A stretch of DNA of 63,522 nt, filler included, from Basidiobolus meristosporus CBS 931.73 (GCA_002104905.1; 3 parts of 3 records of this genome joined end to end with filler, not necessarily neighbours in it), one strand, 5' to 3'; positions 1 through 63,522 are shown, numbered from the whole stretch's first letter. Notes: generated by a model not told the origin, from the sequence alone. Program-made: numbers and translations.

Positions 1-207
1 ACTCCAGGCGAAGTGAAGCCCCACTGTAGTTACCGAGCCCCAGAGGAAGAGGTTGGTCAGAGGGCCGCCAAAGATCTGCCAGAACGTCAGCGGTTTGGGG
101 CGTAGGGCTTCGTTCTGGAGGCTCTCCGAACTTGGTGTCGAGTAGAGACGACGCAGCGCGCCGCCTGAGAGCCTCTGGGTCACTCCGCGTTGAATAATCG
201 TTAGCAT
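1..207 (-). CDS. 5' part of a putative mitochondrial membrane protein (runs off window start)
   Basis: Manual translation from ATG 207 gives 69 open codons: MLTIIQRGVTQRLSGGALRRLYST...FWQIFGGPLTNLFLWGSVTTVGLHFAWS. Arg-rich, acid-free presequence-like start with RRLYS, then a hydrophobic segment. Absent from the ORF track because no stop lies in the window. Confidence 0.55.
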   Translation of the reverse strand, partial: MLTIIQRGVTQRLSGGALRRLYSTPSSESLQNEALRPKPLTFWQIFGGPLTNLFLWGSVTTVGLHFAWS

Positions 208-385
208 GGTCAAATCCAAACTGGAGAATTCCAGGAGAGAATGGAATTTATCTAGAACTAAAATTTTTCCGCCCTTATCCGGATATTGAATGCAGAATGG
301 TTATGTACCGGATTCCCGGGATGGTTACTAATCATGGATTTATTTGTATGTGTACATCGATGGTTATCTATTCAGGGTGTGGCAT

Positions 386-1975
386 TTAGGCCATGTAGGT
401 GGAGCTGCTAACGTTTCCTCCCTTGCCGGTCCAGTTAGTGTGGATGTGAGTGCCTGGGGCTTCCAAGAGTTCGTAGGTGTGGGCGCCGAAGTAGTCACGT
501 TGTGCTTGCAACAAGTTGGCGGGGAGGTTGCTGGTTCTGTATCCATCGTAGAAAGCAAGGGCGGTGGAGATGGCTGGGGTGGGGATACCGAGCATGACAG
601 ATTGGGCAACCACAGTACGCCAGTCCTGTTGAGTGCGGGCAAGGGCCTTCTGGAAGAAGGGGTCAAAGAGAAGGGATTCCAAGTTGGGGTTGGTTTGGAA
701 GGCCTTTCTGATGTCACCAAGGAAGGCGGATCTGATGATACAACCGCCACGCCACATCAAGGCAATGCCACCATAGTTAAGCTCCCAATCGTTCTCCTTG
801 GCTGCCTCTCTCATGGCCATGAATCCTTGAGCATAAGAGATAATCTTAGAGGCATACAAGGCTTGTCCCAATTGCTTGATGAATAGCTTCTTGTCACCAG
901 TGAACTTGAGGTTCTTGGGTCCCTCCAGAATCTTGCTGGCTCTCACACGCTCATCCTTCAAAGCAGACAGGCAGCGAGAGAAGACGGCCTCAGCAATCAA
1001 GGTGACGGGAACACCGCTATCGAGAGCAGACACGACAGTCCACTTACCGGTACCCTTTTGACCAGCAGTATCGCGGATCTTGGCAACCAAAGCTTGGCCG
1101 TCGGTGTCCTTGTAGCGCACGATATCACGGGTGATTTCAACAAGGTACGAGTCCAGATCGCCCTTGTTCCATTCTTCGAAGATGTCTCCGATCTCATCGT
1201 GGGAAAGGTCAAGTCCATCTCTCAAGATTTGGTAAGCTTCGCAGATGAGTTGCATGTCACCATACTCGATACCGTTGTGAACCATCTTAACGTAGTGGCC
1301 AGCACCAGTGCCACCGACCCAGTCACAGCATGGCTCATCATCAACATGAGCAGACACTGCTTGGAAGATGGGCTTGACATGCTCCCATGCTTGGATGGAA
1401 CCACCAGGCATCATGGAAGGGCCGTATCTAGCACCTTCCTCACCACCGGAAACACCACTGCCGACGTAGTAAAGACCCTTGGCTTCGAGGGCCTTGGTTC
1501 TGCGGATAGTGTCGGGGTAGTGGGAGTTACCACCGTCGATAATGATGTCGCCCTCCTCAAGGAAAGGAACGATTTGCTCGATGAAGGCATCAACGGCGGC
1601 TCCAGCCTTCACCATCAACATGACCTTTCTGGGTCTCTTGAGCTTCTTGCACATCTCCTCGATGCTGTGGGCGCCCACGATTTTGGTGCCCTTGGCCTCG
1701 TTGGCCAAGAAATCGTCAACCTTGGAGACGGTTCTGTTATAGGCGCAGACGACGAAGCCGTTGTCGTTCATGTTGAGAATAAGGTTTTGTCCCTAAAAGT
1801 AACACAGATCGGTTGGTATCCGGGAATCATGAACTGTAGTGTACATCACAAATGCCACTTACCATCACGGCAAGACCGATGACGGCGATGTCAGCACTAG
1901 ATAAACAATGGGTACTTAGTCGTGGCTAGAAGACACTGGGAGAAAACCTCCTACTTACACTGGTTCGATAGACAT
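386..1975 (-). CDS. GND1: 6-phosphogluconate dehydrogenase, decarboxylating; exons 1975-1959, 1896-1863, 1792-386; 485 aa
   Basis: Two GTAAGT...TAG introns join MSIEPV-ADIAVIGLAVM-GQNLILNMND to the 461-aa ORF. Motifs IDGGNSHYPDT, GVSGGEEGARYGPS, KMVHNGIEYGDMQ, QKGTGKW, QAQRDYFGAH. Confidence 0.97.
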
Positions 1976-2032
1976 ATTGATGGAAGGTAAAAAGGGATTC
2001 AACTGATGCTGATCCCGAAACCCAGGAACCGC

Positions 2033-2039
2033 TTTTATA
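2033..2039 (-). promoter_or_regulatory. Candidate TATA box of GND1
   Basis: TATAAAA on the minus strand about 58 nt upstream of ATG 1975. Confidence 0.35.
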
Positions 2040-3115
2040 AGTTGATCCGAGGGAAGAGGTGATGACGTATGGGGATTGACGAATGGGGTAACAGGTGGTT
2101 GCTGCGAGTGGACCTTGAAAATGGGAATCCAACCTGGGCATTGGGAACAACTGACCAAACCAAATGAAGCGAATCATCACCCAAAACACGTATCGAAGCC
2201 ATTGGAATGGTTCCTTGATTACAAATGATCAGGAATGCTTTGTAATTCCCAGCCTTGCGGTTAACACCCGCTAATCTCCCGGCCGCTACGTCTCCTGTCT
2301 CACGTCCCTGTCCTGGCTTGATCGTTTTCGCGTGGTTCCCATATATAGCCAACACGCCAGCATGGATTTGGGCAATCGTTAGGGTCTTCGCTCCGATCCG
2401 AACCACACGGATATTTTTCCTTTATAGGGGCTGCGGATGGCCTTCCCAAACGTGTAGTAGCTAGTCATGTACGTGGCCATTCCTGCATAAAGCGATAAAG
2501 TGATTGACTAACCTCGTATACGCCTTATCGTGTTTACTAATGCTTTCCCACCACTACCATGAGATCGTGATCTAAGGTTTCTTGGACCTCCCTTCGGCTG
2601 GGAATGCTTTCATTGGTGGTGTTTTTACATACTATAGCTTATCAATACCTAGTTGGTCATCGGGAATGTTTAAGACAAAAGGAATCGAATAGATTTGTGA
2701 TCGAATGGTTTTCCAGAAATTGAGCGGTAGAGCCCATAAAGCCACCCATTGATATATGCCATGGTTTGTCATCAACGGATGTGCACAAAGCTTGGTGAAG
2801 CAGTATGAAGAACATAAGCTCGCTATGCAATTTACGGAGGTGCCTCACGGTTCCTAATCATCAAATATGCAGTGAATGATCCAAACAGTGCGACAAAGTG
2901 TAAGGGCTTCTGGGTTGGTATGTTAGTTCATTGAGTTGTATATCCAGCGTTGGCTTATTTCGTAAAACTGGGATGGTTTGATTATGGTGAAAACGACAGG
3001 TTGTTCAGAAGGCCAATGGAAAAAATCGCAACTAGTTTAGGGACTACAAGATATGGTGGTAATTTTGGAGATGTTGGAGCTGTTGTATAGGTAGCTTACA
3101 CCCAAACCACTCATT

Positions 3116-3540
3116 TGTTGTAAATTTTGTAATTACAACTAAATATCTACCTCACGTAGTCACTTAGATCATAGTCTACAAATCTTAGAGAACTCCATCT
3201 AGTTTCCTTGTTGGGATTTACTTGGACTATTTTCACCAAGACATCAGGTTCCTGGAACACAAAGTATCCCAAGTTGTCCAAACAGCCCCGCACCTTGCTC
3301 ACATGTTCTTGGGACCTTCCTAAACATATTCTATTTGCTTATTTTACCAAGACCATGTAAAAGTACAAATACTACTTTTACATCCAATAAATCACTGAGT
3401 GAAAACCACATTAGCTACTTGTTCTCCTATTCACTTCCTATATGTCAAAGACTCTTACAACAGGCTATGAACCCCAAGCTATCACTCTATAGAATGTCTA
3501 CTATTGCTATTACTGGAATTTTCCCCTCTGCTGAAAATTT
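3116..3540 (+). mobile_element. Copia family A LTR (3116-3462) + degenerate PBS + gag stub
   Basis: TGTTG...CAACA LTR homologous to other A LTRs, followed by GGCTATGAACCC and about 25 gag codons. Confidence 0.85.
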
Positions 3541-4017
3541 AGAGGGTCTTGGCATAGAAAACATATAGAATAGGCTTAGGAAAGTCCCAAGAGCATGTTT
3601 GCAAAGTTTTGGGCTGTTTGGGCAACTTTGAAAATTTTCATGTACTGGGTACCTGATATTTTGGTGAAAATATTCAAAGTAAATCTCAGCAAGTAATTGG
3701 TCAGTATTCAATAAGATTTATAGGTAATGATCAGAGTGACTAAGCTAGGTGACTACTTAGGTGGAACCACAAACTTTTTACAACACTCAGTACCTGATAC
3801 TTAGATGAAAATATTCTAAGTAAATCCAAACAAGGTATTTGTTCAGTATTCACTAAGACTTGTAGATAGGGATCTAAGTGACTAAGCTAGGTGAATATCT
3901 TGGTGTATTTACAAATTTTTGCAACACTCCTGTTCAACTAAATATTTATATTAAGTAATCCTGACTGTGATCCAAGTGTTATTTGTCTCTAGCTAGTGAT
4001 TAATGAATATGTCTGCA
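3541..4017 (-). mobile_element. Two partial Copia A LTRs plus old RNaseH-end/PPT relic (3927-4017)
   Basis: Reverse-complement similarity to the A LTR and to the A 3' internal end. Confidence 0.75.
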
Positions 4018-7000
4018 TGTTGTAAGAGTCTTGGAAATATTGGAAGTGATTGGGAGAACAAGTAGATTATGTGGTTTTCACTTAATGATTTATTGAATGT
4101 AAAAGTGGTATTTATACTTTTACCTGCTCTTGGCATTACAAACACGTAGAATAGGTTAAGGAAGGTCCCAAGAACATGTGTGCAAAGTTTGGGGCTGTTT
4201 GGACAACTTTGATAATTTTCATGTTCTTGGTACCTGGCATTTTGGTGAAAATATTCTAAGTAAATCCCAACAAGGAATTTGGTCAGTATTCTCTGGATTT
4301 GAAGGTGTTGATCTAAGTGGCTAAGTTAGGTGAATATTTAGGTGGAATTTCAAATTTTTACAACACTCCCACTCAGCTAAATGTTCATACTGACTAGTCC
4401 TAATTTTCACCTAAGATATTCAAACTTGTCTCTAGCTAATGGTTTGGTAAATATGTCTGCAATCATTTCATCTGTAGGACAGTAAACTAAGCTAACTAAG
4501 TTATTCTCTATAGCTTCACGTATGAAATGATTTCTAATATCTATGTGCTTAGTTCTAGCATGAAAAGTTGGATTTCTACCTAATTGTATACATCCTTGAT
4601 TATCTTGAAATAAAGTAATAGGCGTTTTTTGACATAGGCCTAAATCTGTAAACGGCTTTCTTAACCACATTGCTTCTTTTGTAGCTTCACAGGCTGCCAT
4701 ATACTCTGCCTCTGTGGTGGAAAGTGCTACGGTTGGTTGCTTTTTTGAATTCCATGAAATTGCTCCTTTACAGTAAAGAAAGGTGTATCCTGTGGTGGAT
4801 CTTCTGTCTTCTAAATTTCGTCCCCAATCAGCATCAGAGTATCCCACAAGATCCTGTTCTGAATCCTTATAAGTGTATTTTAAGCAGATATCAGCAGTTC
4901 CTTTTAGGTATCTAAAAATCTGCTTAACTGCTGCAATATGATCAGATCCATAATTCTGATTATGTTGGCTGACAACTCCCACTGAATATGAGATATCCGG
5001 ACGTGTTCCAAGCATAATATACATCAGACTGCCGACCATAGATTGATAAGGAAAGTCAGGGCTTTCAGATGGCACCAAGCTCTCTTGATTTGGTTGAGTT
5101 TTGACCAAGTTAAGGTTTGTCTCCATTGGGGTAGCTGCCGGTTTACAGTCTTCCATTTGTACTTCTTTAGTATATCTTGAATATACTTGGATTGGCTTAG
5201 GGTAATAGGCTGGGTACTTCTGTCTATGGAGAACTTAATCCCTAAGTAGTAACTAAGTTCTCCTAGATTGGACATCTTGAACTCCTTAGATAGGCTGGAT
5301 TTAGTCTCTTCCAATGTTTCTAGGTTATTGGTGGCTATAATAAGATCATCCACATATAGAGCTAATAGAACTGGATTTGCTCTATCTGGCTTATAGTACA
5401 TACTATAGTCAGCATTACTTTTTTTGAAGCTCAAAGATTCCAAATAAGAATCTATCTTGCAATTCCAGGCTCTTGGTGATTGTTTGAGACCATATAGTGA
5501 CTTTTTAAGCTTGCAGACCAAATGGGGGTTATCTTGGTCAGCAAACCCATCAGGCTGGCCCATATACACATCCTCATCAAGTTCTCCATTCAAAAATGCA
5601 GTTTTTACATCCATTTGATGAATAAAAAACTCATATTTGGCTGCAATAGCCAAAATTAATCTGATGGAATTACACTTGGCTACCAGTGCAAAGGTCTCAG
5701 TATAGTCAATTCCTTTTGTTTGAGAGTATTCTTTGGCTACAAGTGTTGCTTTGTATCTTTCAATTGTGTCATCAGCCTTGTATTTTGTCTTCAAGACCCA
5801 TCTGCATCCAATTGATTCTTGGTTGATTGGTAATTTGACTAAGTCCCAAGTTTGATTTTCCATCAGGGCCTGATATTCCTCAGTCATTGCAGATCTCCAA
5901 AACTTTGTCTGAGAGCTATTTAGGGCCTCTTTTACAGTCTGGGGCTCATCAATATGGACTCAATAGGCATAGGCTAAGTTTGTACCCTCATTGGTGTAGT
6001 AATTTGGGCTATTTCTTGTTCAATTGGATCTCCGGGCATTTGATACTGGAATGATCACTTCTGGGATATTCCTGGGCACTAATTCTGGCTGAACCACAGT
6101 TGTAGAGTCCTCTGGAGTGAAGAAATTTTCATTGTTTAGCTGATTCAGTCCTGACAATTGGTGGACTTGAGATCAAATTTTTGTCATCATCTGATGTCAT
6201 TTTTTGTGAAAATTTTGAATTTTCATGAGACAACACATCCCTGGACTTGATCTGTAGTAAAAATTTGTATTTCCACCTAAATATTCACCTAACTTAGTCA
6301 CTTAGATCATCATCTTCAAATCCTAGAGAATACTGACCAAATTCCTTGTTGGGATTTACTTAGAATATTTTCACCAAAATACCAGGTACCCAGAACATGA
6401 ACATTATCAAAGTTGTCCAAACAGCCCCAAACTTTGCACACATGTTCTTGGGACCTTCCTTAACCTATTCTATGTGTTTGTATTGCCAAGACCAGGTAAA
6501 AGTATAAATACCACTTTTACATTCAATAAATCATTAAGTGAAAACCACATAATCTACTTGTTCTCCCAATCACTTCCAATATCTCCAAGACTCTTACAAC
6601 ATGATCAGCTTCTTTGCTTTGGTATTGTAGAGTCTGTATGCCTTACTCTCATTGCAGTAGCCCAAAAATATGCATTTACACTTTTTGGCTAAAGTTTTGA
6701 CTGATTTCCGGCCAGTTATTTGGCATATGCTGTACACCCAAATATTCTTAGATGTTCTGCACTTGGTCTGTATCCATACCATGCTTCAAACAGAGTAGAA
6801 TCACAAAGTATTCTGTTACAACTCCTATTTTTAAGGTATACAGCAGTGGCAACTGATTCCACCCAAAAATCATAGGATAATTTTTGATTATGGATCATAG
6901 ATTTTGCCATATCAATTATTGATCTGTTAGCACGTTCTGCTACTCCATTTTTCTGTGGGGAGTATGGTACAGAAGTCTCTTGCTTTATCCCATGAGTTTT

Positions 7001-9051
7001 GCAGAAGTGGATGAAGAGTTTTGAGGTATATTCTCCACCATTGTCAGAGTGTATTTTCTTGATTTTTTCACCAGTTTCACTCTCCACCATGGCTTTAAAC
7101 TCCCTGAACTTAGACAGAGCTCCTTCCTTTCTCTCCATGAAGTAGACCCAGGTGCATCTTGTATAATCATCAATAAAGGTGATCAAATACTTCATCCCGC
7201 ATAAGGTTAAATTTTGCATAGGTCCACACAGATCTGAGTGAATTAGATCTAATTTTTTCTTAGTTTTGGTTAACCCAGAGCTCTTGAACAGTTGTCTGGC
7301 TTGTTTCCCATATATGCAGGCTTCACAGTGCTCCAAATTAGCTGGAGGATCAATTTTCACTCCAGAAATTAGCTGATCTTTGATCATTTTGCGCAAATAA
7401 TCAAAATTGATGTGCCCAAATCTCCTGTGCCAAAGCATTGGTGTTTCTTCATTTAAGTTACTTATAGTGGCTTCCAAATATGATGGAATATAAGTCAACT
7501 TGTAAAGGTTCTGACCTCTGATACCCAAAGCAATATGGGCACCATTTGGATCAGTGATCTTGCATCCAGAATTGTCAAAACTGAAACTGAGTCCTTCTGC
7601 TGTGGTCTTGCTTACAGAGAGTAGGTTCTTGGCTATTTCTGGTACATAGAGTACTTCTTTAAAGGTCAGTGTATGGCTTCCTTCACTGCTTCTAAGGTTT
7701 ACTTGGATAGTTCCTTCTCCCACTGCATCAAGTGTTCTATTGTCACCCATGAAAACCTTCTTAATTGGAATTTCTTGAAATTGGGTAAAAAGTTCTTTTT
7801 GGTGTGTAAAGTGTTGAGAAGCTCCAGAGTCAATATACCACGTCTGAGAATCCTTGTTAGTGGTCATATTTAGTGCAAATATGAATAGTCTATCTTCAGT
7901 TGTTGCAGCATTTCCATATTCAGGCTTCTTTTGCTGATAATCTCTCTTTTTGAAACACCGGTCTGATGTGTGTCCTTTCCTTTTGCAGTAGTTGCAAAAT
8001 AGGTTGCTGTTGCCTTTGTAGGGTCTTGGGTACCTCCTTTGTTGGTTATCATTGCTTATTAAAGCATTTTCTTCTTCCTTCTTATTGGCGCTTGATTTTC
8101 TTAATTCTTCATCCTGGAGCCTTCCATATACATAATTTAAGGTCAAATCTTCAGTTCTGGACTCCAGGGCTGATACAAGGCCCTGAAACCTGTCTGTCAG
8201 GCTATTCAGGATGGTAACTGTCACATCCTCATCAGTAGTTGGTATGCCCACAGATTCCATCTCATCTACCAGCAGGGTAATTTTGTTAATTAGATTTTTC
8301 ATTTCTTCTCCTGGCAGCATCTTTGTAGTAAAGAATTTTTGTCTCAGATACATTTTCTTGGCAGCTGAACATTACTGGTAGGTGTCTTCCAATGCTTCCA
8401 GGCATTCTTTGCTGTTTTTGCTCTTGAGCATTGAATTAGCAATTTGTCTTTAACATTAAGGCAAATGCAGTTAAAGGCACTTTGTCTTTCTTCTGGTACT
8501 TTAAGGCTTCCTCTCCCATGTTTTTAGGAGGGCATTCTTCTCCCATGACAATATCCCAAAGGCCTCTTTCTTGTAGCAGCATCTTCATCTTCACCTTCCA
8601 CACTTGGTAGTTAGATCCATCCAACTTTTCAGCAGAGGGAAAAATTACAGTAATAGCAGTAGTAGGACATTGCAGAGAGTGACAGCTTGGGGCTCATAAC
8701 CTGTTGTAAGAGTCTTGGAGATATTGGAAGTGATTTGGAAAACAAGTAGATTATGTGGTTTTCACTTAATGATTTATTGAATGTAAAAGTAGTATCTATA
8801 CTTTTACATGGTCTTGGCATTATAAATATGTAGAATAGGATTAAGGAAGGTCCCAAGAACATATGTGCAAAGTCTGGGGCTGTTTGGACAACTTTGAGAA
8901 TTTTCATGTTCTGGGTACCTGGTATTTTGGTGAAAATATATTAAGTAAATCCCAACAAGGAATTTGGTCAGTATACTCAAGGATTTGAGGGTAATGATCT
9001 AAGTGACTAAGTTAGGTGAATATTTAGGTAGAATTACAAATTTTTACAACA
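4018..9051 (-). mobile_element. Copia A element A1, full span but defective (3' LTR 4018-4365, 5' LTR 8702-9051)
   Basis: PBS GGTTATGAGCCCC next to the 5' LTR; PPT GAGTGGGAG next to the 3' LTR; order gag(CCHC)-PR(DSGA)-IN(DLCGP, SDNGGEY, NGVAER)-RT(YVDDL)-RNaseH. Frameshifts/stops in gag and RT; no matching TSD. Confidence 0.95.
6253..6601 (+). mobile_element. Solo Copia A LTR inserted antisense into A1
   Basis: 349 bp with perfect 5-bp TSD TGATC (6248-6252, 6602-6606). The empty site CTTGATCAGC is seen in A3 near 19190. Confidence 0.95.
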
Positions 9052-9775
9052 TAATCAATGTGTCTGCATTCATTTACTCTGTGGGACAGTAAAATAAGCT
9101 GGCCAAGCTATTCTCTCTAGCTTCACATTTAAATGATTCCTAATATGTATGTGCTTGGTTCTAGCATTAAGAGTTAGATATTTACCTAAGTGTACATATC
9201 CTTGATTATCTATAAATGAGGCTGTAGATGCGTTTTGACATAATTATGGGTCTCTGAAAAGCTTTCTTAACCACATTGCTTCTCTTGTAGCTTTGCAGGC
9301 TGTCATATACTCTGCCTCTGTGGTGGAAAGTTATCTAGTAGACTGCTCTCTTAAATGCCATGAAAATGCTCCTTTACAGTAACAAAAGGTGTATCCTTTA
9401 GTGGATAATTTGTCTCCTAAGTTTTGTCTCCTAAGTCTTGTCCCCAATCATCTTGAGAGTATCCCACAAGATCCTGCTCAGAATCCTTATAGGTGTTCCT
9501 CAAGCAGATTTCAGCAGTTCCTTTCAAATATCTAAAAGCTAGCATAACTGCTGCAATATTATCAGAGCTACAGTTTGGATTATGCTGATTGGGAGCTCAC
9601 ACTGAATAAGAGATACCTGGACATGCTCCAAGAATGTTATGAATCTGACTGTCAGCCATAGATTGGTAAGGGAGTTCTGGGCTATAAGATGGAACCACAC
9701 TCTCTTGATAAGCTTAGATTTTGACCAAGCCATGGTTAATCTCCATGGGATAGCTGCCAGTTTACAGTCTTCCAT
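9052..9775 (-). mobile_element. Older degenerate Copia A-lineage RT/RNaseH relic
   Basis: Diverged similarity to A pol 3' end, with stops and frameshifts. Confidence 0.8.
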
Positions 9776-10124
9776 TGTTGTAAAATTTGTAATTTCCACC
9801 TAAATATTCACCTAACTTAGTCACTTAGATCATTACCCTCAAATCCTAGAGAATACTGACCAAATTCCTTGTTGGGATTTACTTAGAATATTTTCACCAA
9901 AATGCCAGGTACCCAGAACATGAAAATTCTCAAAGTTGTCCAAACAGCCCCAAACTTTGCACACATGTTCTTGGGACCTTCCTTAACCTATTCTATGTGT
10001 TTGTAATGCCAAGACCAGGTAAAAGTATAAATACTACTTTTACATTCAATAAATCATTAAGTGAAAACCACATAATCTACTTGTTCTCCCAATCACTTCC
10101 AGTATCTCCAAGACTCTTACAACA

Positions 10125-10137
10125 GGTTATGAGCCCC
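10125..10137 (+). promoter_or_regulatory. Primer-binding site complementary to the tRNAiMet anticodon stem-loop (half-tRNA priming)
   Basis: GGTTATGAGCCCC immediately after the LTR, the same type as Ty5 and Drosophila copia. Also in A1, A3, A4, B and C. Confidence 0.88.
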
Positions 10138-13100
10138 AAGCTGTCACTCTCTGCATTGTCTACTACTGCTATTACTGGAGTTTTTCCCTCTGCTGAAAAG
10201 TTGGATGGATCTAACTACCAAGTGTGGAAGGTGAAGATGAAGATGCTGCTACAAGAAAGAGGCCTTTGGGATATTGTCATGGGAGAAGAATGCACTCCTA
10301 AAAACGTGGGAGAGGGAGCCTTGAAGTACCAGAAGAAAGAACAAAGTGCCTTTAACTGCATTTGCCTTAATGTCAAGGACAAATTGCTAATTCAATGCTC
10401 AAGAGCAAAAACGGCAAAAAATTCCTGGAAAGCATTGGAAGACACCTACCAGTCATGTTCAGCTGCCAAGAAAATGTATCTGAGAAGAAAATTCTTTACT
10501 ACAAAGATGCTGCCAGGAGAAGAAATGGAAAATCTAATTAACAGAATTACCCTGCTGGTAGATGAGATGGAATCTGTGGGCGTACCAACTACTGATGAGG
10601 ATGTGATAGTTACCATCCTGAATAGCCTGACAGACGAGTTTCAGGGCCTTGTATCAGCCCTTGAGTCCAGAACTGAAGATTTGACCTTAAATTATGTATA
10701 TGGAAGGCTCCAGGATGAAGAATTAAGAAAATCAAGCGCCAATAAGAAGGAAGAAGAAAATGCTTTAATAAGCAATGATAACCAACAAAGGAGGTACCCA
10801 AGACCCTACAAAGGCAACAGCAACCTATTTTGCAACTACTGCAAAAGGAAAGGACACACATCAGACCGGTGTTTCACAAAGAGAGATTATCAGCAAAAGA
10901 AGCCTGAATATGGAAATGCTGCAACAACTGAAGATAGACTATTCATATTTGCACTAAATATGACCACTAACAAGGATTCTCAGACGTGGTATATTGACTC
11001 TGGAGCTTCTCAACACTTTACACACCAAAAAGAACTTTTTACCCAATTTCAAGAAATTCCAATTAAGAAGGTTTTCATGGGTGACGATAGAACACTTGAT
11101 GCAGTGGGAGAAGGAACTATCCAAGTAAACCTTAGAAGCAGTGAAGGAAGCCATACACTGACCTTTAAAGAAGTACTCTATGTACCAGAAATAGCCAAGA
11201 ACCTACTCTCTGTAAGCAAGGCCACAGCAGAAGGACTCAGTTTCAGTTTTGACAATTCTGGATGCAGGATCACTGATCCAAATGGTGCTCATATTGCTTT
11301 GGGCATCAGAGATCAGAATCTATACAAGTTGACTTATATTCCATCATATCTGGAAGCCACTATAAGTAACTTAAATGAAGAAACACCAATGCTTTCGCAC
11401 AGGAGATTTGGACACATCAATTTTGATTATTTGCATAAAATGATCAAAGATCAGCTAATTTCTGGAGTGAAAATTGATCCCCCAGCTATTTTGGAGCACT
11501 GTGAAGCCTGCATATATGGGAAACAAGCCAGACAACTGTTCAAGAGCTCTGGGTTAATCAATACTAAGAAAAAATTAGATCTAATTCACTCAGATCTGTG
11601 TGGACCTATGCAAAATTTATCCTTAGGCGGGATGAAGTATTTAATCACTTTTATTGATGATTATACAAGATACACATGGGTCTACTTCATGGAGAGAAAG
11701 GAAGAAGCTCTGTCTAAGTTCAGGGAGTTTAAAGCCATGGTGGAGAGAGAAACTGGTGAAAAAATCAAGAAAATACGCTCTGACAATGGTGGAGAATATA
11801 CCTCAAAACTCCTCATCCACTTCTGCAAAATTCATGGGATAAAGCAAGAGACTACTGTACCATACTCCCCACAGCAAAATGGAGTAGCAGAACGAGCTAA
11901 CAGATCAATAATTGATATGGCAAGATCTATGATCCATAATCAAAAATTATCCTATGATTTTTGGGCGGAATCAGTTGCCACTGCTGTATATCCTGAAAAT
12001 AGGAGTTATAACAGAATACTTTGTGATTCTACTCTGTTTGAAGCATGGTATGGATACAGACCAAGTGCAGAACATCTAAGAATATTTGGGTGTACAGCAT
12101 ATGCCAAAAAACTGCCCAGAAATCAGTCAAAACTTGAGCCAGGAAGTGTAAAATGCATATTTTTGGGCTACTGCAATGAGAGTAAGGCATACAGACTCTA
12201 CAATACCAAAGCAAAGAAGCTGATCAAGTCCAGGGATGTGTTGTCCGATCAAAATTCAAAATTTTCACAAATAATGACATCAGATGATGACAAAAATCTG
12301 ATCTCAAGTCCACCAATTGTCAGGATTGAATCAGAGCAAAACAATGAAGATTTTTTCACTCCAGAGGACTCTACAACTGTGGTTCAGCCAGAATTGGTGC
12401 CCAGGAATATCCCAGAAGTGATCATTCCAGTATCAAATGCCTGGAGATCCAATCGGACAAGAAATAGCCCAAATTACTACACCAATGAGGGTACAAACTT
12501 AGCCTATGCCTATTCAGTCCATATTGATGAGCCCCAGACTGTAAAAGAGGCGCTAAATAGCCCTCAGACAAAGTTTTGGAGATCTGCAATGACTGAGGAA
12601 TATCGGGCCCTGATGGAAAATCAAACTTGGGACTTAGTCAAATTACCAATCAACCAAAAATCAATTGGATGCAGATGGGTCTTCAAGACAAAATACAAGG
12701 CTGATGGTACAATTGAAAGATACAAAGCAAGACTTGTAGCCAAAGGATATTCTCAAACAAAAGGACTTGACTATACTGAGACCTTTGCACCGGTAGCCAA
12801 GTTTAATTCCACCAGATTAATTTTGGCTATTGAAGCCAAATATAAGTTTTTTATTCATCAAATGGATGTAAAAACTGCATTTTTGAATGAAGAACTTGAT
12901 GAGGACATGTATATGAACCAGCCTGATGGGCTTATTGACCAAGATAACCCCCATTTGGTCTGCAAGCTAAAAAGTCACTATATGGTCTCAAACAATCACC
13001 AAGAGCCTGGAATTGCAAGATAGATTTTTATTTGGAATCCTTGAGTTTCAAAAGAAGTAATGCTGACTATAGTATATACTATAAGCCAGATAGAGCAAAT

Positions 13101-14039
13101 CCAGTTCTATTAGCTCTATATGTGGATGATCTTATTATAGCCGCCAATAACCTAGAAACATTGGAAGAGACTAAATCCAGCCTATCTAAGAAGTTCAAGA
13201 TGTCTGATTTAGGAGAACTTAATTACTACTTAGGGATCAGGTTCTCCATAGACAGAAGTACCCAGACTATTACCCTAAGCCAATCCAAGTATATTCAAGA
13301 TATACTAAAGAAGTACAAAATGGAAGACTGTAAACCGGCAGCTACCCCAATGGAGACAAACCTTAACTTGGTCAAAACTCAACCAAATCAAGAGAGCTTG
13401 GTGCCATCTGAAAGCCCTGACTTTGCTTATCAATCTATGGTCAACAGTCTAATATCTATCATGCTTGGAACACGCCCAGTTATCTCATATTCAGTGGGAG
13501 TTGTCAGCCAACATAATCAGAGCTATAGATCTGATCATGTTGCAGCAGTTAAGCAGATTTTTAGATACCTAAAAGGAACTGCTGATATTTGCTTAAGATA
13601 CACTTATAAGGACTCAGAACAAGATCTTGTGGGATACTCTGATGCAGATTGGGGACAAAATTTAGTAGACAGAAGATCCACCACAGGATACACCTTTCTT
13701 CACTGTAAAGGAGCAATTTCATGGAATTCAAGAAAGCAACCAACCATAGCACTTTCTACCACAGAGGCAGAGTACATGGCAGCCTGTGAAGCTACAAAAG
13801 AACCAATGTGGTTAAGGAAGCTGTTTACAGATTTAGGTCTATGTCAAGAAATGCCTATTACCTTATTTCAAGATAATCAAGGATGTATACAATTAGGTAG
13901 AAATCCAACTTTTCATGCTAGAACCAAGCACATAGATATTAGACATCATTTCATACGTGAAGCTATAGAAATTAACTTAGTTGGCTTAGTTTACTGTCCT
14001 ACATATGAGATGATTGCAGACATATTTACCAGACCATAA
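10129..14039 (+). pseudogene. A2 gag-pol polyprotein with one frameshift (about 12968) and a late premature stop
   Basis: ORFs 9997-13023 and 13032-14039 join if one T is restored (GCTAAAAAG vs GCTTAAAAAG in other copies). TTA>TAA at 14037-14039 truncates the last ~17 residues. Confidence 0.88.
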
Positions 14040-14539
14040 GCTAGAGACAAGTTTGAATATCTTAGGTCAAAATTAGGAATAGTCAGTATGAACATTTAGC
14101 TGAGTGGGAGTGTTGTAAAAAGTTGCATTTCCACCTAAATATTCACCTAACTTAGTCACTTAGATCATTACCTTCAAATCCTAGAGAATACTGACCAAAT
14201 TCCTTGATGGGATTTACTTAATATATTTTCACCAAAATACCAGGTACCCAGAACATGAAAATTCTCAAAGTTGTCCAAACAGCCCCAAACTTTGCACGCA
14301 TGCTCTTGGGACCTTCCTTAACCTATTCTATGTGTTTTCAATGCCAAGAGCAGGTAAAAGCATAAATACAACTTTTACATTCAATAAATCATTAAGTGAA
14401 AACCATATAATCTACTTGTTCTCCCAATCACTTCCAATATCTCCAAGACTCTTACAACAGTTGTAACTATCAAACTATCACCTAAATGTACATGCCTGGA
14501 GAAAGGCTTTGCATTATATTGCACTACTAGAGTTGAAAT

Positions 14540-15810
14540 TGTTGTAAGAGTCTTGGAGATATTAGAAGAGATTGGGAGAACAAGTAGATTATGTGGTTTT
14601 CACTTTATGATTTATTGAATGTAAAAGTAGTATTTATACTTTTGCATGGTATTGGCATAATAAGCATGTAGAACAGGTTAAGGAAAGTCCCAAGAATATG
14701 CATACAAAGTCTGAGGCTGTTTGGACAACTCTGAGATTCTCCATGTTCTTGGTACCTGGTACTTTGGTGAAAAATTCCAAGTAAATCCCAGCAAGGAATT
14801 TGATCAGTATTCTCTAGGATTTGAAGGTGATGATCTAAGTGACTCAGTTAGGTGAATACTTAGGAGGTATTTTGAACTTCTTACAACACTCCCACTCAGC
14901 TAAATGTTCACACTTACTAGTCCTTATTTTGGCCTAAGATATTCAAACTTGTCTCTAGCTAATGGTTTGGTTAATATGTCTGCAATCATTTCATCTGAAG
15001 GACAGTAAGCTAAGCTAAGTTATTCTCTATAGCTTCACATATGAAACAATTTCTAATATCTATGTGCCTAGTTCTAGCACAAAAAGTTAGATTTCTACCT
15101 AATTGTATACATCCTTGATTATCTTGAATTAAAGTAATAGGTGTTTTTGACATAGGCCTGAATTGGTAAAAGCTTTCTTAGCCACATTGCTTCTTTTGTA
15201 GCTTCATAGGCTGTCACATACTCTGCCTCTGTGGTAGAACATGCCATAGTTGGTTGCTTTCTTGAATTCCATGAAATTGCTGCTTTACAGTAAAGAAAGG
15301 TGTATCCTGTGGTGGATCTTCTGTCTTCCAAATTTTGTCCCCAATCTGCATTAGAGTATCCCACAAGATCCTGTTCTGAATCCTTATAAGTATATCTTAA
15401 GCAGATATCAGCAGTTCCTTTTAGGTATCTAAAAATCTGCTTAACTGCTTCAATATGGTCAGATCCATAGTTCTGATTATGTTGGCTGACAACTCCCACT
15501 GAATATGAGAAATCTGGACATGTTCCAAGCATGATATACATCAGACTGCTAACCATAGATTGATAAGGAAAGTCAGGGCTTTCAGATGGCACCAAGTACT
15601 CTTGAATTGGTTGAGTTTTGATCAAGTTAAGGTGTGTCTCCATCAGGGTAGCTGTCAGTTTACAGTCTTCCATTTTGTACTTCTTTAGTATATCTTGAAT
15701 ATACTTGAATTGGCTTAGGGTAATAGTCTGGGTGCCTTTGTTCACGGAGAACTTAATCCCTAAGTAGTAACTGAGTTCTCCTAGATCAGACATCTTGAAC
15801 TCCTTAGATA
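14540..15810 (-). mobile_element. Copia A 3' fragment (LTR 14540-14888, PPT, RT/RNaseH)
   Basis: 349-bp LTR plus ORF 15119-15838 with RT/RNaseH motifs; truncated at about 15810. Confidence 0.9.
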
Positions 15811-15839
15811 TGTTAATTGGAGCATGTGAGAGGTACATA

Positions 15840-17008
15840 GAGTAATGGATACTCTTTAATATCTTGCCAATTCTTGTGATTTCTTTAGTATCTCAATGGG
15901 CTCATTCAGCTTGAAATGTTCTATGTGCAACTTGGTTTTCAGTGTAGGGATATTGTTAAAAAGCAAATGCATTGCTCCCAGTGGATAGCTTTTGCTCCAA
16001 TGGATACCCTCTATCTGAGGTATCTCTGGTTTCCAATTAATTTCATATTCTGGCCAATGGTATATAGCTTGCCAACTCTGCTGGAATTGCATGCTGAATT
16101 CTCTACATTCTCTCAATGGAAAGATGATATTCTTAATGCTGTTGTTTGGTTAATAGCAATGTGTGTGAGTTATGGAGTTAGTCTTCTGGATCTCACACAT
16201 TTGGTAGCAATACCATCCATTGTGCCCAAAAAAGCAAGCTATCTTGCTGATGGGCAGGGTATCTCCAAGGCAGATATTAATAACCTCTTTTACATAACAG
16301 TGATTTAGGCCCAGATACTAGTGAGACTACCATCAGATTTTGGCTCTGATACCATAAGATTGGTGGCAGATTCAGGTTGCTGAGAATTAGTGGCCTGCAG
16401 GATTTGCCATTAGAGTACTTGTTTAATGAGAATCCATCAAGTGCCAAGGCAAAGGTATGGTCATACATATCTTCAAGTAACCTTGGCTTCTGAGCTGTTT
16501 GTAATGTTTGCCATCAAATATATCTGATATGTTTACGCTTGATTGTTACTGAGTGTGGTACTTTGAAGCTTCACAATGTTTTCTAGACTGCATGAGTTTC
16601 TTTATACAGGGTATTACTGAATATATCAGGAGTGTGAGCAATGTTTTCCCCCTGTGGTAGTGGATTCCTAACAAGTTGGGCACCTTGCATTGGTGACATT
16701 TTCTGATGTGAATGCCATGCAACTGTTAACACATCCTGGTATCAGGATGGTCTGTAGGTCATATGTTGCCTGCCACATCACAATTTTCCATTTGTACCAT
16801 GTACATGGTAAGCTGTATTCCAGTATGATTTTGACAAGAACTAGTAGTAAATACTCAAAGTACCCATCACTGATATTTGTGAAAACGCCTACTTATCTAG
16901 CCACAACATTGCATCATTGACCAGTACATGGATTGCTGGGCTCACTTGACTCTGTAAAGTATTCTTGGCATTTTTTTCCATGGGTGTGGTCTCACTACAT
17001 AAGGGGAT
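15840..17008 (-). mobile_element. Degenerate CACTA/EnSpm (Transposase_21-like) transposase relic 1
   Basis: Minus-strand fragments CVNSCMAFT..CPTC, DIFDGKHYKQL, ALALDGF..NLNLPP..VSGPK and GDTLPISKIACFFGHNGWYCYQMC resemble conserved fungal CACTA motifs. Confidence 0.75.
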
Positions 17009-17811
17009 TGTTATGATCTGCCGCTTGAATGTTTAAGTTAGATCAGTTTTTAGTCAAATCAATTAGTTTAAGTTTAGGTTATCAGTATATCAGTATTATC
17101 TATGAAATCAGTAGCATTAGTCAGCAAATGAATCAGCAGATCCTTATCAGACAGAAATAGATATATTAAGTAGGATCTTACTGAGTGATGATGATTCAAT
17201 CAAATGAGTCATCAGCCACAGCCTACATTAGGAAATACAATTAGTCAGCAATTGATCTGGCAAAATCTATATAAGGAGCTGCTGAAACCTCAATAAAAAT
17301 CAGTTCAAGTTTTAGTGAATACAATACTAACTAAACTCCCTATTCCTCTACAACTCTTATACCAAGACATGTAACATTGGTAGCAGCAATAACCAGAAAC
17401 CTCCCTCCTAAAGAAAGAAGAAACTACCCTCAAGATGTTGGACAATAAAGAATGGAAGAATGCCATGCAGCAAATCCTGGCCCAACAGCAACAGTTACTC
17501 CAGATCCTCAGCCAACAGCAACAAGGAATGACTACCATGGCTCAGAGCCAGCAAAGCCCTATCAAGAGCAACTTTAGTGTGAAGGTCAACCGGTACCATG
17601 GCAAAGTCAATGAAAACCTGGCAACTTGGCTCTTTCAGATTGAAGAGGCTTTTAAGGCTGAAGGAATTTCTCCAGAAAGCAAGTTGCATTATGCAGCTTC
17701 TTACCTGGCAGATGCAGCTTTACAGTGGTACCACAACAAGATCAGGACAGCCACTATGATGGGATGCTCTACAATCTCTACCTGGGGTGAGTTTGTGTTG
17801 GAAATTCAGGA
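17009..17811 (+). mobile_element. Ty3/Gypsy element 5' end: LTR 17009-17376, PBS TGGTAGCAGC, gag from 17435
   Basis: TGTTA...TAACA LTR; TGG-type PBS; gag-like YHGKVNENLATWLFQIEEAF...AASYLADAALQWY...TWGEF; cut by the gap. Confidence 0.85.
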
Positions 17812-17911
17812 NNNNNNNNNNNNNNNNNNNNNNNNNNNNNNNNNNNNNNNNNNNNTTAATTAATTAANNNNNNNNNNNNNNNNNNNNNNNNNNNNNNNNN
17901 NNNNNNNNNNN
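17812..17911. other. Scaffold gap: 100 bp of N with TTAATTAATTAA linker
   Basis: N run with a central six-frame-stop 12-mer, same layout as the gap at 35751. Confidence 0.95.
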
Positions 17912-20900
17912 AACTCCCACTGAATATGAGATATCTGGACGTGTTCCAAGCATGATATATATCAGACTGCCAACCATAGATTGATAAGGAAAGTCAGGGC
18001 TTTCAGATGGCACCAAGCTCTCTTGATTTGGTTGAGTTTTGACCAAGTTAAGGTTTGTCTCCATTGGGGTAGCTGCTGGTTTACAGTCTTCCATTTTGTA
18101 CTTCTTTAGTATATCTTGAATATACTTGGATTGGCTTAGGGTAATAGTCTGGGTACTTCTGTCTATGGAGAACTTAATCCCTAAGTAGTAACTAAGTTCT
18201 CCTAGATTGGACATCTTGAACTCCTTAGATAGGCTGGATTTAGTCTCTTCCAATGTTTCTAGGTTATTGGCGGCTATAATAAGATCATCCACATATAGAG
18301 CTAATAGAACTGGATTTGCTCTATCTGGCTTATAGTATATACTATAGTCAGCATTACTTCTTTTGAAACTCAAAGATTCCAAATAAGAATCTATCTTACA
18401 ATTCCAGGCTCTTGGTGATTGTTTGAGCCCATATAGTGACTTTTTAAGCTTGCAGACCAAATGGGGGTTATTTTGGTCAACAAACCCATCAGGCTGGTCC
18501 ATATACACGTCCTCATCAAGTTCTCCATTCAAAAATGCAGTTTTTACATCCATTTGATGAATAAAAAACTTATATTTTGCTGCAATAGCCAAAATTAATC
18601 TGATGGAATTAAACTTGGCTACCGGTGCAAAGGTCTCAGTATAGTCAAGTCCTTTTGTTTGAGAGTATCCTTTGGCTACAAGTCTTGCTTTGTATCTTTC
18701 AATTGTACCATCAGCCTTGTATTTTGTCCTGAAGACCCATCTGCATCCAATTGATTTTTGGTTGATTGGTAATTTGACTAAGTCCCAAGTTTGATTTTTC
18801 ATCAGTGCCTGATATTCCTCAGTCATTGCAGATCTCCAAAACTTTGTCTGAGGGCTATTTAGGGCCTCTTTTACAGTCTGGGGTTCACCAACATGGACTG
18901 AATAGGCATAGGCTAAGTTTGTACCCTCATTGATATAGTAATTTGGGCTATTTCTTGTCCAATTGGATCTCCGGGCATTTGATACTGGAATGATCACTTC
19001 TGGGATATTCCTGGGCACTGATTCTGGCTGAACCACGGTTGTAGAGTCCTCTGGAGTGAAAAAATTTCCATTGTTTTGCTCTGATTCAATCCTGACAATT
19101 GGTGGACTTGAGATCAAATTTTTGTCATCATCTGATGTCATTTTTTGTGAAAATTTTGAATTTTCATCAAACAACACATCCCTGGACTTGATCAGCTTCT
19201 TTGCTTTGGTATTGTAGAGTCTGTATGCCTTACTCTCATTGCAGTAGCCCAAAAATATGCATTTTACACTTTTTGGCTCAAATTTTGACTGATTTCCGGC
19301 CAGTTTTTTGGCATATGCTGTACACCCAAATATTCTTAGATGTTCTGCACTTGGTCTGTATCCATACCATGCTTCAAATGGAGTAGAATCACAAAGTATT
19401 CTGTTATAACTCCTATTTTTAAGGTATACAGCAGTAGCAACTGATTCCGCCCAAAAATCATAGGATAATCTTTGATCATGGATCATAGATCTTGCCATAT
19501 CAATTATTGATCTGTTAGCTTGTTCTGCTACTCCATTTTGCTGTGGGGAGTATGGTACAGTAGTCTCTTGCTTTATCCCATGAATTTTGCAGAAGTGGAT
19601 GAAGAGTTTTGAGGTATATTCTCCACCATTGTCAGAGCGTATTTTCTTGATTTTTTCACCAGTTTCTCTCTCCACCATGGCTTTAAACTCCCTGAACTTA
19701 GACAGAGCTTCTTCCTTTCTCTCCATGAAGTAGACCCATGTGTATCTTCTATAATCATCAATAAAAGTGATTAAATACTTCATCCCGCCTAACAATAAAT
19801 TTTCCATAGGTCCACACAGATCTGAGTGAATTAGATCTAATTTTTTCTTAGTTTTGATTAACCCAGAGCTCTTGAACGGTTGTCTGGCTTGTTTCCCATA
19901 TATGCAGGCTTCACAGTGCTCCAAATTAGCTGGGGGATCAATTTTCACTCCAAAAATTAGCTGATCTTTGATCATTTTACACAAATAATCAAAATTGATG
20001 TGTCCAAATATCCTGTGCCAAAGCATTGGTGTTTCTTCATTTAAGTTACTTATATTGGCTTCCAGATATGATGGAATATAAGTCAACTTGTATAGATTCT
20101 GATCTCTGATGCCCAAAGCAATATGAGCACCATTTGGATCAGTGATCCTGCATCCAGAATTGTCAAAACTGAAACTGAGTCCTTCTGCTGTGGCCTTGCT
20201 TACATAGAGTAGATTCTTGGCTATTTCTGGTACATAGAGTACTTCTTTAAAGGTCAGTGTATGGCTTCCTTCACTGCTTCTTAGGTTTACTTGAATAGCT
20301 CCTTCTCCCACTGCATCAAATGTTCTATTGGCACCCATGAAAACCTTCTTAATTGGAATTTCTTGATATTGGGTAAAAAGTTCTTTTTGGTGTTTAAAGT
20401 GTTGAGATGCTCCAGAGTCAATATACCACGTCTGAGAATCCTTGTTTGTGGTCATATTTAGTGCAGATATGAATAGTCTATCTTCAGTTGTTGCAGCATT
20501 TCCATGTTCAGGCTTCTTTTGCTGATAATCTCTCTTTTTGAAACAACAGTCTGATGTGTGTCCTTTCCTTTTGCAGTAGTTGCAAATAGGTTGCTGTTGC
20601 CTTTGTAGGGTCTTGGGTACCTCCCTTGTTGGTTATCATTGCTTATTAAAGCATTTTCTTCTTCCTTCTTATTGGCGCTTGATTTTCTTAATTCTTCATC
20701 CAGGAGCCTTCCATATACGTAATTTAAGGTCAAATCTTCAGTTCTGGACTCTAGGGCTGATACAAGGCCCTGAAACTTGTCTGTCAGGCTATTCAGGATG
20801 GTAACTATCACATCCTCATCAGTAGTTGGTACGCCTACAGATTCCATCTCATCTACCAGCAGGGTAATTCTGTTAATTAGATTTTTCATTTCTTCTCCTG

Positions 20901-21638
20901 GCAGCATCTTTGTAGTAAAGAATTTTCTTCTCAGATACATTTTCTTGGCAGCTGAACATGACTGGTAGGTGTCTTCCAATGCTTTCCAGGCATTTTTTGC
21001 CGTTTTTGCTCTTGAGCATTGAATTAGCAATTTGTCCTTGACATTAAGGCAAATGCAGTTAAAGGCACTTTGTTCTTTCTTCTGGTACTTTAAGGCTTCC
21101 TCTCCCACGTTTTTAGGAGGGCATTCTTCTCCCATGACAATATCCCAAAGGCCTCTTTCTTGTAGCAGCATCTTCATCTTCACCTTCCACACTTGGTAGT
21201 TAGATCCATCCAACTTTTCAGCAGAGGGAAAAATTCCAGTAATAGCAGTAGTAGAAATTGCAGAGAGTGACAGCTCAGGGCTCATAACCTGTTGTAGGAG
21301 TCTTGGAGATATTGGAAGTGATTGGGAGAACAAGTAGATTATGTGGTTTTCACTTAATGATTTATTGAATGTAAAAGTAGTATTTATACTTTTATCTGGT
21401 CTTGGCATTACAAACACGTAGAATAGGTTAAGGAAGGTCCCAAGAACATGTGTGCAAAGTTTGGGGCTGTTTGGACAACTTTGAGAATTTTGATGTTCTG
21501 GGTACCTGGTATTTTGGTGAAAATATTCTAAGTAAATCCCAACAAGGAATTTGGTCAGTATTTTCTAGGATTTGAAGGTAATGATCTAAGTGACTAAGTT
21601 AGGTGAATATTTAGGTGGAAATACAAATTTTTACAACA
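17912..21638 (-). mobile_element. Copia A element A3 (5' LTR 21290-21638, gag-pol to the gap)
   Basis: PBS at 21278-21289; gag ORF 20458-21417 and pol ORF from 20455 separated by a 1-nt deletion near 20585; 3' end lost in the gap. Confidence 0.93.
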
Positions 21639-24170
21639 CTTAGTACCTTTCTTAACCTATTCTACATGTTTGTAATGCCAAGACCATGTAACAGTATAAA
21701 TACTACTTGTATATTCAATAAATCATTAAGTGAAAGCCACATAATCTACTTTTCCTCCCAATCACTTCCAATATCTCCAAGACTCTTATAACACCTTTTA
21801 GATATCTAAGAATCTGCTTAACTGCTGCAGAATGATCAGTTCCATAGTTCTTATTAAACTGGCTGAAAATTCCCACTGATTATGAGATGTATGTACATGT
21901 TCCAAGCATTTTATACATCAGACTGCTGACCAGAGATTATTAAGGGAATTTTGGGCTTTCAGATGGCACCAAGCTTTCTTGGTTTGGTAGTGTTTTAGCC
22001 AAGCTAAGGCTTGTCTACATTGGGGCAGCTGTTGGTTTACAGTATTCCATTGGATACTTCTTTAAAATATCTTGAGTATTCTTAGATTTGCTTAGGGTAA
22101 TAGTCTGGGTACTACTCTCTATGGAAACCCATTTCCCTAAGAAGTAACTGAGCTCTCCTAGACTGGATATCTTGAGATCCTTGGATTGGTTGAATTTTAT
22201 CTCTCCAATGTTTCCAAGTTGTTGGTAGCTATAAACAGATCATCCACACAAGGAGCTGATAGATCAGGATTTGCTATATCTAGCATATAGTAGATACTAT
22301 AGTCAGCAGTACACCCTTTGGAAGCTCAAATATTCCAAATAACAATCTATCTTGCAATTCAAGGCTCTTGGTGATTGTATGCACCATACAGAAATTCTTT
22401 AAGCTTGCAGACCAAATGAGGGTTATCTTAGTCAACAAGCCCATCAGACTGGTTCATTTACATGTACTCACTGAGTTCCCTACTCAGAAGTGCAGTTCTC
22501 ACACTCATTTGATGAGTAAAAAATGTATATTTGGCTGCAATAGCCAATACCAATCAGATAGAATCAAACTTGGCTACTGGTGCAAAGGACTCAATTAAGT
22601 CAAGTCCTTTTGTTTGTGAGGATTGTTTGGCCAGAGGTCTTGCTTTGTATCTTTCAATTGTACCATCAGTGTTGTATTTTGTTTGCACAGTCATCAAAAC
22701 ATGTTCTTTGTGGCTTCCCTGCCTAGAGCATGTAAAAGAACAAAAGCCACCTTTTCATTCAGTGGTTCATTGAGTGGAAGCCACATAACCTACTTGTCTT
22801 CCAATCAATTTCAATATTTCCAAAACTCAGGTGGCAGCATTAGTAGCAGTAGTAGGCAGCTAACAGAGTGAGAGCTCAGAAAGTAACAGCTCAGGGCCCA
22901 TGACTTGTTGAGATAGGTTTTGAGTCATGGTGATGACTAGGAGAACCATTAGATTGTTCCAATTTTACTTAATGATTCACTGAATGTAAATGTTGTATTT
23001 CCACTCTGGCATGACCTTGGCAAGACAAGCACATGATATTAGTCTAGAAGTACTCTGAAAGCCTATGTGCCAAGCTTGAGGCTATAGAGAAAGCTTTGAG
23101 AGTTTTCATTCTCCAAGTACCTGAAGTTTTGGTTAAAATACTCCAAGCCAATCCCAACAAGGAACTTATGATAACTTCCCCAAGACTTGTAGACTATGAT
23201 CTATTATTAAAATTTGTAATTCCATCTAAATACTCACCTGAATTAGTCACTTAGATCATTACCTACAAATCTCAGAGAATAATAAGTTCCTTTTGGGATT
23301 TATTTATATCATACTCACCAAAATATCAGGTACCCAGAGCATGAAAATTAGATAGGTTGGCCAAACAGCCCCAAATGTTGCACACATGCTCTTGGGACCT
23401 TCCTAAACCTATTCTATGAGCTTTTTATGCCAAGACTATGTAAAAGTATAAACACTACCTTTACATACAAAGACCATTAAATGAAAACTTCATAATCTAC
23501 TTGTTCTGCCAATCACTTCCAGTATCTTCAAGACTCTTACAACATGATGTACTTGACTAAGTTAGGTTAGTACTTAAGTGTCTCTATAGAACCTACAACA
23601 CTTACATTCTCATGGATATTTCTTATGAAATTCCTGTAAGATAGTTGAGTTGGGAAATATTGGGGCTTGTAGACTAAATGAATTGTGTTGTAGTCATCTT
23701 GGATATAGCACTATGATATGTTTAGTTCTGTATATCAAGGAATGCTGCATATTAGTACTCCCTGGCTAGGCTGCTGATAAATGTACAAGACCAAAAGTAA
23801 TGCAACTATGTGCCTTTTGAATGTGTGTATGCCTAGTCCATACTGAGTGTTGTTAGTGCTTTGCAGATGCTGAAAGTGATTAGGAGTACATTGCGACTAG
23901 ATGGTTTTTGCTTGATGATTTTTTGATGGTCAAAGTGGTACATCTGTCTTTCCTAGAAAGGTCCCAAACGCTTGTGCGCAATGTTTGGAGTCTCTTGTAC
24001 AACTGAAAAGAAATCTATGTACTGGGTATCTGGTATTTTGGCGAAAATGTTTGAAGTAAATCCCGACAGAGAGTTCGGGCAGGAAATAGTGAAGTTCATA
24101 GTCTGTCACCTAAGCGACTTGATGAATAATGGAACTATTTCGGCGCAAATATGACATTTACAACAAATGT
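21639..24170. mobile_element. Cluster of old Copia A-lineage relics (partial LTRs, RT 21794-22700, diverged LTRs)
   Basis: Recognisable LTR and RT similarity in both orientations, heavily mutated; boundaries approximate. Confidence 0.75.
23202..23544 (+). mobile_element. Solo Copia A LTR inserted in an older LTR
   Basis: Flanks TGATC/TGATG (4 of 5 TSD match); the interrupted minus-strand LTR resumes on the right. Confidence 0.7.
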
Positions 24171-25950
24171 AAATGTCCAGGTGTATGTAAGAAATTTAAA
24201 ACATTCTTTACTATGGTAAAAGGTGGGAATTCCCTAAACGCAATTGCCAGATAGTCATGAGATTTGGAAATGTTTGCGAGGGAAAAAAAGGTATAGTTTT
24301 CGAGGTATTTTCAAGTCATCGATTGATGATGTGAATATTTGAGCGAAGTCCCAAGAGTTAGTGTTCAAGGTTTCGGATCTTCAGAACAGATTTGCTAGTT
24401 GGTAGATCCAGGATTTCCTTAATTCATCGAATTTCTAAATCTCCGAAACCATTTTTCCTAGAGAATATTCGAGAATGTGGGTACTTGAAGTAGAAACATT
24501 TGTTTCGCTAGCTAATCACAACATAATCCAGCCGAAATTCCAACTTGTAAATTGTATTAATGGATCGAGATCGGCTCAACTTGTTGATCAATTGAGCGCG
24601 ATAATTATTTATAAGGCCGAAGTACCTACTTGGCCTGGATTCATTTCATATGATGTTTACTGATTCTGTGATGTATGAAAGACCCAAACTGTGCACACAG
24701 CAACCTGGGACAAAGCAGAACCATCCTTACTTTTATGATGCTCTACTTACTTCCATGCACCAAACCAACATGTGAAAGCGCAATGGTTCTGATTCATCAC
24801 CATGTTCCCAGGGCAACTCGCTACTGCATGACAACCACTTACTCATATGGAATACTTGATACCGATAAATTTTGGACACAGATTGAGATGAACGATGGTA
24901 CCCTGCTGGTTTTGATTGGTCCCTGGAGCGGAAATTGAGGTTGGAATTTTTGATGAATTTTCGGTCCTCAACCGATTTTTTGATTACGAAAACATCCTAC
25001 ATCCTGCATCCTACCCACTAGACCCAACCATGCTAAACTTACGGAACCATCGAAGAATCTAGCACGAGCATGCAATCGTGGTATATGATATATGCCCGTA
25101 TTCCAAAGTGAGATCCATACATCCATGGTCAGAGGGCCAAGTAGAAATAGCCATCGACAACCCTGGTGTCGACATTGCTATAATAACTCCATAGCAACCT
25201 TGCATGATGCGACTATTTGCTTACCCAAACCCTTTGATCCTGGTCCCTGGGGCACACCATCTATGGTGCAAAGGCTAGTCACACGAAGCTTGATCACTAT
25301 TTGTAATGGTTAGCCATCGTCCGCTGAAATGCAATATCCGGGTGCCGGAGGATGTTGTACGATGCCAGTGTTGAGGTCACTACCGCCTCAAGCACCTTCA
25401 ACTCCCGTAGATATGTATTCATTCCCAAGCACCTTTGACTCCCATAGATGTGTATTCAGTTAGTGTTGGTGATATGGGTATCGATATAGTGATGGGCATG
25501 CGTTTTTAGGCCCAAACCAACGAACCCATCACTGCCCACACGTGTCCACGGGAAGTGGATTAGCTCATCCATTCAACATCGCTATATGACTCACGAATAA
25601 AAATAGAATCAATCCTTGGAATTCCTTTCTGTCGGATATCAGTGGTAATCCTGGGGAGCGGATAAATTGGACACTTCCATTTTTGGTGATTATTATCACT
25701 CTTATGTATTGCACAAGCGCTGGCTTACCATCATCCCTCCCCTCCCTTGGGTCCGATGGCATTCCGTGCCGAGGGATATCTTCCTAGCCGACGCACTCTC
25801 CGATATTCGGACAATATACTTAAACCTCGATTGGTTATCGTCACCGTGTGATGGATAGATTGGGATGAGGTATAAAAGTCCTTGTGGTCCGCTGGGTGAG
25901 AGCCATCTTTACTGTTCAAATCAACACTGAAGAACTAAGAGAGACTCCAA

Positions 25951-27165
25951 ATGCCTTCCAAATCGCCGATAGCTTCGTATCCAATGCTTTCCCATCTACA
26001 TCTCTACCACGAGGCTCCCAACAAGGGGATCCACATTCCATACCACTCACAGGAAAGTCTGGCCAGTCAGTACTCCACCGGCCTTTGCGACAGCTCTACC
26101 CACCTCGACACCAGCACAACCACTCCCTCGGACGATTGCTTCACCGCCGGCATGTCCTCTCTATATAAAGTCCCCAGTAGATTTGTGTTCAGAGATAGCA
26201 AGAAGGATCGCAAATCAACTCAGCAAAAGAAGTTCGGATTCTTCAGTCTGCGCAAGAAGCACCTGAAATCACAGCACGAGTCCAAGGCCCGCTCCAATGA
26301 TTACATGCCACTGCTGGACGCGCTAAGAAAGCGAAACGCCCCATCCATCAATCAGCTGTATGGTGATTACACCAATGACATCTGCAGTGGAGCCGGTGGT
26401 GGCGTTCGACAAACCTACTGTCCACGCACAGGCAGGAAATACGCCGTCAAAAGCTTCCGTGCCAAGAGGCCTGACGAAGACGAGCACCGCTATTACGAGT
26501 GGGTCAGCAATGAGGTTTACATCACCGCCTCCCTGGTTCATGAAAATGTCATCCAGACTCTGGATGTCATCATGGAGAACAATGAGATCCACGAGGTGAT
26601 GGAATACTGCCCTCAGGACATGTTCACTGTTGTCAAGGAGAACCAGCTGACTCAGCAGGAGATCGATATTTACTTCAGCCAGTTGATGCGCGGACTTGCC
26701 TACTTGCACCACCGCGGGGTGGCGCACAGAGATCTTAAACTTGAGAATCTCTGTGTGGATGAAAACGGAACCTTAAAGATCATTGACTTCGGGTGCGCCT
26801 TCATCTTCCTGGATCCCTTAAGCGAAGGGAACCGAGCCAAAGCCAGCGAGCTAACCGGCTCCGATCCATACATAGCACCAGAGGTGTTCGACGGTCGACC
26901 ATACGACGCAGCCAAGGCTGACATCTGGTCAGCAGGCATCATCTATCTCTGCATGGTCCTCAGGAAGTTCCCATGGGACATGGCTAAACCCTCGGTCAAA
27001 AATTACGAGATGTACCTTGAATTCCGCAAGAATGGCGAGTCATTCACACGCATCCCTGAGGCGGCGTTCCCATTAATTCGTAAGATGCTGGACCCCAATC
27101 CTGACACGCGTATCACCGTGGATGAGATCTTTCAGGATAGATGGTTCCAGTCCATCATGATTTAG
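25951..27165 (+). CDS. Ser/Thr protein kinase, Sat4/Hal4 (Npr1/Hal5 group)-like; 404 aa, no introns
   Basis: SGAGGGVR Gly-loop, YAVK, HRDLKLENL, IIDFG, GSDPYIAPE, KADIWS; TATAAAA at about 25872. Confidence 0.92.
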   Translation: MPSKSPIASYPMLSHLHLYHEAPNKGIHIPYHSQESLASQYSTGLCDSSTHLDTSTTTPSDDCFTAGMSSLYKVPSRFVFRDSKKDRKSTQQKKFGFFSLRKKHLKSQHESKARSNDYMPLLDALRKRNAPSINQLYGDYTNDICSGAGGGVRQTYCPRTGRKYAVKSFRAKRPDEDEHRYYEWVSNEVYITASLVHENVIQTLDVIMENNEIHEVMEYCPQDMFTVVKENQLTQQEIDIYFSQLMRGLAYLHHRGVAHRDLKLENLCVDENGTLKIIDFGCAFIFLDPLSEGNRAKASELTGSDPYIAPEVFDGRPYDAAKADIWSAGIIYLCMVLRKFPWDMAKPSVKNYEMYLEFRKNGESFTRIPEAAFPLIRKMLDPNPDTRITVDEIFQDRWFQSIMI

Positions 27166-27884
27166 ATCGCCCGCGTCCCTCATCTCGTTGTAATTTTTCT
27201 TCTCTAAACCACCGCAGTGGTGTTGTAAACTTGACCATATATCCTGACTAATAAACCCCTAATTTCTATATTTACTCCACATCCAATCCCATACTTGGTT
27301 ATCAACCACATGCTTCGGTTAGGAAACGGGATTCATTTCACGGCAAACATTGCCTTGATTGTTACTTGGGATACGGGATTGGTAGGCTCAATCATCATTT
27401 GCGCATTGTTACCGAGGTAATCAAAATCCCTGCAATAGGCTGCATTGCCCTCCGAATTTATCCATCGATTCTCCATATAATCTGATTCCTCGTGTTGTAC
27501 AAACATGGATATCATCAGTGCAAACTTGGTGATAAGCTTTGGCCGTTTAGAGGAAACCATTCCCCTAATTTATGCCAAGAAAGCAGATGAATAGTTTCTA
27601 TATCCAGACTGTTTATGATTCCTTGGCTAGTCCGTTCGTCAATCGGCAAGATATTGTCCAAATCAGATACATTGTTCGTTTTTAGTGTATCAGCATTGAA
27701 GAGACTCAGAACTTGGCTCACTATTTGACTGACGGTATACTGTACGCGAGGCTTTCGGGGGGGGGGGGCTTAAGGGAAATGCAGAGAAAAAGAGCAGCGT
27801 ACTATGTGGTTATAAGAGAAGTATGAAATATATTACTATAGATTTGTTGAATAACGAAATCTCAAGCTGAAGCAAGTGTTGCTA

Positions 27885-28005
27885 ACACATTCTACATGTT
27901 TTAAAAGCTTAAATATCATCTCTACATCCAATAAACATAAGGTGAAAACCACACAATCTACTTGTTCTCCCAATCACTTCCAACATCTCCAAAACTCTAA
28001 CAACA
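27885..28005 (+). mobile_element. Partial Copia A-lineage LTR (3' third) within the gene island
   Basis: GTGAAAACCAC..TCTACTTGTTCTCCCAATCACTTCC..CAACA matches the LTR end. Confidence 0.75.
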
Positions 28006-28688
28006 CTCAGTATGCAACAGGTATACTCACGTTTAAAAAGATGGTTGCTACATTGCCTTTTGTTTTGTATATTTTTCAACAGCCTGGCTGCAGAGTGCTT
28101 GTATGTAGCATTCCTTGCTATACAGAAATACAAACATTCTCTCTTGGTAATGAGTTTTGGGTGATAGAACCCAAGAAAAAATGGCGGCAATATTTTGAAA
28201 AAAGTCGCCCATTGATATATCATTACCAACATATGCCAGCATGAAGACCACCATTCCTTGATAGCTACTGTTGAAAACACCAAACAAAGAATTCCACCAA
28301 GAGTCAGAAATGTGAAGCGATCCAGAATAAAATAATGCTGAATAAGTAAAGCACCTATAACACTCGGAACATTTTCCCGTTTATCGATGGGACTAATCGC
28401 TGATACATGGATAATCAGCGTCCAGATCCATCCCCAGTAGCAGTGCTCGCATGACGGAAACAGATCAATCACCTTCAAAAACCAAATCAATTGGAGTGGA
28501 AAACCCTAAAAAACCCTAGCCCAATTCCTTATCACCTTGATCTTCGGATACTATATAGTCTAGACTTGGCCAATTGGGCCTAACCTAGATCCAAACTTCC
28601 TACAGAGTCTATTGTTGGCTGGCCGATAATTTAGAGATCCAGCATGTATAAATATCTTACAGTTGCCCGCAGTTGGAGCATCTTTGAA

Positions 28689-28910
28689 ATGTCCACACTT
28701 TTACTTCGCAGCCCGGTCACCAAGTCCTTAGGAACCCAAGTAATCTTACCGCTAACAGCCGTCACTGGTGTTGCCGCTGTGGGACTGGGATATTTCCTTA
28801 CCAGCATTACCAACGAGGAATACGCCGCCAGGTATCAATCGAACCCTGTGATGAGGACAACAACCGCATATAATCCCAACTCCAAAATTGGCGAATACAC
28901 TTGGTGGTAG
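28689..28910 (+). CDS. 73-aa single-pass membrane microprotein of unknown function
   Basis: MSTLLLRSPVTKSLG + hydrophobic VILPLTAVTGVAAVGLGYFL + C-terminal YTWW; TATAAATA about 35 nt upstream; decayed paralog at 30116-30258. Confidence 0.6.
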   Translation: MSTLLLRSPVTKSLGTQVILPLTAVTGVAAVGLGYFLTSITNEEYAARYQSNPVMRTTTAYNPNSKIGEYTWW

Positions 28911-29016
28911 ACACCATACAAAAATCTACACTGTAGACTTAATTAGAGCTTAATTTGTAAATAATAAAAGAACCTCATAGACGAATCCGATTGCCCTTTT
29001 ACTTCCATGCTTGTTG

Positions 29017-29808
29017 TTAAGCTCGTTTTTGACACCACACGATGTCAGTAACGTACGGGAATTTGACAAGACCTGACTCCTTGTCTATCTCCATGTCCTC
29101 CGCAGAGTTGAGCGTGTCCAAGATTTGTTGCTTCAAGGTTTCCTTCTGCTTGGCATCCAGCGATGCGACATAGCTCTTGCTGGATATACGGGTCCAAATG
29201 GTCTGTTTATCTGACAATACCTCACGTTACAAATGGGCTTCAGTGGGTGGGTCAAAGAGGCGGCGATATTCTTCGGTCTCGAATACTTTTCTCCACAAGC
29301 CCAACCGGTACTGGGGTGAGCCGCGTTCATGCTTTTCATAAATATCTCTGATGGCCCCAACCCATTTGGCTTGAGCTCTGTCTTCCAAGTTCCATATCAG
29401 AGCTAGGTAACCGTTTGGTTTCAACACTCTGCTGATCTCTTGGATGGCAGCGACATCACTGAACCAGTGAAAGGCCTGAGCAACAAAGACAACATCCAAC
29501 GAGCTATCTTCCACTGGAATTTTCCAGGCTGTGCCCTCCAAGATTGGGACGTCAGGAAGCACCTGAGAGAACTTGGCTCTCATGTTGGCCGCTAGTTCTA
29601 CAGCAACCAAGTCATAATTGAATGGCTGCAGCAGACGAGTGAATACTCCTGTCCCCGCTCCTAGGTCCAAAACACGTGACTCGCCAGATTTAAGGCCCAG
29701 CTTCGTTCGCAGAAGTTCGATCGCCTCAGGAGGATAGCTGGGACGTGCTGTTTCATATGCATTTGTGTCCAACTCAAAGCCCTTTGCAGCGGTTTCATGC
29801 ACATTCAT
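29017..29808 (-). pseudogene. SAM methyltransferase copy 1 with an in-frame nonsense codon
   Basis: About 98% identical to copy 2; CAA>TAA at 29229-29227, frame continues to the stop at 29017; also P>L in VEPAANM. Confidence 0.85.
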
Positions 29809-30115
29809 GGTTGATTCATCATGACGAGATCTTCACTCATGTTCGCAGGTATCTCTTGAAACGCAATGATTTTCCCACCTGATCTATATCCGCGTACGAG
29901 CGTGACATAATAGCCTGATGATGATTTGTTGAAAAGGAGGTGGAATAAATTCGGTAGACACACAGTATCATTCCAAGAGTATCCGAGTGTTTATATCAGC
30001 TCTCACGACTCTTTAAGAGTGTTGCTGAATAATAAACCTATTTAGAGGTAACTGTTATTCAGCTCCTCCATATTCCACGTTGTTTCAGCTACTGCTATAA
30101 ACACTATAAACAGCT

Positions 30116-30258
30116 ATCTTACCGTTAACAGCCGTCACTGGTGTCGCCGCTGTGGGACTGGAATATTTCCTTACTAGGATCGATAGTAGCTCACTACATC
30201 AGGACTAAGAATAGCTAATCCAAACTCCTCCGAGGTAAGCAAATACACTTGGTGGTAG
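30116..30258 (+). pseudogene. Decayed copy of the 73-aa microprotein gene
   Basis: ILPLTAVTGVAAVGLEYFLT and NPNS..KYTWW* remain, but there is no start (upstream in-frame TAA) and the middle has an indel and a stop. Confidence 0.7.
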
Positions 30259-30364
30259 ACACCATTCGTATATCTACACTGTAGACTTTATTAAGCCTTG
30301 ATTTGACAATAATAAAAGAATCCCATAGACGAATCCGATTGCCCTTTTACTTCCATGCTTGTTG

Positions 30365-31213
30365 TTAAGCTTGTTTTTGACACCACACGATGTCAGTAAC
30401 GTATGGGAATTTGACAAGACCTGACTCCTTGTCTATCTCCATGTCCTCCGCAGAGTTGAGCGTGTCCAAGATTTGTTGCTTCAAGGTTTCCTTCTGCTCG
30501 GCATCCAGCGACGCGACATAGCTCTTGCTGGATATACGGGTCCAAATGGTCTGTTTATCCGACAATACCTCACGTTGCAAATGGGCCTCAGTGGGTGGGT
30601 CAAAGAGGCAGCGATATTCTTCGGTCTCGAATACTTTTCTCCACAAGCCCAACCGGTACTGGGGTGAGCCACGTTCATGCTTTTCATAAATATCTCTGAT
30701 GGCCCCAACCCACTTGGCTTGAGCTCTGTCTTCCAAGTTCCATATCAGAGCTAGGTAACCGTTTGGTTTCAACACTCTGCTGATCTCTTGGATGGCAGCG
30801 ACATCACTGAACCAGTGAAAGGCCTGAGCAACAAAGACAACATCCAACGAGCTATCTTCCACTGGAATTTTCCAGGCTGTGCCCTCCAAGATTGGGACGT
30901 CAGGAAGCACCTGAGAGAACTTGGCTCTCATGTTGGCCGCTGGTTCTACAGCCACCAAGTCATAATTGAATGGCTGCAGCAGACGAGTGAATATTCCCGT
31001 CCCCGCTCCTAGGTCCAAAACACGTGACTCGCCAGATTTAAGGCCCAGCTTCGTTCGCAGAAGTTCGATCGCCTCAGGAGGATAGCTGGGACGTGCTGTT
31101 TCATATGCATTTGTGTCCAACTCAAATCCCCTTGCGGCTATATCATGTACTTGCTTAACTGAAGCATTACGAGTATCGTCACTCGCGTTTGTGGGCACCT
31201 TAGGAGACTCCAT
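30365..31213 (-). CDS. Class I SAM-dependent methyltransferase (Methyltransf_11-like), 282 aa, no introns
   Basis: YETARPSYP, motif I VLDLGAGTG, VEP, LDVVFVAQAFHWF, VLKPNGYLALIWN. Confidence 0.92.
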   Translation of the reverse strand: MESPKVPTNASDDTRNASVKQVHDIAARGFELDTNAYETARPSYPPEAIELLRTKLGLKSGESRVLDLGAGTGIFTRLLQPFNYDLVAVEPAANMRAKFSQVLPDVPILEGTAWKIPVEDSSLDVVFVAQAFHWFSDVAAIQEISRVLKPNGYLALIWNLEDRAQAKWVGAIRDIYEKHERGSPQYRLGLWRKVFETEEYRCLFDPPTEAHLQREVLSDKQTIWTRISSKSYVASLDAEQKETLKQQILDTLNSAEDMEIDKESGLVKFPYVTDIVWCQKQA

Positions 31214-32138
31214 AATGATTTAAAACCCGAACATCTAACTGGTTTATATAAGCCAATATCATGACGTAGTAGTCTATGAGTCACCATTGTCACGTACAGA
31301 TAAGCCGAATATAGTGAGCGTACCAAACAATATTATTAGTTAGGGGTCGAAGATGTTGCCGGGGTTAAGTCAGTTTACTACGCTTGGTATATACAAGTTT
31401 CTTTACAAAAATTAGAATACTCTGGGGTTTAGGCAGTTCTTCAAATGTACATCACCACGTCCCAAGAATACTCTTGTTCGGTGGTATCCATCACTCAGCT
31501 GTTACGGGATTTACGTCGTTTCAACCAAATGGATGGATGATTTCGTGAATGCCAGACCAAGGGATGGTCCGAGGTAAGATCGGGCTTTTCGTTTTTAGCA
31601 TTTGAAGATGTGGAATATTGCTGGGTAAAGGCCAAAGAGCATTGTACAAATAGCACTGAGAGGACTCCAACTGCAGGGATTAAGCAGAGGAATAAGATAC
31701 CTAGCATGCAGGCGTAATCGCTAGTAATAGGGAGTGTATATTAGGTGGGTGAAGAAGAACATAAGGATAAGTCGGAGTTAAATAGGAGGGGTCTGAGGAT
31801 GGCGAATGGTCATAATATATCGACGGGAATACAACCAAATTGCCAACCATCTATCGTCCAACATCCCTGAAAACCTGTAGGTGTTTTATGATATCACCCT
31901 CAGGAAACAGTAGCTGATGCAAATCATGGATATAGCGTCAATGCAGAAATCAATTAATTAAAGTCCAAAAAGTAAGCAGCCATTTTAGCGAACCTAACCC
32001 TAGATTTGCATAGTAGAGAGCAATCGTTCATCTAAGTGTGCTATCATTTAATACAAGTCGTGCGAGGGACAACTGGTTGATGAGATTTGGGGACGAATCT
32101 CAAACCCAAAGGTTAGTATCATCTTAGGAAATCAATAT

Positions 32139-32180
32139 AATGCCTTTTGATGCCTTTTAATGCCTTTTAATGCTTTTAAT
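32139..32180 (+). repeat. Four tandem copies of AATGCCTTTT-like 10-mer upstream of hemN
   Basis: AATGCCTTTT GATGCCTTTT AATGCCTTTT AATGCTTTT. Confidence 0.75.
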
Positions 32181-32512
32181 CCCATTTATATAAGGTGGCC
32201 CGGAGAAGGATGGCATTTATAGGTATCCGGAACCAAATATCTAAAATAGGCTACAATCCGAAGAATTGGAGCCCCGACAATATGTATATATACCATCAAT
32301 TGCGAGTATCACGATTACTTAATCATAGTCGAGGCAACGACTCTCCGAGTGCTTATTGGTGTACATAGAAGTTGTTGGTAGTCTGGAATCAAATCGACAA
32401 TCTAGACTGAGCTTTTCCGGTGGTTGACTAATACAAATTGGTGGCGACCAGTGTAGATAAAACCTTCCTCCCCGGATACATTGCTTTTACCAGCAAATCT
32501 CTACTAACTGTC

Positions 32513-34330
32513 ATGGATGAAACAGTAGGCCGTACTTCAACGTTCACCATATCGTTCTACATACTTCTAGGCACCGTAGTCCTATCCTATCTCATCCCGC
32601 GACTATTCACCGCAAAGGAGAAGGATTCCACCCAATGCCCCAAGAGCGTTTCTACCCAATTTCCTGAGGTCAAGGACAATGCTGATGCTAAGACCTCCGA
32701 ACAAACTACTGAGGGCTCGAAGATCAAAAAGCATAAGCCTGCCAGATCACTAGAAGCAGAAAGAAAGCTCAAGAAGTCAGTCTTGGACAGCTTGGCCGAC
32801 ATCGAGGATCTGGTGTGTAAATACGACGTTCCCGCACCCCGATACACCAGTTATCCACCTGTCCCCTTCTGGAACAAAACAGAAACCGCGCCTACACAAG
32901 ACGACTGGCTGAAGGTTGTCAAGAAATGCTTCGACGAGACAAACGATGACATTGGAATGGCCATTTATGTACATTTGCCGTACTGCGAGCAGTAAGTAGT
33001 ATCAAAGCATTGTGGTGGCAATATTGTACTGACCCTAAGCTCAATCCATCACCAGACTGTGCCACTACTGCGCCTGCACGAAGGTGATCACCAAGTATCA
33101 TGATAAGGTCGAAGACCCCTACATCGATACGGTTCTCAAGGAATGGGCCATCTATAGAGACTATTTGATTTCCACCTCGGGAAAGCCCAACATCTGTGAG
33201 ATTTACTTGGGCGGGGGCACGCCAACCTTCTTCTCGCCTAGCAATTTGCAACGGTTGATCAATGGGTTGCTGGAGGGTTGCTCTCTTCATCCCTCGCACG
33301 AGTTCAGTTTCGAGGCACATCCAAACAGCACAAGTGAAGAGCATTTGCAGATATTGTATGATCTTGGATTCAGGAAGCTTAGCCTGGGGATTCAAGACTT
33401 TGATCCGGATGTGCAGCAAATCATCAACAGAGTCCAAACCTACGAAACCGTGGACAATGTCATGAACATGGCGCGGAGGATAGGCTACACCTCCATCTGC
33501 TTTGGTATGTTTCTGTATCCTGTGGACGTGTGGGGCCGTTTTGACTCATTCCATTTTTAGACTTGATCTATGGCCTTCCAAACCAAACCATGGAGACTAC
33601 GCAGCAGACTATTACCATGGTCGGCTCCCTGCAGCCAGACCGCATCGCCTACTACAGCTATGCGCATGTCCCGTGGGTAAATCCTCGCCAGAGAAACTTT
33701 ACCGAGCATCACCTGCCCTCTAAGACCGATAAGCGCGCTCTTTACGAGTTAGGCAAGAAGCTATTTGCCGATATGGGTTATAGGGATGTTGGTATGGACC
33801 ATTTCGCCCTACCCACAGATCAGCTTTTCATTGGCAAGCAGAACGGTACCTTACACAGAAACTTCATGGGTTATGTGGCCAAGAAAACCCAGCTTCTTGT
33901 CGGTTTGGGTATGTCCGCCATCAGTGACGCCAAATATGGCTATGCCCAAAATGAGAAGAATGTCAAGGATTACACCAAGAGAGTTGAGAATGGCGAGCTC
34001 CCTCTCATCAAGGGCCATGAGATGACTAGGGAGGATTTGATCATCAAAAAGGCCATTTTGGATGTTGCTTGCCAAGGAAAGGTTGTAATCACCAAAGAGT
34101 TGGCACAACTGCTCCCGGATGAGTTTTATGTCGAGCTGAAGGAGATGAAAGAAGAGGGGATCGTGGAATTTTCCGGGTCTCCAGTCACTAGAGATGACAA
34201 GGTTTTGCTAGAGGGAGAGTTGGTGGTACTAAGTGACTATTTGGGCACCATCTTCCTACGAAATGTATGTAAATTATTTGATCCTACTCTCAGGAAGGTG
34301 AAGTATGGTGGATTTAGTCAAGCCATCTAG
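32513..34330 (+). CDS. hemN: Oxygen-independent coproporphyrinogen III oxidase (radical SAM HemN) with N-terminal TM extension; exons 32513-32991, 33056-33504, 33561-34330; 565 aa
   Basis: Splicing (GTAAGT..CAG, GTATGT..TAG) gives 1698 nt and restores YVHLPYCEQLCHYCAC (CxxxCxxC) and SICFDLIYGLP. Also KYDVPAPRYTSYP, LGGGTP, GIQDFD..INRVQ, YSYAHVP, GMDHFA, LHRNFMGY. Confidence 0.92.
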
Positions 34331-34544
34331 AAGTAAATAGTAGCTACCCTATATTAATTTGCATTTGAACCCAATAAAACCCAATCAATAGTTTCGGCTC
34401 ATTTTCAGTTTATTTTTCGCAAACCATGCCTTACTATCTTTAGATTAGTCTAGTTTGAAGTAACTACTATTTCAAGCAGCATGGGTTCTCTGCGATTTAG
34501 GGTTAGGAATACGACAACGGAAAGTTCATATACCTTAGGATTCT

Positions 34545-35750
34545 GTTTAACTTAGTTACTTGGATCATATTCTTTGAATCTTACAATGTCTTGTTCAAAT
34601 TCTTTATTGGAATTCACTAGGAATATTTTACCAAAATATCAGGTTCCCAGAAAATGAGAATTGTCAAAGTCGTCCAAAGGCCTCCTAACTTTGCGCACAT
34701 GTTATTGGGACCTTATTAAACATTACTTCACGTGCTGGTGCTGTCAAGATCATGTTAAAGTAACCACTTCACTTGTAGATTCATTAAATAATAAATGATA
34801 ATCTACTTGTTCTCGCAGTCACCTCAAATACCTCAAGAACTCTGACAACTGGTCTCAAGGGCCAAAGGTAGCGTCACAACTTGAACCAAGTGTATTGGCG
34901 AACTCAAATCGCATGTAATTCACTTATTATCTTATTGAGTTGAAATAGAGTACTTGTATAGTTAGGTAAGCTTTGTAAAGATTATAGTAAGAAGCTACAT
35001 CGATGGTTCCAAACAGCTGTGTGCATAGTTTGGGGGCTTTTTGACATATTTAAAAATACTGATAACTTCTAGACCTTGACTTATTCTAGGAGATAGCCAG
35101 TTTCTTTTCTAAACGTGCGGGAATAACTCATTGCTTAGCAAAAAGCTAGGTAGAGTTTTATGCTCTCCGGGATGTTTAGGTGCAAACTGAGTGTGGTAAA
35201 GGTTGTACTCACACCTGAGTATTCACTTACCTTGGTTACTTAGATCATGGACTACAAATCTTAGAGAATTCAGGCCCAGCTCCTTCTGTGTATTTACTTT
35301 AAATATCTTCACTAAAATATCAAATACCCTTATGATGAAAAATCTCAGAGTTACCAAACAGCCCCAAACTCTTCACACATGATCTTGAAACTTTCCTAAA
35401 CCTATTTTACGGGTTTTTTTGCCAAGACCATCAAAAAGTATATAAACTACCTCTATATTTAACAAATTATTAAGTGAAAACCACAAAATATACTTATGCT
35501 GTCAATCACTTCTAATATTTCTGAAACTCAGACAATACTACGTACTTACATCTGCTGTAAGAGTCTTGGAGATATTGGAAGTGATTGGGGAGAAGTAGTA
35601 TATTATATGGTTTTCACTAAATGATTTATTGAATGTAAAAGTAGTATTTAGACTTTTACATGGTCTTAATATAACTAACACGCAAAGTAGGCTTATGAAG
35701 GTCCCAAGAAAATGTGTGTAAAGTTTGGGGCTGTTTGAGCAACTTATCTA
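34545..35750. mobile_element. Old Copia A-lineage LTR relics (34545-34849 +, 35212-35536 +, 35553-35750 -)
   Basis: Diverged similarity to the A LTR; boundaries approximate. Confidence 0.75.
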
Positions 35751-35850
35751 NNNNNNNNNNNNNNNNNNNNNNNNNNNNNNNNNNNNNNNNNNNNTTAATT
35801 AATTAANNNNNNNNNNNNNNNNNNNNNNNNNNNNNNNNNNNNNNNNNNNN
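35751..35850. other. Scaffold gap: 100 bp of N with TTAATTAATTAA linker
   Basis: Same layout as 17812-17911. Confidence 0.95.
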
Positions 35851-36402
35851 CAGGATATGATCAAGCTGATTAATGTATCTATCTGCATATTCAGCTTCAA
35901 ACTAGGGTGGCAGGTGGCTCCAAAGTGCCTGCACATCATTGCCATTTCAAGTGGCTACATACCTATGTAAGCTCACTGTAGGGGTACAGGTACTTGATTG
36001 ACCAAAAGAGTCAAATCCACTCCCAGGTATATGTGGATCTTCAACATAGCTCCTTTATGTGATGACATATCAGGATTGTAGCATTAATACATATATTGTG
36101 TATTATGCTCCTTGTTGATCTGGACTCATTGCTGGGTTTATATGTTTTCTCAAAGTTTTGTTCTTCTGCACATTCCATAATTTGGAATTTGTCCAACATG
36201 ATCTCCTAACATATGACCTCTTTTTTCTCTCAGTGTCTTCTTTAAAGGCAAATGCTTTTGTCTCCATGGCAGTATATCCTACTTGGCAGCTCTTAAAATA
36301 GCATTACTTTTCTGTCTTTGATAATTTCAAGTAAACAAGGTAGTCTTTCTCCAGAATAAAGACATAAACTAAAGCAAAGTAGGCACCTAAGATATAGCAA
36401 GC

Positions 36403-36749
36403 TTGGGGCTCATAACCTGCTGAAATATTACACAGATGTATTAGAAGTGAAATGGAGAATAAGAAGACACCTATAATATTCATTGGTAGATTTATTGAGT
36501 TGCAACATAATACTTATACTCATTGCAAGACTACATACATTTAGCTATTTACTTGTTATTGGGAGAATCTTGGGAGTACATATGCCAAGTTTAAGACTTT
36601 TGTAAAAGTCTTCACATAACTAATTTCCTACAGTTAGCAAATATCCTACAATCTAATTTTAGGTTAACATTCTGAAATATGTCATTTAACTAAATGCTCA
36701 TTCATAGCAATTTATTAATTAGGTGGACTTCTAATGATTTTAGCAAACA
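36403..36749 (-). mobile_element. LTR + PBS of a third Copia-like family (C), degenerate
   Basis: GGTTATGAGCCCCAA PBS abutting a TG-ended ~332-bp segment unlike LTR A or B. Confidence 0.5.
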
Positions 36750-37104
36750 TGCTATGATATGAACTTGAATGCTTAAATCAGATCAGTTTGTGGTCAATTC
36801 AATTAAATTTAAGCTTAGTCTATCATTATGTGGTGTTAACTTTTAAGGCAATTGCATTTTTAGCAAATGAATTAGCAGATTTTATCAAACAGAAGTAGAT
36901 TCAATGAGCAGTATCTGATTGGGTGATGATGATGCAATCAATTGAGTCATCAGCCACCACTTACATTAGGAAATATACTTAGCCAGCACTTGATCTTGCC
37001 AAATGTATATGCAGCTGTAAGAGCCCCACTGAAGAGTGGTTCAAGTTTTAGCCAATACAACAGTTGAAAAATTCCCTTTTCTTCTGCAGTCCAGATATTC
37101 AACA
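36750..37104 (+). mobile_element. Diverged solo LTR of the Gypsy family seen at 17009
   Basis: Colinear similarity to 17009-17376 (e.g. GAGTCATCAGCCAC..TACATTAGGAAATA). Confidence 0.75.
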
Positions 37105-37530
37105 CCAGTGACAAGCAAATCAATCTATACAGTATTGAATGCAGATAGCTTTCCAGATAGGACAGCAATTGAGCCTCAATACAAGCAAGACAGTCATCAA
37201 AGTTTTACTTTGAAGCCATTGGATTGGTGGCGGATTCCATTTGATGACAATACTTGACCATTAGGATTTGCTGTTGTAGTACTTGTATAGTGAAAATCCC
37301 ATAGATACTAGGGCAAAGGTATAACCCTACATACTTCCAAAGTAACGCATGCTTACTAGGTATTTTCAATATTTGCCATCAGTTATCTTGGATATTTGTG
37401 TGCTTGATTGATAGTGAGTGTAGTACTTTACAGCTTCACAATGCTTCTTGGGCTGCATGAGCTACTTTTACAGAGGCAATGCTGGAATATACCAAGAATA
37501 TAGACTATGCATTGCTCCAATGATGGTGAA
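37105..37530 (-). mobile_element. CACTA transposase relic 2, left part
   Basis: Nucleotide similarity to about 16300-16650 (GATGGCAAA..TACCTTTGCC..CCGCCACCAATC). Confidence 0.7.
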
Positions 37531-40500
37531 TGTTGCAATTTAAGAAGTGATTTGGATACAAGGAACTTATCAAGAAATAGTGATGATAGTGAACTGTTGT
37601 TAATTCATAAAGAAGCTCAGTATTTATACCTTTGTAGAAGTAATACAGCTGTAACACTAAGTAGGGAGGGTTTCTCAATACTCAGGAGAATTCTGTAACA
37701 GTTTCAGGGTTAGTACATAATGTTTGGTAATAGTGCTGATTTGATCCTGACTATAGGGGAATAATCATGAGATCATATATCTGGAGAAAGTGGTGAAGTT
37801 AAGGCAGTAAATGAGTCCTACAGTGACTAAAACTAGTCTAGAGTTGTTAAGTAAACTTTTAGTTGCTGAATGATACCATATAGTCCAATATTTCAACACT
37901 CCCCCTCAACTTAATAATTTCTTAATCCCAATATCTCTCTAAGGATCTCAAACTGTGGCCTAGCTAGTGGTTTTGTCAATATGTCTGCCACCATTTTGTC
38001 AGTTGGGCAGTAAACTAACTCCACTAAGTTATTTTCTACAGCTTCCCTCACAAAGTGATGCTGTATATCAATGTGCTTAGTTCTGGCATGATTAGTAGGA
38101 TTTCTAGCTAATGAATTACAACTTTGATTATCCTTGTAACTACATGTTGGTTCACCTGAATTAAAACCTAAGTCTTTGAATAATTTTTGTAGCCATATAG
38201 CCTCCTTAGTTGCTTGGCATGCAGCCATATATTTGGCTTCAGTTGTAGATAGTGCCACAGTTGGTTGTTTCTTGCAATTCCAAGTAATAGCTGCACCAGC
38301 ATAAAGATATACATAGCCTGTGGTAGAGCATCTGTCATTCAGATCCCTGCCCCAATCTGAATTACTATAACCATCAAATTTTTGCCTATTAGCTGCTCCA
38401 GAGTATTCCAGTACCATATTTATGATACCTTGTAGATATCTGAAAATCCGCTTAACTGCTGCAATTTGATCTGATCCATTATTCTGCATCAATTAACTGA
38501 CTATTCCAACTGCTACTGCAATATCTGGACATGTAGACACCATCAAGTACATTAGGCTATCAACCATTGATTGGTAGGGAAAGTTTTGGTCCATATTTGA
38601 GCCATTTTCATCTATAACTGGCTGAGATTTGCTTAATTTCAGGCTATTGTCCATAAGGGTTGCTGCAGGTTTGTAATTTTCCATTTTGAAGCGTCTAAGA
38701 ATGTCCCTGATGTACTTAGACTGATTCAGCACAATTTTCTGCGTAGGTATGTCAAATTTGACCTCAATTCCAAGAAAATAGCTCAATTTTCCAAGATCTT
38801 TCATCTCAAACTTGTTGAAGAGATCTGATTTTGTCTGTTTAAGTGCCTCTTGGTCACTTGTAGCTATAATAGGTTGTCCACATAGAGAACTAGGATGATC
38901 ACACCCTTTTTGAGCTGTTTCACATATATGCTGTGATCTGCAGTGCTACAAGAGAACCCAATTTCCTCTAGATATGTGTCAATCTTGTTATACCATGCTC
39001 TGGGTGCCTGCTTAAGCCCATACAACAATTTTCTAAGTTTGCACACCTTATGGGGGCCTTTTGGATTGGTAAGACCTTCTGGTTGCTCCATATATATAGT
39101 TTCTTGCAAATCCCCATTTAGAAAGGCTGTTTTGACGTCCATTTGGTGTAGATCTAGACTGTGTACAGCTGCCAGGGCTAGAACTGTCCTAATAGAGTTG
39201 AACTTGGCAACCGGACCAAATGTTTCCTTAAAGCCTAGTCCCTGGATCTGGGAATAGCCTTTGGCTACCAATCTAGCCTTGTACTTATCAATGGCACCAT
39301 TTGAGGTTATCTTGATCTTGTAGACCTATCTACATCCTATTGGCTTTCTCCCATTTGGTAAATCTACCAGTTCCCACATTTTTGCGTTGACCAGTGATTT
39401 GTACTCTGCCTGCATGGCTTGTTGCCATTTAGTAGCATCTGGACTTTGCATTGCCTGTTCCAGACTCTGAGGTTTGGCATATAAGGCAAGATAAGCTTCT
39501 TCATGATCATTGGATGTCTGCCGCCAGGATCCAGGGGCATTTCTTATCCTAGTAGATCTCCTAACTGTGATAATATGTTCTGATCTGGAACTGGTAGAAG
39601 CATCTTCCATATCTGGCTGGATTTGGTACGTATGTTGTTCATTGGTGTTGATTGCACCATCAGGCAGCTGACCAATGATTTCTGTGGTTTTCTGATCTGA
39701 ATTCTCCTCAAATGCAACATCCCTGCTCTTGATCAGCTTCTGAATTTTGCCATCATACACTCTATACCCTTTAGTATCTTCACAATACCCAAGAAAGATC
39801 CCTTTCCTACTCTTTGGTTCCAACTTTGAGCGTTTTTTGTCAGGGATGTGATAAAAAACATCACTGCCAAAGATCTTGAGATGCTGGAGATCTGGTTTTT
39901 TGCCTGTATATGCTTCAAAGGGCGTAGAATCATGTAGTGCTGTTGTTGGGCATCTGTTCTTGATGTATACAGCAGTAGCAACAGATTCAGCCCGACACTT
40001 GTAGTCCATTCCATTATCATGTAGCATAGATCTTCCCATCTCTACTGTTGTTCTATTCGCACGTTCTGCTACTCCATTTTGCTGTGGAGTATAAGGAACT
40101 GTGGTCTGTTGAAGTATACTAGTAGACAAGCAGTATTTTGCAAACTCCTTTGAGCAGTATTCCCCTCCATTGTCACTTTGTAGTACCTTCAATCTACACC
40201 CAGCTTGTGTTTCTGCCATGTTCTTGAAGTGCTTAAACGTCTCTAAAGCTTCATCCTTTGTTATGAGGAAGTACACCCAAGTATATCTTGTCTTGTCATC
40301 AATAAATGTCATAAAGTATATCTTGACTCCAAAGGACAGTGTTCTCATGGGGCCACATATGTCTGAGTGTACAATAGCCAATATTTTGGTGGCATTGATG
40401 CCTTCTGAAATCTTGAAACGTTGCCTAGCTTGTTTGCCAGATGAACATCCCTTACAAACATTCAATTTGATTGGAATTGAGTATTTTAGGTCCAAAACAA

Positions 40501-42213
40501 GCTGATTTTTTACCAATTGGCTCATTTTCTGTTCCCCAATGTGTCCTAGCCTCCTATGCCATGTCTTCCAGTTGGTTTCATCAGTTTCAGCAATGTTGAC
40601 ATACTCAGGTACAATGATCTTGCATTGTAACTTCTATATATTGTGATCTCTGATTTCCAAAGCTAATCTTTGTCCATTTTCACTCAATATTGGGCAGCTT
40701 AGCTTAGTAAAAACAAATTTCAGTCCCTGAGTAGTTGCTTTACTGACTGAGAGTAGGTTCTTAGCTATTCTAGGTATATAGAGTACGTCAGTCAGTTTTG
40801 CTGTTGTTGCCCCTGAGTTATCACTTATATTTAGTTGTATAGACCCACTGGCGGTAGCTTTCAATGCAGAGTTATCTCCCAGATAAACCTTTCTTACAGG
40901 AATAGTCTTTAAGTTGCTGAACCAATCATTTATACCACAAATATGCTGTGATGCTCCAGAGTCAATATACCATTCATTACTTTGGTTACTTGCACTCTCT
41001 TGTACAGTTACAAATAACTGTTCATCAGTAGTTATATGGTTTGCCTGCTCTAGTTTCTGTTTTTTGTCTGCTTGTTTTTTCTTGCATTCTCTTGCCCAGT
41101 GTCCTGGCTTTTTACTGTAGTCATAGCAGCCAGGTTTTCTTTGGTTTTGTTGCTTTCCCTTCTTTTCTGTGTGCCTTTCTGAACTGAATAAAGCGTTATC
41201 TTCAATTTTCTCTGCTTGATCATTACGTCTGAGTTCTTCATGGAGAAGTCTGCCTTTGACATAGTCTAAAGTCAAGTTGTCTACTTTGCTTTCAAAGGAA
41301 AGTATGAGTGGCTCATACTTGTCTGGTAGGCTGCAAAGCAGACAGAGTATCTTTTCTTCATTGTCTACACCAGCATTAATACTATGAAGCTCTTATGCAA
41401 GTGTCTCCATTCTGGTAATGAGTTGTAGCATGTCATCATCTGGCTTCTTCCTCATGTTGAAGAACTTTTGTTTCAAATAAAGCTTGCTTGATACTGACTT
41501 TGCTCTAAATATCTTCTCTAAGGATTCCCATGCTGCTTTGGCAGTATTTGAGGCATGGATTTGTCCAATGAAGGAGTCTTGCACATTGATGCAAATGGCA
41601 TTAAAGGCCTTTCTCTCCTTCTCTTGAAACTACTCCACATCTTCTGCTGTTCCTTTGGGCTCAACTTCCTTTCCTGTTACTATGTTCCAAAGCTTTCTTT
41701 CCTCAAGGTGGATCTGCATCTTGATTCTCCAAAGTCTGTAGTTCTTCCCATCAAACCTCTCCTTTACAGGGAAGATGTTGGTGTTTCTTTGTTTGCTGAT
41801 AGAAGTCATCTTTAAAATAGATCAAGGCAATTGGGGCTCATAACCTGTTGCAATTTAAGAAGTGATTTGGATATAAGGAACTTATCAAGAAATAGTGATA
41901 ATAGTAAACTGTTGTTAATTCATAAAGAAGCTCAGTATTTATACCTTTGTAGAAGTAATACAGCTGTAACACTAAGTAGGGAGGGTTTCTCAATACTCAG
42001 GAGAATTCTGTAACAGTTTCAGGGTTAGTACATAATGTTTGGTAATAGTGCTGATTTGATCCTGACTATAGGGGAATAATCATGAGATCATATATCTGGA
42101 CAAAGTGGTGAAGTTAAGGCAGTAAATGAGTCCTACAGTGACTAAAACTAGTCTAGAGTTGTTAAGTAAGCTTTTAGCTGCTGAATGATATCAAATAGTC
42201 CAATATTTCAACA
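37531..42213 (-). mobile_element. Full-length Copia family B element, degenerate ORF (LTRs 37531-37898 and 41846-42213)
   Basis: Perfect 5-bp TSD GTGAA; 368-bp LTRs differing at 8 sites; PBS GGTTATGAGCCCC; PPT GAGGGGGAG; gag-PR(DSGA)-IN-RT(YVDNL)-RH broken by frameshifts. Confidence 0.96.
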
Positions 42214-42570
42214 GTGAATTCCTGACAAGTTGTGCATATTACATTGGTAACATTCTTTGATGTCAATGCCATGATACTAGCAATGCATGCTCTTATTTCA
42301 ACAGTCTTTGGGTCTTAAATGGCCAGCTGCGTGCTAAAAGTCCTTTTGTTTGGTATGGACTGTATGGCACCTCCTGAAGTAGCCTTTGCTAGAAAAAGTA
42401 TTAGATCTCCGAAGCCAAACAGCTGAAATTGATGGCAACATGCTACTTATTTGGTGAACTCAGCATATCTTTCAGCAGTTCAAGGATTACTGGGCTTACT
42501 TGGCTCTATAAAGCATCCTTGGCATTTTTCCCATTGTTGCTTCCGCATCATAAACTACAATCTTGCTAGT
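42214..42570 (-). mobile_element. CACTA relic 2, right part (resumes after Copia B)
   Basis: Matches about 16670-17000 (CAAGTTG.GCA..TT.CATTGGT.ACATT; GGATT.CTGGGCT.ACTTG.CTCT.TAAAG). Confidence 0.7.
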
Positions 42571-45188
42571 CTCATGCAATCTGCTAATGTTGTGGGAGGT
42601 AGGCTCTAGATCCTTCAGTGAGCTATCTTTTTGGGGCTACTATTATGTGTGCCATACTGGAAATACCAAACTGAGTCAGATGGCTTTGACTATGCTTCTT
42701 ACTCCATTTGTACAAGATAGCAAGTGTGACTAGGTGCAGTATTAGCAACATCAGGTTGTCAGCAAGTTCCAATATGGGTATGGTGGTGACTGATCAGTGC
42801 TTAGATATGACTTGTTGAACAAATCAACAGCCATGATCTTTGTAATAATTCCTGTACTCTCTGCATGCCCATAACTGAAAGGCTTGTTACAGTCACCAAC
42901 TAATCATTTTTCACTTTTTTAGCAGTGAGCAAAGTAGTTGGATCCATAGGGCACGCAGCTTAGCATATAGCAATGTAACACTTTATATCACATTCTGCCA
43001 ACATTAGTACAAGCAAAAGACTGGGTTGTTAATAATGCACTGGGCCTGTATGAGCTTAAGGTCAAGTGTTGTCTTACCATGGTAAACATGATGGATTCAG
43101 TTGTGGCATCCTATTCACTTGTGATTTTGGCATTACATCCCATTCAGTTTAGCACACTTCCTTATATATGACACAAAAATGTAGAGCCAGGCTATCTGGA
43201 ATCAACCAGCAGTGTAATGATTATCCATTTATGCCTTCTGCTTGGCTAGTTGCTACCCAGGATGATTTGGAGCAAAGCACCAGTAAATTTTAATAGCCCT
43301 CATTATTGCTATTGGTGAAAGCATGCCATGGCTTTAGCCCAATCTTTGCATTACTTACAAGTCAGTGAAATACTGGGCATGCTTAGCCCCACTATGTATA
43401 TTTGGAAGTTTTGCCATGTCTGTTTTTGCATTGCATATTAGGATTTTGATTAATCCTCTGCTAGTTTTCTCATGTTCATGCCAGCAGAGTTGCAAGCTGA
43501 CCATATTGCTGAGGCAGATGAGAATGTAGCAAAAGCAGTACCTTCAGTTGAAGACCAGCAAGGGGCTGTCCTAACATCACCACCACCTCTGTTAGCACAA
43601 ATGATTTCAGCTAATACCAAAGTATTAATGAGGCAAATAGGTGCAGTGACTGACTGGATAGATGCCATGGTCCAGAGAAATCAGGAAATTGTCCAGAAAC
43701 AGAATGAGCAGATAAAAGTTGTTGAGCAATCATTATCCTAGGTAGAGAAAGCAGTATCTTTGCTTCAAAGAAGGAACTCAAGTAACTCAATGTCATAAAC
43801 AAGATTTGAGCCATTTCCCATTGTAGCAGCAGAGGAATACTGTGCAGTCTTTAAAGTGCAACATCAGTGCCCAAAGATAAAGCCTACAGACACACCTATC
43901 ACAGCATAGGAAGGAGAAAATGTAGTGTTTAGATCAAAGCCTAGAAATCAAAAGACATTGAAGATCTTTGAAATCATTGAGTGCAATGTTGAAGTGTGGG
44001 CTATTATTCAATAGACTGTTGGAAGTCTAGCATGCCAACACCTCAAGGCCTGCACACCATGAGGCCATCAGGAACTCAAGGCCAAGTAGAATGCACCTAA
44101 CTTGTTCCATGAGCATTGTGCTGGATTCAAACAAGCTAACAGATTATGGGCCTGCATTGGTATGCTAAGAAAGTATCTCAATAATAGCAGAAGCTATCAT
44201 AGGCAGATGAACAAGAGTGCAATGTTGAAAAACCAGTGGCTTCATCAAGAGCCTGTTACAAGCATGGTCAACAGCTCCAAGCAGGCATCAAAGAGGCCTC
44301 AGGTAGCTAGAGGAGTGCCAATAAGGGAAAAGCAGCCAGACACAGAAGCACCAGCACAACATTTGCAAAGGAAAAGTGTAAATCTTCTCAAGAAAAACTC
44401 AGTTAAAGTAGCAATGAAGGACCTGGCAATGATAAAACAAGAAGCTACCTCAGAAGCATGTCTTGGCATGGGCTAAAGGCCTGAAACTAGCAGGAAAGAA
44501 GTGTCAGGTTACCTACAGAGTGAACAAGGGACAAGCAGGCCAAACAAATGCATCAGAGCGGCATTTATCAAGCAGAGAACATAGTTGAATACAAGAAGCA
44601 GGCAGACAAAGTAATAGTGAAAGACCTGGCAGTGATAATTGAAAAGGTCAAGGGGAAAAAGTCTACCCAAGCCAGAGACAGGGAAGCATGAGAAAAAAGC
44701 TGCAGTTCTTTCTAATCAATGCTGTGAGCCTGGAACATACTGAATCCTATCATATCCAAGAAGAATAACCAACAAGAAAACCGCTGTTTTTGCAAGAGTT
44801 GGAAGTGCAGCCAGTTGAGCTACACTCCAGTGAGGTAGATAAATCTGCAGAAAAGGCACTCTGTTCACCACAGCCTCTACATCCTCCATTGTTGACAGAA
44901 TAGAGACCACACTTACACACAAAGTAGCAATATAAAGAACTCAAAAGGCTATCACAATACTTTCAGTGAAATTTGGAACATTCAAAGGCACACCAAGAGG
45001 TTGCAGCACTTCTTTGTGAGCAGTGCTCAAAAAAACGCACTTGAACATTGCAGGGACTTAGTGCAAAGACTGATAGATGAGGAGCTAGACCTTGCAGTAC
45101 CTGCTGAAGACCAGGACACATGGGAACCAGGGAATGAAAAGTGGCATAAAGCTGTAGGGCTCCCTCCAAAGTAATGGAAATAGAGTGT

Positions 45189-46005
45189 TGCGGTAGTGTA
45201 TAAGTCCACAGGAGAGATATGTCAAACCCTTCTTAAGTGCTTGGTGTTGGGTGTTTGCTGGGTGTGATAGCAAAAGCTTGCTAGGAATACTTGGGTTTTG
45301 TCTCTGCTCTAAGGTGAAGGGGAATAAAGCCACAAGCTTGTCAAAGGAAAGCTATTGAGCTACAATCCCCAGCTTAGCTAGCATCTTAACAAAAGTATGT
45401 GATGGGTTCTGCATCCTTTGAGATGACAATGTACTAAAACTTCCAAAGTCAAAACTACTGTAAGCTCAACCAGCAGCAACTTAATAGGAATGCAGCTGTG
45501 GTCAATAGTTACAAAGACAGAAAAACATCTTTGCCTGTACAACAACAAACTTGGGAAAGAATCAAATATGATAAAGATCCCTACTCTGAGTACTCCTCAC
45601 AAGTAGTGCCTCCATGGCCAGTTGGCTGTCAGGATGATTTCCTGGGAGTCTCCTGTGGTCTGGAATTGGAAGTTAAGGTAGCAGCAGGTAGCAGTGATCA
45701 CACTAATTAACAAGTTGGTATAATGATAAAAGGGATGATGATTTATTGTTGAGGGATTGCCTCACTTATACATATTTCTCACTGGCTAGGTGATTAATCA
45801 TGCTGCTCCAAAAGGTTCAACAGGTCAAATAGAAATCTTGATGACATCAGCATGAGCTAAGAATGTTCAAGTAGGTGGCAGAAGGTTTTAAGAGGCAAAG
45901 CACACCAAACCAATCAGGAATCCGTATTCTGAGGCCTGTGTAACATGAGGATACCATATAGAGTACAAAAGTAGCAGGGATAGCAACACAATGTGGTCAT
46001 GTGTC
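45189..46005 (-). mobile_element. Partial long LTR, family D
   Basis: Reverse complement of most of 49708-50771. Confidence 0.75.
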
Positions 46006-46009
46006 TTTA

Positions 46010-48190
46010 GTAGAATTTCAAATTTTCACAACATTTTAGGGCCTCTCATTTAGTCTGGGGCCCATTAATATGGACTAATCAGGCATAGACTAAGTTTGCA
46101 CCCTCATTGATAAAGTAACTTGAGCTATTACTGATCTGATTGAATATTCTGGCTTGTAGCAATTATCTCTGCCCAAAAATCTTGAGATATTATAGCTCAT
46201 GGATCAAGAATCTTGCAATATCATTTGTTGATCTGTCTGCATGTTCTGCAGCTCCATTTATTGGTGGAAAGTACAGTACTGTTGTCTCTTGCTTTATCCC
46301 ATGAATTTTGCAAAAGTGGATGAAGAGTTTTGAGATATATTGCCCACCATTTTCTGAGCATATTTTCCAAAATTTTCACCAGTTTCCCTCTCCACCATGG
46401 CTTAAAGCTCCCTGAGCATAAACAGAGTTTTTTCCTTTTATTCAATGAAGTAAACCCGTATATATCTTGTGCTTTTATTAGTAAAAGGGATTAAATACTT
46501 CATCCTGACTCAGGATATATTTTGCATATATCTGTATAGATCTGATTGAATTGTGTGAGTACTGTGTAGTAGCCACTCTTTGCCAAGAGCTCCCCTAGAG
46601 TCCTACCCAGTGTCTCCCCAGTATCCTCTCTATGGGTCCCTCATAAGTCCTTCCTTCTATTCGTGTCCTCACCTAATTAGATCACTTACTATAACAGGAA
46701 GGTACCCCTATTTCATAACACATTTTCTATCACTTAAGCCTCTATCAGTGAGATATATATATAGCCAATTGTGACAAGTTGAAAGAAACATATTTTTCAC
46801 ATAATATAAATGAGTCTTGATTACCTTGCTACCTTGCTACCTTGCTACCTTCTATTGGAAGCTATCCTGAGCCAAGTGGTACTGACTTGGTTACAAGCCC
46901 TCTCAGCTACCAACTACAATCAGTAATTATCACAAATTGGATCTAATTTTTGTTAGATTGGACTAGCACAAAGCTAATGAGTGGTTATCAGGCTTGTTTT
47001 CTATATATGCAGGCTTCTCAGTGCTCCAAATTTGCTGGGGGATCAGCTTTTAACCTAGAAACCAACTGACTTTATTATTTGGCTCAAACAATCAAAATTG
47101 TTGTACCTAAACCCAAAGTAAAAAAATAAAGGCCAGCAAGATACCTTTGTAATATCAGCTGAATCTCAAGTTTTGCAATATTGACAATTCTCAATACCTC
47201 TGTTGTTAGCTTATGAGCAAATAAGTAAAAAACTCTCCAGTAGGAGAGTAGGTCAATTACCATCTATATCAAATTTGGTAATTAGCTGCCCATTACTTCC
47301 ATCAAAAAATGCATTTAAAATTCTGGACCAAAAACACCAGCTGAATACCAGCAAAATACCATTTGAATACCAGTAGAATACCAGCTGAAAATCAGATGAA
47401 ATCCAGGTTTGAGTTTTTCATAGGGCAAAGTTCTTGTGCCAATGTGTTGGAGTTTCTTCCTTTAAGTTACTTATGTTGCATTCAGCTTGGGCTGACTTAG
47501 AGCTCTAGTATCCAAAGCAATATGGGCACCATTTTGATTAGAGCACCTGCACCCAGTATTGTAAAAACTGAAACAGAGTCCTTCACCTGTGACCTTTTGA
47601 CTGACAGTAGTTCCTAAACGTTTCTGGTGCAAAGAGTGCATATTTAAAGGTACATGTGTACCTTCCTTCAATACTTCCAAGGGTTACCTGGATAGTACCC
47701 TCTCCAACTGCATTCAGTGGTATGTTGTCACCCATGAAAACCTTCTTAATTGAAATTGATTGATATCAGGTAAAAAATTCTGTTGGGTGTATAAAAACTT
47801 GAGATGCACTAGGGTCAATGTATCACATTTGCAAAGCCTTGTTTGTGGTCATATTGAGTGCAGATATAGGTAATCTAACTTCAGTTATTGCATCATTTCC
47901 ATATGCAGACTTTTTTTGCTAATTTTATCTCCTTCTGAGGCACTGGGCTGATGTGAGTTTATTTCTTTCAGATAGCCGCAAAACAGATTGCTGATGCCTT
48001 TGAAGGAGCCTTAGTACTTCCTGTTTAGTTGCTATTGCTTATCAAAGCATTTTACTGTTCCTTCTTGTTGGCACTTGGTTTTATTGACACTTGATCTAGG
48101 TGCCTTCCATAAGTGAAATTAAGGTCCAATCTTTAGTTCTCAACCATGGGACTGAAACAAGGCCCTGAAGCCTTTCTGTCAGGCTGTTCA
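46010..48190 (-). mobile_element. Old deleted Copia A-lineage gag/PR/IN relic with nested insertions
   Basis: Diverged similarity to A internal sequence, interrupted at 46554 and about 47112. Confidence 0.75.
46554..46934. mobile_element. 381-bp solo-LTR-like insertion (family E)
   Basis: TGTGA...TCACA ends, perfect 5-bp TSD AATTG, host Copia sequence resumes. Confidence 0.8.
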
Positions 48191-49707
48191 GGATCAGTGA
48201 GTCCCAGCAAGGTATTTTGTTGGTATTACTCTTATATTTGTGGTAACCAACTTATGTGCATATTTAGGAAGTTTTGTATATTTTTGCAACATCAATTGAA
48301 GTATTTGAGGACAATTGGCATTGATGTGGAGAATTTGAGAAGTACCATGTTGCCAACTTGTAGATTTATTGATCAAAATTGTGGTATTAATACTGTTGGT
48401 AGAGCAAGACAAAGAAATCTGTAGAGCTTACTAAGGAAGATCCAAAAAGTATATGCACAATATTTGGGTCTTTCCTACAACCCTAAGAGTGATCATAATC
48501 CAGGTACCTGATAATTTAGTGAAACTATTCTAAGTAAATCCCAACAGGAAATTAGGTCAGAACAGAATGCTAATCACAAACTAATATCTATATGACTAAG
48601 TGAACAAGAATATTAAGGCAACAACTCAATAATTACAGCTCTTCCACCAAACAAAATGCTCATAATTATCAAACATATACCAGAATTTATAATCAGTAAT
48701 AAGCATATAAGGTTTGACTGTGCTGCATTCTGTACTAATGTAGTAACAACAGTATATACATTTGTGTTCAACTTTTTTGAGCAGGCAATCTACAATGCAA
48801 AGTGCATATCTATCAAATAGAATGCTTAAGCATTTGCATGATCTGTTATTAGTACTTGGCAGAAACTTTGATCATTTGTATGAGATTGAACAACAAGTTG
48901 AGCTTGATTTTCAGATTGTAATAGTAGTATAGTCTTTAGTCTATGCAATGATCCTTATGTGGGCAATGTTGATTAACATTTGGTCACCTTCAGGGCTTGT
49001 CATATAGAGCACATCTTGAGTTTGTTTGTTTCTGGGTAATAGTCTAGTTCATTACTTTACTGAGTGTGTATATGAAGCTCAGGTCCAGTTACCTCCATCA
49101 TATAGACTCTATACATGGTAAAAATAATGACCTACTTTAGCAAAGTTAAGTTCTTCTCATTTATGCCTGATCTGGAGTTTGCTCATTTCCTGGCACCATG
49201 GCACAAACAGCATGGCAAAGAAGAGATTCCTACATAGCTTTGAACTGAGATGGCTTTCTCCCACCTCAACCATATCTGTTTAGTAATTCATATCCGCAAA
49301 AAATGATCCAGAGAAGTCATCTTTGTTTTTGTCTAGTAGCAACAACTGCTATTAAAATTATTGTGATGATCCCATCAAAAGGCCATCACAAATTCAAGTC
49401 CCATGACTAAGAAGTATTAATCCCATCAGGACACTGTGCTAAGACTGTCAAAAAAATAATTTTACCCCAGATATTATCAAAAACTTGGTCAAAATATTTC
49501 ATCTCAACAATGCAAATGTGGCTTTTGATTGGTTCTCTGCCAGTTTCCTCACTTTCTTGTCCCAGACACTCTATCAACTCCTACATTTGTGGGCATTGAT
49601 TGGCTATTGCCTTGTACTCACACTCCTTACTACCTGACTCAACTGTTTCTCTTACTTTTTATGCATACAAATTGAATAACTCTGTTGAAACTTAGCTGTA
49701 ACACTGT

Positions 49708-50771
49708 TGTGGGGTCACAGTGACACCCACTGACAGATGTACTCATTCCCATGCTTTCTACTTCCTTATTTCTCTACCACCTTATGTTAGTTTTAGCCCA
49801 TTTGTCTTACTTGATTGGTACTATCCCATAAGCTGGCTGACCATCACACCAGCTTACCTTATTGCATAAGTTAGCCCTCACTCTAAATAGGATTACTTGA
49901 TGTAGGTGATTCTATACTAGGCAGGTACCCACAACAGAACCTGTAACACATGACCAAACCATGCCATTGTCTCTACCACTTTCATACCATACAGAGCACC
50001 CCTATGTTACACAGGTTTCAGAACACTGATCCCTGATTGGTTGGGTGTGCTGTGCTTCTTAGAACCTTCTGGCACCTACTTAGAGCATTCTTAACTCATT
50101 CTGATGTCATCAGGATTTCTATTTGACCACTGTGACCTTATAGAACAGCATGATTACTAATCTCTTTCCTAGTGAGAAAAGTATGTAAGGGAGGCAATCC
50201 CTCAATATTCAGTTATCATCCCTTTTATCAATATACCAACTTGTTAATTAGGGTGATCATTGCAACCTGCTGCTACCTGAACTTCCTACCTCAGACCACA
50301 GGACACTCCCAAGACACCATGCTGACAGCCAACTGGCCTTGGAGGCACTACTTGTGAGGAGTACTCAGGGTAGGGATCTTTATCATATTTGATTCTTTCC
50401 CAAGTTTGATCTTGTATAGACAGAGATGTTTTTCTGTCTTTGTAACTATTGACTACAGCTGCATTCTTATTAAGTTGCTGCTGGTTGAGCTTACAGTAGT
50501 TTTGACTTTGGAAGTTTTAGTACATTGTCATCTCAAGGATGCGGAACCCATCACATACTTTTGTTAAGATGCTAGCTAAGTTGGGGATTGTAGCTCAATA
50601 GCTTTCCTTTGACAAGCTTGTGGCTTTATTGCCCTTCACATTGGATTAGAGACAGAGCCCAAGTATCCCTAGCAAGCTTTTGCCAAAGGTTATTGCATCC
50701 AGTGAACACCCCACACAAAACACTTGAGAAGTGTTGGATATATCTCTCCCTTGGACCTATACACTACCACA
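49708..50771 (+). mobile_element. Long LTR, family D (~1064 bp)
   Basis: TGTGG...CCACA ends, homologous to 53824-54627, flanks CTGT/CTGG. Confidence 0.65.
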
Positions 50772-52450
50772 CTGGTAATGAGCCCCAAGCTGCCACTTGC
50801 TGCAATGTATTCTACTGCTATTACTGGAATATTCCCTTCTGCTGAAAAGTAGGATAGATCTAACCATTAAGTCTGGAAGGTGAAGATAAATAGGCTGCTA
50901 CAAGAAAGAGGCCTTTAGGATATGGTCATGGGAGAAGAATGCTCTCCTAAAATATCAAGGAGAAAGCCTTGAAGTGCCTTTAGCTGCACTTGCATCAATG
51001 TTTACAACAAATTGCTAATTCAATGCTCAGGAGCAAATGCCATAAAGAATGCCTGGAGGGTATAAGAAGACACATACCAGCCTTGTTCAGCAGCTAAGTA
51101 AGCTCAGACATATTTTTGCTCTCAAGCACAAAAATGAAGAAAATTGCTAATTCAATCCTCATGTCAAAAGTGGAGACAAATTGCTAATTCAATGCTCAGG
51201 AGCAAATATTACAAAGAAAGCCTGGAAGACATTAGAAGACATCTACTTGTTATGCTCAGTGGCTTAGAAAGTGCATATTAGATAGTAACTCTTTACTATA
51301 AATATACGGCTAGGTGAAGAAATGAAAAATCTAACTACCAGAATATCCCTGTTGGCAGACAAGACGGACTATATGGGTGTACCAGTTACTGATGAATATG
51401 TAATAGCTTCCATCCTGAATAGCCTGGCAGACAGGCTTCAGGGCTCTGTGTCAGCCCTACAGTCTAGAACTGAAGATTTGACCTTTTATTACATATACAG
51501 AAGGAACCTTGATGTAGAATTAAGATAATCAACCACTAATGAGAAGGAAGAAGAAAATGCTTTAGTGGGTAACAATAACCAAACAAGTGCTTTAAGAGTC
51601 TTGGAGATATTAGTAGTGATTGGTAGAGCAAGTAAATTATGTGGTTCTCACTAAATCATTCATTCAATGTTAAAGTAGTATTTGTACTTTTACATAGTCT
51701 TGGCACAACAAGCACATAGAATAGGATTAGGATGGTCTCAGCAGCATGTGTGCAAAGTTTGGTACCAATTGGGCAATTTAGAGAATACTGACCAAATCCT
51801 TTGTTGGGATTTAGTTGGAATATTTCACCAAAATATCAGATCCCCAGAACATGAAAATTCTCAAATATTTGTAGGTAATGATTCAAGTAATCAAGTCAGG
51901 TGAGTATTCAGGTAGAAACTCAAATTATAGAACTTAATGGAGGTACTCAAGACCCTTTAAAGACAACAGCAACCTGTTTTGCAACTACAGCAAAAGGAAA
52001 GTACACACATCAGACTGGTGCCCCAAAAGGAGATAATCAGCATAAAAAGCCTGCATATGGAAATGCTGCAACATCTGAGGATAGAATACTCATATCCATA
52101 CTAAATATGATCACAAACAAGGATTCTTAGATGGGGTCTATTGATTCTGAGACCTCTCAGCAATTGGCACACCTAAAAAAACATTTTACACAATATTAAG
52201 AAACTCCTGTCAAGAAGGTTATCATGGGTACATAAGAGCACCCAATTCAATTGGAGAGTGAACCATCCAAGTAAACCCTAGAAGTAGTCATGGAAGCCAT
52301 ACATCTAGCCTCAAAGAAGTATTATATGAACCAGAAATAGTCAAAAACCTATTATCTGGGAAACAAGGCAGACAACCATATAAGAGTTCTGGGTTACTTT
52401 CAACCAAGAAAAATATTAGAACTAATTCACTCAGAGCTGTGTGTGTTATT
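50772..52450 (+). mobile_element. Old rearranged Copia A-lineage gag/PR relic with LTR pieces
   Basis: Degenerate PBS and gag, with internal duplications of AAATTGCTAATTCAAT. Confidence 0.7.
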
Positions 52451-53409
52451 AATATACACAAGGTAGGAGAGTAGAGCTAGGCAAATTCCTTGAGCTTAGA
52501 TAGAGCTTCTATCTTTCTCTACATGCAGTTGACCCACATGTTGTTTAAGCATCAATAAAAGGGATTAAATACTTCATCCTACCTAAGAATAAATTTTGCA
52601 TAGGTTCACACAGATCTGAGTGAATTAGATCTATTTTTTCTTAGTTTGATCAACTCAGAGCTCTTGAATAATTATTTGGCTTGTTACCCATATATGCAGG
52701 CTGCACAGTGCTCTAAATTAGCCAGGGGATCAATTTTATTCCAGAAAATAGCTGATCCTTGATCATGTTGTGCATAAAATCAAAACTGATGTGTCCAAAT
52801 CACCTGTACCAGAGCATTGGTGCTTCTTCATTTAAGTTATTTATATTGGCACTCAGATATGGTGGAATAAAAGTCAACCTGTACAGATTCTTAGCTCTGA
52901 TACCCAAAGAAGTATGGGCACCAATTTGATCAGTGATCCTGCATCCTGAATTGTCAAAACTGAAGCTGAATTCTTCTGAAGTGGCCTTGCTTACGGATAG
53001 TAGGCTCTTGGCTATTCCTGGTGAATATAATACTTCTTTGAAGGTAAGTGTATGGCTTCCTTCACTGCTTTCAAGGCTTACCTGGATAGTTCCTTCTCCC
53101 ACTACAGCAAGTGTTCTATTGTCACCCATGAAAACCTTCTTGATTGGAATTTCTTGATGTTAGGTGAAAAGTTCTTTTTGGTGTGCAAAGTGTCAAGATG
53201 CTCCAGAGACAATGTACCACATCTGAGAGTCCTTGTTTATGAGCACATTTAGTGCAGATATGGATAGTCTATCCTCTGTTGTTGCAGCATTTCCATATTC
53301 AGGCTTATTTTGCTGATTTTCTCACATTTTGAAGCACAGGTTGGATGTGTGTCCTTCCCATTTGCAGTAGTTACAAAACAGGCTGCTGTTGCCTTTGAAG
53401 GGTCTTGAG

Positions 53410-53757
53410 TATTAAAATTATTAAATTGCTTCCTGAATATTCACACTAACTTAGTCATATAGATCTTATCCTTTGATTAGCATTCTGTCCTGACCAAATT
53501 TCTTGTTGGGATTTACTTGGAATATTTTCATCAAATTATCAGGTACCCAAGTTAGGATCTTTCTCAAGGTTGTCAAAAGCCCCCAAGCTTTGCTCTCATA
53601 TTTCTTGGACCTTCCCTAGCAAACCCTACATGATTTTTTGCTCTACTTTATCAAAAATATAAATACTATACTTTTGATCAGTAAATCTACAAGTGAATAA
53701 TATGAAAATCCTCTAGTTCTCCACATCACTTCCAATACTCCTCAGAATATTGTAACA
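53410..53757 (+). mobile_element. Solo LTR of an A-related subfamily (A')
   Basis: 348 bp, perfect TSD TTGAG; related relic near 48330-48640. Confidence 0.85.
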
Positions 53758-53823
53758 TTGAGTACCTCCTTTGTTAGTTACCATTGCTTATTAAAGCATT
53801 TTCTTCTTCCTTTTTATTAGCAC

Positions 53824-54627
53824 TGTGGTAGGGTAAACATACCTCCCACAGACAAGTTTATTTATATAGTCATTATGATATACTTATCCATATTCTATCT
53901 TATCAGTATTATCCCATTCTTCTTTTGCCCATATTATCAGTATTATCCCCATATGATGTTTACCCTTATTAGTTATTAGCATTAGTTATCCTAGAAGTTA
54001 TTCAGCCTTGTGATCAGTATATGTATCTACGCAAGGCAAGTACCCGCGTCAGTACCTGTGACACATGACCTAGGTCTATGTTACCATCCCTACCATTTCA
54101 ATACCATATATGGTATTTCTATGTTGCACAAGTCTCAGACTACTGATTCCTGATTGGTTGAATGTGCTGTGCCGTTTAGAACCTTCCAGGACATTCTTGG
54201 CATATTTTTAGCTCATAGTGATGTCATCAAGAATTCCATTAATACCTAGAATCTTCTAGATTTTTGCCCTTAGTAATAACTTGGCAATCAGGAAAAGTAT
54301 TTAAGGGAAAGCAATCCCTCATCAATAAATCATCCCTTCTATCAGTAACACTTCTACCTTATTGATTAGCAGTTGATCACTGCACCTTCCTTCAACAGTA
54401 CATCTCAGACCTGCCTTCAAGGAGCTTTTCAGGGTAGTGCACAAGACACACAGAGGCCTTTGGAGACACTTGGAGCACCTAGGAAGCTAGAGAAGCAGGA
54501 GCTTTTATCATAGTGACATATTGACACAGACACCACAAGTATAGACACAGAGGTTATTGCACCCATCAGACACCTCACACACCTTGAGTTGTGTAGCTTC
54601 TCCCAGGAGTACCTCTACACCACCACA
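53824..54627 (+). mobile_element. Solo LTR, family D (804 bp)
   Basis: TGTGGT...ACCACA ends, 4-bp TSD GCAC, inserted in Copia A gag. Confidence 0.88.
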
Positions 54628-55801
54628 GCACTTAATTATCTGAGTTCTTCATCCAGGAGCCTTCCATATAAGTAATTTAAGGTCATATCTGCAGTTGTGG
54701 GCTCTAGGTCTGATGCAAGGCCCCAAAGCTTATCTGTCAGGCTATTTAGAAAGGTAGCCATCACATCCGCATTATTGGCTGGTACTCCCACATATTGCAC
54801 TTAATCCATTAGCAGGGGATTTCTGTTGATTAGATTTTTCCCTTTATCTCCTGGCAGAATCTCTGTAGTTAAGCACTTTGTCTAAGATACATTTTCTTAG
54901 CAGCTGAACATGACTAGTATCTGTCCTCTAATGCCTTCCAGGCATTCCTTGTAGTTTTTGCTCCTTAGCATTGAACTAGCAATTTGTCTATGACATTAAG
55001 GCAAATGCTGTTAAGGCACTTTACTCTTTCTTCTGGTACTCTAAGGATTCCTCTCTCAATTTTAAGGAGGGCATTTTTCTTCCATGACAATATCCCAAAG
55101 GCCTCTTTCTTGTAGCAGCATCTTCATCTTCACCTTCCACACTTGGTAGTCAGATTCATCATGCTTTTCAGCAGAGGGAAATATTCTGGCAATAGCAGTA
55201 GTAGACATTGCAGAGAGTGACAGCTTGGGGCTTATAGCCTGCCATAATAGTCTTGGAGATATCAGAAGTGATTGCGACAACAAGTATATCATGAGGTATT
55301 TGCTTAATGGTTTATTAAATGTAAAAGTAGTATTTATACTTTTACATAGTCTTGGCATAGTAAGCACATAGAATAAGCTTAGGAATATCCCATGTGCATT
55401 TGTGCAGAGTTTGGGGCTGTCAGGATAGATCAGCAAACTTTCATGTTCTGGGTATCTGATATTTTGGTGAAAATATTCCAAGTAAATCCCAACAAAGAAT
55501 TTGGACAGTATTCTTTAGGATTTGAATGTAATGCTCTAAGTGACTAAGATAGGTGAATACTTGTGTGGAATACAATCTTGGCAACAGCTCCAAAGCTGAT
55601 GATGCACCAAGTTTGGAAGTCAGAAGATCTATCATTGGATTCACTTTTCTTCAATGTAAAGAAGCAATTTCATGGAACTTAAAAAAGCAATCAACTGTGT
55701 CACACTCCACCATAGAGACAAATTGTATGGCAGCCTGTGAAGCTATCAAAAAAGCAATGTGTCTAAGGAAGTGTTTTAAAGATATAGGTGTATGTATAAA
55801 A

Positions 55802-56150
55802 TGTTGCAAGAGTTTTGGAGATACTGGGAGTGATTGGGATGACAAGTAGATTATGTGGTTATCACTTAATGATTTATTGAATGTAAAAGTAGTATTTATA
55901 CTTTTACATGGTCTTGGCATTGCAAACACATAGAATAGGCTAAGGAAGGTTCCAAGAACATGTGTGCAAAGTTTGGGGCTGTTTGGACAACTTTGAGAAT
56001 TTTCATGTTCTGGATACCCGGTATTTTGGTGAAAATATTCTAAGTAAATCCCATCAAGTATTTTGGTCAGTATTCTCTAGGATTTGAAAGTAATGATCTA
56101 AGTGACTAAGTTATGTGAATATTTAGGTGGAAATACAAATCTTTACAACA
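55802..56150 (-). mobile_element. Solo Copia A LTR in an RNaseH relic
   Basis: 349 bp, perfect TSD TAAAA. Confidence 0.93.
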
Positions 56151-56414
56151 TAAAAATGCTGATTACTTAATTTCAAGATAATCACATATGAGAGCATGTT
56201 TCAAAATTTGTAGTTCCACCTTAATATTCACCTACCTTGCTCACTAAGCATATCACCTACAAAACTTAGAGAATACTGATCAAGTTCTTGTCTGGAATTT
56301 TCTTGGAATATTTTAACCAAAATATCAGGTACCCAAACATGAAAATTCTCAAAGTGGTCCAAGCAGCTCCAAACTTTGCACACATGTTGTTGGGACCTTT
56401 CTAAGCCTATTGTG

Positions 56415-57299
56415 TGTTGTAAGAATTTGTATTTCCACCAAATTTCTCACCTAACTTAGTCACTTATATCATCACCTTCAGATCCTAGAGAATACTGACC
56501 AAATTCCTTGATAGGATTTACTTAGAATATTTTCACCAAAATACCAGGTATCCAGAGCATGAAAATTCTCAAAGTTGTCCAAACAGCCCCAAGCTTTGTA
56601 CACATGCTCTTGGGACCTTCCTTAACCTATTCTACATGTTTATTATGCCAAGACCAGGTAAAAGTATAAACACTACTTTTACATTCAATAAATCATTAAA
56701 TGAAAACCACATAATCTACTTGTTCTCCCAATCACTTCCAATATCTCCAAGACTCTTACAACAGGTTATGAGCCCTGAGCTGTCACTCGCTGAGATGTCT
56801 ACCACTGCTACTACTAGAATTTTTCCCTCTGCTGAAAAGTTGGATGGATCCAACTGCAAAGTGTGGGAGGTGAAGATGAAGATGCTGCTACAAGAAAGAG
56901 GCCTTTGGGATATTGTCATGGGAGAAGAATGCCCTCCTAAAAGCAAGGGAGAGGAAGCCTTAAAGTACCAGAAGAAAGAACAAAGTGCCTTTGACTGCAT
57001 TTGCCTTAATGTCAAAGACAAATTGCTAATTCAATGCTCAAGAGCAAAAATGGCAAAGAATGCCTGGAAGGCATTAGAAAACACCTACCAGTCATGTTCA
57101 GCTGCTAAGAAAATGTGTCTGAGACAAAAATTCTTAACTACAAAGATGCTGCCAGGAGAAGAAATGAAAAATCTAATTAACAGAATTACCCTGCTGGTAG
57201 ATGAGATGGAATCTGTGGGCATACCAACTTCTGATGAGGATGTGATAGTTACCATCCTGAATAGCCTGACAGACAAGTTTCAGGGCCTTGTGTCAGCCC
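56415..57299 (+). mobile_element. Copia A LTR (56415-56763) + PBS + gag, interrupted by A4
   Basis: gag ORF stops exactly where the next A LTR begins (CAGCCC|TGTTG). Confidence 0.9.
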
Positions 57300-60200
57300 T
57301 GTTGTAAAAATTTGTAATTCCACCTAAATATTCACCTAACTTTGTCACTTAGATCATCACCTTCAAATCCTAGAGAATACTGACCAAATTCCTTGTTGGG
57401 ATTTACTTAGAATATTTTCACCAAAATACCAGGTACCCAGAACATGAAAATTCTCAAAGTTGTCCAAACAGCCCCAAACTTTGCACACATGCTCTTGGGA
57501 TCTTCCTTAACCTATTCTACGTGTTTGTAATGCCAAGACCAGGTAAAAGTATAAATACTACTTTTACATTCAATAAATCATTAAGTGAAAACCACATAAT
57601 CTACTTGTTCTCCAAATCACTTCCAATATCTCCAAGACTCTTACAACAGGTTATGAGCCCCAAGCTGTCACCCTCTGCAATGTCTACTACTGCTATTACT
57701 GGAATTTTTCCCTCTGCTGAAAAGTTGGATGGATCTAACTACCAAGTGTGGAAGGTGAAGATGAAGATGAAGATGCTGCTACAAGAAAGAGGCCTTTGGG
57801 ATATTGTCATGGGAGAAGAATGCCCTCCCAAAAGCAAGGGAGAGGAAGCCTTAAAGTACCAGAAGAAAGAACAAAGTGCCTTTAACTGCATTTGCCTTAA
57901 TGTCAAGGACAAATTGATAATTCAATGCTCAAGAGCAAAAACGGCAAAGAATGCCTGGAAAGCATTAGAAGACATCTACCAGTCATGTTCAGCTGCCAAG
58001 AAAATGTATCTGAGACAAAAATTCTTTACTACAAAGATGCTGCCAGGGGAAGAAATGAAAAATCTAATTAACAGAATTACCCTGCTGGTAGATGAGATGG
58101 AATCTGTGGGCGTACCAACTACTGATGAGGATGTGATAGTTACCATCCTGAATAGCCTGACAGACAAGTTTCAGGGCCTTGTATCAGCCCTAGAGTCCAG
58201 AACTGAAGATTTGACCTTAAATTACGTATATGGAAGGCTCCTGGATGAAGAATTATGAAAATCAAGCACCAATAAGAAGGGAGAAAAAAATGTTTTAATA
58301 AGCAATGATAACCAACAAAGGAGGTACCCAAGACCCTACAAAGCAACAGCAACCTGTTTTGTAACTACTGCAAAAGGCAAGGACACACATCAGACCGGTG
58401 TCTCAAAAGAAAGATAATCAGCAAAAGAAGCCTGAATATGGAAATGCTGCAACAACTGAAGATAGACTATTTATATCTGCACTAAATATGACCACAAGCA
58501 AGGATTCTCAGACGTGGTATACTGACTCTGGAGCATTTCAACACTTTACACACCAAAAAGAACTTTTTACCCAATAGACTTGTTCCATTGTGCCATTGAT
58601 CATAGTGCCAGAGAGTGCTGTATATTTTGTTATTAATTTGATATTTTAGGGTCATATGCATGTCAATTTTGATCCCAAATTGGCACTGTATGGCACCATC
58701 TGGCACTCTGAGGCATGATCAGGCACCATCTGGCATGCTATGGCACTATTGGGCACTATGATCAGCTGGAATGATGGAACAAGTCTAATATCAAGAAATT
58801 CCAATTATGAAGGTTTTCATGGGTGACAATAGAACACTTGATGCAGTGGGAGAAGGAACTATCCAAGTAAACCTTAGAAGCAGTGAAGGAAGCCATACAC
58901 TGACCTTTAAAGAAGCACTCTATGTACCAGAAATAGCCAAGAACCTACTCTCTGTAAGCAAGGCCACAGCAGAAGGACTCAGTTTCAGTTTTGACAATTC
59001 TGGATGCAGGATCACTGATCAAAATGGTGCTCATATTGCTTTGGGGATCAGAGATCAGAATCTATACAAGTTGACTATTATTCCATCATATCTGGAAGCC
59101 AATATAAGTAACTTAAATGAAGAAACACCAATGCTCTTGCACAGGAGATTTGGGCATATCAATTTTGATTATTTGCGCAAATTGATCAAAGATCAGCAAA
59201 TTTCTGGAGTGAAAGTTGATCCTCCAGCTAATTTGGAGCACTGTGACGCCTGCATATATGGGAAACAAGCCAGACAACCGTTCAAGAGCTCTGGGTTAAT
59301 CAAAACTAAGAAAAAATTAGATCTCATACACTCAGGTCTGTGTGGACCTATGCAAATTTTATCCTTTGGCGGGATGAAGTATTCAATCACTTTTATTGAT
59401 GATTATACAAGATACACATGGGTCTAATTCATGGAGAGAAAGGAAGAAGCTCTGTCTAAGCTCAGGGAGTTTAAAGCCATGGTGGAGAGAGAAACTGGTG
59501 AAAAAATCAAGAAAATACGCTCTGACAATGGTGGAGAATATACCTCAAAACTCTTCATCCACTTCTGCAAAATTCATGGGATAAAGCAAGAGACTACTGT
59601 ACCATATTCCCCACAGCAAAATGGAGTAGTAGAATGTGCTTACCAATCAATAATTGATATGGCAAGATCTATGATCCATGATCAAATATTATCCTATGTT
59701 TTTTTGGTGGAATCAGTTGCCACTGCTGTATACCTTAAAAATAGGAGTTATAACAGAATACTTTGTGATTCTACTCCATTTGAAGCATGGTATGGATACA
59801 GACCAAGTGCAGAACATCTAAGAATATTTGGGTGTACAGCATATGCCAAAAAACTGGCCGGAAATCAGTCAAAACTTGAGCCAAAAAGTGTAAAATGCAT
59901 ATTTTTGGACTACTGCAATGAGAGTAAGGCATACAGACTCTACAATACCAAAGCAAAGAAGCTGATCAAGTCCAGGGATGTGTTGTTTGATGAAAATTCA
60001 AAATTTTCACACAAAATGACATCAGATGCTGACAAAATTTGATCTCAAGTCCACCAATTGTCAGGATTGAATCAGAGCAAAACAATGAAAATTTTTTCAC
60101 TCCAGAGGACTCTACAACCGTGGTTCAGCCAGAATCAGTGCCTAGGAATATCCCAGAAGTGATCATTCCAGCATCAAATGCCCGGAGATCCAATAGGGCA

Positions 60201-61458
60201 AGAAATAGCCCAAATTACTATATCAATGAGGGTACAAACTTAGCCTATGCCTATTCAGTCCATATTGATGAACCCCAGACTGTAAAAGAGGCCCTAAATA
60301 GCCCTCACACAAAGTTTTGGAGATCTGCAATGACTGAGGAATTTCAGGCCCTGATGGAAAATCAAACTTGGGACTTAGTCAAATTACCAATCAACTGAAT
60401 ATCAATTGGATGCAGATGGGTCTTAAAGACAAAATACAAGGCTGATGGTATAATTGAGAGATACAAAGCAAGACTTGTAGCCAAAGGATACTCTCAAACA
60501 AAAGGACATGACTATACTGAGACCTTTGCACCGGTAGCCAAGTTTAATTCCATCAGATTAATACTGGCTATTGCAGCCAAATATAAGTTTTTTATTCATC
60601 AAATGGATGTAAAAACTGCATTTTTGCATGGAGAACTTGATGATGACGTGTATATGGACCAGCCTGATGGGTTTGTTGACCAAGATAACCCCCATTTGGT
60701 CTGCAAGCTTAAAAAGTCACTATATGGTCTCAAACAATCTCCAAGAGCCTGGAATTGCAAGATAGATTCTTATTTGGAATCTTTGAGTTTCAAAAGAAGT
60801 AATGCTGACTTTAGTATATACTATAAGCCAGATAGAGCAAATCCAGTTCTATTAGCTCTATATGTGGATGATCTTATTATAGCTGCCAATAACCTAGAAA
60901 CATTGGAAGAGACTAAATCCAGCCTATGTAAGGAGTTCAAGATGTCTAATCTAGGAGAGCTTAATTACTATTTAGGGATTAAGTTCTCCATAGACAGAAG
61001 TACCCAGACTATCACCCTAAGCCAATCCAAGTATATTCAAGATATACTAAAGAAGTACCAAATGTAAGACTGTAATCTGGCAGCTACTCCAATGGAGACA
61101 AACCTTAACTTGGTCAAAACTCAACCAAGTCAAGAGAGCTTGGTGCCATCTGAAAGCCCTGACTTTCCTTATCAATCTATGGTTGGCATTTTGATGTATA
61201 TCATGCTTGGAACACGTCCAGATATCTCATATTCAGTGGGAGTTGTGAGCCAACATAATCAGAACTATGGATCTGATCATATTGCAGCAGTTAAGCGGAT
61301 TTTTAGATACCTAAAAGGAGCTGCTGATAACTGCTTAAGATACACTTATAAGGATTCAGAACAGGATCTTGTGGGATACTCTGATGCTGATTGGGGACAA
61401 AATTTAGAAGACAGAAGATCCACCACAGGATACACCTTTCTTTACTGTAAAGGGGCAA
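57300..61458 (+). mobile_element. Copia A element A4, defective and 3'-truncated (LTR 57300-57648)
   Basis: PBS; gag with TGA at 58256; MITE in the protease region; several stops/frameshifts; RNaseH cut at about 61458. Confidence 0.92.
58576..58786. mobile_element. 211-bp MITE, 13-bp TIR AGACTTGTTCCAT, 3-bp TSD AAT
   Basis: Empty site CCCAATATCAAG in A3; subterminal TGGCAC/GTGCC repeats. Confidence 0.9.
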
Positions 61459-63522
61459 AACCACATAATCTACTTGTTCTCCAAATCACTTCCAATATCT
61501 CCAAGACTCTTACAACAGGTTATGAGCCCCAAGCTGTCACCCTCTGCAATGTCTACTACTGCTATTACTGGAATTTTTCCCTCTGCTGAAAAGTTGGATG
61601 GATCTAACTACCAAGTGTGGAAGGTGAAGATGAAGATGAAGATGCTGCTACAAGAAAGAGGCCTTTGGGATATTGTCATGGGAGAAGAATGCCCTCCCAA
61701 AAGCAAGGGAGAGGAAGCCTTAAAGTACCAGAAGAAAGAACAAAGTGCCTTTAACTGCATTTGCCTTAATGTCAAGGACAAATTGATAATTCAATGCTCA
61801 AGAGCAAAAACGGCAAAGAATGCCTGGAAAGCATTAGAAGACATCTACCAGTCATGTTCAGCTGCCAAGAAAATGTATCTGAGACAAAAATTCTTTACTA
61901 CAAAGATGCTGCCAGGGGAAGAAATGAAAAATCTAATTAACAGAATTACCCTGCTGGTAGATGAGATGGAATCTGTGGGCGTACCAACTACTGATGAGGA
62001 TGTGATAGTTACCATCCTGAATAGCCTGACAGACAAGTTTCAGGGCCTTGTATCAGCCCTAGAGTCCAGAACTGAAGATTTGACCTTAAATTACGTATAT
62101 GGAAGGCTCCTGGATGAAGAATTATGAAAATCAAGCACCAATAAGAAGGGAGAAAAAAATGTTTTAATAAGCAATGATAACCAACAAAGGAGGTACCCAA
62201 GACCCTACAAAGCAACAGCAACCTGTTTTGTAACTACTGCAAAAGGCAAGGACACACATCAGACCGGTGTCTCAAAAGAAAGATAATCAGCAAAAGAAGC
62301 CTGAATATGGAAATGCTGCAACAACTGAAGATAGACTATTCATATCTGCACTAAATATGACCACAAGCAAGGATTCTCAGACGTGGTATACTGACTCTGG
62401 AGCATTTCAACACTTTACACACCAAAAAGAACTTTTTACCCAATAGACTTGTTCCATTGTGCCATTGATCATAGTGCCAGAGAGTGCTGTATATTTTGTT
62501 ATTAATTTGATATTTTAGGGTCATATGCATGTCAATTTTGATCCCAAATTGGCACTGTATGGCACCATCTGGCACTCTGAGGCATGATCAGGCACCATCT
62601 GGCATGCTATGGCACTATTGGGCACTATGATCAGCTGGAATGATGGAACAAGTCTAATATCAAGAAATTCCAATTATGAAGGTTTTCATGGGTGACAATA
62701 GAACACTTGATGCAGTGGGAGAAGGAACTATCCAAGTAAACCTTAGAAGCAGTGAAGGAAGCCATACACTGACCTTTAAAGAAGCACTCTATGTACCAGA
62801 AATAGCCAAGAACCTACTCTCTGTAAGCAAGGCCACAGCAGAAGGACTCAGTTTCAGTTTTGACAATTCTGGATGCAGGATCACTGATCAAAATGGTGCT
62901 CATATTGCTTTGGGGATCAGAGATCAGAATCTATACAAGTTGACTATTATTCCATCATATCTGGAAGCCAATATAAGTAACTTAAATGAAGAAACACCAA
63001 TGCTCTTGCACAGGAGATTTGGGCATATCAATTTTGATTATTTGCGCAAATTGATCAAAGATCAGCAAATTTCTGGAGTGAAAGTTGATCCTCCAGCTAA
63101 TTTGGAGCACTGTGACGCCTGCATATATGGGAAACAAGCCAGACAACCGTTCAAGAGCTCTGGGTTAATCAAAACTAAGAAAAAATTAGATCTCATACAC
63201 TCAGGTCTGTGTGGACCTATGCAAATTTTATCCTTTGCGGGATGAAGTATTCAATCACTTTTATTGATGATTATACAAGATACACATGGGTCTAATTCAT
63301 GGAGAGAAAGGAAGAAGCTCTGTCTAAGCTCAGGGAGTTTAAAGCCATGGTGGAGAGAGAAACTGGTGAAAAAATCAAGAAAATACGCTCTGACAATGGT
63401 GGAGAATATACCTCAAAACTCTTCATCCACTTCTGCAAAATTCATGGGATAAAGCAAGAGACTACTGTACCATATTCCCCACAGCAAAATGGAGTAGTAG
63501 AATGTGCTTACCAATCAATAAT
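61457..63522 (+). repeat. Near-identical direct duplication of 57588-59653 (offset 3869 bp)
   Basis: Shares the private GATGAA expansion, the TGA stop and the MITE; only 2 differences noticed. Confidence 0.93.
62445..62655. mobile_element. Second copy of the 211-bp MITE (part of the duplication)
   Basis: Same TIRs, TSD and position as 58576-58786. Confidence 0.9.

Follow-up and report, generated by a model that had tools for sequence, protein, structure and literature searches.

The fungus Basidiobolus meristosporus carries a real, expressed and selectively maintained HemN gene; the enzyme family is a known one, the host an unexpected one. The gene lies in the window, by which we mean the whole stretch of 63,522 nucleotides that was analysed (three parts of the genome of strain CBS 931.73, GCA_002104905.1, joined end to end with filler). 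We consider it probable, at roughly three chances in four, that a bona fide HemN (CgdH, coproporphyrinogen III dehydrogenase, a radical SAM enzyme) passed horizontally from a member of the Bacteroidota to an ancestor of Basidiobolus. The closest relatives sampled are Marinifilaceae and Cytophagales, the transfer would predate the split between the clades of B. meristosporus and B. ranarum, and the gene would afterwards have gained two spliceosomal introns, a host-like base composition and an N-terminal extension of ~98 aa with a hydrophobic anchor.

Reading the stretch from 32300 to 34600 and splicing it by hand gave an intact gene of three exons on the plus strand, with a coding sequence of 1698 nt that runs from the ATG at 32513 to a stop codon ending at 34330 and is translated into 565 aa. 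The first-pass annotation had called this same model (three exons, 565 aa, 32513-34330), and its coordinates turned out to be exact. Exon 1 (32513..32991) encodes residues 1-159 together with 2 nt of codon 160 and contains the N-terminal extension, the PRYTSYP segment, Tyr152, His154 and the first Cys (C158) of the CxxxCxxC motif. This motif is interrupted by intron 1 (32992..33055; 64 nt, GTAAGT..CAG, phase 2), which splits the codon of Gln160. Exon 2 (33056..33504) holds the radical SAM core, recognized by Pfam PF04055 at 3.1e-13 and including C162, C165, C167, GGGTP, E246, Q273 and R285, and it is followed by intron 2 (33505..33560; 56 nt, GTATGT..TAG, phase 1), located inside the codon of Asp310. 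Exon 3 (33561..34330, stop included) encodes what remains of the barrel, together with the C-terminal domain of HemN, and extends to the conserved C-terminal FSxAI. Every motif named at first pass was found in the translation: KYDVPAPRYTSYP (residues 103-115), CEQLCHYCAC (158-167), GGGTP (212), FSFEAHPN (243), HLQILYDLGFR (256), GIQDFD (271), INR (283), MDHFA (388) and LHRNFMGY (407). On the same strand, 43 nt past the stop, an AATAAA (34373..34378) is a possible polyadenylation signal, as a consensus match only. Rfam gave no match in the piece of the window that holds the gene.

The three exons are collinear with the HemN equivalog model of NCBIfam (TIGR00538), matching its positions 6-60, 63-205 and 208-454 with E-values of 1.4e-06, 1.5e-35 and 2.8e-57, respectively. 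The corresponding 27.4, 122.9 and 194.6 bits add up to 344.9, above the curated cut-off of 324.95, this total being a sum of per-exon scores and not one score of the spliced protein. The models of the related families all remain below their cut-offs, with 83.8 + 25.6 = ~109 bits against 205.4 for HemW (TIGR00539), 75 + 15.4 bits against 321.4 for HemZ (TIGR03994) and 68.5 + 29.9 bits against 400 for ChuW/HutW (TIGR04107). Exon 3 also aligns with residues 210-454 of the structure 1OLT of E. coli HemN, the characterised oxygen-independent coproporphyrinogen III oxidase/dehydrogenase (E 1.9e-36); given this match and the collinear exon matches to TIGR00538, the set of motifs is far beyond chance. 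The PRYTSYP segment, which is specific to HemN and lacking in HemW/RSAD1, is present and aligned with E. coli R22-P27, and the HemW motif HNxxYW is absent from the Basidiobolus protein. As for Pfam, the radical SAM domain in exon 2 was the only one detected; HemN_C was not, as is also the case for most of the listed bacterial HemN matches. We further compared residues that, in part from the work on 1OLT, we take to be SAM-binding or catalytic, using the MG1655 record as the E. coli HemN reference. The radical SAM CxxxCxxC and the fourth Cys (E. coli C62, C66, C69 and C71) are kept in this protein and in its B. ranarum orthologue (see below), as are Y56, H58, G111-G113, T114, E145, Q172, R184, D209, F310 and I329. 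The sole differences among the checked residues, F240Y and Q311M, are common to every aligned Bacteroidota HemN. Another part of the residue list was drawn from published work (PMC10680763). Judged by its sequence, the protein is a canonical HemN/CgdH and not of the RSAD1/HemW type usual in eukaryotes, the distinction that the first-pass annotation had drawn.

Certain proteins with a HemN annotation serve other functions. It is conceivable that the gene was transferred and is expressed, and that its product, like several "HemN" paralogues, acts in vivo not as a coproporphyrinogen dehydrogenase but as a HemW-like haem chaperone, in secondary metabolism or as a class C radical SAM methyltransferase. 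The functions of HemN-like proteins are diverse and misannotation is common among them (PMC10114718; PMC13564367), the CPDH of Toxoplasma complements bacteria without a haem phenotype in the parasite (PMC10680763), and many secondary-metabolism genes have been gained by transfer in Basidiobolus. However, the HemN score is at equivalog level with the HemW, HemZ and ChuW/HutW models far lower, the full HemN-specific residue set, the PRYTSYP segment and the C-terminal domain are all kept, and no biosynthetic cluster surrounds the gene. We therefore regard a different role as rather unlikely and read the protein as a HemN proper.

Four public runs contain all or part of the stretch. In one of them (X3), a contig of 1698 nt spans 32340-34157 and skips exactly 32991->33056 and 33503->33560, with GT..AG ends. 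This run comes from the study that also yielded the probable source sample and comprises 27 Mb of contigs, its kind of data being only a guess; since its depth is zero over the intergenic intervals 31970-32303 and 34308-34641 and differs strongly from gene to gene, we read X3 as a transcript assembly and not as DNA. Because the X3 contig skips both introns exactly, the HemN gene is transcribed and spliced. The start of this contig sets the minimum extent of the 5' UTR (32340..32512, plus strand), and as no ATG occurs within 32340-32512, position 32513 is the first AUG of the X3 transcript. A run from another study (X4) contributed two short contigs, about 97% identical.

The surroundings of the gene are those of a fungal genome. 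On the same piece lie a copia-type retrotransposon with gag and pol ORFs (17864-21417, minus strand), a Ser/Thr protein kinase (25951..27165, plus strand) and a fungal SAM-dependent methyltransferase (30365..31213, minus strand), the latter being one of two tandem copies (29227-29808 and 30365-31213). Identity of the methyltransferase to a B. meristosporus CBS 931.73 protein amounts to 99%, and to a B. ranarum protein to 78%, in line with the fungal neighbours and fungal genome asserted at first pass. The GenBank contig MCFE01000598.1 of the same strain (54.8 kb) differs from the window by 2 nt in its copy of the gene, which is already called there as an unnamed 565-aa radical SAM product. Kinase and methyltransferase are synteny anchors: in B. 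ranarum (JASJQH010006924.1), the same two genes are neighbours of a radical SAM gene of 560 aa. Spliced by hand, this orthologue is intact and 80% identical overall, and its introns of 67 nt and 58 nt sit at exactly the same two codon positions. The spliceosomal introns claimed by the first-pass annotation are thus both skipped in the X3 contig and conserved in position in a second species. A preprint divides the genus into two major clades, those of B. meristosporus and B. ranarum (10.1101/2025.03.31.646025), so that the HemN gene and its introns are older than that split.

These observations bear on whether the HemN could stem from a co-sequenced Bacteroidota, through bacterial contamination or an assembly chimera. 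The best matches are all bacterial, and Basidiobolus has been isolated from guts rich in Bacteroidota (PMC7466969). Nevertheless, two GT..AG introns are removed in the transcript contig, an independent assembly of another species contains the same locus with the same neighbours and intron positions, and fungal genes and a copia element share the contig. Moreover, the GC3 of the gene (0.60) is host-like, the neighbouring genes ranging from 0.51 to 0.65, and the closest bacterium is only about 56% identical. On the strength of the spliced introns, the B. ranarum synteny, the fungal flanks and the host-like GC3, we rejected contamination, whose probability we consider negligible.

Between the two Basidiobolus species, synonymous sites are saturated (pS 0.80), and pN amounts to 0.081 in the HemN core and to 0.35 in the N-terminal extension. 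The gene is under strong purifying selection. A decaying or neutral transferred gene without function would fit the outcome for one further run (X5), which is labelled as the same species and is ~86% identical in the methyltransferase flank, and in which no HemN contig was found at a likeness of at least 80%. Such a gap in contigs proves nothing by itself, and presence/absence variation of the HemN gene within the genus is possible. That the gene is decaying is very improbable, given that its frame is intact in both species in the face of saturated synonymous sites and a low core pN, that it is spliced and present in a transcript assembly, and that all catalytic residues are conserved.

Regarding the origin of the gene, a HMMER search with exon 3 against 1.84 billion representative proteins (50% clustering) returned no long match above about 51% identity. 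The best full-length matches are proteins of roughly 450 aa, and those bearing a name are Bacteroidota. When exon 3 was compared with a 90%-clustered database (proteins of 140-446 aa), only bacterial names appeared, on fragments of at most 51% identity, and in the ESM Atlas the nearest cluster is bacterial, Bacteroidota being most frequent in it. A pattern scan of the GTDB species-representative prokaryote genomes, biased by its use of the motifs Y[SG]YAHVPW and RNFMGY, assigned almost all of its best 80 loci to Bacteroidota (orders Cytophagales, Marinilabiliales, Sphingobacteriales and Flavobacteriales), with a minority from a few Campylobacterota, Balneolota and others. Over its full length, the protein is 56% identical to those of Labilibaculum and Ancylomarina, 54% to that of Rufibacter and 33% to that of E. 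coli. Among the best matches of the length-filtered, clustered protein searches, there was no eukaryote-named or N-terminally extended relative. Three long or N-terminally extended matches (P0068, P0105 and P0133) bear no eukaryotic label, and the sole named one is bacterial; an N-terminally short match (P0002), considered as a eukaryotic exon, was rejected because it is a bacterial gene that lies close to the beginning of a contig of low coverage. A search with a mixed alignment (A2), made of the match P0001 and the fungal exon pieces, recovered relatives of P0001 only, its profile being dominated by the bacterial row.

In phylogenies of the spliced protein, the Basidiobolus pair is nested within Bacteroidota HemN in each of three trees. 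FastTree on 273 rows placed it as sister to a Marinifilaceae clade (96), a quick IQ-TREE run (LG+C20, 104 rows) gave the same placement, and a careful IQ-TREE run (LG+C20, 104 rows) again recovered the pair as sister to Marinifilaceae (98/73). In the latter tree, the nested sets around the pair received 99/96 (with Cytophagales and Marinilabiliales), 98/91 (22 rows) and 99/95 (49 rows). AU tests in which 15 or 47 bacterial rows were kept together without Basidiobolus, groups that were picked after the tree was seen, yielded p-AU values of 0.078 and 0.081 at a cost of 48.3 (15 rows) and 53.6 (47 rows) log-likelihood units, and neither arrangement is rejected at 0.05. The "Bacteroidetes-like" impression recorded in the first-pass annotation is thus upheld by the best named matches and by the position inside Bacteroidota HemN in the three trees, although the AU tests do not quite reject a placement just outside. 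The fungal stem branch is long (0.83), which, together with only about 56% identity to the nearest bacteria, suggests either that the donor is unsampled or that the transfer is old.

The same AU tests, in which placements outside the Bacteroidota sets are not rejected, are compatible with vertical inheritance of an ancient eukaryotic or fungal HemN that was lost everywhere but in Basidiobolus, or with a transfer from another eukaryote; so are the long fungal branch and the fact that the searches for eukaryotic homologues were length-filtered and clustered. Yet the pair sits several well-supported nodes deep in Bacteroidota HemN in three analyses, the Bacteroidota-specific states F240Y and Q311M are present, and no eukaryote-named or N-terminally extended relative is among the best matches. 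In addition, CgdH has been described as confined to Gram-negative prokaryotes (PMC13564367). We hold such a history to be improbable; from the matches, shared residues and trees, HemN was most likely taken from Bacteroidota.

The first ~98 residues of the protein (32513..32806, plus strand) form an extension that is eukaryote-specific in alignment A2, present in B. ranarum too and without counterpart in any aligned bacterial homologue. To judge from this alignment, it is a fungal addition. It contains a hydrophobic stretch at about residues 10-32 (32540..32608, plus strand), a predicted membrane anchor, which includes the best Kyte-Doolittle 19-residue window of each protein (1.89 in B. meristosporus, 2.21 in B. 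ranarum) and is followed by basic residues and then by a linker that is charged and little conserved. Acidic residues are present at the N-terminus, unlike in a matrix presequence. From these features, we infer that the protein is anchored by its N-terminus, either at the ER or at the outer membrane of mitochondria, which would hold the catalytic domain in the cytosol.

The enzyme activity and the physiological role of the protein, like its membrane tethering, are proposals. A [4Fe-4S] cluster on C158, C162 and C165 would reductively cleave SAM, and the resulting 5'-deoxyadenosyl radical would drive the oxidative decarboxylation of the two propionates of coproporphyrinogen III, giving protoporphyrinogen IX without O2. 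Hem13 is normally the oxygen-limited step. The bacterial-type enzyme may thereby offer an alternative to the O2-dependent Hem13 under the hypoxia of amphibian and reptile guts, bearing in mind that HemN would bypass at most one of the two O2-requiring steps of haem synthesis. It is tempting to speculate further, in a scenario that we think has less than an even chance of being right, that Basidiobolus is the first eukaryote with a canonical bacterial CgdH at the coproporphyrinogen step, that the newly evolved anchor tethers this oxygen-sensitive enzyme to the ER or to the outer membrane of mitochondria, on the cytosolic side, that a host diflavin reductase with its flavodoxin-like FMN domain replaces the bacterial flavodoxin as electron donor, and that haem is made in this way in the anoxic herptile gut.

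Our literature search found no paper linking Basidiobolus with coproporphyrinogen or describing a Basidiobolus HemN gene; as far as can be seen, the gene is in GenBank with its identity and significance undescribed. Reviews describe CgdH as confined to Gram-negative prokaryotes (PMC13564367), and a fungal HemN that is canonical, intact, spliced and maintained by selection is a clean counter-example to that confinement. It also provides a tractable test case for the way in which an oxygen-labile radical SAM enzyme of bacterial origin is fitted to the Fe-S assembly, reductant supply and compartmentation of a eukaryote, for how a gut fungus copes with hypoxia, and for how transferred genes acquire introns and targeting segments, and should be relevant to specialists in both haem biosynthesis and gene transfer.

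Among known systems, the closest likeness is to the HemN/CgdH of Bacteroidota, here compared in Marinifilaceae (Labilibaculum, Ancylomarina, Marinifilum) and Cytophagales (Pontibacter, Rufibacter, Fulvivirga). The whole enzyme of ~455 aa is collinear with these proteins down to the C-terminal FSxAI at 54-56% identity, and it shares with them Y at E. coli position 240, M at 311 and the motifs YSYAHVPW and RNFMGY, whereas the fungal gene adds the two spliceosomal introns, the extension of ~98 aa with its hydrophobic anchor, the eukaryotic flanks and the host-like GC3. With E. coli HemN (1OLT), the fungal protein has in common the domain order, the [4Fe-4S] cysteines, the fourth Cys, GGGT and the checked residues, and it differs by an overall identity of 33%, by F240Y and Q311M and by its N-terminal extension. 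RSAD1/HemW, a haem chaperone and the usual HemN-like protein of eukaryotes, shares the radical SAM fold and CxxxCxxC; unlike it, the Basidiobolus protein has PRYTSYP and lacks HNxxYW. Proteins of the RSAD1 type do not act as coproporphyrinogen oxidase (PMC11834973; PMC10114718), and pathway surveys list many eukaryotic "HemN" proteins without separating them from RSAD1/HemW (PMC4870792; PMC11914136; PMC10114718).

TgCPDH of Toxoplasma gondii, reportedly the first eukaryotic protein of the CPDH-like kind (PMC10680763), is likewise a eukaryotic radical SAM protein and a proposed hypoxic substitute for the O2-dependent CPOX, and it keeps Y56, H58, G111, G113 and CxxxCxxC (PMC10680763). However, it shares just 10.4% identity with E. 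coli HemN and has a long additional tail at its C-terminus (PMC10680763), while the Basidiobolus protein is 33% identical to E. coli HemN and passes the equivalog threshold. Finally, gut-associated bacteria, Bacteroidetes among them, were proposed by Tabima et al. (2020) as the source of 2-5% of the genes in Basidiobolus (PMC7466969). Our case resembles theirs in the genus, in the embedding of transferred genes among fungal genes and in their host-like composition; their study differs in its focus on secondary metabolism, and its main text does not deal with HemN, haem or radical SAM (PMC7466969). Beside the secondary-metabolism transfers described for Basidiobolus, the HemN gene thus stands as an example from primary metabolism.

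Between the window and the B. meristosporus GenBank contig that carries the same HemN gene (MCFE01000598.1; window 32513-34330), mismatches occur at positions 32524 and 32665, the third positions of HemN codons 4 and 51, and the public sequencing run X1 likewise shows a difference at both. A second run, X5, whose species label is the same as that of the best-matching run, covers the methyltransferase flank (30432-31716) at approximately 86% identity, and no X5 contig matched the HemN region (32137-34474) at a likeness of at least 80%. HemN may be absent or much diverged in the X5 lineage, or the gap may be technical.

Besides the contig of spliced HemN, run X3, which we read as a transcript assembly, contains another contig that meets the window only from 33060 onward. 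Its letters before the join translate to YVHVPFCAHI, and the CHYC that it has in common with the window comes next. This contig is probably the transcript of a different HemN-family radical SAM gene, possibly the RSAD1/HemW orthologue, whose match to the window is confined to the surroundings of the cluster motif.

Immediately 3' of HemN, the depth of run X1 reaches 5,000 to 15,000, indicating a high-copy repeat family. Short repeats akin to the terminal regions of the nearby copia element are dispersed on either side of the gene (21290-21800, 23200-23550, 27900-28140, and 34630-35750). The copia-type LTR retrotransposon itself (17864-21417, minus strand) encodes gag in a long ORF of 319 aa and pol in one of 863 aa that is truncated at the edge of the piece, with Pfam domains RVT_2, rve, gag_pre-integrs, and Retrotran_gag_2. 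Adjoining it is a second, degenerate pol fragment (21868-22682; 83% identity to 17912-18727).

A SAM-dependent methyltransferase is tandemly duplicated on the minus strand (28743-29808 and 30116-31213), with 92% identity between the flanks across 300 nt. Its nearest listed homologues beyond Basidiobolus are those of a liverwort (Riccia, 55-56%), mosses (Ceratodon, 46%; Physcomitrium, 44%), and Balamuthia (46%). That these are equal to or closer than non-Basidiobolus fungi among the matches listed suggests a patchy distribution of this methyltransferase.

Finally, the HemN tree, whose loci concerned here come from a scan of prokaryote genomes (L029, L038, and L040 from Campylobacterota; L033 from Balneolaceae), places the Sulfurovum and Campylobacteraceae proteins within a Flavobacteriales-type clade, beside Lutibacter, with support of 100/99 for the Campylobacterota pair. 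This placement suggests that HemN has been transferred between bacterial phyla as well.
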